Origin: Chlorobiota bacterium
GTDB taxonomy: Bacteria; Bacteroidota; Ignavibacteria; Kapaibacteriales; NICIL-2
Assembly: GCA_044228685.1 (NCBI GenBank)
Contig: JBGAUL010000011.1
Location: forward strand, 13,886-77,885
DNA length: 64,000 nucleotides
Direction: 5' to 3'
In this document: in pieces, positions 1 through 64,000 of the stretch
How the letters are laid out: each line of letters opens with the position of its first letter
Numbering within the stretch: position 1 is the stretch's first letter
Made by a program: the position numbers and the translations under genes
Notes under the pieces: generated by a model
The model's input: only the letters and a program-made list of their open reading frames with translations
What the model was told of the DNA's origin: nothing
Database searches by the model: none

Positions 1-866
1 ATAACCGTGTCGCGAATAACCGGTTTCGATGTTGGAATCGTCACGCGAATGGACATACCTGCTCGAAAGAAGCGAGCGTTCCACATCTTGTCTTGAACAA
101 GATTGTTGAGTGGCAATTGATAGAACACTTCCGGCACGAGCGCAAAGCGTTTTGTCAGACGGATGTTGTACGACAAGCCGGTGAGCGCGTAGTACTGAAA
201 ATGTGAGTAGTTAGGAATCTGATCTTCATAGACCGTACGCTCAGAATTTCCCTGTAGAAAATGCACGCCCAGTGGATCAACGATGCTTTCACTTTGCGAG
301 AAATTGGCGGTGTGTACGTAGGCAATTTTTGTTCCCACGTGCAGACGAAGGTTCTTGTAAAACGGAGGCGTAAACTCAGCCATCGGTTCTATACCGTACG
401 AAGCAAAATTGGTTTTCAAGGTTGTGACAAAGCTGCCATTAACAGGTACACCATTTTGAATGAATACGGTTGGTTCGTTTGCGGTCATGCTTGAGCGAAA
501 CACGTCAAATCCAAAACGCAAACCCAAGTGAAATGCAGCGGTCGTATTTGTTGCTTTGAAGATTGACGAGAGCGGTGAATTCACTTCACCACCAAAGCTT
601 ACGATATCTCCGGTTGCATCGCCGAATGGTGTTGCGGGACGACTGAATAATCCCAACTGCGTAAATCCATTGCTCAATTCCCAGTTCTTGCCAACATGTG
701 CATACACGCCAAACTGGATTGGATTGGTTGTGTCGATGACGACTTGTGCGCGAAGACTTATTGCTGAAAACAGCAGAACTCCGACCATCAACAGGCGTCT
801 CGAAACACTAGCCCTAGTTTTTCTTGATGTAGTACTTGTGAAGGTGCGATCCATCGTCTTATTCAT
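1..866 (-). CDS. Secreted outer-membrane beta-barrel-like protein (partial, 3' end beyond window)
   Basis: Minus-strand frame open from the ATG at 864-866 to the window edge; it is missing from the ORF track because no stop lies inside the window. Translation begins MNKTMDRTFTSTTSRKTRASVSRRLLMVGVLLFSAISLRAQ (signal peptide), followed by alternating hydrophobic beta-strand-like segments. It lies 8 nt downstream of a T9SS cargo gene on the same strand. Confidence 0.5.
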   Translation of the reverse strand, partial: MNKTMDRTFTSTTSRKTRASVSRRLLMVGVLLFSAISLRAQVVIDTTNPIQFGVYAHVGKNWELSNGFTQLGLFSRPATPFGDATGDIVSFGGEVNSPLSSIFKATNTTAAFHLGLRFGFDVFRSSMTANEPTVFIQNGVPVNGSFVTTLKTNFASYGIEPMAEFTPPFYKNLRLHVGTKIAYVHTANFSQSESIVDPLGVHFLQGNSERTVYEDQIPNYSHFQYYALTGLSYNIRLTKRFALVPEVFYQLPLNNLVQDKMWNARFFRAGMSIRVTIPTSKPVIRDTV

Positions 867-874
867 GTGGTGAT

Positions 875-3070
875 TTAATTCTCAACAACTACCGGCGTGA
901 CCATGCTTGTATTGCCAATTGCAAAGCGCAGATAATACACGCCCGGTTGCATTGTATCGGTATTCAGCTGGAAGCGCGCTGAACCTTTGAACGGAGTGAC
1001 TGATGAGTTCAGGTCTTGAATCTGCTCTCCCATGCTGTTGTACAGAATCATTGTAGGAGCATCGTTGACTCGAAGAGTAGAACTGCAGTTGATAAATGCT
1101 CGCCCATGCACCGGGTTCGGCGTCACTTCAATACTCAAATCGCCGGGATTCGGATTTACCAATCGAGCTCCGGTTGTGTCGTGCCAAACGTTTGAGACGC
1201 TGAACTGACCTCGGATATCATTGATGGCTAAAGGAATCTGCGATTTGTCGCTGTTGTACCAGCTTAGGTTGGAGACTTGCAGATCACAGTGCTCAGCATC
1301 GCCAAGACCGCAGATCATTTTAATCGAAAGCAATTCGCGGGCTGATCGCAGTGTTGTGAGCGTGTCGCTGACGTGTATCGTTTGAACACCATTCAGTATC
1401 GGTCCTCGAAGTGAACTCTCAGCCGGCGTCAACATTGTAGAGTTGAAACACAGGTCAAAGGAAAATGACGACGGCTGGAGTCCAAGAATTGCCGGAGGCA
1501 TGAGAAGCGAATCGATCAGCACTCGAACAAGGACGGTATCACCTACTCGCGCACTGCAATCAGGCACGCGCAAGTAAGGTTTCATGTAGGCACGAATTGG
1601 ATACTCTTGGTCGGGCGAATGAACGATCATTCTGTCCGTACTCAACGAGAATACCGTAGCACTACAAGCACTATCGCATGTCAGAGAGTGAATACCATCG
1701 GAGACCTTTCGTAGATAGTACGAGTAGTCGCTGCCACTAACTTCAACGAAACCGGTTTCAATCGGTTCGCGGTCAAACTCAAGCGACTTTTTTGCATTAG
1801 TCGGAAGACAAACGAGCAAGTATTGCGAGCCATAAACACGAATACCGGAACTACGAATCTGCGGTGCACAAACCACGTGCGAGTTTGTCCATGAGGATGT
1901 TGAAGGAACTGTAAACATAGCTGTGTTACCGAGAGATGTCTGAACATCAGTCGATGACTGCGTGTATTGAACACAGTTGATGGCAGAGCTTCCTTCAACA
2001 ACAACAGCATCATCCAGACCTAGCTCGAATGGTACTCCTGCATCGAGAACAGCCTTTTCTACGCCATTGATTTTGAGATGCGTTTGATCTAGCGCCGCAT
2101 AGATGCGTACATACTGTTTCGTCGTCGAACGAGCATTCTCTGAAACTTTCAACGGCACTAATACAGCCTTGTCGCCCCATCGCTCAACCGGATCACATTG
2201 TTGATACACCGTTCCGGTTTGCGTGTTTGGATAAATACCGTTATCGGCACCCGGACTTACTGCAGACTGATGTCCGGAAAAGACAGCTATTGGTTTTGTG
2301 GCTTTGATAATCACACCACTCATGTCAGTGCGAACACTTGTGCCTTCAATTGCAGATTGAATGAAATACGCTTCGCCTTTATTGAGGCTTATGCTGATCT
2401 TACCTTCTGATTCGTGCGAGGTTGGACCGTGAAGTTGTATGACGATATCGGTTGCATCATCGCGAGCAATGACCGCACATTGCGATGGCGTGGACTTGGT
2501 CCAATCCACATCACTGCTACCGGACTGTGGATGCACCAATGTTGAAGGCAGTGAACTGAGGATGTAACTGCGACCGAGGATTGATGTCGGTAGAACTAGA
2601 GTTGCAGCATCGCCGTTTTTGCTATGCGTAACCATGACGCACTGCACCGCGGAGTCTGCGTGAATAGCAAGTACCTGCGAACTAAGTATTGTCTCGGCTT
2701 GATCTGATGCTTGATAAACGCTGTCCACTAGACGACCGCGTAACTCTATGTTGGAATATGGAAATGATACCGTGCTTGAGCGACGAGGATCGATAATGCG
2801 GAATGTCTGATGAATGACCTTGCCGTCGTAACCACGAACGTCAATCGTCCCACTCGCATAATACTGCGAGCTGAAAACCAGACTCAGTGAATCTCCATTT
2901 TGATGAATCGCAGGTAAATAAGTCAGAAGAAAATCTGTCCCTGCGTTTGTGGCTGTAGCGTCTGTATCTGATGCTACAAGTCCGGTACCGAATGCCAACG
3001 CAACGAGAAGACGTAGAGTCCAAACTCGAGTGGCAAAAGCAGCTGCACTAACAATGCGAGCTCTGCACAT
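875..3070 (-). CDS. Secreted protein with type-A Por/T9SS C-terminal sorting domain (function unknown)
   Basis: 731 aa with an N-terminal signal peptide. C-terminus ...VTPNPVHGRAFINCSS...ILYNSMGEQIQ...LNTDTMQPGVYYLRFAIGNTSMVTPVVVEN matches the TIGR04183-type CTD pattern (PNP..., G.Y.v motif). Confidence 0.6.
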   Translation of the reverse strand: MCRARIVSAAAFATRVWTLRLLVALAFGTGLVASDTDATATNAGTDFLLTYLPAIHQNGDSLSLVFSSQYYASGTIDVRGYDGKVIHQTFRIIDPRRSSTVSFPYSNIELRGRLVDSVYQASDQAETILSSQVLAIHADSAVQCVMVTHSKNGDAATLVLPTSILGRSYILSSLPSTLVHPQSGSSDVDWTKSTPSQCAVIARDDATDIVIQLHGPTSHESEGKISISLNKGEAYFIQSAIEGTSVRTDMSGVIIKATKPIAVFSGHQSAVSPGADNGIYPNTQTGTVYQQCDPVERWGDKAVLVPLKVSENARSTTKQYVRIYAALDQTHLKINGVEKAVLDAGVPFELGLDDAVVVEGSSAINCVQYTQSSTDVQTSLGNTAMFTVPSTSSWTNSHVVCAPQIRSSGIRVYGSQYLLVCLPTNAKKSLEFDREPIETGFVEVSGSDYSYYLRKVSDGIHSLTCDSACSATVFSLSTDRMIVHSPDQEYPIRAYMKPYLRVPDCSARVGDTVLVRVLIDSLLMPPAILGLQPSSFSFDLCFNSTMLTPAESSLRGPILNGVQTIHVSDTLTTLRSARELLSIKMICGLGDAEHCDLQVSNLSWYNSDKSQIPLAINDIRGQFSVSNVWHDTTGARLVNPNPGDLSIEVTPNPVHGRAFINCSSTLRVNDAPTMILYNSMGEQIQDLNSSVTPFKGSARFQLNTDTMQPGVYYLRFAIGNTSMVTPVVVEN

Positions 3071-3146
3071 ATCCGTATGTTCCTTGAAATTGGTGGTGAA
3101 TGCTCTTAGAATTCAATTCTTAAGAGTCATCATATTTCAAGTCACG

Positions 3147-4265
3147 TTATCGGACTACTTTTCGGGAATCTATAATTTGTTCACACAAATTCATCATTTT
3201 CCGGGCCTCTTCATCCCAGGAAAAGCTCCTCGCCCACTCCACAGCACCCTGCGAAAGTTGTGCTCGAACTGAGCTATTTGAACAGAATTCAGACAAAACG
3301 CTGCTCAATTCCTCAACATTGCCGTAGCTATACAGCAATCCGCTCTGTCCGTTCGAAACGGAGTCGCGCAATCCCGGAACATTTGCCGCAATTGCCGGCG
3401 TTCCACAGGCATTTGCCTCAATATTGGTAATGCCCCAGCCTTCTTTCATGGAGGTGTTCACCACACACCAGGCGGCGCTGAGTAGCTCAATTTTCTGTTC
3501 TTCGCTGACCCGTCCAAAGAAGGTCACTGAAGACTCCACACCGAGCTCTCGACTCATTTTCTGCAATTCCGGGACGAAATCTCCGCTCCCCATGAACCAA
3601 AGCTGCGCCTTCGGATAGGTTTTAAGCAAGGGCACAAAAGCGCGCAAGAGATGATCCGGACTTTTGTATTTCTTGACGCGACTGAAGTAGCAAATGATTG
3701 GATCCGATGACTTTTCAGCCACTTTCATGGGAAAATGACGGTGTTCGACTGCATTGCGGATTATGCTGAGTTGGGAATCGCGAAAGCCGCGTGCAAGAAA
3801 CTCTTGTCGAGTGCTCTCTGAAACAACAGCGAAGTGTGTGGACTTATAGACCAAATTCACGAGCATTTCCGACACATACACATAGCTGGCACTTATAAAA
3901 TCCGCTTCGCGATAGATACTCTTTCCAAAGAAATGATGGGAGATGGCGAGCAGCGGTTCTTTGACGTAGAGCGGTGTGTAAAAAGGAATCTTGTTGACGT
4001 CGTCAATGACAAGGTCAAATCCTTCACGAGATAACTGCTTGTATGCCGAAGGGACGAAGAAGTTGAAGGTGTTACGGGCTCCACGACGAACAATGCGTAT
4101 TCCGTCGATGATCTCTTCCGAGGCTGCGCCTTCAAAGCCGCAACTGAGTTGTACGACGGTGTGTCCGGCTGCAACAATGCGCTTGAAGATCTCATGACAA
4201 TGGACTTCCGCCCCGCCTCCAAGCGGATTACGAATGTCCTGCCAGTTGATAACGAGAATCTTCAT
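3147..4265 (-). CDS. Glycosyltransferase family 4 (group 1 glycosyltransferase)
   Basis: 372 aa with the EGWGITNIEANACGTPAIA motif (GT4 E-X7-E region) and a Rossmann GT-B-like N-terminus. Confidence 0.75.
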   Translation of the reverse strand: MKILVINWQDIRNPLGGGAEVHCHEIFKRIVAAGHTVVQLSCGFEGAASEEIIDGIRIVRRGARNTFNFFVPSAYKQLSREGFDLVIDDVNKIPFYTPLYVKEPLLAISHHFFGKSIYREADFISASYVYVSEMLVNLVYKSTHFAVVSESTRQEFLARGFRDSQLSIIRNAVEHRHFPMKVAEKSSDPIICYFSRVKKYKSPDHLLRAFVPLLKTYPKAQLWFMGSGDFVPELQKMSRELGVESSVTFFGRVSEEQKIELLSAAWCVVNTSMKEGWGITNIEANACGTPAIAANVPGLRDSVSNGQSGLLYSYGNVEELSSVLSEFCSNSSVRAQLSQGAVEWARSFSWDEEARKMMNLCEQIIDSRKVVR

Positions 4266-4267
4266 GA

Positions 4268-4306
4268 AATAAAAAATGGACTCAATCTGTTAGAGTGAGT
4301 CCATGA
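4268..4306 (-). terminator. Rho-independent terminator downstream of secG
   Basis: 9-bp perfect inverted repeat atggactca / tgagtccat (4277-4305). On the minus-strand transcript it is followed by UUUUUUAUUU, which abuts the GT4 start codon. Confidence 0.55.
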
Positions 4307-4326
4307 TTCGTCAATGACGAAGAATA

Positions 4327-4737
4327 TTACTTGCCACCTTGCGGAGCTGGCTGCTGTTGAGCAGGTGCCGCTTGACCCTGTGCAGGTGCTGCTTGTTGTT
4401 GAGCCGGAGCCTGTTGTTGAGCAGGTGCTGCCGGAGCTGCTGCAGGAGCTGAAGGTGTTGATGTTTGGACGTTTTCGAATGGGTTTACAGTGTTATCCTC
4501 TTTACCCACTTTGAAAATTGTATTCGCGCTCAGTGATAGAATCATGATTGCGATAGCCAAACCAATAGTCGTTTTTACGATAAAATCAGCGGCACGGCGC
4601 ATGCCAATCATGGAGCCGAATTGTCCGCCAACACCACCAAAGCCAGCAGCCATATCGCCCTTGCCCGGTTGAATAAGAACTGCGCCGATCAGAAGAAGAC
4701 CAGCAATGCAGCTCAAAATCACAATGATTGTAAACAT
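4327..4737 (-). CDS. secG: Preprotein translocase subunit SecG
   Basis: N-terminal region ILSCIAGLLLIGAVLIQPGKGDMAAGFGGVGGQFG is the typical SecG signature. It carries an unusually long Pro/Ala/Gln-rich C-terminal tail. Confidence 0.8.
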   Translation of the reverse strand: MFTIIVILSCIAGLLLIGAVLIQPGKGDMAAGFGGVGGQFGSMIGMRRAADFIVKTTIGLAIAIMILSLSANTIFKVGKEDNTVNPFENVQTSTPSAPAAAPAAPAQQQAPAQQQAAPAQGQAAPAQQQPAPQGGK

Positions 4738-4836
4738 GATTCGAAGGTACAGTGATTAAGTGAACAACAAATATAGGACGAATCAGTCATGTGCCAAAGT
4801 GTGTCACGGTGAAAAAGTGTATCTTGCTATACGCCT

Positions 4837-6891
4837 ATGACGGAGCCACTCGACGAACAAGAACGTCCACTTTCGCTATCCCTGAAGGAGAAAATTGCCT
4901 CCTTGCCTACTCGTCCAGGCGTCTATTTTCACAAAAACGACGAAGGAAAAGTCATTTATGTTGGAAAAGCAAAGAACATCCGTAACCGCGTTCGCCAGTA
5001 CTTCGACCATAACCGTCAGGTCGATGCCAAGACCAAAGTCCTAGTTTCCAAAATCGCCGACGTCGACGTCATCGTAACCGACTCAGAAGCTGAAGCACTC
5101 ATCCTCGAAAACAATCTCATCAAGCAACACAAGCCACGCTATAATGTGTTGCTGAAGGACGATAAGAGTTATCCCTATATCCGCGTTACAAACGAAGAAT
5201 TCCCTCGAGTCTTCTCAACGCGGAAGGTGATTCGTGACGGGAGCAAGTACTTCGGACCATACACCGACCTACGATACATGTATTCGCTGTTGCGAACACT
5301 TCGCTCGCTCTTCCCCCTTCGTAGCTGCGATCTGCCATTGACTGAAGACACGATTGCTATGCAGAAGTACAAGGTGTGCTTGGACTATCATATCAAGAAA
5401 TGTGAGGGTCCTTGTCAGGCCTTTGTCGACCGTCTGCACTACAACGAGCACATCCGTCAATCAGTGCAAATCCTCAACGGTCGCACTCGTGAAGTCGAGA
5501 AACAGCTTGAGGAACAAATGATTATTCTCGCTGAAACGCTGCGCTTCGAAGAAGCTGCACAAGTGCGAAATCGTTTGGAAGTGCTGCGAGAATATTCTGA
5601 GCGACAAAAAGTCGTGAGTACCGATGAGTTCGATCGTGATGTCTTTGCTCTTTCGCGCGATGACCACGATGCGTGCACGGTGATTTTGTCCGTGCGCGAC
5701 GGCAAGCTCATTGCCAAGCGTCATTTCTACGCGTCCAATGTCCTGCATCAAACAGACGCTGAGATCATTGAAGGAGCGATGTCGCGCTACTACATGGAAT
5801 CGGATTTCATTCCTCCGGAGATCTTCCTTCCCTGCGACATTATCAACGATGATTTCATGATCGACTGGCTCTCCAAGAAGCGAAGCGCGGCTGTCGATCT
5901 CGTCGTACCGAAAATTGGCGAGAAGAAGAAGCTCGTCAATATGGCAACCGCAAATGCTGAATTCTTACTTCGCGACTTGCAATTGCAACACATGAAGCGT
6001 GAAGAATCGGTGCCTCGTGCAGTGGCTTCATTGCAACGCGATTTGCAGCTGAGCCGTGCACCGCGTCGAATTGAGTGCTTTGACAATTCCCACCTTCAAG
6101 GCACAGATTACGTGTCGTCCATGGTTGTCTTTGTTGATGGACGTCCGCGCAAAGCTGATTATCGCAAATTCAAAATCAAAAGTTTTGTTGGCAACGATGA
6201 CTTCGCCGCCATGCGTGAGGTTGTGGAACGTCGTTATCGTCGCTTGCTGGCTGAGAACGGTCACTTACCCGATCTCATCATCATCGACGGCGGTAAAGGA
6301 CAGCTCTCCTCTGCAGTCGAAATTCTCACTCGACTGGATCTCTACGGCAAGATCCCGATCATCGGTCTTGCAAAGCGTCTTGAAGAAGTCTTTGTCCCTG
6401 AACAAAGCGACGCCGTCATTCTCCCTCGCAGCTCCAGTGCACTTCGTCTGCTGCAACAACTACGCGATGAAGCTCACCGCTTCGCCATCACCTTCCATCG
6501 TGAACTGCGCTCGAAGCGAACGCTTCAAACTGAGCTCACTGCTATTAAGGGTCTGGGCGAAAAATCCGCCCAACGTCTACTCACCGAACTCGGCTCCGTC
6601 GAAGCCGTACGCAACACCAGCGAAGAAGGCATCGCCGCAATCGTCGGTAAGAGTTTAGCAAAACGAATCCGGGAGTATTTCGATACGAGTACTGACACGG
6701 CAACTTCAGGGATCGACAATCACGATGCTCAAGATGCGATTGTCGAAGAATTCTCACATCGCGATTTGGAAGAGGTTCATGTACCGGACGATGAAAGCAT
6801 GGACGAATCAGCTCGTTCTCACGAAAATGAAGATTCTCAAAGCCAGGATATTTCTGAAGACTCACTGAGTAACGGGCAGCAATCCAACTAA
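4837..6891 (+). CDS. uvrC: Excinuclease ABC subunit C (UvrC)
   Basis: GIY-YIG motif GVYFHKNDEGKVIYVGKAKNIRNRVRQYF, a UvrC/RNase H-like core, and a C-terminal HhH (IKGLGEKSAQRLL). It has an extra roughly 70-aa acidic C-terminal tail. Confidence 0.9.
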   Translation: MTEPLDEQERPLSLSLKEKIASLPTRPGVYFHKNDEGKVIYVGKAKNIRNRVRQYFDHNRQVDAKTKVLVSKIADVDVIVTDSEAEALILENNLIKQHKPRYNVLLKDDKSYPYIRVTNEEFPRVFSTRKVIRDGSKYFGPYTDLRYMYSLLRTLRSLFPLRSCDLPLTEDTIAMQKYKVCLDYHIKKCEGPCQAFVDRLHYNEHIRQSVQILNGRTREVEKQLEEQMIILAETLRFEEAAQVRNRLEVLREYSERQKVVSTDEFDRDVFALSRDDHDACTVILSVRDGKLIAKRHFYASNVLHQTDAEIIEGAMSRYYMESDFIPPEIFLPCDIINDDFMIDWLSKKRSAAVDLVVPKIGEKKKLVNMATANAEFLLRDLQLQHMKREESVPRAVASLQRDLQLSRAPRRIECFDNSHLQGTDYVSSMVVFVDGRPRKADYRKFKIKSFVGNDDFAAMREVVERRYRRLLAENGHLPDLIIIDGGKGQLSSAVEILTRLDLYGKIPIIGLAKRLEEVFVPEQSDAVILPRSSSALRLLQQLRDEAHRFAITFHRELRSKRTLQTELTAIKGLGEKSAQRLLTELGSVEAVRNTSEEGIAAIVGKSLAKRIREYFDTSTDTATSGIDNHDAQDAIVEEFSHRDLEEVHVPDDESMDESARSHENEDSQSQDISEDSLSNGQQSN

Positions 6892-6932
6892 GCACTCAGA
6901 TCTGACTTTAGTCGAGTTAGCGCGCTTCCCAC

Positions 6933-7991
6933 TCAGTCACGCACCACTCTCTCCAGTTGATATCGTTCCAATCTCGGATGAACCAATCGCCGAAATAATG
7001 GAGGCGCAAAAGCTATAACAAGCATACCGGCGTATCCGGTCGGCATGCGCGGAGATTCCGGCGTGAATTGCAGCGCCTGATAGCGCCGTAACGGATTTAG
7101 ATGGTGATCTGAATGTCGTTGAAGCTTGAACAAAATGCAATTGGTAATGCGCGCCGTTGCTTCCCATGAGTGTCGCTCGCTCACTTTCTCGTACTCGCCA
7201 TTTGCTTTCTGACTGCGTATAAGACCATAGTGCTCGATGTAGTTCACCGTTTCGAGTAGCGTGATTGCTACCAAAGCTTGAGCGAAGAAGAAAAGAATTC
7301 CCTTGATACCAAAAGCCGCGTAAACAGCAACAACACAAAGGAGCTGAACGAACATCCATGTCAACACACGATTGCGGATGCCCCAAGCGCTGTAGGAATT
7401 GTTTTGACATCGACGAGTTTCAATCTGCCATGCGCTTACAAAAGATGAGGGAATAACGCGAATCAGAAAGCGATACAAACTTTCATTAAAGCGCGCTGTT
7501 GCCGGATCGTTCGGCGTCGCAACTCGTGCATGGTGTCCGGCAACGTGCTCAATGTGAAAGTGCATGTACAGCACACTCGCCAACAATGCATCGCCGAAGA
7601 AGCGTTCTAATCTCGATTGTTTGTGGACGAGTTCGTGCGCCACGGTTATGCCAATTGCGCCAGTCATGAATCCGACGGAGAGCACTAAGCCGATCGTTTG
7701 GAATGCGCTCAGCTCATTGTGAGAGAATGATATCAAGGACCAGATCAATAGAGTGAATTGCAGAAGGGTCCAGATGACTGGTATAAGCCGAAAGGACCAT
7801 CGCGCCTCAAGACTCTCCATCTCATCTGCAGAGTGATTTGCGTAGTCTTGTTTTACTGCGATTTCAAGTATTGGAAGTATGACTATTGCCAAGAACGGCG
7901 TCAGCCAGTAGTTCATGATGCTATACTGAAGACTCAGTCCGACGCTGAGCGGCATGAAGAAGACTCTGAAGTATGGTATCAGTTCACGCAT
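6933..7991 (-). CDS. AlkB-type integral-membrane di-iron hydroxylase / fatty-acid desaturase family protein
   Basis: Histidine boxes HELVHK, EHVAGHH, NYIEHYG and LQRHSDHH, plus multiple TM segments, typical of the alkane-1-monooxygenase/desaturase superfamily. Confidence 0.65.
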   Translation of the reverse strand: MRELIPYFRVFFMPLSVGLSLQYSIMNYWLTPFLAIVILPILEIAVKQDYANHSADEMESLEARWSFRLIPVIWTLLQFTLLIWSLISFSHNELSAFQTIGLVLSVGFMTGAIGITVAHELVHKQSRLERFFGDALLASVLYMHFHIEHVAGHHARVATPNDPATARFNESLYRFLIRVIPSSFVSAWQIETRRCQNNSYSAWGIRNRVLTWMFVQLLCVVAVYAAFGIKGILFFFAQALVAITLLETVNYIEHYGLIRSQKANGEYEKVSERHSWEATARITNCILFKLQRHSDHHLNPLRRYQALQFTPESPRMPTGYAGMLVIAFAPPLFRRLVHPRLERYQLERVVRD

Positions 7992-8194
7992 TGTTCGGAC
8001 TAAGCTTTGAAGGAATCCGACCTAAACAGCAGCGCATGAAAGTTCTCATGCAGCATGAAGATTGTCATGGACGAATCTCGCTGCGGAATTTGGATTGTGC
8101 AAACTCAGTTGTGAGCAAAGGAGTTATCACTCGAGCTCGAATGTCGTGCAGAACTTGAAAAAGCGACTTCGACAGAGCTGTCGAATTCGTGTGC

Positions 8195-9304
8195 TTATCC
8201 CAGACCGTTAATGTTCTTGCGGCGGTTGCGGATATAATCGACGAAGAGTGTCTGACCGAGGTCGTTGAGACCGGAGTAGAAGGCGCGTCCTTTGTTGGCG
8301 CGTGTCAATTCTTCGACGAACCGTCGCAAGTACGAATCTTGCGCGACCATGAAGGTTGAAATCGTGATTCCATCGCGACGACACGCAACGGCTTCGTCGA
8401 GGGTTTTGTTGACGATGCGGGCATCGAGACCGAAGGAGTTGAGGTACAGACGACCATTCTCATCGAACATGGCTGAAGGCTTACCGTCGGTCACCATGAA
8501 GATCTGCTTGTTCAGTCCACGCGTGCGCTTGAGTAGTTGTCGCGCAAGACGCAATCCATCACGAGTATTGGTATGGAAGGGTCCAACTTCGATGAAGGGA
8601 ATATCTCTCACCGAAACTCTTCGCGCTTCATCGCCAAAGACCAATACTTCCAGCACATCCTTCGGGAATTTCGTGCTGATGAGTTCTGCCAATGCCAGTG
8701 CAACTTGCTTAGCAGGTGTAATACGATCCTCGCCGTAGAGAATCATGGAGTGCGAGATATCAATCATCAACACCGTGGCACAAGAGCTCAAGTGCTCCGT
8801 TTCGTGCACTCGGATATCATCTTCATGAAGTTGAAATCGATCGAGCTCATTCTCGCGCAGCAAGGCATTGCGCATGGTTTGGGTAACGTCAATGTTCGAA
8901 GCCTGATCGCCGAATACAAAGTCCCTGGTTTCGGGTAAACGTTCCACGCCACGACCAGAGTTCGGCACTTCGTGAGCGCCGAACTCTGATTTCTTCAAAT
9001 GACGGAATACTTCGTTTAGTGCATCGGATCTGAGTTTGCGAAGGGCTTTGGCGCTTGCTTTGACTTTACCATCTTCGCTTTCATCCAACATTCCTTGTTG
9101 ACGAAGGAGATTGATGTAATCGTCCATCGTCATGTCCGACAACAGGCCATAGCGTTCATTCAACTGACGGAGAATCTCAAGTGCTTCATCTGCATCAGCA
9201 TTGACTTGCAGAAGAACATAACTGAACAAGTCCATGAGTTTTCGAACTTTTTGCTCAGCAGTTTCTGAGTCATCTCGCCATTCTGAATATCGAACTTTTA
9301 TCAT
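8195..9304 (-). CDS. von Willebrand factor A (VWA) domain protein, CoxE-like architecture
   Basis: 369 aa. N-terminal roughly 170-aa helical region followed by a VWA domain with MIDAS motif DISHSM...TDG. Located directly downstream of hslU. Confidence 0.6.
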   Translation of the reverse strand: MIKVRYSEWRDDSETAEQKVRKLMDLFSYVLLQVNADADEALEILRQLNERYGLLSDMTMDDYINLLRQQGMLDESEDGKVKASAKALRKLRSDALNEVFRHLKKSEFGAHEVPNSGRGVERLPETRDFVFGDQASNIDVTQTMRNALLRENELDRFQLHEDDIRVHETEHLSSCATVLMIDISHSMILYGEDRITPAKQVALALAELISTKFPKDVLEVLVFGDEARRVSVRDIPFIEVGPFHTNTRDGLRLARQLLKRTRGLNKQIFMVTDGKPSAMFDENGRLYLNSFGLDARIVNKTLDEAVACRRDGITISTFMVAQDSYLRRFVEELTRANKGRAFYSGLNDLGQTLFVDYIRNRRKNINGLG

Positions 9305-9405
9305 CGAAGTATCACTTTCTGTAGTGTCGTGACTTGGCCTAGCAGACTGTTCAATTCGGAGTAGTAAATGTCATCCTCATTGCAAGGTCTTCTTACGCTG
9401 GACTC

Positions 9406-10836
9406 TTAGAGCATGTACTTGCTCAAGTCCACATTGTGTACCAGCGAAGCCAGTCGTTCTTGCACCATCGTCTTAGTGACGATCACGTTATTGTCGGCTA
9501 TGAGATCAGGTGCGTCAAAAAGAACCGGATCCAGCAAAGCAGACATCATTGTTTGCAATCGTCGTGCTCCAATATCGGCAATTTGATTGTTCACCGTCGC
9601 AGCCGTCTCTGCCAGCTCGCGAAGGGCTTCGTCTTCAAACACAATATTGACTCCTTCAACTGCCATCATTGCCTGCATTTGCTTGGTAAGAGCGTTTTCA
9701 GGCTGAGTGAGGATCTTGTAGAAGTCTTCAGCATGCAACGACTCAAGCTCTACACGAATTGGGAATCGTCCTTGCAACTCCGGAATGAGATCACTTGGTT
9801 TGGATACATGAAATGCACCGGATGCAATGAAGAGAACGTGGTCGGTCTTGAGTGCTCCATACTTCGTATGCACGGTCGAACCTTCAACGATTGGCAAGAG
9901 ATCACGCTGAACGCCTTCGCGGGAGACTTCGGGTCCGGACGACGCTGAGGACTTCGACGCGATCTTGTCGATCTCATCGATAAACACAATGCCGTTGTTC
10001 TCTGCTCTGCTTAGCGCTTCGCGAACCACAGCGTCCATGTCGATCAATTTTTCCGACTCTTCTTCTTCCAACAACACACGTGCTTCCGCGATGCTCATCT
10101 TCTTACGCTTGTTCTTCTTTGGCATCACGCCGGAAAACATCTCCTGAAGATTGATGCCCATGTCATCGAGTCCAATTGGTCCCATCACATGCATCGACGG
10201 CATCTGGTCCATCTCGATATCCAACTCTATTATTCGATCATCCAGCATTCCTTGCTGATACATGTGTCGCATGAGCTCACGAGTTTGCTCCCGATCCTCG
10301 TCGTTTTGCAACGCACTCACATCAAAGGATGCGTGCGGAATTGGAGGCATCAAAAGCTCAATAATCCGATTCTCGACGGCGAGAATTGCCTCGCGGTGCT
10401 TCTCGGCGCTGCGTTCGGCTCTCACCATTGCGACAGCCGTTTCGGCAAGATCTCGGATCATGCTCTCAACGTCTCGTCCAACATATCCGACCTCGGTGAA
10501 CTTGGTTGCTTCAACCTTCACAAAAGGTGCAGCTGTGAGTTTTGAGAGCCGTCGAGCGATCTCGGTCTTTCCCACTCCTGTTGGTCCAATCATCAAAATG
10601 TTGTTTGGAATAATCTCATCGCGCAAGTGACCACTGACCTGCTGACGACGCCAACGATTGCGCAAGGCAATTGCTACGGCGCGCTTGGCTTGATGTTGAC
10701 CGATGATGTACTTGTCTAGTTCATCGACGATCGCTCTTGGGGTCAATGATTTCGAAACATCAACGGTCTGCTCACTCACAGAGCTCGAATTCACTTCGTC
10801 GTTGATGTTATTGGTACTGAGTTCAATACTGTTCAT
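9406..10836 (-). CDS. hslU: ATP-dependent protease ATPase subunit HslU
   Basis: IGQHQAKRAVAIALRNRWRR...MIGPTGVGKTEIARRLSKL...FVKVEATKFTEVGYVGRDVES. ClpX-like AAA+ protein with an inserted I-domain. Confidence 0.92.
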   Translation of the reverse strand: MNSIELSTNNINDEVNSSSVSEQTVDVSKSLTPRAIVDELDKYIIGQHQAKRAVAIALRNRWRRQQVSGHLRDEIIPNNILMIGPTGVGKTEIARRLSKLTAAPFVKVEATKFTEVGYVGRDVESMIRDLAETAVAMVRAERSAEKHREAILAVENRIIELLMPPIPHASFDVSALQNDEDREQTRELMRHMYQQGMLDDRIIELDIEMDQMPSMHVMGPIGLDDMGINLQEMFSGVMPKKNKRKKMSIAEARVLLEEEESEKLIDMDAVVREALSRAENNGIVFIDEIDKIASKSSASSGPEVSREGVQRDLLPIVEGSTVHTKYGALKTDHVLFIASGAFHVSKPSDLIPELQGRFPIRVELESLHAEDFYKILTQPENALTKQMQAMMAVEGVNIVFEDEALRELAETAATVNNQIADIGARRLQTMMSALLDPVLFDAPDLIADNNVIVTKTMVQERLASLVHNVDLSKYML

Positions 10837-10919
10837 TTGATTTCAATTGTAATGCTGCAGGAGCGGCAGCAGCGATGGATGAAGAAGTTCCTCACGCGAA
10901 AGAGCGTGCGGAACCATGA

Positions 10920-11480
10920 CTACAATTCTTCTATACAAAGCTGATCATTGGTGTACACACAAATATCTGCTGCGATTTTTAGCGATTCCTCAACAATCTG
11001 TCGTTCCGTCATTGGTGTATGTTTCATCAGCGCTCGTGCGGCAGCAAGAGCGTAGTTGCCTCCGGAACCAATAGCAATGACGTTATCGTCCGGCACAATC
11101 ACATCCCCCGTTCCGCTCATCAAGAGCAACTCGCTGGAGTTCATCACAACCAGCATTGCCTCGAGCTGACGCAAGTACTTATCTGTTCTCCATTCTTTGG
11201 CTAGTTCAACCGCGCTGCGATAGAGTTGCCCGCGATGCAATTCAACCTTTTCTTCAAAGCGTTGAAGCAAGGTAAAAGCATCTGCCGTGGCTCCAGCGAA
11301 ACCACAGAGTATCGAGTTGTTGTGGATGCGTCGCACTTTCCGTGCACCGCGTTTGAGTACAGTTTGGTTAAAACTCACCTGACCATCAGCGCCCATACAG
11401 GCTTTGCCATCACGCAGCACAGCAACAACCGTGGTTGAACGAACAATGAGTTTTTCATCGGAAGCAGTAAATGCATTCAT
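10920..11480 (-). CDS. hslV: ATP-dependent protease subunit HslV
   Basis: N-terminal TTVVAVLRDGKACMGADGQVS (Thr1 N-terminal nucleophile protease), 186 aa, immediately upstream of hslU. Confidence 0.9.
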   Translation of the reverse strand: MNAFTASDEKLIVRSTTVVAVLRDGKACMGADGQVSFNQTVLKRGARKVRRIHNNSILCGFAGATADAFTLLQRFEEKVELHRGQLYRSAVELAKEWRTDKYLRQLEAMLVVMNSSELLLMSGTGDVIVPDDNVIAIGSGGNYALAAARALMKHTPMTERQIVEESLKIAADICVYTNDQLCIEEL

Positions 11481-11627
11481 GTGTCTGGTTGTTGTATTGT
11501 TTGTGATGCAACTCGTGTGACTAAGACGCTAAACAGGGTGATTCATTGGAGCGAGATACTTTGAGCAGGATCACATGGATTTCTGGATGAATTGGGTCAA
11601 ATTTCCCAATTCCCCGGGTTTTCTATC

Positions 11628-11999
11628 TCAACGTCTGCCTCGGAACAGAGGCCAAAGCATGAGAATTGAAAGGATAAACAAAACGCTGAGGAGCACGGCG
11701 ATTTGTTCGCGTTCCTGCCTGCCGTCCCAGACCTGACGCCAAACTTCCAGCGCACGCCAGGCAAAGCTGAGACTGAAGACACCGATGGTGGTTTGTAGAG
11801 CGGGTCCGGACCACACCACTGCACGTCGGTACAAGACTGCGAGTCCGCCCAGTACCAGCGCCGCGCCAATCCCACCAGCCAAAGCCGGAACAGCGTGAAG
11901 CGGACTAATCACAAAAGCAGAACAACCGCCGGCGAGCAGTAGCAATGCGTAGAGCATGACAAACAACGATGTGGTCTTTCTATTCACCGTAAGCTCCAT
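11628..11999 (-). CDS. Small hypothetical membrane protein (3-4 TM)
   Basis: 123 aa, hydrophobic segments only, no recognisable motif. Downstream of the ABC ATPase gene on the same strand. Confidence 0.35.
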   Translation of the reverse strand: MELTVNRKTTSLFVMLYALLLLAGGCSAFVISPLHAVPALAGGIGAALVLGGLAVLYRRAVVWSGPALQTTIGVFSLSFAWRALEVWRQVWDGRQEREQIAVLLSVLFILSILMLWPLFRGRR

Positions 12000-12090
12000 T
12001 GCAAACTCTGTACTCTGCCTCGTCGTGCTGATCGCGTTTCATGCTTTTAATGTTGATTTCGATTCTCTCACTCATATGATCAATTCACTT

Positions 12091-12789
12091 TCATGCTTGA
12101 GCAGCGCTCATAATTCTCCCGTCTCGCATCTGAATAATGCGCTGCGCTGACGCCGCTATCTCTGCGCTATGGGTTGCCACGATCATCGTCAATGAACGTT
12201 TTGATCGAATGTCCAAGAGAATCTCGAGTATGCTCATCGAATTAACGGAATCAAGATTACCCGTCGGCTCATCGGCAAAGAGGATTTCAGGATCATTGAT
12301 CAGCGCTCGAGCAATAGCGACGCGTTGTTGTTCACCTCCGCTGAGCTCTGATGGCTTGTGTTCCAAGCGATGACTCATTCCTACGCTCTCGAGCAACGAG
12401 GTAGCTTTGATCTGCGCTTCTTTCATAGCGGCACCGGCAATGAGCATGGGCATCATCACGTTTTCGCAAGCGGTGAATTCCGGGAGAAGTTGATGGAATT
12501 GAAAGATGAAGCCGATGTGCTTGTTGCGAATCTTTGAGAGCTCGGATATGGGAAGTTCAGTAATTCTAAGCGTCTCGGAGCCAATTTGCAGATCAATCGT
12601 GCCGCTGTCGGCTTTGTCGAGTGTTCCTAAGAGGTGTAGTAAGGTACTCTTTCCTGCACCTGATGGACCAACCAACGCCACAAACTCTCCTTTTTCAATA
12701 TCGAGCGATACCTCGCGTAAAACAACGGTATCGTTGGGTTGCAGGAGAGAATATGACTTGAATAGCTTTTCAGCGCGAATAAACGACAT
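12091..12789 (-). CDS. ABC transporter ATP-binding protein (LolD/FtsE/MacB-type)
   Basis: Walker A GPSGAGKSTLLHLLG, ABC signature LSGGEQQRVAIARAL, Walker B ILFADEPTGNLD, 232 aa. Confidence 0.85.
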   Translation of the reverse strand: MSFIRAEKLFKSYSLLQPNDTVVLREVSLDIEKGEFVALVGPSGAGKSTLLHLLGTLDKADSGTIDLQIGSETLRITELPISELSKIRNKHIGFIFQFHQLLPEFTACENVMMPMLIAGAAMKEAQIKATSLLESVGMSHRLEHKPSELSGGEQQRVAIARALINDPEILFADEPTGNLDSVNSMSILEILLDIRSKRSLTMIVATHSAEIAASAQRIIQMRDGRIMSAAQA

Positions 12790-12861
12790 GTTGGGTCCAG
12801 GTAGAGCAAAGCAAATTTAGTCAGCACCAGTATTTTTGTCCGTACTCAAATCAAACACTGT

Positions 12862-14253
12862 GTGAATCCTCCTTCTCTTCTCGGTCATAGCGCTCAATTA
12901 CTCCGCATCATTCGCAAGTCGCCACAACCGGCAGATGTTCTGACCTCGGGCTATATGCGCGACCATAAGTACATCGGTGCTTCCGATCGCCGCTTCGTGT
13001 CCGCGATGGTTTTTATGTGTCAGCGACTACTCGGCAGCCTGGACATCATCACAGAAGAAATTTTACGCAGCGATACTCGCTTTAGCGGCGTTGAAATCAA
13101 TCACTTGCAAGTCGCCTCGGCGGCTGTTTTGCACACTGATTTGGGACACAGTGCCTTTCATTCAGAATCGTCGCGCACTGCAGAGCAAAACAGCAAGCTC
13201 AGTGAATTTGTTGCTGAATTCCTTGTGCAGCGATGTTCCCTCGACCCTGAAGTTGCCAAGGGTTTTATCTCCGTCGCCGAGCAGAGTTTGGAGCGTATTC
13301 TGGGAAGAAATGATGATGTATCTCAGGTCTGTCGGCACGCAATGCCGCTGTGGATCATCAAAGCACTTGGACGTATCTACGATGAGTCCACGGTTTTGTC
13401 TCTATGTCGAAGCTTCCTACAGCCTGCGCCACTCTTTCTTCGCGTCAATACTCTGCAAATCAGTCGTGATGAGGTATTGCGTCGACTGTCGGACAACGGC
13501 ATTGCCGCCGAGGCCGGTCGTTATTCTCCTTACGCTATTTGTATCCACGAGCGAACCCAATTGACACAGACGGAGCTCTACGCGAGTGGAGCGATTGAGG
13601 TTCAGGATGAGGGATCGCAAATCGTCAGTTTGGCTCTTGATGTTCACGAACATGCTTCAGTGCTCGATGCATGCGCCGGTGCCGGTGGTAAGAGTTTGCA
13701 CATTGCAGTTCTTCAGCACGACAACGGTCGTATCGTGGCATCTGATCGTGAACCCAAGCGTATGCGTGAATTGCAGCAACGTGCTTCGAAAGCAGGACTG
13801 AAGTCTATCGAGCTAAAGGCTTTGGCTTCTGCAGATCCGCCCGCTAATCCTCGTCAATTGTTTGATTATGTCTTGATTGACGCACCCTGCAGTGGCATGG
13901 GAACGATCCGTCGTTCGCCTATGCTGAAATGGCGCTTAAGCGAAGATGCTCTGCGTCGTATAAACGAACGTCAATTTGAAATCATACAGCAGTATGCAGC
14001 TTGGTTGAAACCAGGCGGTGTTTTGGAATACTGCACCTGCTCTATTCTGCCGGAAGAGAATGAAGATATTGTGCGAAGATTCATGACAGCTCAACCAAGC
14101 TTTTCGGCCGATGCTGTTAAAGTGCATCTTAGCGCTCATCAATGCGAGATTCCTGAGCTGACGGACCAAGACTTCGAACTGCGTCTTGATCCTCTGCATC
14201 ACCAAAGTGATGGCTTTTATATTGCGCGATTACTCAAGAACGCTGAAGAATGA
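12862..14253 (+). CDS. rsmB: 16S rRNA m5C methyltransferase, NOL1/NOP2/Sun family (RsmB-like)
   Basis: SAM motifs DACAGAGGKS and DAPCSGMGTIRR, with an N-terminal NusB-like region. Confidence 0.8.
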   Translation: MNPPSLLGHSAQLLRIIRKSPQPADVLTSGYMRDHKYIGASDRRFVSAMVFMCQRLLGSLDIITEEILRSDTRFSGVEINHLQVASAAVLHTDLGHSAFHSESSRTAEQNSKLSEFVAEFLVQRCSLDPEVAKGFISVAEQSLERILGRNDDVSQVCRHAMPLWIIKALGRIYDESTVLSLCRSFLQPAPLFLRVNTLQISRDEVLRRLSDNGIAAEAGRYSPYAICIHERTQLTQTELYASGAIEVQDEGSQIVSLALDVHEHASVLDACAGAGGKSLHIAVLQHDNGRIVASDREPKRMRELQQRASKAGLKSIELKALASADPPANPRQLFDYVLIDAPCSGMGTIRRSPMLKWRLSEDALRRINERQFEIIQQYAAWLKPGGVLEYCTCSILPEENEDIVRRFMTAQPSFSADAVKVHLSAHQCEIPELTDQDFELRLDPLHHQSDGFYIARLLKNAEE

Positions 14254-14882
14254 GCACAGATCTATCAAGGCCGCTGAATGCCGAAGAACGCCGTCAATTC
14301 CCTATCCTCATGTTTGATCTTGGTGGCGTGCTCTATCACATCAATCTCAAAAGAACGAGTGATTGTTTTTCCCTGTTGGCCGGTCGTCCCGTCGATTTCT
14401 CACTGACCGCCCAGCACGCTGTTTTCGATGCATTTGAACGTGGCGAGCTCGATGCCAGAGCCTTCCGATCTGCTTTGCGAGACGCTTATGGTTTTAATGC
14501 TTCTGATGAGGAAATGGATGCTGCATGGAACGCACTACTGGTTGGACTTGATGATCGTTCCTGTGCTTGGCTGGATGCTCTGTCGTCAAATCATCGCATC
14601 ATTCTACTCTCAAACATCAACGAGATACATCATCGAGGGATTGCGGATGAATGTGCCGGACTCTTCTCTCGTTTTGAGCATTTGTTTTTGTCTTATGAAA
14701 CAGGTCATCGCAAACCGGAGGCCGAGATCTACCAGCTCGTGCTTCGTGAGATGAACTGTCCTGCATCAGACATTCTCTATTTCGACGACGCGCCTCAACA
14801 CGTTGCTACTGCACGATCATTAGGTATTCATTCCGTGCAGGTTCCTTCCATCGACTCTATGCCTCAGATTCTTGCATTGTAG
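14250..14882 (+). CDS. HAD-superfamily hydrolase (subfamily IA-like)
   Basis: Motif I FDLGGVL, ...LLSNIN..., and FDDAPQHV (motif IV-like). The start overlaps the rsmB stop (ATGA). Confidence 0.65.
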   Translation: MSTDLSRPLNAEERRQFPILMFDLGGVLYHINLKRTSDCFSLLAGRPVDFSLTAQHAVFDAFERGELDARAFRSALRDAYGFNASDEEMDAAWNALLVGLDDRSCAWLDALSSNHRIILLSNINEIHHRGIADECAGLFSRFEHLFLSYETGHRKPEAEIYQLVLREMNCPASDILYFDDAPQHVATARSLGIHSVQVPSIDSMPQILAL

Positions 14883-14895
14883 CCGCATTCAACTT

Positions 14896-15714
14896 TTACT
14901 TAGCCGGAAGTAGAATACTGTAACTCATATAGGTCAGAGTTGCGCTAAAGCAGAAGTGAAAAATCAGTACGCCGAGAGCGTAGCCGAGACCGACAATAGG
15001 ACGACGATTTTGAAAGGAACTGGCTGCTACGCCTATTGCAGCATACTGCCAGACCAAGAACACATCGAATTTTGATACTAAGTCGTTGAGAAATGGATGC
15101 TCTTGAAATGGAAAGAGAAACCAGAACGAGAAGCTGGCATTGATGTTATGCATCGACAACTGAAGTCCGGTCGTCAGGATTAAACCAATCATGTTGATGC
15201 TCAAACTATAGGAGGTCATACCTACAAAGGCGAGCATGCGAATAGGTTGCTGACTCACCACGCGATGCACAAGCCAAAAGACTATAGCAATGATTGCAAC
15301 GCCTACAAATCCAGTTTGAATCAGACTATTGGCTAAGCGTTGTGTGAACTGGAAGTCGTTTTCGATAGCGTGTAACTGAGCACCGGCAAGCTTCGGAATG
15401 AAATTGAGACAAAACAATGCCTGCTCGCGCAACTCTTGATTGGACCAACGAAGCCACTGCGAAATACAGTACACGATGGCATTCAGAACAGCACCTGAGA
15501 CGAAGATCTTGTAGACATTAGCACCGCGCAGTGCATCAAGCTCATGTGGTTTGGTGAGGATTTGAATAAATCCCGGCCACCACGAACCCATCTTTTGTTT
15601 GGTATTACTCTCTACGCCAATCATGCTGTCGGAGCCCATGCTGGATGGTCCCGGGGCTTGCGTGCCCTCTGGCAAATCGTGTTCCGGATGCGATTGCGAT
15701 TCTAATTCACTCAT
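14896..15714 (-). CDS. Multi-pass membrane protein (Yip1-like)
   Basis: 272 aa with an N-terminal hydrophilic region then about 5 TM helices. The start overlaps the stop of the upstream amidotransferase gene by 4 nt. Confidence 0.35.
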   Translation of the reverse strand: MSELESQSHPEHDLPEGTQAPGPSSMGSDSMIGVESNTKQKMGSWWPGFIQILTKPHELDALRGANVYKIFVSGAVLNAIVYCISQWLRWSNQELREQALFCLNFIPKLAGAQLHAIENDFQFTQRLANSLIQTGFVGVAIIAIVFWLVHRVVSQQPIRMLAFVGMTSYSLSINMIGLILTTGLQLSMHNINASFSFWFLFPFQEHPFLNDLVSKFDVFLVWQYAAIGVAASSFQNRRPIVGLGYALGVLIFHFCFSATLTYMSYSILLPAK

Positions 15715-16463
15715 GCCGATTGTTCCTCCCCGGTTGCTTTGAAGTAGTCTCGTCCTTTCATCAGCGCCTCGTAACTCTCACATTCAAAACAGAAGAATTC
15801 TGCTACAGAATGACTAAATGGGTTCTCGAATTCTAAGCGCTCAGGATGCCATTGCACTGCGAGAATTACTGAAGTACCAACAAACTCTGTTGATTCAAAG
15901 GCTTCGATGATGCCGTCGCTGGAGCGCGCCGAAACTTGGAAAACATCGGCGAGTTGATCGACGGCTTGGTGGTGGGCTGAATTGACTTCGCCTTCGAGTT
16001 GACGACAGATTTTCTTGAACAAGGATTCAGGTTCCACCGAAAGATCATGTCGGGAATCATGGTGATTATGCGCGGCATGCTGGAGTGATCCCGGTCGATC
16101 GCTTGGTATATCCACAATCAAAGTTCCGCCAAAGGCCACATTCAACATTTGCGCACCACGGCACACACCGAGTATCGGCAGCTTCAATTCGCGAGCGTGG
16201 TGAACAAGTTGAAACTCGAATTCATCGCGCTCGGGATCGACGTGACAACGATGGTAGTCTTCGGCGCGACCATAGCGCTCCGGGACAACATCTGCCCCAC
16301 CTGTGAAAACAATTCCGCTGCACTGCTGCAGAATGTCACGATGCTTTGCCGGATCAATCTCCGCCATGTCGAAGAACTCGAGATCCGGTCGCACTCGATG
16401 CATCCACTCTGCATAACGAAGGTACTTTGGAGATCCTGATGCTTTTGATAATGCTATTTTCAT
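15711..16463 (-). CDS. Class I glutamine amidotransferase-like / peptidase C26 (gamma-glutamyl hydrolase family)
   Basis: Catalytic triad context LPILGVCRGAQMLNVAFGGTL ... H..., 250 aa. Overlaps the lpxK stop by 4 nt. Confidence 0.7.
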   Translation of the reverse strand: MKIALSKASGSPKYLRYAEWMHRVRPDLEFFDMAEIDPAKHRDILQQCSGIVFTGGADVVPERYGRAEDYHRCHVDPERDEFEFQLVHHARELKLPILGVCRGAQMLNVAFGGTLIVDIPSDRPGSLQHAAHNHHDSRHDLSVEPESLFKKICRQLEGEVNSAHHQAVDQLADVFQVSARSSDGIIEAFESTEFVGTSVILAVQWHPERLEFENPFSHSVAEFFCFECESYEALMKGRDYFKATGEEQSA

Positions 16464-17524
16464 GCTTTGTTTGTGTTCTGGAACGAATGAAAAACCTCGC
16501 CCATGAGTTTAGCCCACCCGTCGGAATTCTCAATTGCCATTTTGATGCACAAGACCCGCAGATCGAGTCCAGCGTCTTTAAAAATGCCTGCAAACTGTTC
16601 TAGCTTAACCGCATCTTTTTCGGTGCACACGAGTGTCGATGCTCCAACCGACAACGCTTCTGCAACCAACTCATTGCAATCGCTTTCACTAAAAAAATGA
16701 TGGTCGCGAAAATACCGCTCAGCACCGCAATCAATATCTTCAGCCTCAAGTGTGGCACGAAACCTCTCAGGTTGTGCGATCGCACAAAAAGCAAACACAG
16801 TTCCGCTTGGCGCACTTGTCGTTTGACCCTGAATATCGGTCCAGCGATCAACAACAGTTCTACATGGAAACAAAGGTGCTGTCGTGTATTCGCGAACTTC
16901 TCCGGAGTCAACACTTTCTCGAAGCAGCACGCACGAAGCGCGTTTTAAGTTCTTCAATGGTTCGCGGAGTAGGCCTTGTGGCAGAACCTGTGAGTTATCC
17001 AGGGTAGCACGATCTACGATCACGATGTCGAGGTCCCGTCCGAATTGTCGGTGTTGGAACGCATCATCAAGCACGATACAATCCACCTCAAACTCGCGAA
17101 TCGCTCTGGTTGCGCCGTGAAAACGGACTTCAGCGGCAATTACTACACATCCCGGAAGTGAATGTGCGAGCATGGCTAGTTCGTCGCCGGATTGATCTAC
17201 CTCGACCAAAGGCGCGAGACCGTCACTGACCACCACGACCCCACGTGAACTACGCCGATAGCCTCTAGATATAAGCGCCGGACGATGTCCTAGTCTCTGC
17301 AATTCGCGAACAATAGCCGCCACGACAGGCGACTTTCCGCTTCCACCTACGCTCAGATTTCCCACGCTGATGACCGGAACTGCAACACGACGCACTCCTT
17401 TGCCGCGATTGTAACGCGCGTTGCGAAAGGCGACGAAGCCGGAGTAAAGTGTTCCAAGAAGTGGACGGAGCATCTGGCTGTTTTGAAGAAAATCTCTTAG
17501 TGAATGCGCATGAAGTGCATGCAA
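16460..17524 (-). CDS. lpxK: Tetraacyldisaccharide 4'-kinase LpxK
   Basis: P-loop SVGNLSVGGSGKSPVV, characteristic of LpxK, 354 aa. Confidence 0.85.
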   Translation of the reverse strand: MHALHAHSLRDFLQNSQMLRPLLGTLYSGFVAFRNARYNRGKGVRRVAVPVISVGNLSVGGSGKSPVVAAIVRELQRLGHRPALISRGYRRSSRGVVVVSDGLAPLVEVDQSGDELAMLAHSLPGCVVIAAEVRFHGATRAIREFEVDCIVLDDAFQHRQFGRDLDIVIVDRATLDNSQVLPQGLLREPLKNLKRASCVLLRESVDSGEVREYTTAPLFPCRTVVDRWTDIQGQTTSAPSGTVFAFCAIAQPERFRATLEAEDIDCGAERYFRDHHFFSESDCNELVAEALSVGASTLVCTEKDAVKLEQFAGIFKDAGLDLRVLCIKMAIENSDGWAKLMGEVFHSFQNTNKA

Positions 17525-17593
17525 ACTACGACCAATACACGCGAGTCTGAAATCTGCTTGACTCGGCAGCGGCTAATAGTGTAGATTGACCTT

Positions 17594-18103
17594 ATGTCCA
17601 CGCCAACTACTCCATCGTCGTCTCATCGTCCCAAATCACAAATCACTTGGATTTGTCAGCACTGCAGCGAACTCAGTGCTCTTGAGCTTCTGCGCATTCT
17701 TCAGCTGAGAGCTGATGTATTTGTTGTGGAACAAGAGTGCATTTACGAGGATCCGGATCACTTCGATGCCGATGCTTTGCATCTGCAAGCATTTGAAAAC
17801 AATATGCTTGTAGCTTACGCTCGTTTACTCCCACCACGTACCAGATTCGCTGAAGCAAGTATTGGTCGTGTGCTCACACGTCGCAGTCATCGTGGTCTCG
17901 GACTTGGTCGTAAACTCATGAAAGAAGCAATGGAACGCTGTACAATGGCCTACCAATGCAACGAGATTCGACTATCTGCACAGGTCTATTTGTTGAAATT
18001 CTACGTAGATCTCGGCTTTGTAGAGCAATCCGCGCATTATTTGGAGGATGGTATTCCACATGTGGAAATGCTGTGGAAAAGTCAGGAATCGAAACAGGCT
18101 TAG
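17594..18103 (+). CDS. GNAT family N-acetyltransferase (ElaA-like)
   Basis: LRILQLRADVFVVEQECIYEDPD...DADALHL... and the RGLGLGRKLM acetyl-CoA-binding motif. Confidence 0.7.
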   Translation: MSTPTTPSSSHRPKSQITWICQHCSELSALELLRILQLRADVFVVEQECIYEDPDHFDADALHLQAFENNMLVAYARLLPPRTRFAEASIGRVLTRRSHRGLGLGRKLMKEAMERCTMAYQCNEIRLSAQVYLLKFYVDLGFVEQSAHYLEDGIPHVEMLWKSQESKQA

Positions 18104-18153
18104 ATCAGAAAGCTGCACTAGCATATCGACAAGCGTCTTCTTCAAAGCGAACA

Positions 18154-19107
18154 CTAGAATCGCAGATTGTACCGAAGACCCGCAATTACAACGAGTTGTG
18201 TTGATTTTGAAAGTGCATTGCTATTGCCTTTGAGCACCTTGAGCAGATCTCGTTGAAAAGAGACGAGGATTGTTGGATCCAACGAAACACTAAATCCAGA
18301 GCCCAGATTGTAGTCAGCGTATAGATCGATACTCGTGGAGCTAATTCCCTTCACATTCAGGGTCCCGCTCAACTTCACGCCTTTATACTTGTATTTGGAT
18401 GACGAGTATGCTATTGAAAATCCGGGAGTTAAAGAAAAGCGCTCTGCTTTGTCTAGGGTGTAGGTCTTTGACAATACAAGGCTAAGATAATTCGCGCTTG
18501 GTACACCGAAATAGTGATCCAAACACAGACTGATATCTATGAAGTCAGGATAGAAGTCAGCAGCAAAAGACATGATCACCGGATTCGATGCCAGTGCGTT
18601 GATGGTATCATTGGGAAATCGATTGAGCGTCAGGTCAGCACTGAGATCACACCAATCTGCCGCAGAAAAGGTGTAGCCGCCATTGATTGTTGTTTGTTGA
18701 TATTCCGCGTTGGATCCAAAGCGTTGCGTGCCGGTTATCGAAGCGTACAGTCCACTCTCATGACTGAGTTTGAGCGAGAAATCTCCGGTTGGTGCATTTC
18801 CACTTAGGTCTACCCCGTCGTGCTGCTTTTGGGTGCTAAAAACTGTCTTTGCCTGCGCTTTCCATTTGTGATGCACTACCGGTTCCGATATTTCAGCACT
18901 GTCAACTGAAGAGTCGCTTTCTGTTGAATCGACATCCTCGGTCTCTGTTGCCGTTGAATCTGTTTGCATAGAGTCTCTGAGATTGTAGAACGCTAGTGGC
19001 GCAGCATGACGGAAAGCTACAGCTTGGGTCTGCAGCTGCAAGAGACAGAAAAGAAGCAGAAAGACAAAGCAGGACGAAGTGTATTTGATCATGAGCGTGT
19101 GGACCAT
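18154..19107 (-). CDS. Putative outer-membrane beta-barrel protein with acidic Ser/Asp/Glu-rich N-terminal region
   Basis: Signal peptide, a roughly 50-aa acidic low-complexity segment, then amphipathic beta-strands, and a C-terminal ...GLRYNLRF ending in an aromatic residue. Confidence 0.45.
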   Translation of the reverse strand: MVHTLMIKYTSSCFVFLLLFCLLQLQTQAVAFRHAAPLAFYNLRDSMQTDSTATETEDVDSTESDSSVDSAEISEPVVHHKWKAQAKTVFSTQKQHDGVDLSGNAPTGDFSLKLSHESGLYASITGTQRFGSNAEYQQTTINGGYTFSAADWCDLSADLTLNRFPNDTINALASNPVIMSFAADFYPDFIDISLCLDHYFGVPSANYLSLVLSKTYTLDKAERFSLTPGFSIAYSSSKYKYKGVKLSGTLNVKGISSTSIDLYADYNLGSGFSVSLDPTILVSFQRDLLKVLKGNSNALSKSTQLVVIAGLRYNLRF

Positions 19108-19204
19108 TTAAACTTTGTCGGCAAAAGTTGGATTTGGGTTTAACACGCCCTTACATTTTTCCGCCGCACTGATAATCAATGCCGGACGTACGAATGCACT
19201 TGGA

Positions 19205-21214
19205 TCAATACTCTTGTTGGAGGATCAGGTAGTAATTCTTGGATTGACCGCAGAAAATGACGGTGTAGGCCTTGGCTGCGATGAGTGTGACGGGATATTC
19301 CGGACGGTATATCTCAGTTTGCGAATTCGCCAATCCAATTACAAAATTGATGCGATGAGCTCGAGCTTCTGAGCGAATACCGGAAACCACACCGTAGGCT
19401 TGGTTGTCAGCGTAGATATTAGGCTTGTAAACCGTGTCGGATGGATTAAGCGAGTCAACTGCAAAGCAAACGCTTGGAACATCGAGACATGCGTTCAAGT
19501 AACGACTTTTCGAGGTGTCGGGTGTTGGACCCATACTTGGACGATTAATCTCAATCAAATCAGGCTTCGAGGCATCTCCGCTCAGCACAATCGTCAATCG
19601 CTTCTCAGCCTCAGCAGTAACATTCCTGGTCAAGCTACCGGCATTTATGGGATAGGTACCCGGCGGTACAACCGTCGCAATGGAGTTGGTAAAGCTCACA
19701 CTTGTCGATCCAACCATGCTACCCATGCTTATGTTGATTGTAGCCTTATCTGCCCGTGCGTTGACCATCTGGGTGAATACGCCGTGAGGAAGTGCTTGCA
19801 CGCTTGCATTCTCTTGCGTGGACTCAACGACGTTGAGTTGCAGACTGCCATCTGTGGCACGATCGACTATCAAAATGTAATCATGGCCGCCTTGGAAGCT
19901 GCCCGTAAACGATCCCAGCAAACTCTCCGGTTGACTTGGATTGTTACTAAGGATGGTAATCGGTGCATAGCCCGGAGTTAAGCGCTTCAATGCGGAAACC
20001 GAGCCATAGGATACGTTCTGACTGATGACTTCCCCATTACGGAAAATTCCAGCTGCATCTGAGCGTGCTCCAAAGCGCACTCGAATACTCTCACCACTCG
20101 TTAAAGCGTTGACAACTCTAAAACTTACGGAATCATTTCCTGTCGGGGTAATTGGAGGTTCAACGACGGCCATGCGAGAGGCTGGATTTGAACCGCCTAC
20201 AGTATCAAAGCTGACGATTGAATAGCGAGCTAGTACGCCAACCGATGTCTGCAGTTTCTGGTGAGCAGTACCGGCGGAATAGAGTTGAAACTCGTCTTTG
20301 AGATCGGATGCACATGCCGTAATCTGCTTGTATGAACCGATTGCACGTCCTGCAAGATTCGACTCCAAAAGCACACCGCCTGTTGCAGTAATAGAATCGA
20401 TGCTGGTATTTGAGATATTTATACTGCGCACAAAAGAAACTCGTTCAACGACTGGAACTGTTTGAGCGCCTTGTAAGGCTGAAGAAGTGGGATCGAGTTC
20501 GTCGAGAACACGAACCATGACTTTGCCTTTATACTGGGATGCGAAAAAGGAGTAATATCCGAATTCTTTGAGCGTGAGTTTATAAATTCCAACGACTTGC
20601 TGTCCGTGAAGAAGTGACACGACGAAGCTCCCGTAGGGTACGCTGATATAGGCAGATGACTGTCGAGCACTAACTGCGGTACCGAGATAACTACCATTCG
20701 GACAACCCACAGCGAGCTGGAAGGACGAAGACGAATCGTCAGCCGGCACGATGAGACGCAACGAAGCGTATCCCTTTAACGACGAAAGAAGGCGCGACGT
20801 AGAAAAATGCAGTACCGTATCCATGGAGCGTTTTACAGCTGCACTAGGAAGTGAAGGAACGGCGACGAAGAGTTCGGTTGAATTCTTGGAGAAGTGCTTA
20901 CGTCCACTGACCGAAAACACGCTCCCATCGGATGAGGTTACGTTGACATAGGAAGAATCCGATGGCGCGGTAACCAGTGGAGCGGCAGTTGAATCTGCGG
21001 TGGAAGCGGTCGTTACTTTGCCATCCAAGCTCATGCTTCGAGCTTGACCGTCACCACAAAAATTGACAAAGCGCACGAGGATACTGTCTCCGCCTTGAGG
21101 AGGATCAACCAATCCCCAATTCTCTTGTTCGCAGCCATTGGACGCTAAAACGACCAGACCAAGCACGAAGCACAGCGCAAAAAATCTCATATCCTTCATG
21201 GAGTGTACACTCAT
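19205..21214 (-). CDS. Large secreted lipoprotein with internal repeats (DUF4397-like)
   Basis: Lipobox ...VLASNGC. Repeated modules of the type (I/F/V)RVVN...d..v.v (ILVRFVNFCGDG..., VMVRVLDELDP..., FRVVNALTSGESIRVRF...). Confidence 0.45.
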   Translation of the reverse strand: MSVHSMKDMRFFALCFVLGLVVLASNGCEQENWGLVDPPQGGDSILVRFVNFCGDGQARSMSLDGKVTTASTADSTAAPLVTAPSDSSYVNVTSSDGSVFSVSGRKHFSKNSTELFVAVPSLPSAAVKRSMDTVLHFSTSRLLSSLKGYASLRLIVPADDSSSSFQLAVGCPNGSYLGTAVSARQSSAYISVPYGSFVVSLLHGQQVVGIYKLTLKEFGYYSFFASQYKGKVMVRVLDELDPTSSALQGAQTVPVVERVSFVRSINISNTSIDSITATGGVLLESNLAGRAIGSYKQITACASDLKDEFQLYSAGTAHQKLQTSVGVLARYSIVSFDTVGGSNPASRMAVVEPPITPTGNDSVSFRVVNALTSGESIRVRFGARSDAAGIFRNGEVISQNVSYGSVSALKRLTPGYAPITILSNNPSQPESLLGSFTGSFQGGHDYILIVDRATDGSLQLNVVESTQENASVQALPHGVFTQMVNARADKATINISMGSMVGSTSVSFTNSIATVVPPGTYPINAGSLTRNVTAEAEKRLTIVLSGDASKPDLIEINRPSMGPTPDTSKSRYLNACLDVPSVCFAVDSLNPSDTVYKPNIYADNQAYGVVSGIRSEARAHRINFVIGLANSQTEIYRPEYPVTLIAAKAYTVIFCGQSKNYYLILQQEY

Positions 21215-21308
21215 TCAACGTAAACAACTTCCTGTTATTTCAAATTACGGGTTGAGCAACAGACAGCCAGTACAATTATCTTTGTGATTCCACAAACGCA
21301 AAGCTTTT

Positions 21309-22394
21309 ATGCAGGACAAAGTTTCGTCCATTCTCGAACGATTTCGATTAGTTGAAAATCAGCTGAACGATCCCACTGTGACCAACGACGCCGCACAGTT
21401 TCGTTCTTTGTCAAAAGAATACAAGAATCTTCAGCCGATTGCCAACGCAGCCGAACGCTATTTGCGTTTGATGCGGGATATGCAGTCTACCCGTGAAATC
21501 ATCGATGATCCCGCTACCGACTCCGAATTGCGCTCCATGGCCTATGACGACCTCAAGTCGCTGCAGGCTCAGGTAGAGCAAAGTGATGAAGAGCTCAAGA
21601 TTCTCCTTCTCCCCAAAGACCCGAACGATACCAAGAACTGCACGGTCGAAGTTCGAGCCGGTACCGGTGGTGACGAAGCCGCAATTTTCGCAGGCGACTT
21701 GTACCGCATGTATATGCGCTATTGTGAGCGCAAAGGCTGGCGTCTGCTGCTGCTCGATGAAAACGAAAGCGAGCGCGGAGGCTACAAGGAAATCTCTTTT
21801 GAAGTTCAAGGCGACGGAGCCTACGGTTTCTTGAAGTTTGAAAGTGGCGTGCACCGCGTCCAGCGAGTTCCGGAAACAGAAGCGAACGGTCGTATCCACA
21901 CTTCAGCGGCAACCGTTGCCGTATTGCCGGAAGTTGACGATGACATCGTGATTGAAATCAATCCAGCCGACCTGCAAATCGACACTTTCCGCTCAGGCGG
22001 TAAGGGAGGTCAGAACGTAAACAAGGTGGAAACCGCTGTGCGTATCACCCACAAACCTTCCGGATTCGTGGTTGGTTGTCAGCAGGAACGCTCCCAGCTC
22101 CAGAACCGCGAACGCGCCATGAAAATGCTTCGCGCAAAACTCTACGAGCAAGAACTGGAAAAGCGGAGTTCAGCGCTTGCCAGCACGCGAAAGAGTTTGG
22201 TGAAGAGTGGTGACCGCTCGGATAAAATCCGTACCTATAATTATCCTCAAAATCGAGTGACAGATCACCGCATCGATGGCGATGGAAAGAACACAGCTTT
22301 GCAGCAAGTGATCGACGGAGGCTTGGATGGAATTATCGAACAACTTCGTCTGCAAGAGCAGACAGAATTGCTACAAAACAGTGCAGCCGGTTGA
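21309..22394 (+). CDS. prfA: Peptide chain release factor 1
   Basis: GGQ motif in [28 protein letters not shown], an RF1-type tripeptide region [17 protein letters not shown], 361 aa, no frameshift. Confidence 0.88.
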
Positions 22395-23564
22395 TTGGAT
22401 TGATCGGCGATCTGTTGTTTGAGGCGTTTGCGAACAACTCTGAATAACAGCCTCAATTCCTCTGCACTGTTGTTCGTATGAATACTGCTCTCGAATACCC
22501 TGCTGCTGAACCAGTGCACGGGCTTTGCACTCGGCATAGTGAGATCGCAGGTAGTTCAATGCTCGAAGGAAATCCTCGGTGTCCATGGGTTTAAACAACA
22601 GTCCGCGCTGACCCTCAGCTAACAGCTCAACGCTGCCACCCGAGCGCGTTGCGAGCACCGGACAAGCACTCATGAGTGCTTCAAGAGTCACCATACCATA
22701 AGTCTCACTACGCGTCGCCATAACCAGTGCGTCGATAGCGTGATAGCAGACTGCCGGATCGTCCATGAAGGGTCGAAAATGTACCCTATCGCTCATTCCT
22801 AAGTCGCGAACTCGTTCTTGAAGCAGCACTTCGTAATCGTGCGACATACCACGCGTTGCTTCCCCTATCAACACCACATGCGGCGCGTTCTCTTGACCGT
22901 TGAAACGTTCCAACGATTCTATGACAAATCGCTGTCCTTTGGCTTCGTCAAAACGACCCACGATTCCAAGCACGAAGGTCTTTGGATCCAGTCCGAGCAA
23001 TTCGCGAGCCTGCTGACGATCCATGTGCAGCGGAAAAGCACGGGTATCTACCCCAAGCGGAACTACGTGTATGCGTCCAGCATCATAGTTGGTTCGCTGA
23101 CGAACCTCTGCAGCCAATGACTCTAGAGGAGCAATCCACGAATCCAGTGCGGCGTAGCGTCGGGTGTGAAGGATATCGCGCTTATCTACCCCAATGCCCA
23201 TCTGCTGAACGAAGTGAAAGCTCAGTCGGGCAGCACAGAATTTTCGCAGCCATGCGGCAAGACTCAGATCATGATTTTGGAAGAACAGCAGCGCTGTTAA
23301 TGAGGGAGATTTTAGTAAGCGCGAAATCTTCCATGCGCAAGCCACATCGCCATACTTCCATGGCTTTTCGATGGGTACCCAGGGAATGTCGTGACGGGTT
23401 GCTTCGAGACTGATGCGAGAATCCGCAACGCAATAAATGCAAACACTTGTCCCGCGTTCGATGAACCAGCGAGCAAGTTTGACCATATTCATCTCTAATC
23501 CACCCCAGGCGACGGAACTGTTGATAAATGCGAGAGAATGCATGGATTGAGATTCGAATTTCAT
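22371..23564 (-). CDS. Glycosyltransferase family 4
   Basis: [24 protein letters not shown] (GT4 E-X7-E). The likely true start is the internal [17 protein letters not shown] (about 23543). The 3' end overlaps the prfA 3' end by 24 nt. Confidence 0.7.
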
Positions 23565-23669
23565 TCGACTATTGAATGACGGTACTTTACAGCGTATTTG
23601 TACGACGCTTTGATCCCTTTAATATTTCGTGCTGGCGTAGATTTGTAATCACATCAATACCTGACTATC

Positions 23670-24962
23670 ATGATCGAACGCTATACACGTCCTGAAATGG
23701 GCGCCATCTGGAACGACGAAAACCGCTTTAAAATTTGGCTGCAGATTGAAATCCTCGCTTGCGAAGCTCAATGCGAATTGGGCATCGTGCCTCGCGAAGC
23801 TCTAGAAGAAATCAAAAGCAAAGCTGCCTTTGAAACAGCACGCGTGCTTGAGATCGAGGAAACGACGAAGCATGATGTGATTGCGTTTTTGACGAATGTG
23901 GCTGAGCACGTCGGACCCTCTTCGCGCTTCATCCATATGGGCATGACGTCAAGTGACGTTCTTGATACGTGTCTATCAGTTCAACTTCGTCAAGCCGGCG
24001 AACATTTGCTGGCACAACTTAACCAACTCAAAGAAGTTCTTGGACGTCGTGCAGTTGAGTTCAAGAATACTATCTGTGTTGGTCGTTCCCACGGCATTCA
24101 CGCTGAACCAACAACCTTTGGCTTAAAGCTCCTGCTTTTCTACGAAGAATCTAAGCGTAACATCGAACGTCTCGAGCGCGCTATCGAAGTCATTTCTTTT
24201 GGTAAGATCAGCGGCGCCGTCGGCACTTTTGAACACATTTCGCCCAGCGTTGAGACCTATGTCTGCACACGATTGAATCTCAAACCTGCACCGGTTTCAA
24301 CTCAAGTCATCCAACGTGATCGTCACGCTGAATACCTCAGCACATTGGCAATCATCGGTTCCTCGTTGGAGAAGATTGCACTTGAGATTCGTCACTTGCA
24401 GCGCACAGAAGTTCGCGAGGCTGAAGAGTTCTTCTCAAAAGGACAAAAAGGATCCTCCGCAATGCCGCACAAACGCAATCCCATTGTATCAGAGCGCATC
24501 TGTGGTCTGGCTCGTCTTCTTCGCGCCAATGCTCATGCAGCAATGGAAAACAACGCTTTGTGGCATGAGAGAGATATATCTCACAGCAGTGTTGAGCGCG
24601 TGATTTGTCCGGACTCGACCATTACTCTCGACTACATGCTAAGCCTTTCCATTCGCTTGATTGACACACTGCTCGTCTATCCGGAAAACATGGCTGCCAC
24701 TATCAGCCGTTCACACGGTCTGGTCTTTTCACAAACTGTCTTGCTTGAATTAGTTCGTAAAGGATTGACGCGCGAAGATTCCTATGCCATCGTGCAATCA
24801 GCAGCAATGCGTACCTGGAACGAACAGCGTTCGTTGATGGATACTTTGTGGGAAAGCGACGATCTACGCAAGCACATTAGTCAAGATGAGCTTCGTGAAT
24901 TGTTCAGCGGCAAGAAGTCTCTACCGCATGTGGACGAAGTGTTCAGTCGCTGCGGATTGTAA
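23670..24962 (+). CDS. purB: Adenylosuccinate lyase
   Basis: [14 protein letters not shown]... N-terminus and fumarate-lyase family signature [11 protein letters not shown], 430 aa. Confidence 0.9.
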
Positions 24963-25036
24963 GGAAGCGTTTGTTAGACTAAGGACAGAGCTGAAGCGAA
25001 TCTGAGGTCAAGATCGGTAAACGGATCGGCTCTCTA

Positions 25037-27700
25037 TCACGCGTCTTTGTTCTGAATCTCCCGTCGAGCCAAGGCAGCTGCTACGCGCAGCTCGGCAAAA
25101 TCAATACGTGAACCTATTTCCGCTCGCAAGTCTTTTAGCAAAGCTCTGGGATTCTTTCTCAGGGCTTTTTTTACATCGAAAAATACATCGCTGCTAATCA
25201 GCGAAGCAACATTGAGTTCTATTCCAAGTTCAATTGCTTCTTGAAGATGAGCTGCAACCGTACCGGCGCTGAGACCACGGAGCTCAGCGGTTGTTTGCAA
25301 ACTGTTACCGCTTTGAATACTTTCTACGCTAGCTCTCGCACTACCGGACAAAGTCTTTTCCGGTGCTTTCGTCATGCTTGGATCTTTAGCCTGCGCACGA
25401 CGAATTGCTCGTAGAAAATCTTGAGCATAGCGGCGGATAAAGAAATCGCTTACGCCTGGCATGCGCTGCAATGCACTGAGTGAATCAGGCAGCTCGCGCG
25501 CAAGCCAATGCATTTGCTCGTCGGTGCAGATGAGATGAGCGGACACGGAATTTCTCGACGACAATTCCGAGCGCAGAAGACTAAGTGCTTGAAGTACTTC
25601 CTGCGGCTCATCGCTTTGCGGACGTGGCGCTGAGGCAGCTCGAAGACGCAATGGTTTTGTTGGCGAATCACCAAGCAGCAAACGTCCCTTCTCTCTCAAC
25701 TTCAAAATGGGATACACATCCGCAGACAGTTGCAAGTAATGTTGAAACACAGCTCTATCAACCCGCTCTAGTACATCGCGCAAAGCAACGTGCTTAAGTG
25801 ATGCGTAAGTGCTCACACGGTGAAGGCCATACGAAACAATTTTCGGCGATGATTGAGCACACAGAATTTGGGCAATGAGCACACGTCCAAAACGCTCTGA
25901 ACATTCATGAACAGTTTTGACGATCTGGGTTGTGATGTAGAGCTCTTGTTCGCTTTGCTTTGGTTCATCGACTACCGGTGCGACGCAGGAGCTACAGCGA
26001 CCGCACACTTCCTTTTGCTCTGCAGCTTCAAAGTACTCGAGTATGAAATTGCGTTTGCAGGAATTTGTTCGCGCATAGCGTTCAACTACATCCAGTTTTG
26101 CAACTGCTCTCTCACGGCGTTTTACCACATCATCGTAGTTGATCGGCAACGCATCCACACTCAACCGTTCCATGAGCAACACAATTCCGCCCTGCGCCGT
26201 TGCCGGTGTGTAGCGCATCAGACGAGAGTATTCAAAGGCGCGGATAGCTTTGTGAAATTGCTCGAAGGGGATGTCGTACTTGCGGACGAGTTGTGCTAGA
26301 TCCAAACTCACCGCGTTACGCAATGCCTCGGGTCCAACGCCTCGCAACAACGCTTCCAACACTTCCCTTCTCTCCGGCGTGGTCTGATGGAAATATTCTC
26401 TCAATCGCTCCGGCGGTGCAAGCAGATGCAGGGTTGATTGATTGTTTGCATTTCCGCGACGAATGATATCACATCGCTCTAGCAGATTCAAAACCCCATT
26501 CACACTAGCCGATGGAAGATTGAGGCGATGAGCTATGCCGACGTTGTCCATGAACAAGGGCAACTGACTACGCTGTCCTTTCGCCACACCCATGGTGTCA
26601 TAGAGAAAAGTATAGACACTTCGAATGGTGTTGAGTTCAGGATATGTTGAATGAATAAAGAACTCTTGCAGACTGCGATCCTGAGAGTTGTACAACAAGA
26701 TGCAATCAGAATCCAAGCCATCACGTCCTGCCCGACCGGCTTCTTGGTAATAGGCTTCAAGAGTGAGCGTAAAATCAGTGTGAATCACCCGTCGAACATC
26801 AGCTTTATCAACGCCCATGCCGAATGCCGAGGTGGCACACAGCACCGGCACTTGTCCGCTGATAAACTTCTCTTGAATATCCGTTCGCAGCACTTCATGC
26901 ATTCCGGCATGGTAGGCTTCGGCGTTGATGCCACTGCGTTTTAGTGCTTGGGTTGTTTCTTCGACGCGACGACGAGATCCGCAATACACGATCGAGGTTC
27001 CGTCAATCTTCTGTTTGAGTAACTCGAGTACGCGGGTCATTTTCATATCACTGGCTTCGGTGATATAGCGCAGATTGGGTCGATCAAAACCGCGGACGAT
27101 AGTTCTCGGTGCGTGTAAATTCAATGCGCGTGTGATGTCATCGCGCACTTCGGGAGTTGCTGTTGCGGTAAGTGCAATAACCGGGACGCGCTTTGTGTGC
27201 TCAAAGAGCTTTGGAATGTTCGTGTAGGATGGACGAAAGTCATGTCCCCACTCACTAATGCAATGCGCTTCATCGACAGCAAGAATGGACAGCGGTATGT
27301 GCGCAATGTCTTCTAGAAACTGCGCGCTCTCTAAACGTTCCGGAGCAACGTAGATCAGTTTGTACTGTCCACTTCGAGCAGCTTGCATGCGCTGCTGAAT
27401 ATCTTTAAACGAAACAGCAGAGTTGATGAAGGTGGCAGTGACGCCCGCGCGATGCAGCGCATCCACTTGATCCTTCATGAGTGCAATCAATGGAGAAATA
27501 ACAAGTACTGTTCCCTCTCGAAGCAGGGCGGGTATTTGATAGCAAAGAGATTTACCACCACCGGTTGGCATGACCACGAGAGTATCGTGGGCATGGAGAA
27601 TTGATTCGATGATTTCCCATTGTCCCGGACGGAAATCATCGTAGCCAAAGTATTGCCGCAGAAGATCCTGAGCACGTGCACGTTCGTTTGGGTGACTCAT
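25037..27700 (-). CDS. recQ: ATP-dependent DNA helicase RecQ (with RQC, HRDC and C-terminal HTH extension)
   Basis: FGYDDFRPGQWEIIESIL...VVMPTGGGKSLCYQIPAL, DEAH box LAVDEAHCISEWGHDFRP, a zinc-binding Cys cluster, and an HRDC-like segment. 887 aa. Confidence 0.9.
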   Translation of the reverse strand: MSHPNERARAQDLLRQYFGYDDFRPGQWEIIESILHAHDTLVVMPTGGGKSLCYQIPALLREGTVLVISPLIALMKDQVDALHRAGVTATFINSAVSFKDIQQRMQAARSGQYKLIYVAPERLESAQFLEDIAHIPLSILAVDEAHCISEWGHDFRPSYTNIPKLFEHTKRVPVIALTATATPEVRDDITRALNLHAPRTIVRGFDRPNLRYITEASDMKMTRVLELLKQKIDGTSIVYCGSRRRVEETTQALKRSGINAEAYHAGMHEVLRTDIQEKFISGQVPVLCATSAFGMGVDKADVRRVIHTDFTLTLEAYYQEAGRAGRDGLDSDCILLYNSQDRSLQEFFIHSTYPELNTIRSVYTFLYDTMGVAKGQRSQLPLFMDNVGIAHRLNLPSASVNGVLNLLERCDIIRRGNANNQSTLHLLAPPERLREYFHQTTPERREVLEALLRGVGPEALRNAVSLDLAQLVRKYDIPFEQFHKAIRAFEYSRLMRYTPATAQGGIVLLMERLSVDALPINYDDVVKRRERAVAKLDVVERYARTNSCKRNFILEYFEAAEQKEVCGRCSSCVAPVVDEPKQSEQELYITTQIVKTVHECSERFGRVLIAQILCAQSSPKIVSYGLHRVSTYASLKHVALRDVLERVDRAVFQHYLQLSADVYPILKLREKGRLLLGDSPTKPLRLRAASAPRPQSDEPQEVLQALSLLRSELSSRNSVSAHLICTDEQMHWLARELPDSLSALQRMPGVSDFFIRRYAQDFLRAIRRAQAKDPSMTKAPEKTLSGSARASVESIQSGNSLQTTAELRGLSAGTVAAHLQEAIELGIELNVASLISSDVFFDVKKALRKNPRALLKDLRAEIGSRIDFAELRVAAALARREIQNKDA

Positions 27701-27701
27701 G

Positions 27702-28355
27702 TTATCCTGCTAAGGTAAAATACTCGAGCTGCTTGTCGGTGTAGATGTTCAACACGTCTGCCCGCACAAGTCGCACCAGTATCTGAGAGGAGCGTCGCAA
27801 GGAAATATTCACTAGGTCGGCAAACTCACTGACGGTAATACGCTGATGCTCTTCCAAATACTGAAACAAGCGCTTTTCTCTATCGCCAATGTGTAGAGTC
27901 ATTGGTCTTGTGTGCACATTTCGTCCGGACATCAGCCGCATCATTTCCTTCGACGCCAACACTGACTGATCTGCGCTACGTATATAAGCTCTGCGCTCGG
28001 TTTGTTGATTTTGATCGGGATCGTTTTTTAGCATGTGTGGTTTGTTGTCGCTCTCAGGTACGTGTACGACAACAATTTCCTTCCAATCGCACTCAATACA
28101 CTCAATCAAGCAGTGTACCGGTGGATCGAGATAGAACTCGGCGGCGCTTAATACTAATTCAATTTGTTCTTTTTCACTATCTACACCGACGATGCTTCCG
28201 TCATCGTCAATTCCAACGAGCAAGGTGCCTCCGCGCGTGTTGGCAAATGCAGAGATCTCCTTTGCGAAGCGCTCGAAGGACGAGAATTTTCGTTTGAATT
28301 CAACAGTAGCGCCTTCGCCCTGTCGAATCATTTCACGGAGTTCACGACGATGCAT
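27702..28355 (-). CDS. AlbA_2 (Schlafen-like putative DNA-binding) domain protein with C-terminal winged HTH
   Basis: ATVEFKRKFS...ISAFANTRGGTLLVGIDDDGSIVGV is typical of PF04326-type domains, with a C-terminal HTH-like segment. Its stop codon is 1 nt from the recQ start codon. Confidence 0.55.
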   Translation of the reverse strand: MHRRELREMIRQGEGATVEFKRKFSSFERFAKEISAFANTRGGTLLVGIDDDGSIVGVDSEKEQIELVLSAAEFYLDPPVHCLIECIECDWKEIVVVHVPESDNKPHMLKNDPDQNQQTERRAYIRSADQSVLASKEMMRLMSGRNVHTRPMTLHIGDREKRLFQYLEEHQRITVSEFADLVNISLRRSSQILVRLVRADVLNIYTDKQLEYFTLAG

Positions 28356-28390
28356 GGTGATTCAGAAGTGTGGTGCAGAAGCAGAAAAGA

Positions 28391-30151
28391 TCACTGCATC
28401 ATCGATGACTGCAAATGCTTGGGGATGAACCACTCGGTGATTTCGTATCCAGGACGTACCGGATAGGTGTTCGCGCGAGCAACTCTTTTGTTTGCCAAAT
28501 TGAGCACGCCTGGCGTCCATAAGAATGTGTAAGGCGCTTCTTCGTGCACAATTCGTTGAAACTCACGCATGAGCTTCGTTCTCTCGTGAGGATCAAACTC
28601 AACGCGGTTTCGTTCCATCAACTCATCTGCCCGCTTGTTCTTGAAGCCCACATAATTGGATCCTTCGTTATCAGCTTGTGATGAATGCCAGAGCTGATAG
28701 GGATCTGACGGGATGTTGTCATTGATCCAGGAGCCTATGTAGGAATCAAAAGCATGGGTTGAATTTTGCTTGAGAAAGACTGACCATTCAACCCGCGAAA
28801 CGTTGCACTTTATTCCCAAGTTCTTTACTTCGTTGCTAAATAAAATGGCAATGTTCTCTCGTGCTTCATTACCGGCATTGACGTTCATGTTGAATTCGAA
28901 TTTGACCAGCTGACCATTAACCATCTTGTCGAGAATTCCGTCACCGTCGCTATCCTTCCATCCAGCCTCAGCCAACAACTCTCTGGCTTTTTGAGGATTG
29001 TAGTCGTAGCCGGTGATGGCTGAATCGTATTCGGGACGATTCTTGTACACCGGACCTTCAATCGTCGAAGCATAGCCTCGCAGAATTGCTTTCATGAGGT
29101 AATCGCGATTGAACAAATGACACAGGGCTTGTCGAACTCGTTTGTCGTTGAACAAAACCTTCCGCGTATTCCATCCCACATAGGAATAGATGCTTTGATC
29201 ACTTGAAATCTTGCGCACATAGGATATGCGGCTCGTGTCGATCTGCTCGTCGAACAATGGCGGAGGAACATTTTCAAAGAAATCAATATCCTCTGTTTTC
29301 ATCGCGCTCAATGCCGCATTGCGGTCATTGATGATGACGCCAACAACCACATCCACGTGTGCTTGACGCCACGCACAGGGTGTTGCCCATGCTTTCTTGT
29401 TTCGGTGCAGAACAATCTTCTCACCGGTTTTCCATTGTTGGTAGACATAAGGTCCGCTGCCAATCAACAACTTCGGATCCCGCTTCATTTCCGCACTTCC
29501 AAACCAATCTGCGAACTGCTGAATAGCAGGATTCTTCTGAATAGCATTGGTGTCGTTTGTTTCGGCGAAGGTGTATTGATCCGTGAGATTCTTTGGATCC
29601 AACACATGCTTTGGAACGATGCGCAAATCACCGAGCTGAATTTCAGCCATGAAGTATGGTTTCTTCATGTGGACGACGATGGTGTAATCGTCGGGTGCTT
29701 GCACATCTGTCACATCATCGAAATAATTTCGCAGTGCTGACGCATCTAGAATGAGCGGATTCTTGATGGTTTTGAAGCTAAAGAGTACGTCTGCGGCAGT
29801 GAGAGGATGTCCGTCAGAAAAGACCACATTCTTACGCAGATGAAATGTGTACTGCAAGTGATCCGCACTCAGCTCAGGCATTGACTCAGCGAGACTCGGA
29901 ACAAACTCTGTGGTTTTCGGATCCTGCTCCAGCATGCTGTCGAAAATGAGCGTAAACAGCGTCTTGGCTGAATTGTCATTTGTCGTGTAGGGATTCAATC
30001 CCTGCGGATCAGACAGTTCGTGATGAAAGACCATGTCGCCCGTCACCGGATCGCCCGGATTATCAAAATCATGAGCGTTGTGTCGATTGACGTTGCAAGA
30101 CATACATAGCAGCAAACTGCTAAGTACTATTTTTACTGCTAGAGATTTCAT
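28391..30151 (-). CDS. ABC-type peptide/nickel solute-binding protein (family 5), lipoprotein
   Basis: Lipobox LLLCMSC. SBP_bac_5-like motifs ...YTFHLRKNVVFSDGHPLTAADVLFSF.... 586 aa. No permease or ATPase genes adjacent. Confidence 0.75.
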   Translation of the reverse strand: MKSLAVKIVLSSLLLCMSCNVNRHNAHDFDNPGDPVTGDMVFHHELSDPQGLNPYTTNDNSAKTLFTLIFDSMLEQDPKTTEFVPSLAESMPELSADHLQYTFHLRKNVVFSDGHPLTAADVLFSFKTIKNPLILDASALRNYFDDVTDVQAPDDYTIVVHMKKPYFMAEIQLGDLRIVPKHVLDPKNLTDQYTFAETNDTNAIQKNPAIQQFADWFGSAEMKRDPKLLIGSGPYVYQQWKTGEKIVLHRNKKAWATPCAWRQAHVDVVVGVIINDRNAALSAMKTEDIDFFENVPPPLFDEQIDTSRISYVRKISSDQSIYSYVGWNTRKVLFNDKRVRQALCHLFNRDYLMKAILRGYASTIEGPVYKNRPEYDSAITGYDYNPQKARELLAEAGWKDSDGDGILDKMVNGQLVKFEFNMNVNAGNEARENIAILFSNEVKNLGIKCNVSRVEWSVFLKQNSTHAFDSYIGSWINDNIPSDPYQLWHSSQADNEGSNYVGFKNKRADELMERNRVEFDPHERTKLMREFQRIVHEEAPYTFLWTPGVLNLANKRVARANTYPVRPGYEITEWFIPKHLQSSMMQ

Positions 30152-30226
30152 TGCTGCCGTAGCGAAAGGAACGGAATTCCGACGAGCGGAAGGATTAGAG
30201 CTTTATCGCAAAATACACTTTGACTT

Positions 30227-31327
30227 GTGCTTAGCATTCAAAAATTGTACGCACAAATAGGTAGAATTCTCGCGCTTCTGTGCGTATTCGCCCTAAGTCT
30301 TTGGCACTCGTCATGTACCCAAAGCACCGAACCCGAACCAACCCAAGCACCTCGTCTTCGCGGTATTTCATATACCTCCTTTGGCAGCTCTGATTTTCAA
30401 AGTGGTTCCGCTTCTCAGCAATTGTTGGCAGCGCGCAATGAGTTAGCGGCTGACATAGTAGCGCTCAATGTGTTTCTGGAGCAGGATTCTATCAATTCAA
30501 CAAGCATCCATCCTTCTCTCAACAGCTCCACAGATGCAGATATTCTGCAAGCAATTCGTGACGCGCGTGCGAATTCAATGCGGGTCATGTTGAAGGTTAA
30601 CATCGATGTGCACAATGGACCGTGGCGAGGCTATATCGTTCCCGACAACCAAGGACAATGGTTCGCCGCTTATACAAACACCATGCAGCACTACGCACAG
30701 TTAGCAGAGTCGCAAAACGTCGAGTACTTCTGCATCGGCTGCGAACTCATCCGTGCAACATCACCCGAATACGATCTGAAGTGGCGTCAAGTCATCAGCA
30801 CTATTCGCGGTATCTACCATGGCAAGCTCACCTACGCAGCGAACTGGAATGGTCTGGGAACAGCTCACAACTACGTTGCAGAATTCGAACAAATCGGCTT
30901 TTGGGACGCTCTCGATTACATCGGAGTTGATATCTACCAACCTGTAGCCAGTTCCGACAGCGAGTTTCCTATGCTGAGCGAAGCAGTTATTCGTCTTTCT
31001 GCGCTGCGCTCTAGTCTGCAGTCGATTGCAAATCAGTATGCAAAGACGGTGATTGTCTGTGAATCCGGTGCGCAATCGGTACATGGATGTCTTAGTGCGC
31101 CATATGATTACTCTAAAGCGCTAGCTCCTGGTGCGTTGGAAGACGATGCAGCGCAGAATCTCTACATTCGCGCAATCATTGGCTCTTTTGGTGTTCAACC
31201 CTGGTGCGAAGGCGTCATGTGGTGGAATTGGGAAAGCGTTCAATCCACTCATTGGAATCTGAATTACACGCCTCGTCAAAAAACGGCGGCTACTACCATT
31301 CGTAACTGGTACCGTCTTCCTTCATAA
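30227..31327 (+). CDS. Putative GH-A clan TIM-barrel glycoside hydrolase (GH113/GH5-like), lipoprotein
   Basis: Signal/lipobox ...LWHSSC. Candidate acid/base in YFCIGCEL and nucleophile in VIVCESG, with aromatic-rich W..WNW near the C-terminus. Confidence 0.4.
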   Translation: MLSIQKLYAQIGRILALLCVFALSLWHSSCTQSTEPEPTQAPRLRGISYTSFGSSDFQSGSASQQLLAARNELAADIVALNVFLEQDSINSTSIHPSLNSSTDADILQAIRDARANSMRVMLKVNIDVHNGPWRGYIVPDNQGQWFAAYTNTMQHYAQLAESQNVEYFCIGCELIRATSPEYDLKWRQVISTIRGIYHGKLTYAANWNGLGTAHNYVAEFEQIGFWDALDYIGVDIYQPVASSDSEFPMLSEAVIRLSALRSSLQSIANQYAKTVIVCESGAQSVHGCLSAPYDYSKALAPGALEDDAAQNLYIRAIIGSFGVQPWCEGVMWWNWESVQSTHWNLNYTPRQKTAATTIRNWYRLPS

Positions 31328-31400
31328 AATCTCGTTAAAAATCTTGATGAGTTTGATTTGCTGCGTAAATTAGCAGCGTTCACAATCATCCGACACAACT

Positions 31401-31679
31401 ATGGCCAAGAACATCAAAGGTATCAGCACCACGTCGAAGAAGGTCACTTGGGATTTCCCCTATGACCGTACAAACTTCCTCATGTTCGGTGCAGGTGTGC
31501 TCGTAATCATTGTGGGCTATTTGCTCATGGCAACGGGTATTACCGATGATCCGGCCAAGTATCAGACAACGTGGAACAATCCATTGGCAACATCAGTAGC
31601 ACCAATCGTGCTTGTGATTGGCTACTGTGTGATCATTCCCATGGCAATTATCCGTTCGTTTAAGAAGAAGAGCGAGTAA
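31401..31679 (+). CDS. Small two-TM membrane protein (DUF3098-like)
   Basis: 92 aa: a basic N-terminus, two hydrophobic helices, and a KKKSE tail. The pattern resembles small membrane proteins conserved in Bacteroidota. Confidence 0.4.
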   Translation: MAKNIKGISTTSKKVTWDFPYDRTNFLMFGAGVLVIIVGYLLMATGITDDPAKYQTTWNNPLATSVAPIVLVIGYCVIIPMAIIRSFKKKSE

Positions 31680-31735
31680 TTCTGCTCGGCTCCTCTATTC
31701 CGGAATAGCAACCGCACCGTTGCTACCTACACCAC

Positions 31736-32128
31736 ATGAAGGCTAAAGAATTTGCTCGCCACATTGCACCTCTGGGTGATGACCTAGAAGGACGTGAGCT
31801 TGAGGTACACGAGAACATTGGATCAAAACTCAATTCCCTGAGTTCGTCTAAACCAACGCGTGCGCTTCGCAATCTGTTGATGAATGTTAAGACCTTGTAC
31901 GACATTCTTCGCGATCGTGAATTCCGTATCCGCCTCTCATCAAAAGCAATTGTCGTCGCTGCACTAGCCTACTTCATTTTGCCCTTTGATTCTATTCCCG
32001 ATTACATTCCTTTTGTTGGCTACATAGATGACGGAATGGTGATCGGCTATGTGGTTAAAACTCTTGCCAAAGAAATACGCGAGTATCACATCTTCCGACG
32101 CGAACGACTCGAAGCTCTGAGCGCTTAG
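31736..32128 (+). CDS. DUF1232 (YkvA-like) membrane protein
   Basis: Motif ALAYFILPFDSIPDYIPFVGYIDDGMV is characteristic of DUF1232. Confidence 0.55.
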   Translation: MKAKEFARHIAPLGDDLEGRELEVHENIGSKLNSLSSSKPTRALRNLLMNVKTLYDILRDREFRIRLSSKAIVVAALAYFILPFDSIPDYIPFVGYIDDGMVIGYVVKTLAKEIREYHIFRRERLEALSA

Positions 32129-32261
32129 TACATCTCCTCCCTGTGTCATAAGACCGTCGCCGAGCAACCGTCCTCACTCTCTACTAATCCACTTATGCAC
32201 TCATGCATTGACTTCGTGCGCTCCATTCTCGAGTGCGTAGACATTGTGTAAGCAACGACAT

Positions 32262-32300
32262 TTAAAAACAAAAGCCAATCGTGTGATTGGCTTTTGAATA
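32262..32300. terminator. Bidirectional rho-independent terminator between convergent genes
   Basis: Perfect 11-bp inverted repeat aaaagccaatc-gtgt-gattggctttt (32270-32295), flanked by an A-run upstream and a T-run downstream. It gives a U-tract on both strands, stronger on the minus strand. Confidence 0.6.
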
Positions 32301-32332
32301 GATCGATGGTGTGCTGGAGCACAGCGTAGTTC

Positions 32333-33997
32333 TTACCAGCGACGACGCTTTGGTGGTTGATCGTTGCCATATCCAAAGGAATTGCCGTCGCGACGATTTC
32401 CTTCATTGGGGTTTGGGCGACCGAAGTTGCGGTTTGGACGAGGTCCGCGATTGAATCCCGGACGCTTGTTGTAACCATTACCTTCACGCATTGCGTTTTG
32501 GTCGAAGCGTGAATAGTTTGCTCCTTCACGATTACCAAAGTTCTCGCGACGATCGTAGCTCTCGTCGTAGAAGCTGTTTGTGCTTTCTGCTTGATTGGTA
32601 GCCGGTTGTTGCTCTTCACGAATTGCATTTGGTGGTGCTTCACGATCATCGCGGAAGCCCGGACGATAGCGACCATTATTGCGATTGTTTCTGTAACCGT
32701 TGTTGTTTGAGCGACGATTGTTGCCTTGGTTATCCTGACGATTGTTGCCGTGTGAACGGTAGCCTCCGCCATTGTTTGGTGGAACGCCTTCAGCGCGAGG
32801 TCCATCGTAGCGTGGTTGCTCCGGACGTGGTGCATCGCCATCGCGAGGAGGACGATCGCCGTTTTGGAATCGACGGTTGTTGTTGTTGTTATTATTATCC
32901 CAGCGACGCTTGTTGTTCCAACGACGTGGGCCATTATTGTTCCAGCCTCCGCCGCGTTCACGATAGCCATCACGACCACCATGTTCGCGTTGCGGTTCGC
33001 GTTGTTCTTCACCTGCTTCGCCGCCTTCGAACATTTGCTCAGCATCGCCTAAAACACTGACCGGCTCATAATCATCGATGCTAATTGGACGTGGTGCATC
33101 GTCATCGGATTCCGGAACCGGAATGGCTGTAACGACTTCTTCCAGCGGATCAGCGTCGGTAGATGCACGGATCAAACGTCGAACTGCAGGACGCTGTTGT
33201 TGCTCTGTTGAGTCTTCTTCTCTCTGTGCGCTCTGCTCCTGTGTTGCAGTGCTAGCTTGAACACGTTGCTCAGCATAGACTTCGACATCATCAAACACTT
33301 CAGAAGAACCTTCAATGACGATTACGTATTCGCCGCGGAATTTGTGCTCTTCAAAATGGGCTTCCAATTGCTTCAATGAACCGTATTGATGTGCCTCCGA
33401 ACTCATGGTGAGGTTGCAACCAACATAGGCTTGACGATCCGGCATTACTTCAGCGAGAGCAGCGAGTATGGTCTTGAGACGATATGGTGTATCCATCAAG
33501 ACAATTGTTCTATTCTCACGAGCAAGCTTGCGGATCTCGCGATCACGCTCTTCGTTTTTGCGGCTCAGAAAACCTGCATAGATGAACTGACGTGTATTAA
33601 AAGTGCTACGTACGAGTGCGGTGAGCACGCTCGATGCACCGGGTAATACGCGCACATCAATGTTGTACTTAACAGCAGCTTTGACCAGGATATCACCTGG
33701 ATCTGCCAACAGTGGTGTACCTGCATCGCTGATGAGCGCAAGTTTCTTTCCTGCTGTTAAGAGCTTCATGCATTCGACGCTTGATTCAGTGTCATTGTGC
33801 TCATTAAGCTCAATAATCTCCTTCTCCATGTCGTAGTGCTTTAACAAGCGAATCGCCTCTTTTGACTCTTCGCAAACGACAACGTCTGATTCTTTGAGTG
33901 CTTCAAGCGCTCTCAGCGTAATGTCGCTATAGTTGCCGATCGGCGTCGCAACGACCGATAATGTTCCGGCTGCCTTGGGTGTGGCAGATTTTTTCAT
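32333..33997 (-). CDS. rsmI: 16S rRNA 2'-O-methyltransferase RsmI fused to a long C-terminal low-complexity (acidic then RG/N/Y-rich) tail
   Basis: N-terminal roughly 230 aa GTLSVVATPIGNYSDITLRALEALKESDVVVCEE...LISDAGTPLLADPG (tetrapyrrole-methylase fold, RsmI signature). A further roughly 320 aa are rich in D/E, then R, G, N, Y (RRWNNKRRWDNNNNNNNRRF...GYRNNRNNGRYRPGF). Confidence 0.8.
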   Translation of the reverse strand: MKKSATPKAAGTLSVVATPIGNYSDITLRALEALKESDVVVCEESKEAIRLLKHYDMEKEIIELNEHNDTESSVECMKLLTAGKKLALISDAGTPLLADPGDILVKAAVKYNIDVRVLPGASSVLTALVRSTFNTRQFIYAGFLSRKNEERDREIRKLARENRTIVLMDTPYRLKTILAALAEVMPDRQAYVGCNLTMSSEAHQYGSLKQLEAHFEEHKFRGEYVIVIEGSSEVFDDVEVYAEQRVQASTATQEQSAQREEDSTEQQQRPAVRRLIRASTDADPLEEVVTAIPVPESDDDAPRPISIDDYEPVSVLGDAEQMFEGGEAGEEQREPQREHGGRDGYRERGGGWNNNGPRRWNNKRRWDNNNNNNNRRFQNGDRPPRDGDAPRPEQPRYDGPRAEGVPPNNGGGYRSHGNNRQDNQGNNRRSNNNGYRNNRNNGRYRPGFRDDREAPPNAIREEQQPATNQAESTNSFYDESYDRRENFGNREGANYSRFDQNAMREGNGYNKRPGFNRGPRPNRNFGRPNPNEGNRRDGNSFGYGNDQPPKRRRW

Positions 33998-35079
33998 ATA
34001 AAAACTGTGAGGTATATGTGTGTGGATGTATTAATCTTTTTGTCTGTTGTTGTAGCTGCTACAGTACCAAAGCTTAGTGAATACGGTACAGCTTCACCTA
34101 TTATTCTTCTTCTCTTCACCCTTTTTGAGTATTGACCTTGAAAGTTGCTTCTCAAAATTCTTGACTTGCGATTCCAATCATGACTATTCTAATTCTTTCC
34201 GAAGCGGTCACATGCGCTGCTTAAACCGGCTCTGACTTTTTTGAAGTGCCTCTCTGTTCCAGCGTCTGCTAGTTTGGTCTAGTCTCAGCTAGTCTTTACT
34301 GCACCTTGCAATGCATGCTTTCTGGATTTCATTAGCATCACTCATGATCACTCATGGAAGCCTTTACAGATTCCCGATGCTACCGTCAATTGATTCTGCA
34401 CTCTCCGTGTGCTGACTTTTGTGTGGATAATCACACCCTATTTTCTTCTCTACACTGAAGCCAATGGCAATTGTTACCGTGTACTATCTAGTACCGAATC
34501 GTCGTCATTTCTAGCTGTTCATGCCCTTAATGAAGTCAGATTCTGACCAACGATGTGCTTAGCTATCCGAGGTGGAAAGCGGTAGATTACCCCTTGAACT
34601 TCGAGAACTAACTACGAACTGCAAACTTGGAAATGAGCGTGTGACTCATCAGTCCAACGCTGTCAATTCATTTGAGCGAATTGAAGCTCCTTCACCTTCC
34701 ATTATCAAACCTACAGTGCTGCTGTCTGAGGCATGGAAGTCCGCCGTTCATGTTGTACATCTTGTATCAACCTTCCGGCACTGAGAGACAGATCAAAGTT
34801 ACAACATCAAACTACAATCTCCAACAAAAACACGATGTTGTTTGTTCGGTTACAAATCGGAGTTTATTAACTCAATACCTCATTGACCAATTTCATCACT
34901 ACATCAGTATCAGCTATGAGAGCATCCTCTTCTCAACATGTACTCGGGTTGTCACGAATAAAATCTATCGACGAGGACTAGGCAGGTACTTGGTGATTCT
35001 CGTGGTGTCGGCGTTATGAAAGATTCAGACTTTCAGCTCAACGCGCTGCATTTCTGTTGCAATATACGAATAAGGGAGC

Positions 35080-35120
35080 TTAGAAAAACGAACAGCCATC
35101 CGAGAGACGGATGGCTGTTG
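35080..35120 (-). terminator. Rho-independent terminator downstream of the thioredoxin-like gene
   Basis: Perfect 12-bp stem aacagccatccg / cggatggctgtt with loop agaga (35091-35119). On the minus transcript it is followed by CGUUUUUCU. Confidence 0.6.
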
Positions 35121-35145
35121 AAAATATTTGCTGTTGGTGTGAGAC

Positions 35146-35787
35146 TTACTTCTTTGCCCACTTGATACTACAACCTACTGCCTTAACAAAATCTGGACTC
35201 GGCATGCTTCCCTTGTTCAGCGACGAGATAGCGTTTGCAACATAGTGTTCCTTTGCTGCCTTTTCGTCGTCTGCATTGTCGTCGATAGCTCCGATGTAGC
35301 GAACAACGAATGAGTTACCGCTTTTCTGAACAAGAAAGACGTGTGGTGTACGTGTTGCACCGAATGCCTTTGCTACATCTTGACTTGGATCGATGAGATA
35401 TGGGAAAGGAAAACCCTTGTCATGTGCACGTGTAATCATGTTGCCCCATGAATCCTCAGGAACAGTCGTTGTGTCATTTGGATTGATTGCAATAACAGGA
35501 TAACCGGCTTCCGCATATGTCTTGTGAAGCGCGATAATACGGTCTTCGTATGCCTTTGCATAAGGACAGTGATTGCATGTAAAGACAATGATGTATCCCT
35601 TAACGTTTGGATTGCTATTGAGCGAAACCATGCGTCCGTCGATGTTCTTCAAGTTAAAATCTTGAACGACGTCTCCGACCTTATAACCACCTGCCATTGC
35701 GTGAACAGTGGCAAGTACAAGTACCAAGACTACTGCAATTTTATTCTTCATGTCGTGAATTGAATGATGATGAAACAAGCTTCTCAA
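35146..35787 (-). CDS. Thioredoxin-fold protein (TlpA/redoxin-like, CxxC)
   Basis: CNHC active-site motif in IIVFTCNHCPYAK. The probable true start is the internal MKNKIAVVLVLVLATVHA signal peptide (about 35751). Confidence 0.65.
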   Translation of the reverse strand: MRSLFHHHSIHDMKNKIAVVLVLVLATVHAMAGGYKVGDVVQDFNLKNIDGRMVSLNSNPNVKGYIIVFTCNHCPYAKAYEDRIIALHKTYAEAGYPVIAINPNDTTTVPEDSWGNMITRAHDKGFPFPYLIDPSQDVAKAFGATRTPHVFLVQKSGNSFVVRYIGAIDDNADDEKAAKEHYVANAISSLNKGSMPSPDFVKAVGCSIKWAKK

Positions 35788-36322
35788 GTTCTGTTTGGGT
35801 CAGTTCACCCTCGTGAAAGATACGAAAGTGCGCTGCGTTGTTGATGATAAGGGTCGCGGGTATCGAGCCGGACCATTCTTTACTGACGGAATCGATCCAG
35901 TCTGAGACCTTATGGTCTGAAAATAGAACCACTTGCGGCCGTATATGCTTGGCAGCGACGAAGCTGCGGAGCTTGGATTGTAAGTCTTTGACAAAATCTA
36001 AACTGACAAGCACTACTCTCACCTTCTGTGAACTTTTGGCCAGACTACTATCAAAAGCCAGAAAAGCGGGCATCTCCTCGACACATGGCTTACACCAGGT
36101 TGCCCAGAAATTTATCACATAGGTCGTATCACTCTGTTTCTGTAGCAATTGCTTGTTCAACATGGCAAAATCCCACTGCTCAATGTGATCGGCAGAACTT
36201 TGAGCTTTGGTTGAAACCATGAGTGATAGAAGCGTCATGACGACAAGTGACCATCGCAAAGCATCGCGAAAATGCTCTGAGGATGCGCCAATGAATTTGA
36301 AGCGGGTATTTTGCATGTTCAC
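35741..36322 (-). CDS. Thiol:disulfide oxidoreductase, TlpA/ResA-like
   Basis: WATWCKPC active-site motif and a signal peptide, 193 aa. Confidence 0.7.
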   Translation of the reverse strand: MNMQNTRFKFIGASSEHFRDALRWSLVVMTLLSLMVSTKAQSSADHIEQWDFAMLNKQLLQKQSDTTYVINFWATWCKPCVEEMPAFLAFDSSLAKSSQKVRVVLVSLDFVKDLQSKLRSFVAAKHIRPQVVLFSDHKVSDWIDSVSKEWSGSIPATLIINNAAHFRIFHEGELTQTELEKLVSSSFNSRHEE

Positions 36323-36330
36323 GTAGACGA

Positions 36331-37563
36331 ATGAGTAGAGAATTTATGAAGAATTGGTCGCGTACTGATTATCACTACCACCTCCCCGATGAACGAATCG
36401 CTCGCTTTCCCCTCCAGGAACGCGATTCGTCGCGATTGTTGGTAGCCGATGTCAATGACCAGTCGCTCGAACACTCTCAAGTGCACGACCTGCTCAGGCA
36501 TCTTCCAAAGAACTGCATCATAGTACTGAACAACTCAAAGGTCATACCCGCGCGCATCCACATGATGAAGGAAAGCGGTGCGGCCATAGAGCTCTTGCTA
36601 CTCGAACCAGCCAACGACATTTCGGCAAATCAAAGTCTTCAAAGCAATTCCCCCGTTCGTTGGAACTGTATGATTGGCGGAAAGAAAGTTGTTGAAGGGA
36701 TGCAGCTCATCAATTCTCAATCAAATCATGCTCTTCGCGCCGTCGTTGTTAGTCGACACGAGAAACAAGGTGTGATTGAATTTCAATGGGACGAAGAGAT
36801 TGTATTTGCAGATATTCTACACGCCATTGGCAAAGCGCCACTGCCGCCATATATGCATCGCGAAGCCGAAGAACTTGATAATGAACGATACCAAACGGTG
36901 TTTGCACGCGAAGATGGATCGGTTGCCGCGCCAACCGCGGGATTGCATCTTAGCGAAGGATTGTTGAATGATTTTCGTTCTGCCGGACATACAGTGCTTG
37001 AGTTGACGCTGCACGTGGGACTCGGGACGTTCTCCCCCATGAACGCCGACGACATCCGCGACCACGACATGCACCTTGAAAAAGCATCCTTCGATCGTCC
37101 TTTCATTGAAGCCCTGCTCTCACAACTTCGCAGCGGCAATGATAATGTGCTGTGCATCGGAACAACGTCTCTGCGCTGCCTGGAGTCGATGTATTGGCTA
37201 GCCTACTCACTCAACGGGAACGATGTCCAGGTGCTTCCACGCGAACTACTTGTCGATCAGTGGGTTTGGACATCACAAACAAAACAGCTCTCTGCAATCG
37301 ACGCTCTCGATGTGCTCTTGAGTTATATGCAAACACATGAGCTCGAACGCTTGAACTTTTCAACTCGATTGATGATTGGTCCGGGATATTCGTTTCAACT
37401 TTGCAGACACCTTCTCACGAATTTCCATCAGCCGGACAGTACACTTCTCGTCTTGGTGAGCGCTTTTTGTGGGATTGATTTTCGTCGGAAGTTATATGAT
37501 GAGGCTCTAGCGCAGGACTACCGTTTTCTTAGTTATGGCGACGCAATGTTGTTGCTTCGCTGA
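36331..37563 (+). CDS. queA: S-adenosylmethionine:tRNA ribosyltransferase-isomerase QueA
   Basis: YHYHLPDERIARFPLQERDSSRLLV (QueA N-terminal signature), 410 aa. The true start is possibly the internal MKNWS... (about 36346). Confidence 0.8.
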   Translation: MSREFMKNWSRTDYHYHLPDERIARFPLQERDSSRLLVADVNDQSLEHSQVHDLLRHLPKNCIIVLNNSKVIPARIHMMKESGAAIELLLLEPANDISANQSLQSNSPVRWNCMIGGKKVVEGMQLINSQSNHALRAVVVSRHEKQGVIEFQWDEEIVFADILHAIGKAPLPPYMHREAEELDNERYQTVFAREDGSVAAPTAGLHLSEGLLNDFRSAGHTVLELTLHVGLGTFSPMNADDIRDHDMHLEKASFDRPFIEALLSQLRSGNDNVLCIGTTSLRCLESMYWLAYSLNGNDVQVLPRELLVDQWVWTSQTKQLSAIDALDVLLSYMQTHELERLNFSTRLMIGPGYSFQLCRHLLTNFHQPDSTLLVLVSAFCGIDFRRKLYDEALAQDYRFLSYGDAMLLLR

Positions 37564-38497
37564 TTTCTGATCGACGAGTAATGCGCTGATAATGGCTCAG
37601 CTCCGGCGGTTGTATACTGAGAACGCGAAGTGGGATATTGGAACGAATCTGCGGAACAACAGTACCGGTTGTATCGCGTAGCAATTGTGAGTACTCAACT
37701 GTTGCGTGAATATCATCTCTTCCAAGTTGTTCCAGTTGCTCGATTCCTCCTCGTACATAGACAGAAATGCTCGTCGGATGAATGATCTGATTAAAGTTAG
37801 CCGGCGCGCCAATGACTTGTACCGGAATATCATTCACACGCATTTCCGCGCTGCGTTGGATATCTACCTCATACATCGCATTCGTCGGTTCGACTTGAAG
37901 AATGGCCGACAGAGAATCGTTCATAGCAACTCGTCCGCTTGCTTTTTCTCGTAAGTCGTGCAAGCTCAAAGCCGAGGTTTTCCATTGACGTATGTTGTTG
38001 AGCAGTGCGACGTTGCCGCGGAGTGTGACGGAATCAGGCCAGAGATGCACAGAGCCGATTTGCATACGACCCGGTGCAGCTTGAATTTGAATTGCAGATA
38101 CCAAGGGCACTCTCTTCTCGCCAACCGTTCCCATTTGTACGGTCAGCGCATTGCTCAGCACTTCAATCACTGTGATAGGAACCGAACAGCGAAAGCCCTG
38201 CAACAGCTCGGTTGTGCTCACGGTCGCTTGCGAACTGTGTTTGGACGACAGATCTACTACACAATGCAAATCAGCACTGAAGTACAACACATTGAGTAGA
38301 TGCCAGCCGGTGGAACGAATTTTCATCGCTACACTACGTGGCACTTCGGTTTCAATGCTGTGATTGTCGGGAAGGATGTATTCAACTCGAACCGGCGTGA
38401 CGACTTCATAACTGGCTTTCAGACTCACAAAAGTCCACAGCGCCACTGCTAACACAGTAGAGAAAATCGCCGTCCGTATGGAAAATCCGGTTGTCAT
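37529..38497 (-). CDS. YbbR-like domain membrane-anchored protein
   Basis: N-terminal TM helix followed by repeated beta-rich segments of YbbR-like composition. Weak assignment. Confidence 0.35.
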   Translation of the reverse strand: MTTGFSIRTAIFSTVLAVALWTFVSLKASYEVVTPVRVEYILPDNHSIETEVPRSVAMKIRSTGWHLLNVLYFSADLHCVVDLSSKHSSQATVSTTELLQGFRCSVPITVIEVLSNALTVQMGTVGEKRVPLVSAIQIQAAPGRMQIGSVHLWPDSVTLRGNVALLNNIRQWKTSALSLHDLREKASGRVAMNDSLSAILQVEPTNAMYEVDIQRSAEMRVNDIPVQVIGAPANFNQIIHPTSISVYVRGGIEQLEQLGRDDIHATVEYSQLLRDTTGTVVPQIRSNIPLRVLSIQPPELSHYQRITRRSEISEATTLRRHN

Positions 38498-38530
38498 GAA
38501 TTACAAATACACCCCAATGAAAGCCGAGGT

Positions 38531-39487
38531 TTAGGAAACTGTTGAACGTCGCACCAAGTACTCAAACAAAGCCTTGTCGAAAGGCGTTGCTGTACTGATC
38601 TGAATAAAGTCAACATTCAAATGAAAACACTCGCGTTTGAGCGAGCTGATAAAATCTTTCATCGCCGTTTTATAGGCCTGCTGAATCTGAAATGGCTGCG
38701 TGATCATTTCCTCGCCTGATTCCATGTCACGAAAATTTGCAGCCCAACCAAAATCGAAATCGAGCTCGCGAGGATCAAGAATCTGCATCACCAGCACATC
38801 GTGCTTCTGATGTCGAAAGTGCTTGAGAGCTGCAGAGATCGAAGCAGGATCATCGAAGAAGTCGCTGAGAATAATTACAAGACTACGACGCGAGATGCGC
38901 TCAGCCAATCGATGCAAGGCCGTCGCTGTTCCACTTGTGGAAGCCGGTTTGGTTGAATCAAGTGTTTGCAGAATCTCTTGTAAGTACGAGATCTTTGCTC
39001 GAGGCGGTAAGTACTTGCGAACGTCGTTGTCGTAGAGCGCAAGACCGGCCGCATCCTTCTGCTTCATAATGAGCAGAGATAAAGCAGCGGCGAGATAGGA
39101 TGCGTATTGGAACTTGGTCAAGTTGCCTTCTGATGCAAAACCCATGGACGCGGAACTGTCGACGGCGATCACGGAGCGGAGATTTGTTTCTTCCTCGAAT
39201 TGCTTGACGTAGTAGCGATTGGTTCGAGAGTAGATTTTCCAGTCGATGTACTTGATTTCGTCGCCCGGACGATACTGACGGTGCTCGGCAAACTCCACGC
39301 TGAAACCGTGAAAGGGCGATCGATGGAGTCCGGTGATAAAGCCTTCGACCACTAGACGAGCCCTCAACTCGAGACTTTCGAGCTGAGCCACGACATTTGG
39401 CTGAAGATATTTCAATGTTTGGTCCATGTTCCCTTCACCTAATTCCGCTGCCTTAACGCATTGTGTACTGCGCAAGATAGCACGCAC
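38531..39487 (-). CDS. DUF58 domain protein (MoxR-associated family)
   Basis: RSPFHGFSVEFAEHRQYRPGDEIKYIDWKIYSRTNRYYVKQFEEE is the canonical DUF58 core. Confidence 0.7.
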   Translation of the reverse strand: MRAILRSTQCVKAAELGEGNMDQTLKYLQPNVVAQLESLELRARLVVEGFITGLHRSPFHGFSVEFAEHRQYRPGDEIKYIDWKIYSRTNRYYVKQFEEETNLRSVIAVDSSASMGFASEGNLTKFQYASYLAAALSLLIMKQKDAAGLALYDNDVRKYLPPRAKISYLQEILQTLDSTKPASTSGTATALHRLAERISRRSLVIILSDFFDDPASISAALKHFRHQKHDVLVMQILDPRELDFDFGWAANFRDMESGEEMITQPFQIQQAYKTAMKDFISSLKRECFHLNVDFIQISTATPFDKALFEYLVRRSTVS

Positions 39488-40150
39488 TCACTATTTTTGT
39501 GTATGATCAACAATGACGCTTCCTCGGTCGACCATAATTCGGCTGAGTATTGGTCGCAACGCTATCAGTCCGGCGACAATCCATGGGATCTGGGCAACGA
39601 GAGCGCTGTGTTTAGCTCTCTGCGACGCAGTCATCCCGATTTCAGTGTACATGCAGGACAGCATCTTAGTCTCTTGGTGCCTGGTTGTGGCTTCGGTCAT
39701 GACGCTGTAGCCTTCGCGCAAGCAGGATTTGAAGTAACCGCGCTCGACTTTGCAGAAGAACCTTTGTTGTACTTGCAGGAGCACTGCGCCAGTGTTGGTG
39801 TACAGCTTCGGACCCTGCAACGCGATGTGTTCACTTTATCTTGGGACATGCCATCAAGTTTTGATCGCATTATCGAGTACACCTGCTACTGTGCTATTGA
39901 TCCATCACGGCGTCAGGAGTACATCACGACTCTCGCTGAGGTGCTAAAACCCGGCGGCATCATGGCCGGTTTATTCTTCCCTATGGATGAGCTCGAGCGA
40001 ACAGCTCCTCCGTTTACGGTTCATGAAGACGAGATCAGGCACCAATGTGAATTAGCCGGATTAGTTCCCATGAGCTCAGAGTTGCCACGGGAGTCGCATC
40101 CTGCCAGAGCCGGACGGGAACGACTGATGATTTTCAGAAAGAATGTTTGA
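39461..40150 (+). CDS. SAM-dependent methyltransferase, thiopurine S-methyltransferase (TPMT/TehB-like) family
   Basis: YWSQRYQSGDNPWDLG and GCGFGHDAVAFAQAGFEVTALDFAE. The true start is probably the internal MINND... (about 39503). Confidence 0.65.
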   Translation: MCTAQDSTHSLFLCMINNDASSVDHNSAEYWSQRYQSGDNPWDLGNESAVFSSLRRSHPDFSVHAGQHLSLLVPGCGFGHDAVAFAQAGFEVTALDFAEEPLLYLQEHCASVGVQLRTLQRDVFTLSWDMPSSFDRIIEYTCYCAIDPSRRQEYITTLAEVLKPGGIMAGLFFPMDELERTAPPFTVHEDEIRHQCELAGLVPMSSELPRESHPARAGRERLMIFRKNV

Positions 40151-40181
40151 GAGAATATCCATCTATAACTGACACAGACTG

Positions 40182-40502
40182 ATGATACCGACAATCGACG
40201 TAGCTACATTAAAACAGAAATTTGCTAACAATGACGACTTCTTCTTGCTGGATGTGCGTCAACCACATGAGCATGAAGCCATTCGTATCCAAGATGGAGT
40301 GCTTATTCCATTAGGTGAACTTCCTGACCGCGTGCAGGAATTAGAAGCACATCGCAACAGAGACATCGTCGTGTACTGTCGCAGTGGCGCTCGCAGCGCG
40401 CAGGCAACATCCTTTCTGCATCAACTTGGTTATCGCTGCTTTAACTTGAGCGGCGGCATCCTATCGTGGTCAGCATCCTCAGGACAAGCGCATGAAGGCT
40501 GA
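40182..40502 (+). CDS. Rhodanese-domain sulfurtransferase
   Basis: Active-site loop VVYCRSGARS, 106 aa, single rhodanese domain. Confidence 0.8.
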   Translation: MIPTIDVATLKQKFANNDDFFLLDVRQPHEHEAIRIQDGVLIPLGELPDRVQELEAHRNRDIVVYCRSGARSAQATSFLHQLGYRCFNLSGGILSWSASSGQAHEG

Positions 40503-40917
40503 AGTGCATCGCGTCGAGTACCATCATTTTGAAGGTCGAGACGATAAGGGCATCGTAACGCATTTTGATTCACGTTCAGACGGACAGCCGCCACAAGGCG
40601 CCTCGCCTGTTAGTGTGATGCTGCAATCTCTGGCCTCGTGCACCGGAATCGACGTCGTTGACATTATCCAAAAGAAGCGGCGTCAAGTCGACCAGCTCGT
40701 CGTCGTCGCCGAAGGAGAACGTGCCGAAGAACATCCTCGCGTCTTCACCAAAGTCAATCTGCACTTCCGTCTCACAAGTCCTGATGCCACTGAGGGCGAA
40801 CTTCAACGAAGCATTGACCTGTCGCAAAACACCTACTGCAGTATCTCGGCAATGTTCAGCCGAAGCGGTTGTTTGATTACAACCTCACAGGAAATTCTCC
40901 GTCCCGATCATGGCTGA
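40492..40917 (+). CDS. OsmC/Ohr family protein
   Basis: OsmC-like fold signature with a conserved Cys (LASCTGIDVVDI), 141 aa. Overlaps the rhodanese stop by 11 nt. Confidence 0.7.
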   Translation: MKAEVHRVEYHHFEGRDDKGIVTHFDSRSDGQPPQGASPVSVMLQSLASCTGIDVVDIIQKKRRQVDQLVVVAEGERAEEHPRVFTKVNLHFRLTSPDATEGELQRSIDLSQNTYCSISAMFSRSGCLITTSQEILRPDHG

Positions 40918-42535
40918 TCAATTTCAAGCCTTGGAAGAGCTTGAGAAAGCATTGCGCGAACGCGATCGGAAGATGAGTTCCGACACTTTGCGTATCCCCC
41001 GTCTATGGACGGCTCCCTGGACAGACAACGGCGAAGTTACTATCGAACGTGCATCGCTGCACTGCGCCAATTTCATTCGTTCTATCCGCGAGAGTTCGAC
41101 GCCACCATCAGAACGTGCGAAGTCACTGCTTGATCGTTTTCTGTACTGCCTACTTCCTCGCTTTAGCAGTGCCTATCGTCAGCAGGGTCCGCATTCGACA
41201 CAAATCTCAAGCGACTGGAAAAGCAGCGGCACTTTTCTCAAGTGTCTGCTCATGCTCCCATATCTGCGTTCGCTGGGCATAGATACAATCTATCTACTGC
41301 CCATCAACCGCATTGGTCGGGTGCCTCGTAAAGGAAATGCCGGCTCACTCTATGCCATCCGCGACTTACTTGCTCTTGATGATTCACTGAGCGAAGATCA
41401 GCTAGAGTGTAGTATTGACATTCAATACGCTGCCTTTGTTGAAGCGGCGCACGCACTAGGTATGTCCGTACTGATGGAATTCACCTTGCGTACAGCAAGT
41501 CGAGACTGTGATTGGGTGCAAGAGCATCCCGAGTGGTTTTATTGGGTGTATGAGCAAGGCAACGAGGATACCCTGATTTCACCTCCACACTTTTCGGATT
41601 CAGATCTAGAGACAATTCATCATAAAGTTGAGAATCAGGATTTCCGTCACTTACCGCAGCCAAGTGAAGAATACAAGAGATTGTTTGCCGCTATACCACT
41701 CAGTCTGACAAAAGATGAGTTCGGAATGTGGGTTGGCTTCGATGCTGAAGGTCGTCGTTGTCGCATTGCAAGCGCCTTTGCTGATTACCCACCTAACGAC
41801 ACGCAGCCACCTTGGAGTGACGTTACCTATTTCAGGATGTATCAGCATCCTGACTTCAATTACGTTGCCTACAATACTATTCGCATGTACGACGAAGTCC
41901 TGCGCCAAGAAGGCTCAGCAACGTCTGAACTCTGGGATCGACTTAGTTCAATTCTACCCATGTACTGCGAACGCTATGGAATCGACGGCGCTGTGCTTGA
42001 TATGAGTCATGCATTGCCTCACGAGCTGCGCGATCAGATCATTCGCAAAGTCAGAGAAATCAAATCTGATTTCATTCTCATCGAAGAGAATTTCTTCATG
42101 CGCAAGTCATCGCGCGACCTAGGTTTTGATGCTGTGCTTGGCAATGCTTGGCAACACAGTTCGAGTGTCGCCAAATTTTCTGCACTTCGTGATCAACGCT
42201 CTGAAGCCGATACCGAAATTGCCTATATCGCAAGTCCGGATACACACAACACGCCGCGCGCTGCAGCTCAAGTTGATGCAAGTGAGCTGTGCTCCATTCT
42301 GTCAATTGCACACGAATTCCGCAATGGCGTACCAATGCTTTTAAGTGGGACGGAGCTCGGTGAAAAACGACCGATCAATACCGGACTTGGTTTTTGCGAG
42401 GAAGATTTGAATCGCTACAGCGAGTATGATCTCGCTCTCTTTTCGACCTGTTGGTTGAATTGGAAGGATGCTCCGACAAACTACCTGGATTGTATTCGCG
42501 CTGCCAGACAGCAGCACCTGAAATCCAAAGTTTAA
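40910..42535 (+). CDS. GH13 alpha-amylase-family protein related to GlgE-type maltosyltransferases
   Basis: GTF...LPYLRSLGIDTIYLLPINRIG...KGNAGSLYAIRD and ...DCDWVQEHPEWFYWVYEQG...ISPPHFSD resemble the GlgE catalytic core. GH13 regions GIDGAVLDMSHALP and FILIEEN. Overlaps the OsmC stop by 8 nt. Confidence 0.55.
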   Translation: MADQFQALEELEKALRERDRKMSSDTLRIPRLWTAPWTDNGEVTIERASLHCANFIRSIRESSTPPSERAKSLLDRFLYCLLPRFSSAYRQQGPHSTQISSDWKSSGTFLKCLLMLPYLRSLGIDTIYLLPINRIGRVPRKGNAGSLYAIRDLLALDDSLSEDQLECSIDIQYAAFVEAAHALGMSVLMEFTLRTASRDCDWVQEHPEWFYWVYEQGNEDTLISPPHFSDSDLETIHHKVENQDFRHLPQPSEEYKRLFAAIPLSLTKDEFGMWVGFDAEGRRCRIASAFADYPPNDTQPPWSDVTYFRMYQHPDFNYVAYNTIRMYDEVLRQEGSATSELWDRLSSILPMYCERYGIDGAVLDMSHALPHELRDQIIRKVREIKSDFILIEENFFMRKSSRDLGFDAVLGNAWQHSSSVAKFSALRDQRSEADTEIAYIASPDTHNTPRAAAQVDASELCSILSIAHEFRNGVPMLLSGTELGEKRPINTGLGFCEEDLNRYSEYDLALFSTCWLNWKDAPTNYLDCIRAARQQHLKSKV

Positions 42536-42555
42536 ATTTCGAAGGTGCTTAGGCT

Positions 42556-43500
42556 TTACTCTGCACAATGTACAATGAGACAGCGCTTCACAAACGACGC
42601 ACTTCGTAGCTCGCACACAAAGGTTTGTGTGGAATAGGCACTTAAGTCTACATCGATTGAGTTGTTTGAACTGCTGATGATACTCTTGCGTACAACAGCT
42701 TGACCACTCAATGACCACAGACTAATCTGAAGCATCGATCCTGATGCTACATTGTTCCAGCTAACTCGTACGATATTACCCGCTGGCTGAGGTGAAACCT
42801 CTATACTCTCAGACTCTTGCTCACTGACATCTGACAGACTTGCAAAGAACTCTGCACTCTCGCGCCAGCATTGATTGACGGAATCAATTGCGCGAACCTT
42901 GTACCAGCCATCTTGAAATATCTGTTGCTGCGTTGTTTGAGGTCCGCCTATGATCAGATCGTTGTAATACCACTGATAGTGACATCCCTTAACCGCATTC
43001 ACAACCACCATGTTTTTGACTTGTTGTATGGTAGGCGCTGCAGGACGATTACTTACGATCACATGAAGTGTATCAGAATACCAAAGATGTCCGGCTTGGT
43101 CTTCCACTTCCACCCAAAGCGGTATGTCGCCAGCTAGCGCAAAGAGAATATTCTCAACGGAATCCATACGACCATTCATCCAACGATAGGCATTGAAGCC
43201 ACTTGTGCAATGTACGCGTACGGTAGTGCTGTCGCAGATGTGTAAGCCTCCATCAACGACAATCGTTGGGCGCTCGATTACTTGTACAGTCTGAGCTTGT
43301 GTAAAAACCGTACAGAAAATGACTAAGACGCATAAGAGTGACAAACTGAAAAGTTGTCGTGACAGTTCTGAGACTGGTTTTGATACGAAGCTAAAACTTC
43401 GAAGCTGAGCGTACGTGTCAATTGATGTATTTGACTGCGTCTCGTATTGCACTGAACTTCTCTGTATCTGTTTAATATTCTTCATTACAATTGTCTTCAT
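42556..43500 (-). CDS. Secreted hypothetical protein with probable T9SS C-terminal domain
   Basis: Internal signal peptide LFSLSLLCVLVIFCTVFTQAQT, so the annotated start is probably too far upstream. C-terminal roughly 80 aa (IEVSPQPAGNIVRV...FVCELRSASFVKRCLIVHCAE) is CTD-like. Confidence 0.45.
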   Translation of the reverse strand: MKTIVMKNIKQIQRSSVQYETQSNTSIDTYAQLRSFSFVSKPVSELSRQLFSLSLLCVLVIFCTVFTQAQTVQVIERPTIVVDGGLHICDSTTVRVHCTSGFNAYRWMNGRMDSVENILFALAGDIPLWVEVEDQAGHLWYSDTLHVIVSNRPAAPTIQQVKNMVVVNAVKGCHYQWYYNDLIIGGPQTTQQQIFQDGWYKVRAIDSVNQCWRESAEFFASLSDVSEQESESIEVSPQPAGNIVRVSWNNVASGSMLQISLWSLSGQAVVRKSIISSSNNSIDVDLSAYSTQTFVCELRSASFVKRCLIVHCAE

Positions 43501-43621
43501 GACTAGTCTACTACCTTCCTTGAGAACTGGGCTGATGCACTGTGTGCATCATCTTTACAATTTTCAACTCTCACAAGCTGTGCGGACTCTGCCCAAAGTA
43601 TCGTCAGCATTGTCATAGTTA

Positions 43622-45676
43622 TTAGTGGACGACCATTAGCTGCTGCACATAGCTTCCACTGCGCGTTTCCACCAGAACTTGATAGGAACCTGTAGCAAGC
43701 TCAGAAACATCTAGATTTAGGCGATTATCGACATTTTGAGCCTGCACTGCGAATTCCTTCACTACACGTCCCATCATATCAGACAAGCGCACCAGAGTAA
43801 TGGTTTCATTCTTTGAATTCAGGGCTAGATGAAGCACTGAGGCTGCCGGATTTGGATGGAAAAAGAGTCGATCCGACGATTCTTCTGAAACTGCTGCGGG
43901 AAGAAGCTTTGCGCTGTAATAGATACCGGAGCCGTTAGAGGCTGTAAGAACGTTTGGATCAGAAAGACCAACTGCGGTACAGTATTGATTATCTAGACCA
44001 GCTTTGTGTTGAGTCCAGGTAGACGCATTGTCTGTACTTGACCACACAGCATTACCAAATGTCGCAGCATAGAGTGTGCCTTCATCTCGACACACTGCAC
44101 TGACTCCAGTTTGCAATATGGAATTCAGAGAGCGGTGTTCCCAGCTAGAACCTTCGTAATTACTGAAATAGATGTCGTCGGTGTAAGTACTTGCGATGAT
44201 CTTGTCGTTCGTAATGACCAACGATTGAATTGACAAGCTACTATCACGAAACACAAGCTGCCATGACTTTGTTGTGTCAACTGAGCGGTAGATGCAGCCT
44301 TCGCTACTTCCAGCGAAGAGATTGCCTCGCACTCTGACGAGACAGAGAATTGTTGATGAAGCAATACTCGGTCTATCGAATGATTCACCGTTATCAGTTG
44401 TTACATACAACCCACTATCGAGCGAACCAAAGATCTCATGACCGGCAAAGCTGATTCCACAATACAATGTGCGACCTGATAAGAAGAACTGATTCCAAGA
44501 ATCGCCGTTATCGGAAGAGTAATAAAATCCGTCATCTGTCAGTGCAAGGACGATTCCGTTGTTCGCGCTTATCTGATACACCATACCACTGAAATCCAAC
44601 CATTCCCAATTCATACCACCATCGTTTGATCTAAGTATTCCATCGCCTGCCGCAAAGCAGCTCGAATTGTTTTGACAAAATGAATACATAGGTGCTGCCG
44701 TCAATCCATCGCTGCAGTCTGTAAAGCTCAAGCCGTTGTCAGATGAATAGTAAACGCCATAGTCATAGCTTCCGGCAAATACCTCAGAGCCATTGTAACA
44801 AAGTGCATACACGGTCATTTGGCTTAAGTCTGAATTCTGCCATGCTCCTGTTCCAACGCGAGAGATGACGCCCGAAGTATCGGTACCGACGAAGATTCTA
44901 TCTGCATGCAGCATGAGCGACCAGACTGATTGAGCTCCGATACCGGAATTCGTCCACGTTTTGGCACCATCGACACTTCTAAACAATCCTTGCTCTCCAC
45001 CTACATACAGCTGAGTTGAATCTCCGCATACAGCGTACAAGCCCTTCTTGCTGACAAGTCCGGTCTTTGTCCAGGTTTTACCATTGTCTTTTGAACGATA
45101 CAAACCACTCTGGTCAGCCAGCGCATATATCTCGGATCCAATGATGCACACGGAGTAAACCGTCTCACCTTTCAGACCTTGAGTCCACTCTGCACCATCA
45201 CTACTACAAAACACTCCGTTTGCATCGGTACCAACACATATAAGATCAGTTGTTGCTGCAACACTCCAAACATATTCTGAGGTGAGATTCTTCGTCCATG
45301 TCGAACCACCATCCAAGCTCTTGAACACACCACCGGAACCGTCTTCATCTGAATATCCAATCCCGGCATACACTGCTTTACCATCTGTGCAGAGCGCATT
45401 TATACTGGCTGAATGTATTCCTTCGCTCAGCCAGTGCTTTCCGGCATCGGTTGATATAAAGAGACCAACCTCGGTTCCGGCGAGCATCGTATTGGCATCA
45501 AGTGTGACGAGCGAAAGCACGGTTCCACCATCACCGCCACTACTATGATTCCACTGGAGTTGTTGTGCTTGGAGATTCACTGTCGTCACGAGACAGAGTG
45601 CAGCACACAAAACAAATGAGTAAAAGATGGCTTTCATGACAGTACGGAATATTTGTAAAGCGATGCGCTGGAGCAT
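43622..45676 (-). CDS. BNR/Asp-box repeat beta-propeller protein with T9SS C-terminal sorting domain
   Basis: About 11 S-x-D-x-G-x-T-W repeats (TDAGKHW, LDGGSTW, SKDNGKTW, SVDGAKTW...). C-terminus FHPNPAASVLHLAL...LATGSYQVLVETRSGSYVQQLMVVH. The likely start is MKAIFYSFVLCAALCLV (about 45637). Confidence 0.6.
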   Translation of the reverse strand: MLQRIALQIFRTVMKAIFYSFVLCAALCLVTTVNLQAQQLQWNHSSGGDGGTVLSLVTLDANTMLAGTEVGLFISTDAGKHWLSEGIHSASINALCTDGKAVYAGIGYSDEDGSGGVFKSLDGGSTWTKNLTSEYVWSVAATTDLICVGTDANGVFCSSDGAEWTQGLKGETVYSVCIIGSEIYALADQSGLYRSKDNGKTWTKTGLVSKKGLYAVCGDSTQLYVGGEQGLFRSVDGAKTWTNSGIGAQSVWSLMLHADRIFVGTDTSGVISRVGTGAWQNSDLSQMTVYALCYNGSEVFAGSYDYGVYYSSDNGLSFTDCSDGLTAAPMYSFCQNNSSCFAAGDGILRSNDGGMNWEWLDFSGMVYQISANNGIVLALTDDGFYYSSDNGDSWNQFFLSGRTLYCGISFAGHEIFGSLDSGLYVTTDNGESFDRPSIASSTILCLVRVRGNLFAGSSEGCIYRSVDTTKSWQLVFRDSSLSIQSLVITNDKIIASTYTDDIYFSNYEGSSWEHRSLNSILQTGVSAVCRDEGTLYAATFGNAVWSSTDNASTWTQHKAGLDNQYCTAVGLSDPNVLTASNGSGIYYSAKLLPAAVSEESSDRLFFHPNPAASVLHLALNSKNETITLVRLSDMMGRVVKEFAVQAQNVDNRLNLDVSELATGSYQVLVETRSGSYVQQLMVVH

Positions 45677-45747
45677 CGTACAGAATCCTGCAAACTACGG
45701 GTCAATTGACCTTTGGACGCTAGGAAGATTTTCCCCAGAAATCGGCT

Positions 45748-45786
45748 ATAAAAAAGACAGGGTGAGCATCTCATGCCCACCCTGAA
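45748..45786 (-). terminator. Rho-independent terminator downstream of aspS
   Basis: Stem cagggtg...caccctg with an internal gcat/atgc extension (45758-45784). Followed on the minus transcript by UCUUUUUUA. Confidence 0.55.
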
Positions 45787-45826
45787 GTATTTGTAATCAA
45801 AGGCTGAAAGCTGCGCTCGTTTAAGC

Positions 45827-47656
45827 TTAGCTTTGCTGATTGATCAAGCTCAGCGCAAGTTCATTGAGTTGACGAGAATCAACGACTGAGGGGCATCCGT
45901 CCATCAGCGACAGACCGCTCGTCGTCTTTGGAAATGCAATCACGTCACGGATATTATCCGTTCCACACAACAACATCACCCATCGGTCAAAACCCAGCGC
46001 AATACCACCGTGCGGTGGCGCACCAAATCTCAATGCACCGAGCAAGAAGCCAAACTTGGCTTCCGCATCTTCTCGTTCAAATCCCAAAAGATCGAACATG
46101 CGTTGCTGAATATCGCTTTGATGAATACGCATACTACCGCCGGCAATCTCGTAACCATTGCAAACCAAGTCATGAGCTTGCGCGCAGGCTTGCGTCGGAT
46201 CAGTGTTCAGCAGCTCCACGTCTCGATCCAATGGCGCTGTGAACGGATGGTGTCGAGCGATATAGCGTTTCTCTTCTTCACTGTATTCCATCAAAGGAAA
46301 ATCCGTTACCCAGAGGAAGCTGAATTCATTGCGAACGGATTCCAAAACTCCACTACGCTTTGCTACTTCAACACGTAGCGCACCGAGAATGGTGTAGCAG
46401 CGTTCAAATTCATCGGCAACGAAGAGCAGCATGTCGCCTTCTTCCATTGCACAACGCTTGCGTATGGCTTCGATTTCCTCAGGACTGAGGAACTTTGCGA
46501 TTGGCGAATTGATTTCACCATTTACAAGTTTCATCCAAGCCAAGCCCTTTGCACCGTACTTCTTTGCGTGGTCGGTTAGCTCATCAATTTGCTTGCGCGA
46601 AAATCCTGCGCAGCCCTTGGCATTGAGAACTGCGACGACGCCGTGCTTCTTAGCCAACACATCGCTGAAAGCGCTGAAGCCCGTGCCGGTGAGTAGATCA
46701 CTGATGCTGCAGAGTTCCAGACCATAGCGCATGTCCGGTTTGTCGGAGCCAAAGCGCGTCATGGCTTCATGCCAGCTGATACGTGGAAAGGGAGCCTCGA
46801 TGCTATTGTTTAGTACTTCCTTCCAAACGCGCTGGGTGAATCCTTCGACCAGAGCAATGACGTCGTTCTGTTTGACGAAGGACATTTCGATATCGACTTG
46901 AGTAAACTCAGGTTGACGATCCGCACGAAGGTCTTCATCGCGGAAACATTTGACGATCTGCATGTAGCGATCGAATCCGCTCACCATCAAGATCTGCTTG
47001 TAGAGTTGTGGTGATTGCGGAAGCGCGTAGAACTTGCCTTTGTTTATGCGACTCGGAACCAAGAAATCGCGAGCACCTTCCGGCGTCGACTTCATCAGCA
47101 CAGGCGTCTCAACTTCCAAGAAGGAGTGCTCAGCAAAGTAGTTGTGCGTGATTTGGTAGAGCTGGTTGCGAACGATGAAGTTGTTGAGCAGACTCCGACG
47201 ACGCAAGTCAAGGAAGCGATACTTGAGACGTAGCTCCTCGTTGGCCGTTGATGATTCTTCGTGTTCAGTGAGTTCAAATGGTGGCAGCTCAGCACGGTTG
47301 ATGATCTGAATCTCTTCCACCACAACTTCAATCATTCCGGTGGGAATCTTTGGATTGGGATTGGAACGCTCACGAACATCACCGATAATGGCAACCACAA
47401 ACTCGGATCGAAGTTCTTTGGCTGTGTTTTGAATATTCTCGGCGGCATCAGATTGTACAACCGCTTGCGTAATGCCATAGCGGTCACGTATATCGACAAA
47501 ATAAACCCCGCCAAAATTCCTGATGGCGTTAACCCACCCGTTCAGTGTTACTTTCTGCGAAACATTCGCTTGAGTGAGCTCGCCGCAATTATGGGTACGT
47601 TGATGAAAAGACATAGTAATAGGTGTATAGTCAAAATTGATGAGATACAACGACAA
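45827..47656 (-). CDS. aspS: Aspartate--tRNA ligase
   Basis: MSFHQRTHNCGELTQANVSQKVTLNGWV...GGVYFVDIRDRYGITQ N-terminal anticodon-binding domain, class II motifs, and the GAPPHGGIALGFDR motif 3. The likely start is MSFHQ (about 47614). Confidence 0.9.
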   Translation of the reverse strand: MSLYLINFDYTPITMSFHQRTHNCGELTQANVSQKVTLNGWVNAIRNFGGVYFVDIRDRYGITQAVVQSDAAENIQNTAKELRSEFVVAIIGDVRERSNPNPKIPTGMIEVVVEEIQIINRAELPPFELTEHEESSTANEELRLKYRFLDLRRRSLLNNFIVRNQLYQITHNYFAEHSFLEVETPVLMKSTPEGARDFLVPSRINKGKFYALPQSPQLYKQILMVSGFDRYMQIVKCFRDEDLRADRQPEFTQVDIEMSFVKQNDVIALVEGFTQRVWKEVLNNSIEAPFPRISWHEAMTRFGSDKPDMRYGLELCSISDLLTGTGFSAFSDVLAKKHGVVAVLNAKGCAGFSRKQIDELTDHAKKYGAKGLAWMKLVNGEINSPIAKFLSPEEIEAIRKRCAMEEGDMLLFVADEFERCYTILGALRVEVAKRSGVLESVRNEFSFLWVTDFPLMEYSEEEKRYIARHHPFTAPLDRDVELLNTDPTQACAQAHDLVCNGYEIAGGSMRIHQSDIQQRMFDLLGFEREDAEAKFGFLLGALRFGAPPHGGIALGFDRWVMLLCGTDNIRDVIAFPKTTSGLSLMDGCPSVVDSRQLNELALSLINQQS

Positions 47657-47882
47657 CGGTATTTATGCGAAAACGAAAGATTAGTGCCCTTTCGGGCAAT
47701 CAAGGTCTGCTGACAACGATGCTGCTGTCAGTTTGCGGTGGGAACATGCTGCGTTGCCTGTTGTCATAACTGCTTTATAATAGGCAAATATACACCGAAG
47801 CAGAATGTGCGCAATATTGGGGCCATATCGATAGAGACTGAGTACGATGACTAGGCTCAATTACTCGATTCTCCTCTTTCAA

Positions 47883-48908
47883 TCAGCGCATCATCTCTTT
47901 AACTGCCTTCATAACATCCTCTACCGAGATGCTCGTTAATCCATTCTCATTCGAAGCAATAAGATCTCTGTACTCAACGCCGTAGGGAAACCATGGGAGT
48001 CGATGAGGATGCGGTTGGGCGTAGAGCACGACACAAGGCAATCCACAACCCGCTGCCATGTGCACAAGCGAGGTGTCCGGTGAGAGGAGCATTCTTGCAG
48101 AAGAAACTCGTAGTGCGAGTTCGTCCAAACTCGCCGCAGGTGACAAGGCTGTTAGACCCGTTCGATCACAAATCTCCTTTAGCTCCTGAATTTTCTCCTT
48201 ACCCGCACCAACTGCAATCTTGAGAGATGGTTGTGATTTCTTTAACTCTTGCAAAAGCTCAACGAATCGCTCAGTTCCCCACCACAGCGACTCCTTGGAA
48301 CCGTTGAGATGGACGTAGAGATCATATACTTTTGTCTGCGATGAAGTAGCATTACTGTCATTCGCAAAAGGATACGAGAGATCAACTTTAGTAGTCTTTG
48401 GATTAATGCCGAAGGGTTGCAGAAGCTGCATCATGCAATCGATGATGTGGACTGTTGATCTGTCTGGCAGTGTGACGCTATGACTAACGCGCGCTGCTTC
48501 TTCGTGTGCAAAGCCAACGCTATTGCGGGCATTGACATAGTTGAGGATAAGGCCACTGGTTCGGGATGCGTTGTCCATCATGTCGATAACCACGTCGTAG
48601 CGTTGACGTCGAAGCTGCCACATCAGCGGCAAAGCCGACCACAAGGATTTGCGGTAGACCCATGTTTTGTCGACGATGCGCTCAAGAGCCGGCTGCATGG
48701 CTTGGTTGTATTGACTCAGCAGCACATCGATACGCATGTTCGGGCAGTGCTTACGGAGTGCACGAAACACCGGGAGCGAAATCAGTGCATCGCCAATTCG
48801 ATCATGGCGCAGAAAGAGCACCGATGGCTTGTCGCCAAGATCGAGCAGCTTTGATTTGTTCTGTGGTTGAGCGTCGGACATGGAGTACCGGTACAGTTTG
48901 CGGTGCAA
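47883..48908 (-). CDS. Glycosyltransferase family 9 (LPS heptosyltransferase-like)
   Basis: N-terminal ...VLFLRHDRIGDALISLPVFRALRKHCP..., characteristic of the GT9 N-terminus, 341 aa. Confidence 0.7.
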   Translation of the reverse strand: MHRKLYRYSMSDAQPQNKSKLLDLGDKPSVLFLRHDRIGDALISLPVFRALRKHCPNMRIDVLLSQYNQAMQPALERIVDKTWVYRKSLWSALPLMWQLRRQRYDVVIDMMDNASRTSGLILNYVNARNSVGFAHEEAARVSHSVTLPDRSTVHIIDCMMQLLQPFGINPKTTKVDLSYPFANDSNATSSQTKVYDLYVHLNGSKESLWWGTERFVELLQELKKSQPSLKIAVGAGKEKIQELKEICDRTGLTALSPAASLDELALRVSSARMLLSPDTSLVHMAAGCGLPCVVLYAQPHPHRLPWFPYGVEYRDLIASNENGLTSISVEDVMKAVKEMMR

Positions 48909-48922
48909 ACTAGTACATGAGC

Positions 48923-49921
48923 CTATTCCTTAACTGACTGTGCGATAATTCTGCTAAGCACAGAGTCGACGAGCGGGATTATCGTCTCGCTGGCAATATC
49001 ACCAATCTCCCCCGCACTGATATCCGGCTGCGCCACTGCATGCAGAGTGCTCAAAGGATAGAATTTGTAGAGATTCCACAACACGCCGTTGTAGAGTGCA
49101 ACACAAGGAACATCAAAAGCTGAGGCGATGTGTACCGGTGCGCTGTCGGGAGTAACCAGTAGATCTGCACGACTAATCATGGCAACAGTGTCGTGGATAT
49201 TCTCAGCATAGAAGGGTATGACTTTGTCCCAACCAATATCCTGAACAATCTTCTTCGCTGTCTCGTGCTCAGGCGGTGCGGCGAGTATCACGACACGACG
49301 TCCCGGTCGCTTCAAAGTGCGCCCCAGCGTCACCCACTTACTTGCTTGCCAGCTGCGTTCGGCTTGTCCGGCTGAGATATTAAACACGATCGTCAACTCA
49401 TGCGCTTTAGGCTTTGGAACAATATCGAAGGAAGCATTGATAGCAACTCGAGAACATTCCAGACGCGGCCTGCGGTTGTGAATGGGCACGCCTAATGGTG
49501 CTAAGGCTTGCAGATTACGGTCAACTGCATGCAAAGGCGGATCATGCGCGTCGTTCTTTGCAGCCTCGGGAACGGAATAGGTAAAGACTTTCTTATTCGA
49601 TGCATTGAAGCCAATTGAAACTTCGGAACGAATCACGCGCGAAAAGAATGTACTCTCTTGCGAGAAATGATCTTTGGGATCAATGAGGATGTCGAATCGC
49701 TCGCTACGCAATGAGTGAAAGGACTGCATCATGTCGACGAGATTCTTGCGATAAACATGCACGACGTCCACCAAAGACTGATGCTCCAGAATCTCATGAT
49801 TGCGCACTGAGGCTAAGACGTGAATCTCTGATTCGGCATAATGCTCTCGCAAGGCCTGTATCAAAGGCGTTGTGAGAATCATGTCGCCGTAGCGACCAAT
49901 TTGAACTACCAGAATTTTCAC
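48923..49921 (-). CDS. Glycosyltransferase family 9 (LPS heptosyltransferase-like)
   Basis: MKILVVQIGRYGDMILTTPLIQALREHYAESEIHVLAS GT9 N-terminus, 332 aa. 14-nt gap to the downstream GT9 paralog. Confidence 0.7.
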   Translation of the reverse strand: MKILVVQIGRYGDMILTTPLIQALREHYAESEIHVLASVRNHEILEHQSLVDVVHVYRKNLVDMMQSFHSLRSERFDILIDPKDHFSQESTFFSRVIRSEVSIGFNASNKKVFTYSVPEAAKNDAHDPPLHAVDRNLQALAPLGVPIHNRRPRLECSRVAINASFDIVPKPKAHELTIVFNISAGQAERSWQASKWVTLGRTLKRPGRRVVILAAPPEHETAKKIVQDIGWDKVIPFYAENIHDTVAMISRADLLVTPDSAPVHIASAFDVPCVALYNGVLWNLYKFYPLSTLHAVAQPDISAGEIGDIASETIIPLVDSVLSRIIAQSVKE

Positions 49922-50031
49922 GTTTAGTCCTTCGTCAACCGCAGTGTTTATCTCTCGCGGACATTAACTCAATTATCGACAACTCAAGGCACTGTTTTAA
50001 CATTCGAGTGTAGCAGAATCAACTGAATCGA

Positions 50032-50913
50032 TCAGCACTCCTCAAAATTCTTGTATTCGCCCATACGCCAGCCGATTTTGTCTTCGATCCAGTCGCTGAT
50101 AGCCACGCGAAACGACTTTGGCTTCAGCGCCTTTTGGGGATCAAACTGACTCGTCCACAGCTCATCACGCTGCATTCTGTCATGCATGATTGCCGGATGT
50201 GACTTGTCGTAGGGTCTGATATCATAGGACTGAATCTGAAACTCATCCGCCGACGGAATATTTTTCTGCATCCATGAATCATCGTGATAGAGTTTATTCA
50301 TGGCCTGCGTTTTGGCGTATTGGTGACGAGGATGACGCACCCATCCGTAATGGAAGATGCGTGCCTCGGTCTGACGAGCTCGTAGCTTGCGAAATGCGCC
50401 ACTGGTTTCTTTCACACGAAAACCTTGAGCATCTCCCCACGATACAACATTGGGATTGCGTTTGAAAGCACGTATCTCTCGTCTGTACCATTGTCTACCT
50501 GCGCCACGATGACGATACGAACCAAAGAGATGAATCCAACGAAACAACAGAGCTTCAACCTGTGGATCTTGATCTGCTTTGCTCATTTGATCGAGAATGA
50601 TCTTAGTATCCTCTTCATGCAACACTTCATCCCCCTGCAAGTACAAGCACCAGTCGCCTTTGCATTCGCGCAAGGCAATGTCGGTTTGTTGAGCGAGTAT
50701 TTTTCCGCCTTCGCGTAGCGCCTCATCCCAAACGGTATCGATGATGCGGAGTTTGGGGTTAACAAGCGATTCGAGGTACTCACGAGTTCCGTCCTGTGAG
50801 TCGCCAACGGCAAGCACGACCTCGTCACAAATGGCAAGCAAGGACTGCAATGACTCTTGGAATGGATAGCCAAGCGATAAACCGTTGCGAATAAAACTGA
50901 ATCCCGATAGCAT
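50032..50913 (-). CDS. Glycosyltransferase (GT2-like, LPS core biosynthesis type)
   Basis: N-terminal ...FSFIRNGLSLGYPFQESLQSLLAICDEVVLAVGDSQDGT... resembles GT2-like LPS-core glycosyltransferases. 293 aa. Confidence 0.5.
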   Translation of the reverse strand: MLSGFSFIRNGLSLGYPFQESLQSLLAICDEVVLAVGDSQDGTREYLESLVNPKLRIIDTVWDEALREGGKILAQQTDIALRECKGDWCLYLQGDEVLHEEDTKIILDQMSKADQDPQVEALLFRWIHLFGSYRHRGAGRQWYRREIRAFKRNPNVVSWGDAQGFRVKETSGAFRKLRARQTEARIFHYGWVRHPRHQYAKTQAMNKLYHDDSWMQKNIPSADEFQIQSYDIRPYDKSHPAIMHDRMQRDELWTSQFDPQKALKPKSFRVAISDWIEDKIGWRMGEYKNFEEC

Positions 50914-51015
50914 AATTCTCCTAAGACTACGCTATACTACGATAGAATTACGGTCATGTGCAACAAAACATTTTTTCGCGCGCTCCAGCTCCTCTATTTT
51001 CGTACATCGTTTAGT

Positions 51016-51173
51016 AAAGGTGCTTCACTGTATAGCTGAAGAGAATAGGGAATCCCGTTAAATCCGGGAACGGTTGCGCCGCCGTGAAGGTTGACAAACT
51101 GTCACTAAATCCACTGCTTTATTGCGGGAAGGACGACAGTGCGAATGAAACCTGAGTCGGAAGACCTGCCTTT
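51016..51173 (+). promoter_or_regulatory. Cobalamin (AdoCbl) riboswitch
   Basis: GAATAGGGAATCCCGTTAAATCCGGGAACGGTTGCGCCGCCGTGAAGG matches the conserved core (AGGGAA..GGTG.AATCC..GC.G..CCCGCCACUG-like). The B12 box AGTCGGAAGACCTGCC is at 51154-51170. Candidate P1 is AAAGG(51016-20)/CCTTT(51169-73). The downstream leader has hairpins and a T9 run before the ATG at 51322. Confidence 0.8.
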
Positions 51174-51321
51174 GCTACTCATCGTGTCCACATGGACTGC
51201 ACTGCGCCAACAGTGCGATGAGGAAACTTCTTCGTTGTGCACTGCGGTCCTCGCAGCACCTTCTAGTCGTTTCCCCTTTCTTTTTTTCGTCGTCCGGCAG
51301 ACGGCACAACTACATTCTAAT

Positions 51322-52419
51322 ATGCGTATTTCTTTTGCGTCACTCGTGCGAGTGTTGCTTGTCGTATCCTGTCTTGTCGGACTCTATAGCTGCACCGACA
51401 CCATAGCACCGGCCGGCACCGGCAGTACTGTCGCCGACTCATCGGTCATTGTTGTTAATCAAGGGGGTTATCAACAGGACAACTCATCTCTTAGTCGAAT
51501 CCTCCGTCGTAGCGATTCTGTGGATCGTAGCTGGTTCTCTAGTGCCAATTCCGGACGAAAGCTCGGAGCAAATGCAAACAACATGCTCATCGTCGGTGAC
51601 ACCGCCTTCATTAGCGTTACCGGTTCTCATACCATCGAGGTTATCAATGTTCGTACCGGTACTCTTGTCAAAACACTGCACCTCGATAACGACGAACAAC
51701 CATGGGTTTTCACACAAGTCAATAGCAGCCTCGCAGCCGTCTCAACAAATAACGCCGATGGCTTGCGCTTGTTTAATCCTAAAACACTGGAGCTTCTGGA
51801 ACGCGTCACAACAGGACCTGCAACACAAGGCATCGCCGCGACTGCCTCTTCGATCTTCGTTGCCAACTCCGGTGCGGGAAGTCTTCGAGATACTGCTGCA
51901 GGCGCCGGCACGATTAGCGTCGTTGACGCGGTGAGTCGTATGACAACGCACCAAATCAACTGCGGCAAGAACGTCACAGAACTTATTTGCAGCGACGATG
52001 CAAAACGTGTTTACGCCTTTGTATCTGAGCTGTGGCCAAGTAAGAAACAACAAGTTGTTGAATATGATGCCGTGAGTTTTCTTGAACGACGTCGCTGGAC
52101 TTTTACAGCTTTGGGATTCATGAACTACTATCAGAACGCAGTGTACGTTTTGGCAAAAGTTGATTCCAACGATGCTGCTTGGAGTGTGCTACGTATTGAT
52201 GTCTCACAGAGCTCCCCAACGCCAACTGCCCTCTTCACTCTTCCCGCGAGCTTTATGCCGAATGGGATGAATATTCGTCGCAGCGATGGAACATTTTGGA
52301 TCTGCGACGCCGTTGATTTCGCCAGCAATGGCTTTGTCTCGGTCATGGATGCACGTGGCACCCAACTCAAGCGCTTCGGCGTTGGTTTAAACCCAGGCAA
52401 CATTTGCTTTTTCCATTGA
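51322..52419 (+). CDS. Surface lipoprotein with YVTN/YncE-type beta-propeller repeats, BtuG-like candidate
   Basis: Lipoprotein signal MRISFASLVRVLLVVSCLVGLYSCTD, and repeats of the type FVANSGAGSL...ISVVD. The longer ORF from 51139 would run through the riboswitch, so 51322 is the supported start. Immediately upstream of the TonB-dependent receptor. Confidence 0.55.
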   Translation: MRISFASLVRVLLVVSCLVGLYSCTDTIAPAGTGSTVADSSVIVVNQGGYQQDNSSLSRILRRSDSVDRSWFSSANSGRKLGANANNMLIVGDTAFISVTGSHTIEVINVRTGTLVKTLHLDNDEQPWVFTQVNSSLAAVSTNNADGLRLFNPKTLELLERVTTGPATQGIAATASSIFVANSGAGSLRDTAAGAGTISVVDAVSRMTTHQINCGKNVTELICSDDAKRVYAFVSELWPSKKQQVVEYDAVSFLERRRWTFTALGFMNYYQNAVYVLAKVDSNDAAWSVLRIDVSQSSPTPTALFTLPASFMPNGMNIRRSDGTFWICDAVDFASNGFVSVMDARGTQLKRFGVGLNPGNICFFH

Positions 52420-52432
52420 ACCTCGTCAATAG

Positions 52433-54391
52433 TTGAACATTCGAGTTCTGATATTGTGTGCCCTGTGCTTGCTACAGGGTCGACTTGATGCATCCGTTGC
52501 ACAGCGCGACACGAGCAGGTATAAGGTTGCGCCTGTGCAGGTTGAAGCCGCACGAGTTGAGCCCGCTCGATTGGTCTCTGGTTCTAGCCTTGCGATTCTC
52601 AGCGATTCCCAATTCACGCGATTGAATATTCGGCAGAGTTCGGATATTCTTCGCATGCTTCCGGGCGTGTTCATACATGAGTATGGCGGATTAGGTGGAA
52701 TAAAGACAGTGTCGCTGAGAGGCGCAACTGCCGCGCAAAGTGCCATCAGCATCGACGGAATGAGTTTGAATTCCTCGCAGAATTCAATCGTCGATCTCAG
52801 CCTGATTCCAACCGGCATACTATCAGAAGTATCTGTTCACGATATTAGCGATCTCTCCGCATCGAACGCCAATGCAATTGGTGGAACGGTATTGATGCAC
52901 ACTCGGAGTCTATCGGACAGCGTTTCACACCTTCGTGCGACGCTGTCCTATGGTTCATGGAATGAACTCAGTGCGGATATCCGATCAAGTTTTGCTCTTG
53001 GCGCATCGTACTTCGCGGCTCTGGGTTTTATGCATCGCCGATGCGACGGTAACTACTCATTCGCATTCAACAACTTTGGTCGTACTGAAACACTACAACG
53101 ACAGAACGCGGATTTATCTGAGTACCAAGTTCATGCTCAGATTGAAGGTAGCGGTGCCGGAGTGAATACTAAGTCATTGCTCATTGCAACGCAGTCGGAT
53201 CGAGGTGCACCGGGTTCAGTGACACAGGGCAACGTTGGACAAAGCTTTGCTCGACTCAACGATCAGCAAGTTATTCTCATTGAGAAAATCAAATTCAATC
53301 TCGATTCCGAGCAAGCGTTGAGTCTGAGCCTGAGTGCAAAACTGAGCAAACAGGTTTATGCAGACCGGAGCTCGCAGTCAATTGGGGTTGCTTTCACGAA
53401 TACATTTCGTGAGCAAGACTGGGGACTGCACCTGCATACACGAAGAAACGTCCTTTCGTGGCTTCAAGCTGAATCGAGCGCGGACCTCGGTCGCGCAGCA
53501 TTGCAGGGCGACCTTCTTAGCGCCGGCGTTGGCAAGTCCGTGCAACGCATCAATGCAGGTATCGGATTTTCACTGAGTACACGCACATTGCTCGTAACAA
53601 ACTCCTTGAGTCTCACGCCGCTCGTCGGACTGCGCTTCGACGCATTGAGCGATGCTCGTCCTTTTTTATCGCCTCGTGCCGGCCTGATCCTGCAATACAC
53701 CGACATACTTGTAATGCGACTCAACTGGGCTCGCGCCTTTCGTCAGCCTTCTTTCAACGAACTCTATTACCAGAACTACGGGAGCACGAATCTGTCGGCC
53801 GAGACATCAGAGTCAGTGAGTGCGGGTTTCGATCTTCATCTTCCACAAGTCGCTTCCATACAAAGCACACTGGCACTGAGTACATTTCACCGCTACACCA
53901 CTAATCAAATCATGGCTGTTCCCCGAAGTCCTTTGACTTGGAGCGCTGTGAATATTGGCGTGGTTGAAGCAAACGGACTTGAGACTGCTGCTGCTTTATC
54001 ACTCGATAGCATCGTACATATTCGCGTCTCTTACACCTACCAAGACGTTCGCGATGCACGTTCGGGCAGTATTCACGAAGGGCAGAGAATTATCTACACA
54101 CCTGATCAACTTCTGGCACTGAGTGCCGGGTTTGATGTGCTGGGATTTCGCTTCGGAGCACAGTTTAGTTTTGTATCGCGGCGCTATTCACAAGCTGACA
54201 ACGCGCCGGAATCTCTACTCCCTGCGTGCACGACTATAGGATGCAGTGTCGAGCGACGATTCAGATTCGCTCAAGTGTATGCATCGCTACGCTTTAGCCT
54301 CGACAATCTGACCGACCAGCAGTACATCATTATCCCCAATTATCCAATGCCTGGACGCTCCTTTCGTCTTAGTGTTGATGTTGGCTTGTAG
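52433..54391 (+). CDS. btuB: TonB-dependent outer-membrane receptor, BtuB-like (vitamin B12 transporter candidate)
   Basis: Plug-domain motifs ...ILRMLPGVFIHEYGGLGGIKTVSLRGATAAQSAISIDGMSLN... resemble BtuB, with a 22-strand barrel-like remainder. Downstream of the cobalamin riboswitch. Confidence 0.7.
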   Translation: MNIRVLILCALCLLQGRLDASVAQRDTSRYKVAPVQVEAARVEPARLVSGSSLAILSDSQFTRLNIRQSSDILRMLPGVFIHEYGGLGGIKTVSLRGATAAQSAISIDGMSLNSSQNSIVDLSLIPTGILSEVSVHDISDLSASNANAIGGTVLMHTRSLSDSVSHLRATLSYGSWNELSADIRSSFALGASYFAALGFMHRRCDGNYSFAFNNFGRTETLQRQNADLSEYQVHAQIEGSGAGVNTKSLLIATQSDRGAPGSVTQGNVGQSFARLNDQQVILIEKIKFNLDSEQALSLSLSAKLSKQVYADRSSQSIGVAFTNTFREQDWGLHLHTRRNVLSWLQAESSADLGRAALQGDLLSAGVGKSVQRINAGIGFSLSTRTLLVTNSLSLTPLVGLRFDALSDARPFLSPRAGLILQYTDILVMRLNWARAFRQPSFNELYYQNYGSTNLSAETSESVSAGFDLHLPQVASIQSTLALSTFHRYTTNQIMAVPRSPLTWSAVNIGVVEANGLETAAALSLDSIVHIRVSYTYQDVRDARSGSIHEGQRIIYTPDQLLALSAGFDVLGFRFGAQFSFVSRRYSQADNAPESLLPACTTIGCSVERRFRFAQVYASLRFSLDNLTDQQYIIIPNYPMPGRSFRLSVDVGL

Positions 54392-54534
54392 TATCATACA
54401 AAGCCCCATTCCGCCTCAGCTTCGCCATTACTGAGGTCGTCGCAAAGTCATTCCTAACACTTGATTGCAGGGTCATCAATGTCATTCCATTTTGTTGATA
54501 AATTCCTCCACACTTCGTCACCTTCTCACCTATT

Positions 54535-57477
54535 TTGCACGCTTGCATTTTTTCACCGTGCAAATCAGGTAATCCTAGTATGAGCGATTCCGCGGCAGCG
54601 AAGCCGAAGAAATACATCCGAATTGCAAACGCGAGAGTCAACAACCTCAAGAATGTAAGCGTCGATATCGAGCGTCAAGCCCTTACGGTTATTACCGGTT
54701 TAAGCGGCTCGGGTAAATCCTCGCTCGCCTTTGACACGTTATACGCCGAAGGACAGCGTCGTTTTGTTGAGTCGCTCTCAGCCTATGCCCGACAATTCCT
54801 CGAACGTAAGAACAAACCTGAGGTGGATTCTATCACAGGATTACCGCCTGCAATTGCAATCGAGCAAAAGACACTGACGCGTAATCCTCGTTCAACCGTC
54901 GGTACGACGACCGAGGTATATGATTATCTGCGTTTGCTCTATGCAAGAATTGGTGTGACCTTGTGTAAGCATTGTGGACGTGAAGTTCGCAAGGACAATC
55001 CACAATCAATTCTCGACGCGGTGTGGTCGTGGAATGAAGGCGACAGAATCTATATCCTCTTTAACCTCAGCACACAAATCAGCGTTGAAGAGCAGCTCAC
55101 CGAATTGATCCGCGCAGGATATACTCGAGTGATGATTGACGGAAGTTTTGATATCATCGATCTGCAAGAAGAAAGCGTTGATGAATCGATTATGGCTGAT
55201 AAAATCTTCGTTGTAAGCGATCGACTTCTGCTTAGCAAGAACGAAGATGTAAAATCCAGACTCTTTGATTCCATCGACACAACTTACAAGCGCGCGAGTG
55301 GAAGCGTGGTGGTGAGAAATGTGACGCTTGGTGAGACATTCATTTTCAATAACAAGTACGAATGTCCTTACGATCACACCGAGTATCAAGAACCTGAACC
55401 AAGACTCTTCTCGTTCAACTCCCCTTTCGGAGCTTGTCCGACATGTCAAGGATTTGGACGTAGCATCGGCATTGACGAAGATCTCGTCATTCCCGATCGC
55501 ACCAAGACTATACGCAACGGTGCCATCCATCCCTTCAAGGTGCAGTATGCGATGCAGTACAACACGGAGCTCACGAAGCATGCCAAGCGCGTGGGCATTA
55601 ATGTTGATGCTGCTGTTGCTTCGTTCTCGGATAAGGAGTACGAGTGGTTGTGGAATGGTGACAGAGAATATCCAGGACTCAATGGATATTTCAAGGAGTT
55701 AGAAGACAAATCGTATAAAGTCCAAAACCGCGTGATGCTTGCCCGCTATCGCGGCTACACTCGCTGCTCCTATTGCGGCGGATCACGTCTTCGCACCTCT
55801 GCGCGACAAGTCTTTGTCGGTTCAAAGAACATTCCGGCTGTCGTGGCGATGACCATTGACAAGGCTTATGAATTCTTCGTCAAGTTGAAATTGACGCCCT
55901 ATCAAAACAACGTCGCTGGCGTGTTGATGAAGGAAATTGTTTGGCGTCTGAAACTACTCGTGGACATCGGCGTCGGCTATTTGACGCTCGATCGTCTATC
56001 TCACACCTTAAGCGGCGGTGAATCGCAACGACTCAATTTGGCGACCTCGCTTGGCTCCTCACTGGTTGGCACTTTGTATGTGCTTGATGAGCCGAGTATC
56101 GGATTGCATCCGCGCGACACGCAGCGACTCGTAGATATCATGCTTCGATTGAGAAATCTGGGCAACACTGTTGTGGTGGTTGAGCATGATACGGATATCA
56201 TGATGCAGGCGGATAAGATCATTGACATGGGACCTCGAGCTGGCGAGCTCGGTGGTGAAGTGGTGTTCAATGGTACAGCCGAAGAAATCATGTTGCACGA
56301 GAAGTCCCTAACCGGACAATATCTCTCGGGCAGACGTCGCATCGAATTACCCGAAAAACGTCGCAAAGGCAATGGCTCTGCCTTGGTCATTGGCGGTGCG
56401 CATGAAAACAACTTGAAGATAGACGAATTGTCGATTCCTCTCGGCTGCATCTGTGTTGTGAGCGGCGTGAGTGGTTCCGGAAAAAGCACACTCGTTCATG
56501 ATGTGATCTACGCAAACCTCAAACGCTTCAGTGGTGGCTACAGTGGCATTGTTGGTAAATGCGAACGACTCGATGGAATGAATCTCGTGACGGATGTTGA
56601 GATGGTTGATCAATCTCCCATTGGACGATCCTCGCGATCTACGCCGGTTACTTACACCAAAGCTTTCGATTCCATTCGCGAGACATTTGCGGCGACACAG
56701 GCAGCACGCCAGCTTGGTTGGAAGGCGGGACACTTTTCCTTCAACGTCACTGGTGGACGCTGCGAAGCCTGCGAAGGCTCGGGCACCGTGGTCGTCGAAA
56801 TGCAATTCCTCCCGGATATCGAATTGGAGTGCGAAACCTGTCGAGGCACACGTTACAAACGTGAAGCCCGCAACATCCTCTTCCGTGGCAAGTCAATCAT
56901 TGATGTGCTTCAAATGACCATCGACGAGGCTGCGCACTTTTTCAAAGGCATGAAGAGAGTGACTGATCGTTTACAGATTCTGCGGGATGTGGGCTTGGGT
57001 TATTTGCGCATGGGACAGTCCTCATCAGTCTTGTCCGGTGGTGAAGCTCAACGTATCAAGCTCGCGACCCATCTCGACGAAGCGAACCGAAAGAATGTAC
57101 TGTACATCTTCGATGAACCAACAACAGGATTGCACCTCGATGACGTCTCGCGTCTCATAGATTGCTTCCAACGCTTGGTCGATCGTGGAAATTCAGTGCT
57201 CGTGATTGAGCATAATACGAGTGTGATTGCGTCTGCCGATTGGGTTATTGACCTCGGACCAGAAGCCGGCGATCGAGGCGGAGAGATTGTATGTACTGGC
57301 ACTCCTGAGCAAGTAGCCAAAGTCAAGAATTCGTACACCGGCCAAGCACTGAAAGCCCTCTTCGAGGGAATGAAGAAGCAAGATCTCGTCTTACCAAAAG
57401 TCAGTGCTGCAGCAGTTACTACAGAAGCACCGTTGGCAGCTAAGAAAGCCCGTGCGGTCCGTAAAAGTCTCAGCTAA
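54535..57477 (+). CDS. uvrA: Excinuclease ABC subunit A (UvrA)
   Basis: Two ABC modules (GLSGSGKSSLAFDTLYAEGQRR...; VSGVSGSGKSTLVHDVIYA...) and Zn-finger Cys clusters (CPTCQGFG, CEACEGSG). The likely start is MSDSAAAKPKKYIRI (about 54580). Confidence 0.92.
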   Translation: MHACIFSPCKSGNPSMSDSAAAKPKKYIRIANARVNNLKNVSVDIERQALTVITGLSGSGKSSLAFDTLYAEGQRRFVESLSAYARQFLERKNKPEVDSITGLPPAIAIEQKTLTRNPRSTVGTTTEVYDYLRLLYARIGVTLCKHCGREVRKDNPQSILDAVWSWNEGDRIYILFNLSTQISVEEQLTELIRAGYTRVMIDGSFDIIDLQEESVDESIMADKIFVVSDRLLLSKNEDVKSRLFDSIDTTYKRASGSVVVRNVTLGETFIFNNKYECPYDHTEYQEPEPRLFSFNSPFGACPTCQGFGRSIGIDEDLVIPDRTKTIRNGAIHPFKVQYAMQYNTELTKHAKRVGINVDAAVASFSDKEYEWLWNGDREYPGLNGYFKELEDKSYKVQNRVMLARYRGYTRCSYCGGSRLRTSARQVFVGSKNIPAVVAMTIDKAYEFFVKLKLTPYQNNVAGVLMKEIVWRLKLLVDIGVGYLTLDRLSHTLSGGESQRLNLATSLGSSLVGTLYVLDEPSIGLHPRDTQRLVDIMLRLRNLGNTVVVVEHDTDIMMQADKIIDMGPRAGELGGEVVFNGTAEEIMLHEKSLTGQYLSGRRRIELPEKRRKGNGSALVIGGAHENNLKIDELSIPLGCICVVSGVSGSGKSTLVHDVIYANLKRFSGGYSGIVGKCERLDGMNLVTDVEMVDQSPIGRSSRSTPVTYTKAFDSIRETFAATQAARQLGWKAGHFSFNVTGGRCEACEGSGTVVVEMQFLPDIELECETCRGTRYKREARNILFRGKSIIDVLQMTIDEAAHFFKGMKRVTDRLQILRDVGLGYLRMGQSSSVLSGGEAQRIKLATHLDEANRKNVLYIFDEPTTGLHLDDVSRLIDCFQRLVDRGNSVLVIEHNTSVIASADWVIDLGPEAGDRGGEIVCTGTPEQVAKVKNSYTGQALKALFEGMKKQDLVLPKVSAAAVTTEAPLAAKKARAVRKSLS

Positions 57478-57483
57478 GAGCGA

Positions 57484-59772
57484 TTAGTCTCTGTTAAGTA
57501 GCATGATCCGGTTAATGTGGGACTCAGGAATCACAAGACCATAGATTCCCATCGAAAGCTGTGAGCACGCTCGTCGTAAGTTCTCCGCCTTCCCACTCCA
57601 ACGACATTCGCCATCCAGAGCATAGATGTACAATTGACTTTGAGCATACAAAGACGTGAGAGCAAGAGCTTGCTCTAGGGTCAAGATTTGTGTGATCTTT
57701 TCTGATCGCTCATCGTTTCCTACATCATTGATTGTCTCATTCTGGTAGATGCCATAGTAGAGTCCGCTCGTATCCCCAACGGCATAGATGTAATTGTCAC
57801 GAAAAGCTATTCTTCGAACATTCAATTCCTGCAGACCGAAGTTTTCTACGGACCAGTGAATTCCCGCATCGCTGCTGATATAGATTCCATCATGTTTGGT
57901 CCCAATCACACACAGTTCAGCCTTTGCTGCAATACATTGAATCGTAATACTGTCCGGCAGATCTACTCGCTGCCAACTACGACCGCTGTCCGCAGACCGG
58001 TACAACGTATTTGCAAGGCTGTCGTACGCTAAAAGTATCCCTTTTGAACACAAAGTCAGACGCTTGAATTGGTGATTAGGAACATAGACTGAATCTACCT
58101 TTGCCGAAGTCGTCGATGTCATCAGAACTGCACATGCATTTGACGCGGGAATGGATGTGATCGCTGCAACTTGTTTTGATTGAATACTAAAGTCGTCGAT
58201 GGAATTGTCCGCAAAAGCCTTGCTCCAAGTAGCTGTAAAATCATCGCTGATGAATAGCTCTCCGCTTTGGGAATGTAGATAGGCTCTGCCACTGAGGTAG
58301 TCAATCCTCTTCCATTGTGCGTTCGAGGGCAAGGATGGGACTAATTGAGGAAACCAGGAAAGACCGGCGTCGTCGCTGTACGCCAGCTCAGGTCCCTCTC
58401 CACAGCTAATCAATCGACCTTCCACAAAGGCAGCATCATTAACCACCGTCTGCGGCAGCGTCACAGGCAACCACTCATCCATTGAGCGCAAACGCTTTAC
58501 AACATCTCGTCGGTGCGAGATAAAGTCGGTTATGCTACTTGTCGCTAGAATTGAAATTTGAACCGAAACTGGAAGTGCACAAAGATCTAAGACATCCGGA
58601 GTTTTGAGTTTTATGTCATTGACATGACCCTCCGGAGTCACAGCGACGATGTCATTTCGATAAGCGATGGCATAGGTGGCTGTGAACCAATTACCCTGCG
58701 GCAATTTCCATGTATCTCCCAAGTCTGTGCTATACCAAATCCTTGAGGAGTTATCACTCGTATTGGTTCCTTTGACTACACAAAGAGTTGACCAGTCATA
58801 GGTCGACTTAATCTCTGTGTTAGGCGCGACTTGATCAGGACTAATGTTATACCATTTGTTCGTACCACTATCACTTCTTAACAACAGACTGTCACCTGCA
58901 ATGATGATACGCGGCAATGAAACGTAAAGGAATTTGATCTTGGTGCCTGTAGGTGTTTCCCACTTTTTAACCCATGCGCTACCGGAACTTGATCTCTGCC
59001 AAATGAATCCATCGCTGATACAATACAAATCACTTTGACTAGTAGAAATGCAATCGATGTCTTTTTCGGTTGGAGTGGCGGTCGTTGACCAGGAATGCTC
59101 CGTTGCATTCCAAAAGAACAGTGTATGTGAATCTGCAAGAAGGACTATGGTACTGTTCCAAGTGAGGAGCTTTCGTGCGTGGTTATAGCTTAACGAGGAA
59201 CTTGTCCAGTTTTGGGCGCCATCAAGAGACTCCAGCACGATTCCATTTTCGAGAGCGAGTACATAGTGTTTGTCATCCACAACAAAGGTCTCGATGCGAC
59301 CAGCCCTAACACTATCGTGAAGTACTCTCCAACCACCACCGTTAATATGACTTCGAGAGAACACGTGATCGGAAACGCTATAGACGAAGTCTTGATCAAC
59401 TTGTGTTGCTCTCACGGGCTGCGCTAAGGGATTCTGTGGTTGCGACCAATGGATGTGTTGACTGTGAAGTGAGTTCGGGAAGAGAAGGATCATCGCAATA
59501 TTGGCGACGAAGCACAAACGACAAAGGGCAGTCGTAAAACGACGCCCTTTGCTACAGTTAAGAATGTGCTTTACGCGCTCAGTGTTATCAGCGCAAGATG
59601 ACAAAGCGAGTCTGTAGTGGAGTTGCTGAGGGACGTTGCACCAAACACTCGTACACGCCTTCTGCACATTGATCCACATTAAAATGAGCTTCTGATTCAT
59701 GGAATTCAATATCGCGAATGAATTGCTCACCGCGAGCATTAAACAACTGTATGCGATAATGTCCATCGGCAA
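57484..59772 (-). CDS. BNR/Asp-box repeat beta-propeller secreted protein (paralog-like of 43622..45676), possible degenerate T9SS CTD
   Basis: Repeats STDLGDTW, YSDDAGLSW, SDDFTATW, SADSGRSW, SSDAGIHW. The 5' roughly 185 nt of the listed ORF overlap the upstream gene, so the real start is probably internal (about 59493-59580) near the hydrophobic ALCRLCFVANIAMILLF. C-terminus ...LYIYALDGECRWSGK...SMGIYGLVIPES is weakly CTD-like. Confidence 0.5.
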   Translation of the reverse strand: MPMDIIAYSCLMLAVSNSFAILNSMNQKLILMWINVQKACTSVWCNVPQQLHYRLALSSCADNTERVKHILNCSKGRRFTTALCRLCFVANIAMILLFPNSLHSQHIHWSQPQNPLAQPVRATQVDQDFVYSVSDHVFSRSHINGGGWRVLHDSVRAGRIETFVVDDKHYVLALENGIVLESLDGAQNWTSSSLSYNHARKLLTWNSTIVLLADSHTLFFWNATEHSWSTTATPTEKDIDCISTSQSDLYCISDGFIWQRSSSGSAWVKKWETPTGTKIKFLYVSLPRIIIAGDSLLLRSDSGTNKWYNISPDQVAPNTEIKSTYDWSTLCVVKGTNTSDNSSRIWYSTDLGDTWKLPQGNWFTATYAIAYRNDIVAVTPEGHVNDIKLKTPDVLDLCALPVSVQISILATSSITDFISHRRDVVKRLRSMDEWLPVTLPQTVVNDAAFVEGRLISCGEGPELAYSDDAGLSWFPQLVPSLPSNAQWKRIDYLSGRAYLHSQSGELFISDDFTATWSKAFADNSIDDFSIQSKQVAAITSIPASNACAVLMTSTTSAKVDSVYVPNHQFKRLTLCSKGILLAYDSLANTLYRSADSGRSWQRVDLPDSITIQCIAAKAELCVIGTKHDGIYISSDAGIHWSVENFGLQELNVRRIAFRDNYIYAVGDTSGLYYGIYQNETINDVGNDERSEKITQILTLEQALALTSLYAQSQLYIYALDGECRWSGKAENLRRACSQLSMGIYGLVIPESHINRIMLLNRD

Positions 59773-62700
59773 GTCCTAGTGCACGAATTCGCATGCTTCC
59801 CGTTGTTGGATTAGGTTCGACCTGAAGTGAGTTCGCATTGAGCATCGCATCGTCGAAGACGCCGACGTTGTCAGTAAGAACACTCAGGTTTGCCTCAACT
59901 GAGGTATCAGCACCGCAATCACCACTTACAATCACGCGATAACGGCCAATGTCGCTGAAGGAAGTCGACGGAATTGTGTACGTGCTGCTATTAGGTGCGC
60001 CAGGGATATTTACTTTGAATTTCTGCCAGCGATATTGAAGGCCGGTACCGGCAACATCGACGCTAAACGATGCAGCTGATCCATTGTAGACCGTGAGGTT
60101 TTGAATGTTACTCGTGATTTGCGGTGCGAAGAGTGTCGTGACACGAATTGGCTTTGATGTGACGCCGTTGGTGCACGCACCATCAATAACCACTTCATAG
60201 CTCCCTGCTCGACTAACAGTCATCGAACTCACTGAGTAGCTGGAATCTGTTGCTCCATTAATCGCAACTCCATCTTTGCGCCACTGGTAGCTGAGTTGAT
60301 CACCCACTGCCTGAACAGAAAGCGACATCGAGTCGCCGCGACACACCGTTACATCGGCACTTTGAGAAACTACTTTTGGTGCACTCTGGATAGTAAATAT
60401 TCCTGGGTTGAGCACGCGAAGTCCTGTAGCAAGGTGTGTGACGCGCATTCGACATTTTTTCGATGGCGTTTGATTCACAGGTACAATCCACGATGATGCG
60501 CGGGTTGTGATGTTGTTCTTAATGATCGACCAAGTCTGACCATCATCAGTACTCAATTCAACTGCAAATGGGTCGGCAGTTGCAATCTGCGAAGCAGTCC
60601 AACTAATCAACATCGACGCTCCGGTGCAAACTGACAGTGCAGCCGGAGGTGAACCGAGCTGTAGGCTGGAGAAGCACATCTTCGTCAATAAACCATCTTT
60701 TACACCACCAAAGATCGGTTGCACGACGCTGTCAGTTGTTCCAATGTTTGGCGACGAGGTCCATCCACCAACATATGCGCCCAGGTTTTCCGACAAGGCT
60801 AAGCAGTTCAACACGTCTTCTTGATTGGCGCCGTAGTACGTAGCATAGGCGACGGTGTTGTTGCGAAGCTTAATGATAAATGCATCACCGCGTTCAGAGA
60901 TCGTCTGTTGCATCCCGTCACCGGTACAGATTAAGTCATTCGAAAATGTCTCGCCAACCAGATACATAAAACCAGCATCATACTCGAGGTCGTGGATAAA
61001 GTCGTTTCCATTGCCTCCTAAGTATGTCAGATATGGAATCAACGAACCATCGGGTTTGACTTGAGCAACAAAGCCATCAATACCTGCACTTTTGGCTGGT
61101 TGAAATTCTCCGGCAATAGCCAAGTTCGTCGAGAGTGTGGCACCGGCAACAATTGCCATTCCACTCACATCAACGCGAACGCTTGTTGCGTAGTCGTCGG
61201 CATTTCCACCAAGAAAAGTGCTATACACTAAGTCTGAACCACGAGAATTGAATTTCGACACGAAGGCATCAGTTGCATTGTTGACACCGGTGAGATTGAT
61301 CTTTGTTTGAGCACACGCCGGTTGATTAAAGATGTTGAAGGGAGCGAGATTGAAATCATTGGATTTTGTCTCTCCCACAACCACCATGTTCGCGTCGGAA
61401 GGTCCTGATGAGGCGATATCCAATGCGCGATCACGTGAAGCGCCGCCCAAATATGAACCGTAGTTCAAGATTCCCCCACTTGGACTTAAGCTTGCTGCAA
61501 AGCCGTCGCCATTGCCGTATGAGGTGATGCGGTATGAACCTGCTTTTACCATCAAGTTCGAAGACTTCGTCTCGCCACAGAAGTAGACACTGCCACTTGC
61601 ATCTTGCGCAATAGCATAAGCTCGATCTTCATCTGATCCACCATAAAAAGTTGAGTAGAGAAGTCGATCGCCGTTAGCACTTAACTGAAACACAAAGGCA
61701 TCAACAGCGCCGCGGAAGGTTTGTCCGACAACTCCGGACGTAGTTGGAAATGACGTCGAGTTTGTCTCGCCGCACACCGTGATTGTATTTCTACCATCGG
61801 TCGATACTGCACAATCCCATGCGATATCCGACGAGCTTCCGGCAACAGTTGCGGCAAAACGATAGGTTGTGAGTTTCGAGTCATACAACACAACAAACAC
61901 ATCCTCCGCGCCATAAATACTGCTCTGATATGCTCCGGTACTCTTTGGAAAACCAGCTGACGCGAAGTAGCCAACTGCCAACACATCACCGGTTGATGGG
62001 ATAACGCGAATAGCGTTAATAACATCGACATCTTCGGCACCAAGGAAGGTTGTGTAAATCGTGGGATCGATAAGCAAAGCTTGACTCCGATCGTACGATG
62101 CAAGCTTGAGCGTCGCAATGCTTCCTTCGACATGAAATCTACACTCTACGTTTTGCTCCTTGCCTTCAATTATTTGATATGCGCGAATGCCACCTTGCAC
62201 GACGTCACCACATGAAGTGCGGATTCGCAAGGATCCGTCCTTGTCTACGCTCAGTGCATCGGCTCCGTCAATACGCATGCGTATTTCTGCAGGATCTGCA
62301 CCAGGTGCACAGGCAAAATCATAGCGAGGCTTGCCATTTTCTGTACTCAAAAGCAATGCAATACCCGGATACAATTCTTGAAGTTGTAAGGATTGATAGT
62401 GAGCGGCGTGTTGCACCCACTGCGATTGATCAGAACCTGAGTAGTAAAAACGATCACCGCTCAGACGATCATTGGATTGAACGAGAGGTGCTGAGCTATT
62501 CTCAAAACTCATTCGTACCACGTGGTGCTTGACGATGATGTCATCTGTCAACTCGTCGTTCATCGAACGGAATTTTGAGGGACGCACAATTTGTTGTCCA
62601 CTCTTGAATGAATCACCACGTAGATCTAGTGTTATTGCGTTTGAACTAACCCACATTTGGCAGGCTGACAGGCTTGCCTTGAACAGTACTTCGGAAGGAA

Positions 62701-62869
62701 ACTGTCCTTTGTTTTCTACAAATCCCTCGTCAACACGAGGCTGAATAGATTTCGGTTGCTCTCCGGCCGCCAAGATATGTGAACTCGTAACAATGAGAGC
62801 AAGAGTCCACAACAGTCGTTTGTATCGATGCACGGTTCCCCCAAAATTCATTATACTAAACAACACCAA
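59588..62869 (-). CDS. Large secreted SBBP-repeat / Ig-like domain protein with T9SS C-terminal sorting domain
   Basis: 1093 aa. Repeated YSTFLGG..D.A....D.SG.....G.T.S.N segments (SBBP beta-propeller repeats), Ig-like beta-rich modules, and C-terminus LQVEPNPTTGSMRIRALGLADGHYRIQLFNARGEQ...GVYECLVQ...RFVILR. The likely start is MNFGGTVHRYKRLLWTLALIV (about 62851). Confidence 0.6.
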   Translation of the reverse strand: MVLFSIMNFGGTVHRYKRLLWTLALIVTSSHILAAGEQPKSIQPRVDEGFVENKGQFPSEVLFKASLSACQMWVSSNAITLDLRGDSFKSGQQIVRPSKFRSMNDELTDDIIVKHHVVRMSFENSSAPLVQSNDRLSGDRFYYSGSDQSQWVQHAAHYQSLQLQELYPGIALLLSTENGKPRYDFACAPGADPAEIRMRIDGADALSVDKDGSLRIRTSCGDVVQGGIRAYQIIEGKEQNVECRFHVEGSIATLKLASYDRSQALLIDPTIYTTFLGAEDVDVINAIRVIPSTGDVLAVGYFASAGFPKSTGAYQSSIYGAEDVFVVLYDSKLTTYRFAATVAGSSSDIAWDCAVSTDGRNTITVCGETNSTSFPTTSGVVGQTFRGAVDAFVFQLSANGDRLLYSTFYGGSDEDRAYAIAQDASGSVYFCGETKSSNLMVKAGSYRITSYGNGDGFAASLSPSGGILNYGSYLGGASRDRALDIASSGPSDANMVVVGETKSNDFNLAPFNIFNQPACAQTKINLTGVNNATDAFVSKFNSRGSDLVYSTFLGGNADDYATSVRVDVSGMAIVAGATLSTNLAIAGEFQPAKSAGIDGFVAQVKPDGSLIPYLTYLGGNGNDFIHDLEYDAGFMYLVGETFSNDLICTGDGMQQTISERGDAFIIKLRNNTVAYATYYGANQEDVLNCLALSENLGAYVGGWTSSPNIGTTDSVVQPIFGGVKDGLLTKMCFSSLQLGSPPAALSVCTGASMLISWTASQIATADPFAVELSTDDGQTWSIIKNNITTRASSWIVPVNQTPSKKCRMRVTHLATGLRVLNPGIFTIQSAPKVVSQSADVTVCRGDSMSLSVQAVGDQLSYQWRKDGVAINGATDSSYSVSSMTVSRAGSYEVVIDGACTNGVTSKPIRVTTLFAPQITSNIQNLTVYNGSAASFSVDVAGTGLQYRWQKFKVNIPGAPNSSTYTIPSTSFSDIGRYRVIVSGDCGADTSVEANLSVLTDNVGVFDDAMLNANSLQVEPNPTTGSMRIRALGLADGHYRIQLFNARGEQFIRDIEFHESEAHFNVDQCAEGVYECLVQRPSATPLQTRFVILR

Positions 62870-63025
62870 CTAAGTCCAATCCCTACCTGAATTCATCTGT
62901 TTCGGAATCTATACCATTCTACATTTCTACACAAGCACCAGCTTTATGAGTTGATTCTCATACTTGAATTCACAAAGAATTCAACGACATGAGCTTCAAT
63001 TTTTTCAATCGACTTTTGGATTGAA

Positions 63026-64000
63026 TTATACTAATTCGAGAGTCTCAATGATCGATCGCGCATCAATCACAACACCGTTCTTCTGACAAGCTTCGATGAA
63101 GAGTGCATAGTGCTCTGAACTTCGAAGAGTTTGTTCATGACCGATGAGAACAAGCTGCTGTTTCGCACGTGTGATTGCTACGTTAAATTTTCTATCGACT
63201 ACTTCCCCGCCAATACTTCGCAATGACTGAATCAATGACAATGTCTGCGCAGATTCAACAGCCGTCGAAATGATGATCGAATCTCGCTCAGAGCCTTGAA
63301 AGCGCTCTACCGTGTCCACTACTACCACCTGACGAAGCGTCTCGTCAAGCTGGTTTATGATCTCACGAATCTGAACTCTAAACGGAGCAATTATACCGAT
63401 GCTCTTTGAGTTGAGGCTGTCGGCGCGAAGTCCGGCAATACGCCTCGCTATCTCTGCACTGACTTTCGCCTCTTGTTTATTTGTCTTGAGACCTTGCTCA
63501 GCATCAGATCGAATGAAGATCAATCGTTGCTTGGCAAGTACTTCGTCAAGCCAGTTTTCAGACTGCGGGCGCGACCAGAGTTCGTACTGATTGTTCTGAG
63601 ACTCATGGGCAACTCGAAGTCGAGATTGGTAAAACAATTGCGACGCAACGTCCTGAATTCGTTGGTGCATACGTCCTTGCTGTTCAAGCATAGCGTAAGC
63701 ACGCTTCCATTCGTGCTGCTGACACTGTTTGATCAATCGTTCAAAGAGCGAAATGCGTAAATCATCGATGCCAAGCGATGATAAGTCCGCATTTGATATT
63801 AGACACGATGACTCGGATTGTGTGACAATTGCCGGCAATTGTCGCTCGTCGCCTATCATGATGCAGCGTCCAATTCCCGCTGCAATACCCACAATCTGCG
63901 GTTCCAGAATCTGCGCAGCTTCATCAACAATCAGTGTTGAGAACTTCTTGAGTTCGAGTAGTTCGGCGTTGGCGTGAACATATGCCAGAGTTGCCACTAT
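63026..64000 (-). CDS. Superfamily 1 helicase, DNA2/NAM7 (Upf1-like) family, C-terminal part (5' end beyond window)
   Basis: Motifs LIVDEAAQ (II), GDERQLP (III), VERFQGSERDSIIIS (V) and VAITRAKQQLVLIG (VI). The listed Met is probably internal, since the Walker A domain must lie beyond 64000. Confidence 0.65.
   Translation of the reverse strand: MVATLAYVHANAELLELKKFSTLIVDEAAQILEPQIVGIAAGIGRCIMIGDERQLPAIVTQSESSCLISNADLSSLGIDDLRISLFERLIKQCQQHEWKRAYAMLEQQGRMHQRIQDVASQLFYQSRLRVAHESQNNQYELWSRPQSENWLDEVLAKQRLIFIRSDAEQGLKTNKQEAKVSAEIARRIAGLRADSLNSKSIGIIAPFRVQIREIINQLDETLRQVVVVDTVERFQGSERDSIIISTAVESAQTLSLIQSLRSIGGEVVDRKFNVAITRAKQQLVLIGHEQTLRSSEHYALFIEACQKNGVVIDARSIIETLELV

Follow-up and report, generated by a model that had tools for sequence, protein, structure and literature searches.

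The window analysed here, a 64,000-nucleotide stretch of Chlorobiota DNA, contains two closely spaced genes on the minus strand: slfn, encoding a 217-aa Schlafen-HTH protein (27702..28355, with its TAA stop codon at 27702-27704), and recQ, encoding an 887-aa helicase (25037..27700). A protein 100% identical to the slfn product (P0001) is found on an NCBI contig. The junction of the two genes (27698..27704, minus strand) reads ...GCA GGA TAA c ATG AGT..., with the slfn TAA at 27704-27702, a single spacer nucleotide at 27701 and the recQ ATG at 27700-27698, while an AGGA sequence lies 4 nt 5' of this ATG, within the 3' end of slfn. The recQ start is unambiguous because the ATG is the first start codon past the preceding in-frame stop and lies 9 codons 5' of the region aligned to TIGR01389 position 1. 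The ORFs, the sequence, Pfam and AlphaFold2 therefore confirm the sequence-only reading of this locus as a 217-aa AlbA_2 plus winged-HTH protein that ends 1 nt before the start of an 887-aa RecQ. The spacing itself is not unusual for the window, where gaps of 1 nt or less separate 8 of 29 same-strand neighbour pairs, as counted from longest-ORF gene calls. Elsewhere in the window, a 762-aa ORF lies in the region of 57.5-59.6 kb.

Upstream of slfn and on the same strand is a gene for a 586-aa SBP_bac_5 solute-binding lipoprotein (28391..30151), orthologues of which carry PF00496. The 35-nt spacer between this gene and slfn (28356..28390, minus strand) has no promoter-like site in a sigma-70 scan. 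Across 24.8-30.4 kb, sigma-70 promoter and terminator scans returned no excess of sites over shuffled sequence, with the junctions free of any, and the Bacteroidota -7 motif TAnnTTTG was not found on the minus strand; spacing by itself is thus what suggests an SBP-slfn-recQ operon. Judged in this way, co-transcription of slfn and recQ is likely in the clade of close relatives described below, probably in an operon with the SBP gene as its first gene, and recQ is plausibly coupled to slfn by termination-reinitiation.

The N-terminal portion of the small protein is a Schlafen/AlbA_2 domain (residues 14-133 by Pfam envelope; 27957..28316, minus strand), recognised by PF04326 SLFN_AlbA_2 with an E-value of 1e-25 and 91 bits against a cut-off of 25.3. 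Its predicted active-site motif, E14-x4-E19-x-K21-R22 (sequence GEGATVEFKR; 28290..28316, minus strand, from alignment), retains E14, E19, K21 and R22 without exception in 35 family members, in the form E14-GATV-E19-F-K21(-R22), and Ex4(E/D)xK is the catalytic motif of bacterial Schlafens (PMC13056530). A profile of the family matches SLFN14 over residues 199-310 (E 8.8e-13) and, through profile positions 14-143, CbCash over residues 17-162 (E 5.9e-10), as well as SLFN11, SLFN12, SLFN13 and SLFN5. In these alignments the four residues correspond to E206/E211/K213 of SLFN14 and to E17/D22/K24/R25 of CbCash, the latter experimentally catalytic (PMC13462974). The AlphaFold2 model (pLDDT 89.7) has two domains, and Foldseek pairs it at probability 1.00, with E-values from 9e-6 to 1e-3, with 3lmm, 2kyy, SLFN13 (5yd0), SLFN12, SLFN11, SLFN14 and the SAMD9 tRNase domain. 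From its complete Ex4ExK (+R) site, the protein is predicted to be an RNase.

At the C-terminus, where Pfam finds a weak PCI-type winged-helix match, AlphaFold2 and Foldseek place a winged helix-turn-helix (residues ~158-215; 27711..27884, minus strand). It is modelled as three helices and two strands (H158-170, H175-182, H186-198, E202-207 and E210-215) and matches ArsR/CadC, MarR and Z-alpha winged helices; N183, S185 and R187 of the predicted recognition helix are invariant in the family alignment. Domain content and predicted fold mark the 217-aa protein as a stand-alone prokaryotic Schlafen of the known 'Slfn-HTH' architecture, and Schlafens with an HTH make up 8.8% of the 5,930 catalogued in prokaryotes (PMC13056530).

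Several known systems resemble this protein in part. The pSlfn proteins RorSlfn5 and EcoSlfn7 (Nat Microbiol 2026, PMC13056530) are likewise single polypeptides with an N-terminal Schlafen/AlbA_2 domain, an Ex4(E/D)xK motif near the N-terminus (E14/E19/K21 here, E15/D20 in RorSlfn5) and one fused accessory domain, but the accessory domain here is a winged helix rather than Ig-like or DUF262; the HTH class falls outside the architectures assayed in that study. Unlike the pSlfn defence proteins, the gene described here is slow-evolving, with housekeeping synteny and no defence-island context. The CRISPR-associated Schlafen CbCash (PDB 9ylu; Nat Commun 2026, PMC13462974) aligns over the whole Schlafen domain, including the catalytic E/D/K/R and the KPH and R..AS.E motifs, yet Cash is a fusion to a Csx15 cA4 sensor found at type III CRISPR loci, whereas here the fusion is to a winged helix, with no CRISPR or cyclic-oligonucleotide context. 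Mammalian SLFN11/13/14 share the Schlafen fold and active-site motif, and the segment AFANTxGGxLxxGVDD of the Slfn-HTH protein closely resembles AFANTQGGYVLIGVDD of SLFN14. SLFN11 offers a further likeness in its pairing of a nuclease module with a helicase, although the mammalian nuclease has two lobes and acts in cis with an SF1 helicase, as compared to one small domain and a separate SF2 RecQ that is adjacent in one clade only. The best Foldseek matches are to COG2865-type proteins (AlbA_2 + HATPase_c_4 + HTH; DIP2311, 3lmm, and the 'RecG-related' N-domain 2kyy), which have the same order of N-terminal AlbA_2 and C-terminal winged helix. Their central HATPase_c_4/GHKL-like domain is missing here (no Pfam match; a two-domain model), leaving a minimal, 217-aa version.

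The RecQ protein carries the Pfam domains DEAD, Helicase_C, RecQ_Zn_bind, RQC, HRDC and a C-terminal HTH_40, arranged as an SF2 helicase core (residues 8-342), an insertion (~343-534), a Zn-binding/RQC region (535-677), HRDC (701-766) and HTH_40 (788-874). With SF2 core, Zn-binding, RQC and HRDC regions and a TIGR00614 recQ_fam score of 462.7 bits (cut-off 219.8), it belongs to the RecQ family; its score against the TIGR01389 equivalog, 585.2, falls short of the 640.2 cut-off because of the ~190-aa insertion. Alignment to E. coli RecQ (1oyw) pairs residues 8-342 with 11-345, a helicase core that is ~50% similar, and 535-636 with 367-462, the Zn-binding, RQC and HRDC regions being common to both proteins. 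Relative to the E. coli enzyme, the HTH_40 and the insertion are extra, the latter (26099..26674, minus strand) lying between helicase core and Zn-binding region and delimited by the gap against E. coli RecQ and by a conserved alignment consensus. The insertion is kept across the RecQs of Kapabacteria and Ignavibacteria and is modelled by AlphaFold2 with a pLDDT of 87.7; it may consist of two winged-helix-like units, and a Foldseek search with it returned no significant match, the weak ones being to winged-helix regulators (best E 0.086). The same architecture recurs in at least 120 homologues among the matches listed, and this extended form is general, indeed the norm, in Kapabacteria and Ignavibacteria, independent of the neighbouring gene. 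Identification of the protein as a DpdF/PsyrT defence helicase was rejected: the PADLOC matches cover the generic helicase core only, NF041063 DpdF scores 195 against a cut-off of 550, and no dpd or psyrA partner genes occur near recQ in the ORF list or in a 10-ORF PADLOC scan.

Stand-alone Slfn-HTH proteins of ~215 aa form at least 234 clusters (50% identity; E ≤ 1e-30), nearly all of 205-235 aa and drawn from Kapabacteria, Ignavibacteria and their relatives. Of 6 loci from a single-protein search of genome contigs, 3 were true orthologues; the orthologue survey drew on metagenome contigs and exact-sequence look-ups. In this survey 54 dereplicated lineages were evaluable, and 8 of these, all of one clade, have recQ directly downstream of slfn. 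The sequence-only reading had made its case for a linked pair depend on conserved adjacency in close relatives and on the small gene not being found next to unrelated genes. Adjacency is indeed kept in close relatives, namely in all 8 lineages with 56-83% identity between their small protein and the query, but it is absent from 46 of 46 dereplicated lineages below 55% identity, where unrelated genes of housekeeping type adjoin slfn (MtgA, SpoU, LpxK, UvrD, a glycosyltransferase and others). Two recQ-less lineages of the latter group (<55% identity) nonetheless cluster with the recQ-adjacent lineages in a single NJ clade. From the side of the helicase, none of 4 distant RecQ orthologues (~880 aa, same architecture, 39-45% identity), among them that of 'Ca. 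Kapabacteria thiocyanatum', has slfn upstream.

Within the clade, the junction is tight or overlapping in 6 of 8 lineages, at 0 nt (L001), 1 nt (L002, L003) or with overlaps of 17-26 nt (L007, L013, L014), while real spacers of 57-127 nt separate the genes in L096 and L097; tight coupling is therefore not kept everywhere. Of the suggestion, made from sequence, that the genes are co-transcribed and translationally coupled, the first part thus holds up as likely and the second as plausible, though not in those two lineages. The pair has outlasted turnover of both flanks, with an SBP or NuoF-like gene upstream and purB, rimM, TP_methylase or another gene downstream, and RecQ identity inside the clade falls to 39%. 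Of the 58 lineages that could be evaluated for it, 16 have an SBP_bac_5 gene upstream of slfn, and slfn orthologues can overlap unrelated upstream genes, by 4 nt in the case of MtgA and 46 nt in that of SBP. Among the best 150 of at least 234 family representatives there is no helicase fusion, and the only fusion of any kind is a TPR-Slfn-HTH protein (P0251); its 763-aa N-terminal region was considered as a UvrD/RecQ Rosetta stone and rejected as a TPR protein. Nothing relevant on Schlafens with RecQ in bacteria, or on COG2865, came up in a search of the literature. The orthologue of a separate lineage directly follows UvrD/PcrA (4 loci, gaps of 29-69 nt), and that of another is two genes away from RuvX; two DNA helicases among ~30 neighbour families exceed naive expectation, as a post-hoc observation.

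Divergence was compared as dN only, saturation of dS (pS about 0.8) precluding dN/dS. Measured against two relatives of this genome, dN is 0.15-0.20 for slfn, 0.12-0.13 for purB, 0.24 for SBP and 0.40-0.49 for recQ; the rate for slfn is close to that for purB and 2.5-fold below that for recQ, and the Slfn-HTH protein is no less conserved in lineages without an adjacent recQ. The GC content of slfn is normal, synteny types follow the Slfn gene tree, and orthologues have housekeeping or envelope genes as neighbours in more than 25 contexts, apart from a weak SIR2_2 neighbour in lineage L082. Proximity to defence genes, which characterises 69.6% of pSlfns (within 10 kb of a known defence gene; PMC13056530), is not seen at this locus: PADLOC found no defence genes at E ≤ 1e-5 among 10 ORFs of at least 250 aa between 14.9 and 38.5 kb (~13 kb around), a set from which prfA and purB were left out. 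A PADLOC match of the small protein itself to PDC-S50 (E 1.2e-9) was rejected as evidence of a defence system, being weak and to a candidate family only. On this evidence slfn is a chromosomal gene under strong constraint that the Kapabacteria-Ignavibacteria group inherits vertically, and does not belong to the mobile genes of defence islands.

The explanation favoured here, which we regard as somewhat probable, is that slfn encodes a stand-alone Slfn-HTH nuclease and is an old, constrained core gene with a positional recQ neighbour in one sub-lineage. The Schlafen domain would act as a metal-dependent RNase by means of its complete Ex4ExK (+R) site, and the C-terminal winged helix most likely binds nucleic acid and may position or gate the nuclease. 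By analogy with characterised Schlafens, the whole would be a regulated endoribonuclease, most likely acting on tRNA, in a housekeeping or stress-related role that is independent of any fixed protein partner. Within the Kapaibacterium/NICIL-2 sub-lineage, recQ would have come to sit directly downstream of slfn, the two genes, usually together with the upstream SBP_bac_5 gene, presumably forming one operon transcript, and in this genome translation of recQ is probably coupled to termination of slfn via TAA-c-ATG. Because slfn adjoins recQ in one sub-lineage only, the two are probably neighbours in an operon rather than dedicated partners, and the link between them would be positional, amounting to shared expression rather than to a two-protein machine. 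Three points run counter to this explanation: survival of the pair with both flanks rearranged and RecQ diverged to 39% identity could reflect selection on the pair, the UvrD/PcrA and RuvX neighbours in other lineages add, post hoc, to the association with helicases, and a constitutively encoded tRNase without a visible inhibitor needs some mechanism of regulation.

The sequence-only reading had proposed a closer relationship, in which RecQ has in the small protein a dedicated subunit for regulation or sensing, or, by extension, RecQ is the sensor for the nuclease, the two genes forming a DNA-damage or anti-phage module like a split SLFN11 (Schlafen RNase plus helicase). The persistence of the pair throughout the clade despite flank turnover, its mostly tight or overlapping junctions, the intact Slfn active site and the position of UvrD directly upstream of slfn in a second lineage are what one would expect of such a module, but the same survey makes it very unlikely. 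In the 46 orthologue lineages outside the clade recQ is never downstream, two in-clade lineages have lost or never had it, the 4 same-architecture RecQ orthologues have no slfn upstream, the 150 best representatives include just one fusion, which joins a TPR neighbour, and conservation of Slfn-HTH is the same without an adjacent RecQ. Moreover, SBP_bac_5, an implausible functional partner, is a commoner neighbour than recQ, and the spacers in L096 and L097 imply that coupling is dispensable. The notion of a defence module built on RecQ also lacks support, as no PADLOC gene was found among the 10 ORFs scanned. More speculative still, and a long shot in our estimation, is that within the clade the Slfn RNase was recruited to recQ as a split SLFN11 analogue, RecQ on single-stranded DNA at stalled forks or on replicating phage DNA licensing a winged-helix-tethered nuclease to cleave tRNA and arrest growth; were this true, survival of the pair and the parallel UvrD-slfn arrangement would be traces of a general bacterial helicase-Schlafen axis.

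Two further alternatives dispense with RecQ altogether. A chromosomally fixed, lone anti-phage effector, whose winged helix would detect a nucleic acid or protein of the phage and so release the Schlafen tRNase in abortive infection, has the precedent that the tested bacterial Schlafens RorSlfn5, EcoSlfn7 and CbCash are defence tRNases with fused domains as sensors (PMC13056530, PMC13462974), and is also in keeping with the intact active site and the weak PDC-S50 match. It is nevertheless unlikely for a gene that evolves as slowly as purB, in stable, lineage-specific synteny with housekeeping neighbours and with no defence genes among the 10 ORFs within ~13 kb; its recognition helix is invariant across classes, unlike arms-race sensors, and no association with defence is seen for 30.4% of prokaryotic Schlafens, whose roles may be non-immune (PMC13056530). 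Distinctly unlikely is a non-catalytic nucleic-acid-binding protein, a transcription factor or nucleoid-associated protein in which AlbA_2 is a ligand- or DNA-binding module only, even though source annotations read 'predicted HTH transcriptional regulator' and 'putative DNA-binding domain', the winged helix is ArsR/MarR-like with an invariant recognition helix, and several mammalian Schlafens are described as lacking nuclease activity in the introduction of PMC13462974. Full invariance of the E-E-K(R) set at ~50% family identity would be unexpected had catalysis been lost. Autoregulated transcription factors usually have a conserved promoter or operator of their own, but slfn often overlaps or abuts unrelated upstream genes, such as MtgA and SBP, and therefore has neither.

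Bacterial Schlafens were shown to be defence tRNases only in 2025-2026, and whether the ~30% of Schlafens outside defence islands serve non-immune roles was left open by the authors of that survey (PMC13056530). The Slfn-HTH family, at a minimal 215 aa, with a complete active site, purB-like conservation and vertical inheritance, is a clean candidate for a non-immune Schlafen, and these properties bring a non-defence role within reach of tests on a small protein that is easy to express. Linkage to recQ is of lesser importance, a clade-specific operon arrangement that would gain interest only from proof of a physical or regulatory connection with the helicase, because of the parallel to SLFN11.

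The gene directly upstream of recQ (slfn; window 27702-28355, minus strand, stop codon TAA) encodes a 217-aa protein whose residues 14-133 match the Schlafen, or AlbA_2, domain in Pfam (PF04326, E 1e-25), with just a faint winged-helix-type match at the C-terminus; no NCBIfam model names the protein. A confident AlphaFold2 model based on 35 family members consists of two domains (pLDDT 89.7, pTM 0.77). In Foldseek searches, domain 1 matches the COG2865-type structures 3lmm and 2kyy, the nuclease domains of SLFN13, SLFN12, SLFN11, and SLFN14, and the SAMD9 tRNase domain, and domain 2 (residues ~158-215) matches winged helices of the ArsR/CadC, MarR, and Z-alpha types. By sequence alone, the family profile matches SLFN14 (E 8.8e-13) and CbCash (E 5.9e-10), a CRISPR-associated Schlafen of recently solved structure (PMC13462974). 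Residues E14, E19, K21, and R22 align with E206/E211/K213 of SLFN14 and with E17/D22/K24/R25 of CbCash, the Mg2+ catalytic centre of that enzyme, mutants of which do not cleave tRNA (PMC13462974); the Ex4(E/D)xK motif is a hallmark of bacterial Schlafen nucleases (PMC13056530). All four residues are invariant in the 35-sequence alignment, as are the motifs AFANTxGG, GxDD, and KPH and residues N183, S185, and R187 of the predicted recognition helix. Because of these domain, fold, and profile matches and the conserved catalytic residues, the small protein is assigned to the prokaryotic Schlafens of 'Slfn-HTH' architecture, a class that accounts for 8.8% of the 5,930 Schlafens of bacteria and archaea in a published survey, where it was not assayed (PMC13056530).

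On the minus strand, the slfn TAA is followed by a single base and then by the ATG of recQ (window 25037-27700, minus strand), and both the ORF calls and the sequence bear out the coordinates and 1-nt junction claimed by the sequence-only reading. The recQ ATG is the first start codon past the preceding in-frame stop, lies 9 codons ahead of position 1 of the RecQ model, and is the sole possible start. A TAA-c-ATG junction is ordinary for this genome; gaps of at most 1 nt occur in 8 of the 29 same-strand neighbour pairs of the window, as counted from longest-ORF gene calls. The same junction is found at two related loci (L002 and L003), with a 0-nt TAG-ATG junction at L001, overlaps of 17-26 nt in loci of the related NICIL-2 type (L007, L013, and L014), and spacers of 57-127 nt at L096 and L097 that are genuine, as in-frame stops precede the start codon of recQ. 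Upstream of slfn in the window lies the gene for a 586-aa SBP_bac_5 lipoprotein (28391-30151, minus strand). With spacers of 35 nt between the SBP gene and slfn and 1 nt between slfn and recQ, and with no promoter- or terminator-like signal between the three genes in scans for sigma-70 promoters, terminators, and TAnnTTTG, they are very probably co-transcribed, as had been proposed for slfn and recQ; the translational coupling proposed alongside, of recQ initiation to slfn termination, is plausible from the arrangement of the genes.

The 887-aa product is a genuine RecQ, possessing DEAD, Helicase_C, Zn-binding, RQC, and HRDC domains in Pfam, together with an HTH_40 domain at the C-terminus. 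It clears TIGR00614 and falls slightly under the TIGR01389 equivalog cut-off, because of an insertion of ~190 residues (~343-534; window 26099-26674, minus strand, by alignment with E. coli RecQ) that separates the helicase core from the Zn-binding region. The sequence of the insertion is conserved in the ~880-aa RecQs of Kapabacteria and Ignavibacteria, and its AlphaFold2 model (pLDDT 87.7) resembles two helix-helix-strand-strand, winged-helix-like units, for which Foldseek returned weak matches only (E >= 0.086), to winged helices of the MntR, Lrp, MarR, and AlkX type. With the insertion counted alongside RQC, HTH_40, and HRDC, this RecQ would be unusually rich in nucleic-acid-binding modules. 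The 'extended' form is not specific to the slfn locus: among the matches listed, a length of ~870-930 aa and the same domain set are common to at least 120 homologues from Kapabacteria, Ignavibacteria, and relatives.

A protein identical to the small protein occurs on an NCBI contig, and its nearest relatives come from metagenome-assembled genomes named Candidatus Kapaibacterium, Chlorobiota, Kapabacteria, and Ignavibacteria. When 1.84 billion cluster representatives were scanned in full with HMMER, the family came to 234 clusters at E<=1e-30, nearly all of which are stand-alone proteins, 205-235 aa long, that align over their whole length. A scan of a genome collection and a scan of metagenomes with the family alignment, together with exact-sequence look-ups, gathered 97 slfn loci, in which RecQ, SBP_bac_5, and purB were located by tblastn; lineages were dereplicated at 90% identity, with L096 and L097 added, and recQ adjacency was scored in the 54 that had at least 1 kb downstream. 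The recQ gene directly follows slfn in eight of the 54, exactly those in which the small protein shares 56-83% identity with that of the window; in the other 46, at 43-54% identity, it never does. Neighbour-joining groups the recQ-adjacent loci into a single clade, which also includes two lineages without recQ downstream, L049 and the L066 group. Viewed from the other gene, slfn is upstream of none of four RecQ orthologues of the same architecture (39-45% identity), one of them from 'Ca. Kapabacteria thiocyanatum', and the upstream genes are unrelated. Inside the clade the pair is kept at L096 despite a NuoF-like gene in place of the SBP gene upstream, and the downstream gene varies between purB, rimM, and TP_methylase. 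The slfn-recQ pair is stable inside its clade and is not a family-wide trait.

Clustering and Pfam annotation of the flanking ORFs revealed a variety of other neighbours. Of the 58 lineages that could be evaluated, 16 carry an SBP_bac_5 gene ahead of slfn, a neighbour thus more widespread than recQ. It is the most widespread upstream neighbour, spans Kapabacteria-like and Ignavibacteria-like lineages, stands without adjacent ABC permease or ATPase genes, and in some cases overlaps slfn by 4-46 nt; the adjacency has no obvious functional reason. In ~10 loci (L034, L036, L043, L051, L064, and ~5 more), RuvX (YqgF) and MtgA genes precede slfn, frequently with 4-nt overlaps, and a gene for a SpoU-type RNA methyltransferase converges on it; an RNA-directed housekeeping function of the Schlafen would be in keeping with YqgF and SpoU as RNA-processing neighbours. 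At four loci (L017, L037, L038, and L044 (metagenome), ~2200-5650), UvrD/PcrA precedes slfn on the same strand with gaps of 29-69 nt, and slfn converges on lpxK, an arrangement in a separate lineage that could be coincidental or could hint weakly at a link between helicases and Schlafens. Further arrangements place slfn after a glycosyltransferase gene or after a TPR protein gene (L070, L090, and L091). The latter is paralleled by a 978-aa database protein (P0251) that joins a ~760-aa N-terminal TPR protein to a complete Schlafen-HTH at residues 764-977, and that could be either a genuine fusion or a gene call that reads through. Other neighbours include T9SS-sorted proteins, peptide deformylase, RmlC, LptF/G, NDH-2, a TrkA channel, an amino-acid permease, and a PAS histidine kinase; a weak SIR2_2 match at L082 is the single one with a defence flavour. 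Neighbour types track the Schlafen gene tree, as expected under vertical inheritance.

Between the window genome and two relatives, with synonymous sites saturated, non-synonymous divergence (dN) is lowest for purB (0.12-0.13) and slfn (0.15-0.20), intermediate for the SBP gene (0.24), and highest for recQ (0.40-0.49). Purifying selection on slfn is, by these values, about as strong as on purB and far stronger than on recQ. GC content is unremarkable. Against L001-L003, recQ dN is ~2.5-3 times that of the adjacent slfn and purB, and RecQ identity is just 49-57% between genomes with 85% identical purB.

The best-supported reading is that slfn encodes a Schlafen nuclease that stands alone, is inherited vertically, and is under strong constraint. 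Because its active site is complete, the protein would be a regulated Mg2+-dependent endoribonuclease, with tRNA the most likely target by analogy with every characterised Schlafen, and with the invariant winged helix probably acting as a nucleic-acid-binding or gating module. In one Kapabacteria sub-lineage, recQ came to adjoin the 3' side of slfn. That the protein is instead a non-catalytic DNA-binding regulator is quite unlikely, since its catalytic residues do not vary in the alignment and its gene has no conserved promoter of its own.

Nothing indicates the dedicated partner or sensor subunit of RecQ, or the defence-like module, suggested by the sequence-only reading, since the small protein is no less conserved in lineages where RecQ is not its neighbour, RecQ keeps its architecture away from the small gene, no helicase fusion occurs among the best 150 family representatives, and the neighbours are of a housekeeping kind. 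A partnership with RecQ would draw on the persistence of the pair through flank turnover inside its clade, on the independent lineage with UvrD (two DNA helicases among ~30 neighbour families being suggestive but post hoc), and on a conceptual likeness to SLFN11, in which binding of ssDNA by the helicase domain activates the tRNase; even so, it is highly doubtful. A chromosomally fixed, stand-alone anti-phage effector is unlikely, as conservation and genomic context speak against it, and PADLOC matched none of the 10 ORFs of at least 250 aa scanned in window 14.9-38.5 kb (prfA and purB left out).

The Schlafen domain family, its catalytic motif, and the HTH-fused architecture are already published. 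Two points may be new, namely that Kapabacteria and Ignavibacteria have a Slfn-HTH family that is large, evolves slowly, and is core-like, and that its gene shares a probable clade-specific operon with recQ; a literature search turned up no paper about these points. For the non-immune Schlafen functions raised previously (PMC13056530), this family offers a good test case. A 2337-aa database protein (P0243), in which the N-terminal half of AlbA_2 is repeated in tandem ~20 times (PF04326, 510 bits over 20 stretches), is not related to the slfn-recQ locus.

Elsewhere in the window, where no tRNA genes were found, the sole Rfam match is a cobalamin riboswitch (RF00174; 51001-51187, plus strand; 90.9 bits, E 3e-21). 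Because it overlaps the longest-ORF start of the gene at 51139-52419 (plus strand), the true start of that gene probably lies further downstream. A gene for a 980-aa UvrA-like excinuclease ABC subunit (54535-57477, plus strand), ~27 kb from recQ, is ordinary and provides context for the DNA-repair gene content.

Follow-up and report, generated by a model that had tools for sequence, protein, structure and literature searches.

The best-described relative of the protein reported here is the canonical RsmI of Escherichia coli (PDB 5HW4; 30S complex, 9PZG), in which an N-terminal domain (NTD) and a class III core are followed by a 42-aa C-terminal domain (CTD; PF23016, RsmI_C), a three-helix HTH that binds helix h23b of the 16S rRNA (PMC13037946). 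The contact is made on the 30S platform by the CTD of the auxiliary protomer, and E. coli RsmI deprived of its CTD has virtually no activity, i.e., the domain is essential; the same work assigns the Mg2+ ligands to E44, D92 and D100, SAM-site residues to E170 and E227, and contacts with A790 to Y103 and H104 (PMC13037946). A "minimal" RsmI without the CTD is known from the Bacteroidota/Ignavibacteriales (PDB 1WYZ, 242 aa; our examples are loci L005-L008, L014-L017, L021, L039 and L064). Outside this family, RNase E and DEAD-box helicases bear disordered, RNA-binding C-terminal extensions similar to the one described below, with basic, Arg-rich segments and with conserved short "microdomains" inside fast-evolving sequence (PMC4435900, PMC13462270), although these are degradosome or helicase proteins whose extensions have no sequence homology to the RsmI tail. 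From the same broad lineage as our protein, the atypical Rho factors of the FCB group are likewise RNA enzymes with a lineage-variable region of extreme composition, predicted to be disordered and carrying Arg-rich motifs, which is associated with higher RNA affinity in Bacteroides fragilis and phase separation in B. thetaiotaomicron (PMC11347177); this region, however, is an insertion between the N-terminal and RNA-binding domains of a different enzyme and lacks sequence similarity to the RsmI tail. In the literature that we searched, we found no rRNA methyltransferase with such a disordered extension and nothing about RsmI tails.

The gene studied here lies in a window of 64,000 nt (the whole stretch of DNA that was analysed) from a Kapaibacterium-like member of the Bacteroidota. 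It is a complete rsmI gene (32333..33997, (-)) of 554 codons plus a stop codon (32333-32335), with an ATG start and zero internal stops according to the ORF listing of the window, and its extent is also backed by the relatives. Profiles, PDB matches and AF2 delimit a catalytic core of NTD plus class III TP_methylase domain (residues 1-232; 33302..33997, (-)), beyond which 322 aa are left unstructured by AF2. Specifically, Pfam TP_methylase (PF00590) matches residues 12-211 (E=7e-32), the RsmI equivalog model of NCBIfam (TIGR00096) is passed with 195.3 bits against a cutoff of 167.9, and the PDB entries 3KWP, 9PZG and 5HW4 match over residues 5-240 at E values of 1e-38 to 1e-34; with 144.8 vs. 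502, the protein falls short of the E. coli-specific model NF011570, as expected for a distant phylum. Strand and helix elements alternate in the AF2 model of the core, with pLDDT 85-95 for residues 12-230. The original prediction had the conserved core run to about residue 235; the core is there, but its folded part ends at about residue 232.

The Mg2+ triad is kept, with E. coli E44/D92/D100 aligning to E43/D91/D99; among 120 homologues, D91 and D99 never vary and E43 is conserved in at least 90%, and all three are invariant in a 23-sequence set. The SAM-site residues E170/E227 align to D169/E223, and Y103/H104 to D102/I103. Taken together with the profile matches, the alignments identify the protein, as far as sequence can, as an RsmI orthologue (16S rRNA C1402 2'-O-methyltransferase) with the same NTD and class III core as the canonical enzyme and with intact active-site residues, which presumably carries out the same reaction, that is, 2'-O-methylation of C1402.

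What sets the protein apart is what follows the core, i.e., a 322-aa disordered tail instead of the 42-aa three-helix CTD. PF23016 has no match in the protein even at E<=1, and the TIGR00096 match, cut short by the lack of the canonical CTD, covers no more than positions 2-225 of 275. A custom CTD HMM, which detects 20 of 24 canonical RsmIs, found the domain in 0 of 96 tailed RsmIs (best E 2.9; E=8.7 for the protein of the window), and a hidden CTD remnant inside the tail was rejected on the basis of the PF23016 and custom HMM searches. The canonical CTD is also absent from every Bacteroidota and Ignavibacteriales RsmI that we sampled; the CTD therefore defines the canonical architecture, not orthology. 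For this comparison, a scan of the genome collection with a single-protein query confirmed nothing, while an alignment-based rescan returned distant RsmIs only, which were used to tabulate CTDs. RsmIs of non-FCB phyla continue mostly for 48-63 aa past the core (range 48-73) and have a ..KREVY..-type motif, whereas those of Bacteroidia, Flavobacteriales, Sphingobacteriaceae/Pedobacter, Chitinophagales, Ignavibacteriales and Thermokryptus stop after 0-27 aa and those of the clade represented in the window run on for 70-460 aa. The closest cores outside the tailed clade, at 42-47% identity, are the minimal RsmIs of Ignavibacteriales, Melioribacteraceae and Thermokryptus. The tail sits where the canonical CTD would be; it takes the position of a missing domain and is not, as had been originally thought, an addition to a normal RsmI.

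Since the source is evidently a metagenome-assembled contig, and several frames stay open in low-complexity DNA, one might suspect that RsmI was wrongly joined to downstream sequence or to a separate gene by the loss of a stop codon or by a frameshift introduced in sequencing or assembly. The probability of a 320-codon frame being open by chance is about 2e-7 under uniform codons, a value that overstates the significance because low-complexity DNA leaves other frames open too; the comparative evidence is, therefore, decisive. An identical protein (100%; P0001) is encoded on an NCBI contig of 115 kb, core and tail form a single gene, free of stops and frameshifts and with conserved synteny, in three independent assemblies (L001-L003; GCA_044224515.1 and two Logan SRA assemblies), and the fusion recurs in about 95 relatives drawn from NCBI, JGI, ENA and Logan. 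Even in divergent genomes, the tail frame is thus free of stops over about 1 kb. Nor do DNA tandem repeats beyond (GTT)5 occur in the tail of the window that could have caused an assembly collapse or given rise to the tail. No intrinsic terminator was found between core and tail; the one strong candidate, a hairpin with a 12-bp stem and a T-run (32269..32296, (-)), lies 37 nt past the rsmI stop codon. The possibility that the tail is a separate neighbour gene of tail-less relatives, artefactually fused here, was discarded after a neighbourhood scan in which 0 of 16 tail-less genomes had a stand-alone tail-like ORF within 3 kb of rsmI, with positive controls detected. We conclude that the tail is genuine and owes its presence neither to the assembly nor to fusion with a neighbour gene, and give the artefact only a vanishingly small probability. 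The 1.15-kb gap upstream of rsmI has no Rfam match.

Two other ORFs, of 299 aa (32146-33045, (-)) and 145 aa (32623-33060, (+)), overlap the tail in other frames. They were considered as genes and rejected; we regard them as by-products of codon-biased low complexity because the substitution patterns fit the RsmI frame. In this frame, the tail has a pN of 0.39 vs. a pS of 0.80. Synonymous sites are saturated (pS 0.76-0.93, about 0.8), which makes dN/dS unusable, so only pN and a shuffle null were used. pN drops to 0.27 in the last 85 aa and is 0.42-0.46 elsewhere, and the tails of relatives align to that of the window with scores above those of composition-matched shuffles (z=34, 15, 14, 6 and 5). 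The low pN relative to pS, the z-scores, the position of the terminator and the single gene in L001-L003 all argue for a tail that is under selection.

The tail has two parts, and residue counts agree with the original prediction of an acidic, then R/N/G-rich, composition and a KRRRW end. An acidic leader, defined by charge and low pLDDT, takes the place of the missing CTD (residues 233-340; 32978..33301, (-)); residues 238-345 contain 10 K+R and 27 D+E (net -17), with pLDDT 43-60 in AF2 and a low-confidence helix at 238-254. By composition and AF2, it is followed by a basic, Asn/Arg/Gly/Pro-rich and aromatic-studded disordered block (residues 341-554; 32336..32977, (-)), with 21% N, 19% R, 13% G, 10% P and a net charge of +17 over residues 346-554. 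AF2 assigns pLDDT <50 and no secondary structure to nearly all of residues 256-554, and the tail falls on the disordered side of the charge-hydropathy (Uversky) plot (FCR 0.32); thus, RsmI with a long, in-frame and predicted-disordered tail is borne out by both profiles and AF2. The whole tail is near net-neutral, with a kappa of 0.22 vs. a shuffled mean of 0.19. The 22 aromatic residues, about one per 10 aa, adjoin Arg in 12 cases, while the dipeptides RN/NR number 11, RG/GR 5 and RGG only 1. The proposed likeness to RGG-type regions hence holds for some relatives (P0003, P0041 and P0043) but not for the tail of the window, with its single RGG and with Asn rather than Gly as the spacer. Composition speaks against a prion-like region as well: the richest 60-aa window for N/Q (418-477) has 33% N+Q yet 28% charged residues, although this is a composition proxy only.

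Several short motifs stand out in alignments of the tail. DDYEPV, within the acidic leader (residues 308-313; 33059..33076, (-)), is common only to the two or three closest relatives (DDYEPV in P0001/P0002, DEYAPV in P0003). A doubled RRW(N/D)N motif, RRWNNKRRWDN (residues 358-368; 32894..32926, (-)), keeps both RRW copies in P0001, P0002, P0006 and P0007, reads RRF plus RRW in P0003 and is degenerate in P0008. Alignments, a pattern search and pN mark a conserved distal block, FYDESYDRRENFGNREGANYSRFD (residues 476-499; 32501..32572, (-)), and the back-translated pattern of this block matches once in the window and once in each of L001-L003, always within the rsmI tail. ENFGNREGANYS is one of the tail's distal motifs. 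The protein ends, as seen in alignments of tail ends, in a basic-aromatic PPKRRRW (residues 548-554; 32336..32356, (-)). AF2 gives no sign of the conserved motifs folding or docking onto the core. No comparable tail was found on other ORFs of the 64-kb window, including RsmB/F, QueA, AspRS and RecQ, and a genome-wide habit of low-complexity tails was rejected for lack of a second example within the 64 kb.

On an unbootstrapped tree of the cores, the tailed RsmIs form one clade of Kapaibacterium-like bacteria and some "Ignavibacteria" MAGs, sister to the CTD-less Ignavibacteriales. Among the sampled RsmIs the tail is confined to this clade, as the idea of a lineage-specific tail anticipated, and every sampled member (about 95, with tails of 70-460 aa) is tailed; these relatives were found through a word-index pre-filter, which may bias the list, so tail-less clade members could have been missed. 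The tails of more distant members cannot be aligned to that of the window (z 0-4), but their composition is similar: over 89 tails, the medians are 27% K+R, 20% D+E, 14% G, 9% aromatic and 4% aliphatic residues (27% aliphatic in the core), the distal 65% is net-positive in 87 of 89, and the last 10 aa have a net charge of at least +3 in 67 of 89. An acidic leader is present in about half of the tails and the end is usually basic, with PP plus 3-4 basic residues and [W/Y/S] in 32 of 96 tail ends, a KRWRR-type end in 14 and [KR][KR]RW in 2. Close relatives have in common the two RRW copies, ENFGNREGANYSxFD and the terminal PPKRRRW, and a skeleton NR..[AV]NY[ST]..N.Y..[KR][KR]RW recurs in two subclades despite a core identity between them of only about 45-50%. 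Many other tails consist of tandem units with 2-3 K/R, 2-3 D/E, Gly and one aromatic residue each (e.g., DSGGYKKRDG in 13-29 copies, or DRRGGSDRPPFKKFDD), and those of P0003, P0041 and P0043 contain dense GAR-like RGG/GRG/FSREGG/GGF repeats. Even proteins of a single cluster (identity at least 90%) differ in their number of whole repeats, with lengths of 449-649 aa that are all congruent to 9 mod 10. The sequence of the tail thus turns over fast while the architecture persists.

Such turnover might be taken to mean that the extension is nearly neutral, i.e., that a stop-codon shift or repeat expansion after the loss of the CTD produced a tolerated low-complexity tail with no specific role beyond, at most, that of a solubility aid or entropic bristle. 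The unalignable distant tails, the variation in whole-repeat number inside one cluster and the tail-less sister lineages, which apparently manage, are all in line with this. However, we consider it quite unlikely given that no sampled clade member is tail-less, that composition is tightly constrained (above all, the scarcity of aliphatic residues and the positive distal part), that conservation extends to the motif blocks and the basic terminus, that pN stays well below a saturated pS and that the frame has remained open over about 1 kb in divergent genomes.

We instead favor, with a probability of roughly one half, the reading that the tail stands in for the lost CTD as a flexible tether to rRNA or the 30S subunit. 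Under this putative scenario, the lineage would first have become devoid of the three-helix CTD that canonical RsmI uses on h23b, and one clade would then have gained a long disordered polyampholyte at the CTD position. The distal basic-aromatic region would bind rRNA electrostatically and by stacking, possibly through RRW, the ENFGNREGANYSxFD block and the terminal PPKRRRW, so that the enzyme would bind late pre-30S or 30S particles more tightly, stay on them for longer and thereby gain the distal contact that the CTD gives in E. coli. The acidic leader would be a spacer and perhaps, in addition, an electrostatic mask within the molecule that keeps non-specific RNA binding low. As RsmI is a dimer in E. 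coli, there would, we assume, be two tails per enzyme. RNA or 30S binding, CTD substitution and autoinhibition by the acidic block are thus each putative, inferred properties of the tail; precedents are provided by the FCB-group Rho factors, whose Arg-rich disordered insertions are linked to higher RNA affinity (PMC11347177), and by Hfq, which is reported to be autoregulated by its acidic disordered tails (PMC5606850).

Some of our data do not sit easily with a tether. Many Bacteroidota and Ignavibacteriales RsmIs have neither CTD nor tail; a core of the FCB type may thus be able to recognise the 30S subunit with no C-terminal element at all, and there would then be no need for a tail to "replace" the CTD. 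Since distant tails cannot be aligned, any specific contact must rest on composition or on very short motifs. Further, a tail that is near net-neutral as a whole would bind RNA less strongly than one of purely basic character, which counts against the tether.

Alternatively, the motifs (DDYEPV, the two RRW copies, ENFGNREGANYSxFD and PPKRRRW) might recruit a protein partner, such as a late 30S factor (e.g., RsmH), a ribosomal protein, a helicase or an RNase, rather than RNA, with the remainder of the tail serving as a variable tether. Docking through SLiMs typically combines an unchanging motif at the end with a tether whose length varies, conservation of the motif blocks far exceeds that of the sequence around them (see the pN values above), and the shared skeleton in two subclades with such divergent cores is also consistent with docking. 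On the other hand, motifs rich in R, N and aromatic residues suit RNA contacts equally well and are missing from distant clade members. A phmmer search with tail residues 340-554 against 1.84 billion representative proteins recovered the tail's own cluster only, so no other family visibly has the motifs, although this is weak evidence because short motifs cannot reach significance at such scale. We thus think it unlikely that the tail docks onto a protein instead of RNA. A back-translated ENFGNRE-x-ANY pattern gave 0 matches in metagenome contigs, a result that is uninformative on exclusivity since the collection seems to be without the subclade of the window.

The original prediction had named RNA or ribosome tethering and condensates as roles for the tail, and both are plausible as putative functions. 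For condensates, the IDR would be of the multivalent sticker-spacer type (stickers, Arg and aromatic residues; spacers, N, G, S and D) and would drive RsmI into, or partition it to, RNA-rich condensates of small-subunit maturation, in parallel to the GAR domain of fibrillarin. The tail indeed presents multivalent Arg and aromatic residues in a disordered, aliphatic-poor chain, with aromatics spaced about every 10 aa and frequently next to Arg, and the tandem units of many relatives and the GAR-like repeats of P0003, P0041 and P0043 fit well with such a role, as do the phase-separating IDR of B. thetaiotaomicron Rho (PMC11347177) and the condensates of type II RhlB helicase (PMC13462270). Still, RsmI is presumably a low-abundance enzyme and not a scaffold, a near-neutral, well-mixed polyampholyte need not phase-separate, and the condensate reading agrees with simple RNA tethering and is hard to tell apart from it; we thus assign condensate formation a low probability.

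Fibrillarin/Nop1 is an rRNA ribose 2'-O-methyltransferase with an N-terminal GAR domain, a class I Rossmann fold and snoRNA guidance. It resembles the present RsmI in combining rRNA 2'-O-methylation with an Arg-rich, aromatic-containing disordered region, but RsmI has a class III fold, is a stand-alone, site-specific enzyme, and has an Asn-rich, C-terminal IDR with one RGG; the resemblance is convergent at most. The strongest version of the idea, i.e., that RsmI is a resident or nucleator of late-30S-maturation condensates and a convergent counterpart of fibrillarin-GAR, its IDR functionally replacing an essential folded rRNA-recognition domain, strikes us as distinctly improbable.

In conclusion, it is the disordered tail in place of the canonical CTD that is new in this RsmI, the core enzyme being already known. 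The authors of the first RsmI-30S structure (2026) deduced that the enzyme family as a whole probably makes the h23b contact (PMC13037946), to which our results add two exceptions, namely all sampled Bacteroidota and Ignavibacteriales genomes, which are without the CTD, and one clade with long, fast-changing disordered tails and conserved end motifs. Were the tail functionless, it would be a mere curiosity of low-complexity evolution. An rRNA-modification enzyme also joins Rho, RNase E and DEAD-box helicases among the few bacterial RNA enzymes with lineage-specific low-complexity regions, which are currently being studied for condensate formation. The family offers a natural three-state series of folded CTD, nothing, and disordered tail, with which one may explore by what means a site-specific rRNA methyltransferase recognises its platform on the 30S subunit, and if the work of a folded recognition domain can be done by a disordered tether.

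The rsmI gene is a single unbroken open reading frame (32333..33997, minus strand; 554 aa, ATG start) whose stop-to-stop frame opens just 33 nt 5' of the ATG, and its product is, as judged from the sequence, an RsmI orthologue (16S rRNA C1402 2'-O-methyltransferase) with intact catalytic machinery. Pfam TP_methylase matches residues 12-211 (E=7e-32), the cutoff of the NCBIfam RsmI equivalog TIGR00096 (167.9 bits) is passed with a score of 195.3, and the nearest solved structures (E=1e-38 to 1e-34) are 3KWP, 9PZG (the E. coli RsmI-30S complex) and 5HW4 (the E. coli crystal structure). By alignment, E43/D91/D99 stand where E. coli has the Mg2+ ligands E44/D92/D100, D169/E223 where it has the SAM-site residues E170/E227, and H67 where it has H68; among 120 aligned sequences D91 and D99 never vary and E43 is kept in at least 90%, and all three are invariant in a 23-sequence alignment. 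By the tests applied, the protein departs from the family in one respect only, the canonical three-helix C-terminal domain (CTD; PF23016, RsmI_C). The match to the NCBIfam profile covers only positions 2-225 of 275, PF23016 gave no match in the protein even at E<=1, and a custom CTD profile built from 28 canonical genomes found 20 of the 24 canonical RsmIs in our hit list and 0 of 96 tailed ones (best E 2.9).

In place of the CTD, the core (residues 1-232) continues into a 322-residue tail, and the original prediction held that the two form one frame with no intervening stop or frameshift. The probability that 320 codons stay open by chance is about 2e-7 under uniform codon usage, but this argument is weak because low-complexity DNA keeps two further frames open; it is the comparative evidence, rather than the improbability of the frame, that settles whether the tail is real. 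The closest relative, P0002 (53% identity over 100% of the query), lies on a 525-kb NCBI contig that keeps the gene order (two AhpC/TSA genes, long rsmI, DUF1232, DUF3098, GH113, SBP_bac_5, AlbA_2, RecQ), and the same context with one undivided long rsmI is found in two more independent SRA assemblies. Tail alignments with the five closest relatives stand well above composition-matched shuffles (z=34, 15, 14, 6 and 5). An intrinsic terminator (12-bp stem) follows the rsmI stop codon by 37 nt, there is no terminator at the junction of core and tail, and the tail DNA has no tandem repeats except (GTT)5. Because of the comparative evidence, neither of the two cases that the original prediction had named against itself is borne out: the gene is undivided after the core in all three relatives, and no tail-like ORF, of which the tail might be an artefactual fusion, was found within 3 kb of rsmI in 16 tail-less relatives, with positive controls detected. 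An artefactual tail is extremely improbable. Two alternative-frame ORFs, 32146-33045 (minus strand, 299 aa) and 32623-33060 (plus strand, 145 aa), overlap the tail; their translations are T/V/A/I-rich or C/H/R-rich, and they look like non-genes, by-products of codon bias (AAC/CGT-type, no stops in other frames).

The composition of the tail is as predicted, with an acidic block (residues 238-345, net -17) followed by an N/R/G-rich block (residues 346-554: N 21%, R 19%, G 13%, P 10%; net +17) that ends in KRRRW. An AlphaFold2 model, with an input alignment of 23 sequences, has residues 12-230 folded (pLDDT 85-95), a single weak helix at residues 238-254, and residues 256-554 nearly all at pLDDT <50 and without secondary structure; the charge-hydropathy plot likewise places the tail on the disordered side (fraction of charged residues 0.33, net charge about 0). 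The window tail is non-repetitive, with Asn as its main spacer, and carries 22 aromatics, about one per ten positions, 12 of which adjoin Arg. The label 'RGG-type' suits relatives that carry classical RGG repeats but not the window tail, which has just one RGG and would work like the RGG/GAR class (Arg/Gly-rich repeats) without being a member. The label 'prion-like' is not supported by the composition (the best N/Q window is 28% charged), and a condensate role, for which such aromatic and Arg residues might be invoked, seems unlikely to us.

Codon alignments with P0002 and the two SRA-assembly relatives showed saturated synonymous sites (pS 0.76-0.93); the non-synonymous difference was 0.13 for the core and 0.39 for the tail, and 0.27 over the final 85 residues. 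The nearest relatives have in common the motifs DDYEPV, a doubled RRW(N/D)N, FYDESYDxRENFGNREGANYSxFD and a terminal PPK(R/K)R(R/K)W, and the skeleton NR..[AV]NY[ST]..N.Y..[KR][KR]RW extends to the next subclade (P0009-P0022). Short motifs of this kind could dock a protein partner, which we consider no more probable than a condensate role; tail sequence is conserved among close relatives only (distant clade members, z about 0-4 vs. shuffled), and a phmmer search of 1.84 billion representative proteins with residues 340-554 found only the protein's own cluster. Across the clade it is the architecture of the tail, not its sequence, that is conserved. Among the 89 tails that reach 100 aa, the distal 65% is net-positive in 87, the last ten residues have a net charge of +3 or more in 67, and the first third is net-acidic in 45, with a median composition of K+R 27%, D+E 20%, G 14% and aromatic 9%, and a median of 4% aliphatic residues vs. 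27% in the core. Endings of PP, three to four basic residues and W/Y/S occur in 32 of 96 tails, the distant KKRD-repeat subclade included, and KRWRR-type endings in another 14. A near-neutral appendage is somewhat less likely still. The tail is predicted-disordered, clade-wide and selected; its distal part is basic and aromatic, and the motifs at its end are conserved.

Many relatives' tails consist of tandem units, each combining Gly and a single aromatic with two to three basic and two to three acidic residues (e.g., DSGGYKKRDG, AGYKKRDD, DRRGGSDRPPFKKFDD, GERSFRDRDERRGG). In the DSGGYKKRDG subclade (P0084-P0098 and cluster members P0127-P0139) every protein length, from 449 to 649 aa, is congruent to 9 mod 10, even within a single cluster of at least 90% identity; hence, these tails differ by whole 10-aa units. 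We counted 13-29 copies of the repeat, and the differences could reflect either fast change in copy number or collapse of the repeats when short reads were assembled. Six tailed relatives (P0026, P0028, P0035, P0064, P0068, P0094) also have a low-complexity N-terminal extension of 70-175 aa before the core, strongly acidic in P0026 and P0028 (e.g., DADDGEED repeats in P0028).

To place the tail in the family, we extended the post-core reading frame in 80 named genomes. Firmicutes, Acidobacteriota, Proteobacteria, Cyanobacteria and most other phyla outside the FCB group (which includes Bacteroidota) have mostly 48-63 post-core residues (48-73 overall) that contain a motif of the form ..(K/R)(K/R)E(V/A)Y.. 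and make up the canonical CTD. Only 0-27 residues follow the core in Bacteroidia, Flavobacteriales, Sphingobacteriaceae/Pedobacter, Chitinophagales, Ignavibacteriales, Melioribacteraceae and Candidatus Thermokryptus, and the RsmIs of these loci (L005-L010, L012, L014-L017, L021-L022, L024, L029, L034, L036, L039, L042, L045, L048, L050-L051, L053, L057-L058, L063-L067, L071-L074, L076, L080, L083) are CTD-less, comprising all sampled Bacteroidota (the tailed clade aside), Ignavibacteriales and Thermokryptus. Consequently, the CTD defines canonical architecture, not orthology. The window's closest relatives in this survey have >300 post-core residues, and 92 of the best 120 database matches have at least 100, in a hit list pre-filtered by shared words in which tail-less clade members might be under-sampled. 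The tailed group comprises the first 96 of these 120 matches, PF23016 being absent from all 96, and derives from MAGs named Candidatus Kapaibacterium sp., Kapaibacteriota, 'Bacteroidota bacterium', 'Chlorobiota bacterium' and 'Ignavibacteria bacterium'; Kapaibacterium is classified in Bacteroidota, class Eximiradiia. As to whether the tail is lineage-specific, the tailed proteins form one clade in a neighbour-joining core tree without support values; its sister group is the CTD-less Ignavibacteriales/Thermokryptus, and it branches from within CTD-less Bacteroidota. The simplest history would be that the Bacteroidota stem lost the CTD and that a tail was later gained once.

Low-complexity tails are not a genome-wide habit. 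Of all ORFs of 150 aa or more in the 64 kb, only rsmI, in its tail, encodes a low-entropy segment, and RsmB/F, QueA, AspRS, RecQ, UvrA and UvrC, also in the window, are none so tailed; the RsmB/F family 16S rRNA methyltransferase (12862-14253, plus strand, 463 aa), without a low-complexity extension, serves as a within-genome control and indicates that the tail is specific to RsmI. Between the terminator of the AhpC/TSA gene (35091-35119, minus strand) and the rsmI start lies a 1.15-kb stretch (33998-35145) without a convincing ORF, an Rfam match, repeats or a second copy within the window; the matching spacer in the syntenic loci L001-L003 is only about 400-470 bp and has no similarity to it. 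Elsewhere, a cobalamin riboswitch (RF00174, 51001-51187, plus strand, 90.9 bits) precedes a 426-aa ORF without a Pfam match (51139-52419), whose listed GTG start overlaps the aptamer, so that the true start is probably later, and then a TonB-dependent receptor (52433-54391). A 684-aa BNR/sortilin-like protein (43622-45676, minus strand) ends in Por_Secre_tail, a type IX secretion sorting domain, which fits an FCB-group or Bacteroidota origin of the window.

Fibrillarin, an rRNA 2'-O-methyltransferase of a fold unrelated to RsmI, carries a GAR domain that the window tail resembles by analogy only. In E. coli, RsmI acts as a dimer, and a 2026 cryo-EM study found that the sole contact with 16S rRNA helix h23b is made by the auxiliary protomer through its three-helix CTD of 42 residues; the domain is essential there, methylation being nearly gone after deletion of the CTD or its third helix, and the authors suggest that the h23b interaction is likely conserved family-wide (PMC13037946). 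That PNAS paper does not mention Bacteroidota, and our full-text literature searches turned up no account of either RsmI tails or CTD-less RsmI lineages. The best explanation, to which we give about an even chance, is that the distal tail tethers RsmI by binding rRNA on or near the 30S platform, a contact that would substitute for, or add to, the E. coli-type CTD contact; if the enzyme is a dimer as in E. coli, the presence of two tails would confer avidity. The middle of the tail, which varies, would be a spacer, and the acidic leader may shield the basic part, much as reported for the acidic C-terminal tail of Hfq (PMC5606850). The tail would work like the disordered regions of Rho, RNase E and DEAD-box helicases without being a member of them, and the nearest precedent in a related lineage would be the Arg-rich disordered insertions of FCB-group Rho factors, linked to higher RNA affinity (PMC11347177). 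The main weakness of the tether reading is the sister lineages that have neither CTD nor tail, which imply that an FCB-type core may need no C-terminal contact at all.

Follow-up and report, generated by a model that had tools for sequence, protein, structure and literature searches.

Background

Promoters of the Bacteroidota and Chlorobi carry a -7-type box, which is TAnnTTTG for sigma-A or the variant TAnnTTGY. RpoD promoters of the Chlorobi, as described for Chlorobaculum tepidum, are similar to TTG-N17-23-TAnnTTTG (bioRxiv 10.1101/172254), and in Flavobacterium psychrophilum a TAnnTTGY box (motif SM5) occupies positions -12 to -5 (PMC9723704). The 5' UTRs of the Bacteroidota are short, with a median of 24-32 nt, and long or structured leaders are also on record, including 64 structured 5' regions in F. 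psychrophilum (PMC9723704). Among leader RNAs, riboswitches and T-boxes are conserved in sequence. In compact genomes, RNA genes such as those of the non-coding families collected in Rfam usually show themselves as intergenic stretches that lack ORFs.

Here we analyse a 64,000-nt stretch of the genome of a Kapaibacteria-like Chlorobiota bacterium (the window), in which the rRNA methyltransferase gene rsmI is separated from the upstream gene trx2 by a long spacer at 33998-35145. Most likely this spacer consists of the trx2 terminator, a conserved promoter and then about 1 kb of fast-evolving, untranslated rsmI leader. It resembles the structured leaders of the Bacteroidota in extending, as non-coding sequence, from a promoter to a housekeeping gene, in being apparently constrained within a lineage, and in having a 5'-proximal hairpin in some relatives, but it is far longer and has no conserved aptamer-like fold, attenuator terminator or conserved leader peptide. 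Unlike riboswitches and T-boxes, the rsmI leader differs in sequence between lineages. The spacer shares with the Rfam families its ORF-free position in a compact genome, whereas neither the window nor its relatives yield a family match there even at E values up to 10. It is a modest curiosity, and no new kind or class of element is indicated.

The spacer between trx2 and rsmI

A preliminary description of the window, made from the sequence without database searches, had singled out 33998-35145 as an ORF-free region in an otherwise compact gene arrangement. The gap is real: it measures 1148 bp and shows no coding signal in any frame. All other gaps in a greedy ORF map are 226 bp or shorter, and an apparent second gap at 57478-59587 is occupied by a 762-aa ORF, which leaves 33998-35145 as the single outlier. 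The minus strand of the gap has no ORF of 60 aa or more (the longest are 53, 42, 28 and 27 aa) and the plus strand has two, of 70 aa (34572-34784) and 115 aa (34672-35019), as had been counted before. Both flanking genes are read from the minus strand (Table 1). The called start of trx2 is M13 in a 213-aa ORF, and its exact protein is recorded with PF00578/PF08534. RsmI combines a TP_methylase domain at its N-terminus with a C-terminal tail of low complexity, about 315 aa long. The GC content of the spacer is slightly lower than that of the flanking genes. CTAG is not avoided in it, occurring at 5.2/kb as compared with 0.93/kb in coding sequence, and contigs assembled from the same sequencing run break within it at 34696-34744. 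Run SRR28480385 contains the organism.

Table 1. Features of the trx2-rsmI region, in window coordinates
Feature	Position	Strand	Remarks
rsmI, 16S rRNA C1402 2'-O-methyltransferase	32333..33997	-	ORF
Block adjoining the rsmI ATG	33998..34040	-	Partly conserved with L092 and L083
Putative 5' untranslated rsmI leader, ~1057 nt, non-coding	33998..35054	-	From box position, no terminator, no coding signal
Three CTAGTYT units, 10-nt period	34268..34295	.	Sense strand AGACTAG/AAACTAG
Tandem ATCACTCATG x2	34337..34356	.	Repeat scan
Palindrome GTGTGGATAATCACAC	34421..34436	.	Holds DnaA box TTATCCACA
Segment with above-chance predicted stability, four sense-strand hairpins	34615..34790	-	z = -3.15
115-aa ORF, 89-aa version called in source record, judged non-gene	34672..35019	+	Orphan, dicodon score ~0
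Second extra TAnnTTTG box, TAGGTTTG	34706..34713	-	Not conserved in relatives
Extra TAnnTTTG box TAACTTTG, possible internal promoter	34794..34801	-	Not conserved in relatives
AGAAATGCAG, also present in L092	35046..35055	-	Directly 3' of box; spans the putative transcription start
Conserved -7-type box TATATTGCA (TAnnTTGY class), putative rsmI promoter	35058..35066	-	Points at rsmI
trx2 intrinsic terminator	35081..35119	-	12-bp stem 35119-35091, 5-nt loop, then T-run
trx2, AhpC/TSA-Redoxin thioredoxin-fold, 201 aa	35146..35751	-	Upstream flanking gene

The terminator that had been reported at 35091-35119 on the minus strand was confirmed. The hairpin, 26 nt past the trx2 stop codon, is G+C-rich (7 of its 12 pairs are G-C) and runs into the T-run CGTTTTTCTA, as is characteristic of an intrinsic terminator. 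An equivalent hairpin and T-run stand just upstream of the conserved box described below in three relatives, L083, L096 and L097.

A conserved candidate promoter box upstream of rsmI

About 15 nt past the T-run of the trx2 terminator lies the octamer TATATTGC (35066-35059, minus strand), which reads in the rsmI sense and fits TAnnTTGY exactly. The octamer occurs once on the rsmI-sense strand of every spacer compared, and never on the antisense strand. Its extension TATATTGCA is the only 9-mer common to the spacers of the window, L092 and L083 (p ~0.007 by shuffling), and the exact 9-mer is unique within the window. Among the spacers compared, TATATTGC is the only TAnnTTTG/TAnnTTGY box, save for two boxes found in the window alone, 716-804 nt upstream of the rsmI ATG, and a second box in L093 and L095. 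All of these boxes are at least 289 nt from the rsmI ATG, and in the window none is nearer than 716 nt. The second box of L093, TAGATTGCA, is 207 nt upstream of the conserved one; in L094 it is broken by a SNP, and the conserved box is unaffected. In two more distant relatives with ftsY as the neighbouring gene, L084 and L085, the octamer stands at -146 and -118 of rsmI, and the set of relatives that have the box despite a different upstream neighbour comprises L084 and L085/L087. Since the octamer is kept where ftsY replaces trx2, the box belongs to rsmI and travels with it; it is a gene-oriented TAnnTTGY box that is maintained upstream of rsmI across the Kapaibacteria.

Similar boxes elsewhere in the window agree with the short 5' UTRs of the phylum. 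Of its 18 TAnnTTTG sites, seven precede a start codon by about 25-40 nt, the start codon being that of a listed ORF in five cases and a nearer in-frame ATG in two. The sequence TATTTTGCA is found upstream of queA in both the window and L092, and the sole other exact copy of TATATTGC in the window precedes the ORF start at 14250 by 32 nt. The rsmI box, in contrast, is about 1069 nt from its start codon, compared with about 30 nt for boxes elsewhere in the window.

The upstream TTG (-33) element of such promoters is weakly conserved. At the distance of 17-23 nt before the box, the window has no TTG and its relatives have no clear one, their TTG spacings being irregular; in this respect the rsmI box differs from the described Bacteroidota and Chlorobi promoters. 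By analogy with the position of the box in F. psychrophilum, transcription would start at about 35054 on the minus strand. The window and L092 share the arrangement TATATTGCA-A-(C/T)-AGAAATGCAG around this point. The octamer TATATTGC offers a conserved promoter box candidate for a group that is without promoter data, and, if it is indeed a promoter, a change from TATATTGC to TCTATTGC would be expected to abolish expression.

A proposed long leader

A long 5' leader for rsmI was among the options that the preliminary description had raised, and it is the one that we favour, given a conserved box at the far end of the spacer, no terminator between box and gene, and signs of constraint in a closely related pair of genomes (see below). 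On balance, we read the spacer as the trx2 terminator, an rsmI promoter and a non-coding 5' leader of about 1057 nt. Transcription of trx2 would end at the intrinsic terminator (35119-35081), a new transcript would begin under the direction of the TATATTGCA box, and RNA polymerase would read through the leader into rsmI. Between lineages the leader would turn over quickly, through substitution and slipped-strand duplication, with the box and the terminator-then-promoter layout being kept; within a lineage it would be held by purifying selection. The proposed length follows from the absence of intrinsic terminators between box and rsmI: none was found on the sense strand in the window, L093 or L097, and L092 has one weak site.

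A leader of 1 kb is an extreme claim, because the median for the Bacteroidota is so much shorter. The window's leader would be 1.7-10 times longer than that of any relative, and much of it could be unconstrained filler. As not every gene in the window has a recognisable box, rsmI may also have a proximal promoter that escapes recognition. If the long leader is real, then in an uncultured branch of the Bacteroidota/Chlorobi group a housekeeping gene for rRNA modification has a leader 10-40 times as long as is usual in the phylum, kept in all relatives examined and rewritten in each lineage. It would then lend itself to studies of how long 5' UTRs originate in bacteria, lengthen by slippage and remain functional.

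Relatives and evidence of constraint

The order trx2, spacer, rsmI was found in seven syntenic relatives belonging to three further lineages, with spacers of 406-934 bp that contain no credible gene. As compared with 1148 bp in the window, the spacer measures 862 bp in L092; 905, 929 and 934 bp in L093, L094 and L098; and about 409, 432 and 406 bp in L083, L096 and L097. For closer relatives, a GTDB genome scan with trx2 gave a best match of 61% identity, with rsmI in none of the 80 loci fetched, and a JGI metagenome scan with RsmI found nothing close. Near-identical strains differ within the spacer in tandem-repeat copy number and by a 33-nt duplication polymorphism. Between lineages the spacers cannot be aligned, save at the box, and nhmmer searches between the spacer groups gave a sole match, of L092 to L096, around the box. 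The preliminary description had considered that the region might show no conservation. This is half true: its sequence is not conserved between lineages, whereas the presence of a spacer, its box and its layout are.

Divergence within a lineage could be compared for L093 and L098. Third codon positions of trx2 and rsmI are 6.7% diverged (29/436) and the spacer upstream of the box is 8.4% diverged (25/297), as against 2.2% (11/494) for the spacer downstream of the box (Fisher p = 0.001 versus third positions and 1.3e-4 versus the upstream part). Because divergence downstream of the box falls below both proxies, the comparison points to purifying selection on the putatively transcribed part in this lineage. 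The test covers one close pair from a lineage other than the window's, with 11 versus 25-29 substitutions, and since divergence is heterogeneous along the L093/L098 locus, a short recombination tract could mimic constraint. Constraint of this kind within a lineage makes it probable that the leader carries lineage-specific cis-regulatory information for rsmI, such as signals for RNA stability, processing or protein binding.

RNA structure

A novel structured ncRNA had also been suggested for the gap, in which no tRNA or tmRNA had been recognised by eye, and an Rfam search had been recommended. The gap indeed holds neither a tRNA nor a tmRNA. Searched with Rfam 15, the window gave no family match at gathering thresholds, its spacer gave two chance-level snoRNA hits and nothing else when E was relaxed to 10, and the spacers of L083, L092, L093, L096, L097 and L098 gave none; no known aptamer or leader model (riboswitch, T-box, attenuator) was matched. 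Neither an attenuator terminator nor a leader peptide was found, the leader having no sense terminator and the mini-ORFs after the box not being conserved. Folding z-scores are near zero throughout the spacer except in one stable segment of 160 nt (z -3.15; none of 200 shuffles was as stable), for which a 201-nt extension gives z = -1.75. A single-sequence covariance model of this segment (34615-34790) detected no homologue in related loci totalling about 1 Mb, nor in L083, L089 or L092, and a model of the 5' region of L083 and L096 had no match in the window, L092 or L093 spacers. In L083, L096 and L097, a hairpin about 15-35 nt into the predicted transcript keeps its pairing through G-U-compatible changes on the sense strand. 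This hairpin and one further stem show a few compatible or compensatory changes among three sequences, one of them noisy. Evidence for RNA structure in the spacer is weak, and with one stable segment and no structure common to the relatives, the structured ncRNA is not supported in the form in which it was proposed. Among the marks of a stand-alone RNA gene, a promoter box is present, a terminator is absent, and above-chance stability is seen in the one segment.

Alternative explanations

It is possible, if unlikely, that the box drives a separate, lineage-specific ncRNA gene of about 150-500 nt and that rsmI is transcribed from an unrecognised proximal promoter of its own. The pattern in L083, L096 and L097, in which conservation extends about 170 nt from the box, taking in the 5' hairpin and a U-rich tract, and then decays, would suit such a gene, as would the constraint on some 500 nt after the box in L093 and L098 and the stable segment in the window; the partly conserved 40 nt or so before the rsmI ATG could hold the proximal promoter. 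However, the window, L093 and L097 lack a sense-strand terminator at which this gene would end, no lineage has a TAnnTTTG/TAnnTTGY box within 289 nt of the rsmI ATG, and the short distance from box to rsmI in L084 and L085 (118-146 nt) leaves little room for a separate gene. The absence of Rfam matches from all spacers, the failure of both covariance models to find anything in the spacers of other lineages, and folding z-scores that are mostly near zero also speak against it. A related view, to which we give a similarly low but real chance, is that the 0.3-1 kb between TATATTGC and rsmI is a functional regulatory RNA specific to this clade of the Kapaibacteria, constrained within lineages and almost completely replaced between them. 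Relying on features outside current RNA-family models, such an RNA could adjust how much of a ribosome-maturation enzyme is made, or it could act in trans. The spacer, its terminator and promoter apart, may instead be functionless filler, either neutral sequence expanded by slippage and duplication or an old decayed insertion, the extra DNA being tolerated because of its location in a leader. Spacer lengths that range from 406 to 1148 bp, the failure of alignment between lineages, the polymorphisms among near-identical strains, the short tandem and periodic repeats of the window, the slightly low GC content, the frequent CTAG sites and the contig breaks are all in keeping with filler. We nevertheless think it rather improbable: in L093 and L098 divergence downstream of the box is three to four times lower than at the neutral proxies, at least 289 nt are kept between box and rsmI in all lineages examined although the genome is otherwise compact, and even the distant relatives keep 106-134 nt, against the phylum median of 24-32 nt.

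Two protein-based readings had been offered as well, small-protein genes of fewer than 60 aa and a decayed gene, and neither was supported. One or more small proteins might be suspected from the 89-aa ORF called in the source record, from a 22-codon ORF that starts 40 nt past the TAACTTTG box, and from hydrophobic ORFs of 42-52 aa on the T-rich plus strand, but we consider this very improbable. A dicodon model trained on 32 window genes scored no frame as positive in the spacers of the window or L093 (all frames were at or below zero), and each lineage has different mini-ORFs after the box. The 115-aa ORF, the longest in the spacer, is an orphan, matching itself and one repetitive sequence (E = 2e-4) among 1.84 billion representative proteins. 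When six-frame pieces of the spacers were compared all against all, no conserved peptide was found, nothing common to spacers of different lineages and no counterpart of this ORF. That the spacer is a decayed protein gene or the remnant of a mobile element is likewise highly doubtful. A plus-strand frame at 34647-34736 resembles the trx2 C-terminus (a single pairwise comparison gave 10/30 identities and E = 0.002), and 34037-34057 and 34797-34817, separated by 739 nt, form imperfect inverted repeats. A decayed thioredoxin paralogue was rejected, however, as the weak BLASTP match found no support from the thioredoxin family HMM, which detected nothing in six frames, or from a frameshift-tolerant profile alignment, which stood at chance (10 of 80 shuffles were as good) and had a best segment that was not colinear with the BLASTP match. 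Six-frame pieces of the spacer had no Pfam, NCBIfam or PHROGs match, and there is neither residual similarity to a protein family nor an intact orthologue in place, as a pseudogene would show. The preliminary description had reasoned that relatives might have a protein-coding gene here, of which the window's copy had decayed; the relatives have no intact conserved gene, and one isolated 66-aa antisense call, on the noisy L083 contig, has no counterpart. As for a mobile element or MITE, the 21-nt inverted repeats do not exceed chance (14 of 40 shuffles), no second copy exists in the window, and blastn gave no plasmid or phage match.

Small repeats and palindrome

The palindrome GTGTGGATAATCACAC, noted previously near 34420, is present at 34421-34436, and on its minus strand, at 34430-34422, TTATCCACA is the only perfect DnaA-box consensus in the window. 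The spacer is also ORF-free, slightly AT-richer than its surroundings and supplied with short repeats, features that could bring a chromosomal replication origin to mind. This is effectively refuted, as the perfect box does not belong to a cluster (one DnaA box at up to one mismatch, and five at up to two mismatches versus 3.4 expected), cumulative GC skew continues monotonically through the spacer, and gene orientation does not switch. The other small repeats that had been described exist in the window. The tandem ATCACTCATG pair was found at 34337-34356 rather than at 34343-34362. Three CTAGTYT units, which had been placed near 34270-34300, are spaced 10 nt apart at about 34268-34295, and they supply half of the spacer's six CTAG sites.

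An ORF-free spacer between trx2 and rsmI

The spacer at 33998-35145 was originally described as an ORF-free region in an otherwise compact gene arrangement, and an ORF map of the whole window bears this out. All of its minus-strand ORFs are shorter than 60 aa, and two ORFs on its plus strand reach 70 and 115 aa. The remaining gaps are all 226 bp or less and a second apparent gap, at 57.5-59.6 kb, was rejected as it proved to be a 762-aa ORF; the spacer is therefore the sole large ORF-free stretch in the 64 kb. The terminator, small repeats and palindrome listed in the preliminary description are all present, some of the repeat and palindrome coordinates needing correction by up to 6 nt (see table).

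The tetranucleotide CTAG is strongly avoided across the window, but not in the spacer (0.93 per kb in coding sequence, 1.6 in other intergenic sequence and 5.2 in the spacer; 3.9 expected from base composition). Half of the spacer sites are contributed by three AGACTAG units spaced 10 nt apart. The sequence of the window is itself recorded in a 115-kb NCBI contig and in sequencing run SRR28480385. Two contigs assembled from that run match the window exactly, end at 34695 and resume at 34745, within the spacer; this break at 34696-34744 may come from a polymorphism among strains, a repeat or locally reduced coverage.

Features of the window and of syntenic loci in relatives (L numbers)
Feature	Position or length	Strand	Remark
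rsmI	32333-33997	-	TP_methylase domain; homologues named 16S rRNA C1402 2'-O-methyltransferase by several sources
trx2	35146-35751	-	AhpC/TSA-type thioredoxin-fold gene
trx2 terminator	35119-35091	-	
rsmI box	35066-35058	-	putative promoter element
Tandem 10-mer	34337-34356		in spacer
Palindrome	34421-34436		16 nt, in spacer
CTAGTYT units			three, 10-nt spacing, in spacer
Putative -7 boxes (TAnnTTTG or TAnnTTGY), examples	4768, 12812, 12831, 21277, 23638, 39492, 47785, 36307-36315, 14218-14226		~25-40 nt before start codons
3' part of rsmI (low-complexity tail), window	32333-33280	-	
Clade rsmI, L092	11487-13124		
Clade rsmI, L093	4852-6507		
Clade rsmI, L097	5022-6707		
Clade rsmI, L098	2516-4264		
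Spacer, L092	862 bp		
Spacers, L093 / L094 / L098	905 / 929 / 934 bp		
Spacers, L083 / L096 / L097	about 409 / 432 / 406 bp		
Spacer, L095			partial

Candidate functions of the spacer

The preliminary description suggested that the spacer might hold small-protein genes or a decayed gene; both now appear unlikely. Under a dicodon model trained on 32 window genes, both flanking genes score clearly positive and 34000-35125 scores zero or below in every frame, which argues against a protein-coding spacer. The 115-aa ORF is without a homologue among 1.84 billion representative proteins: it matches only itself, called as an 89-aa ORF in the source record, and a repetitive sequence (E = 2e-4). Nine six-frame pieces of the spacer found no match in Pfam, NCBIfam or PHROGs. 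One plus-strand frame faintly resembles the trx2 C-terminus, but a decayed thioredoxin paralogue was rejected, the family HMM finding nothing and a frameshift-tolerant profile alignment remaining within the range of shuffled sequences. A mobile element was likewise rejected: the spacer resembles no plasmid or phage, it is not repeated elsewhere in the window, and its best inverted repeats are at chance level.

The sole perfect instance of the DnaA-box consensus TTATCCACA in the 64 kb lies at 34430-34422 (-), inside the 16-nt palindrome. A replication origin is unlikely, since this box is isolated rather than part of a cluster, and the cumulative GC skew shows no turn at this site; the lone box could be a regulatory site on its own or a chance occurrence.

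A search of the spacer against Rfam 15, the check proposed at the outset, gave no match even at E up to 10, and ARAGORN found neither tRNA nor tmRNA, in agreement with the earlier inspection by eye. A strongly structured RNA is disfavored by predicted stability, which is unremarkable on both strands apart from the terminator of trx2 and a 160-nt stretch of the sense strand at 34620-34779 (z -3.15, or -1.75 when extended to 201 nt).

The spacer in relatives

Judged by its flanking proteins, the organism falls among Kapaibacteria-like members of the Bacteroidota/Chlorobi group. Species-level genome representatives and JGI metagenomes yielded no close relative that shares the gene order; syntenic relatives were found by looking up the contigs of protein matches. 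Their common order is queA, trx1, trx2, spacer, rsmI, DUF1232, DUF3098. Gene callers left these spacers empty, save for one isolated 66-aa antisense call on the noisy long-read contig of L083, without counterpart elsewhere. This lack of genes argues that a long ORF-free spacer 5' of rsmI is a stable feature of the clade and not an accident of one genome. By blastn, Smith-Waterman and nhmmer the spacers cannot be aligned between lineages, except for one short motif. Absence of conservation, which the preliminary description would have counted against a function, thus holds for most of the sequence, but the spacer and a box within it are kept.

A conserved putative promoter

The 9-mer TATATTGCA is the only one common to the spacers of the window, L092 and L083, a coincidence that arises in about 0.7% of shuffles; in the window and L092 the shared sequence is longer, TATATTGCA(A)(C/T)AGAAATGCAG. 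On the rsmI-sense strand every spacer contains exactly one TATATTGC. TAnnTTTG and TAnnTTGY octamers are absent from the antisense strand of every spacer, and none lies closer than 289 nt to the start of rsmI. In the window and in L083, L096 and L097, ~15 nt separate the box from the preceding T-run of the trx2 terminator. In distant Kapaibacteria, a divergent ftsY rather than trx2 precedes rsmI and the TATATTGC octamer is still present, at -146 and -118 relative to the start of rsmI, which argues that the box belongs to rsmI, not trx2.

The rsmI box fits the TAnnTTGY class of Flavobacterium psychrophilum, a promoter box at -12 to -5 mapped by transcription-start sequencing; the sigma-A box of that species is TAnnTTTG (PMC9723704). 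In Chlorobaculum tepidum, a green sulfur bacterium, the RpoD motif is similar to this consensus (bioRxiv 10.1101/172254). Of the 18 TAnnTTTG sites in the window, seven precede a start codon by ~25-40 nt; for five of them this is a listed ORF start, for the other two a nearer in-frame ATG. The only other exact TATATTGC of the window precedes the ORF start at 14250 by 32 nt, and TATTTTGCA is found upstream of queA in both the window and L092. Judging from these positions, such boxes evidently act as promoters in this organism, with 5' UTRs usually of ~20-30 nt, in agreement with medians of 24-32 nt for the phylum (PMC9723704). This suggests short 5' UTRs and a Bacteroidota-type promoter grammar in an uncultured Kapaibacteria-like organism.

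Length and constraint of the predicted leader

The position of the box implies an rsmI transcript start near 35054 and a leader of ~1057 nt; predicted leaders are ~290-625 nt in clade relatives and 106-134 nt in the distant relatives. A sense-strand scan from box to rsmI detected no terminator in the window, L093 or L097, and one weak site in L092. On balance we lean toward a reading in which the intrinsic terminator of trx2 would end the upstream transcript, the conserved box would serve as the rsmI promoter, and a very long, fast-evolving, repeat-prone non-coding leader would be transcribed through into rsmI. A long rsmI leader, one option of the preliminary description, is thus favored. A promoter with a long 5' UTR is a known arrangement; its length and mode of evolution here are unusual.

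One of the two main alternatives, a leader that is mostly neutral filler, seems rather improbable. Low constraint is what its four-fold range of length within the clade, its repeat variation, its ordinary folding and empty covariance searches point to. Near-identical strains carry 2, 3 and about 3.5 copies of a 25-27-nt tandem repeat (TAGCACAGTTACTCAGCACGATACT) located 35-130 nt before rsmI (L093 4746-4830, with equivalents in L094 and L098), and a 33-nt duplication between direct repeats TAGTTGATGCGC is polymorphic between L093 and L095 (spacer ~213-258). L093 and L098, alignable yet far enough apart for a divergence test, differ at 29/436 third codon positions of trx2 and the rsmI catalytic domain (6.7%). 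Spacer sequence upstream of the box cannot be distinguished from these positions (25/297, 8.4%), and the ~500 nt downstream of it are less diverged (11/494, 2.2%; Fisher p = 0.001 vs third positions, 1.3e-4 vs the upstream part). This segment has no coding signal in L093, and the difference is evidence for purifying selection on a presumably transcribed non-coding part, in the L093/L098 lineage only. On the favored reading, the leader probably contributes to cis-regulation in some lineage-specific way.

The other main alternative, and marginally the likelier one, is a distinct non-coding RNA gene under the control of the conserved box; it too seems rather improbable. In L083, L096 and L097 conservation spans the terminator, the box and then ~170 nt more, including a hairpin (GUUUCGG-GNAAG-CCGRRAC) whose variants still pair through sense-strand G-U. 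The constrained segment of L093 has ordinary folding z-scores on the sense strand, and covariance models built from the most stable segment of the window and from the L083/L096 5' region found nothing in the spacers of other lineages. The L083/L096 leader model gave a weak match at L092 13329-13407 (+) (17.6 bits, rough E = 0.001), in the rsmI-DUF1232 gap, which is probably spurious.

Other features

Third-position identity between L093 and L098 is 66-72% in the DUF1232 and DUF3098 genes downstream of rsmI and 93% in rsmI and trx2, which points to a possible recombination boundary close to the 3' end of rsmI in this lineage. RsmI of the clade is 545-582 aa long; most of the listed homologues have about 225-300 aa. 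A low-complexity tail of ~300 aa, in which N, R, G, D, E, P and Q abound, extends beyond the catalytic domain, and this tail has indels between close relatives (93 gap columns, L093 vs L098). A 299-aa ORF at 32146-33045 (-), in another frame over a repetitive stretch of rsmI, is probably spurious. The only Rfam match of the window at the gathering threshold is a cobalamin riboswitch (RF00174) at 51001-51187 (+), with 90.9 bits. It lies just upstream of, or overlaps, the listed start of ORF 51139-52419, the true start of which is probably further downstream.
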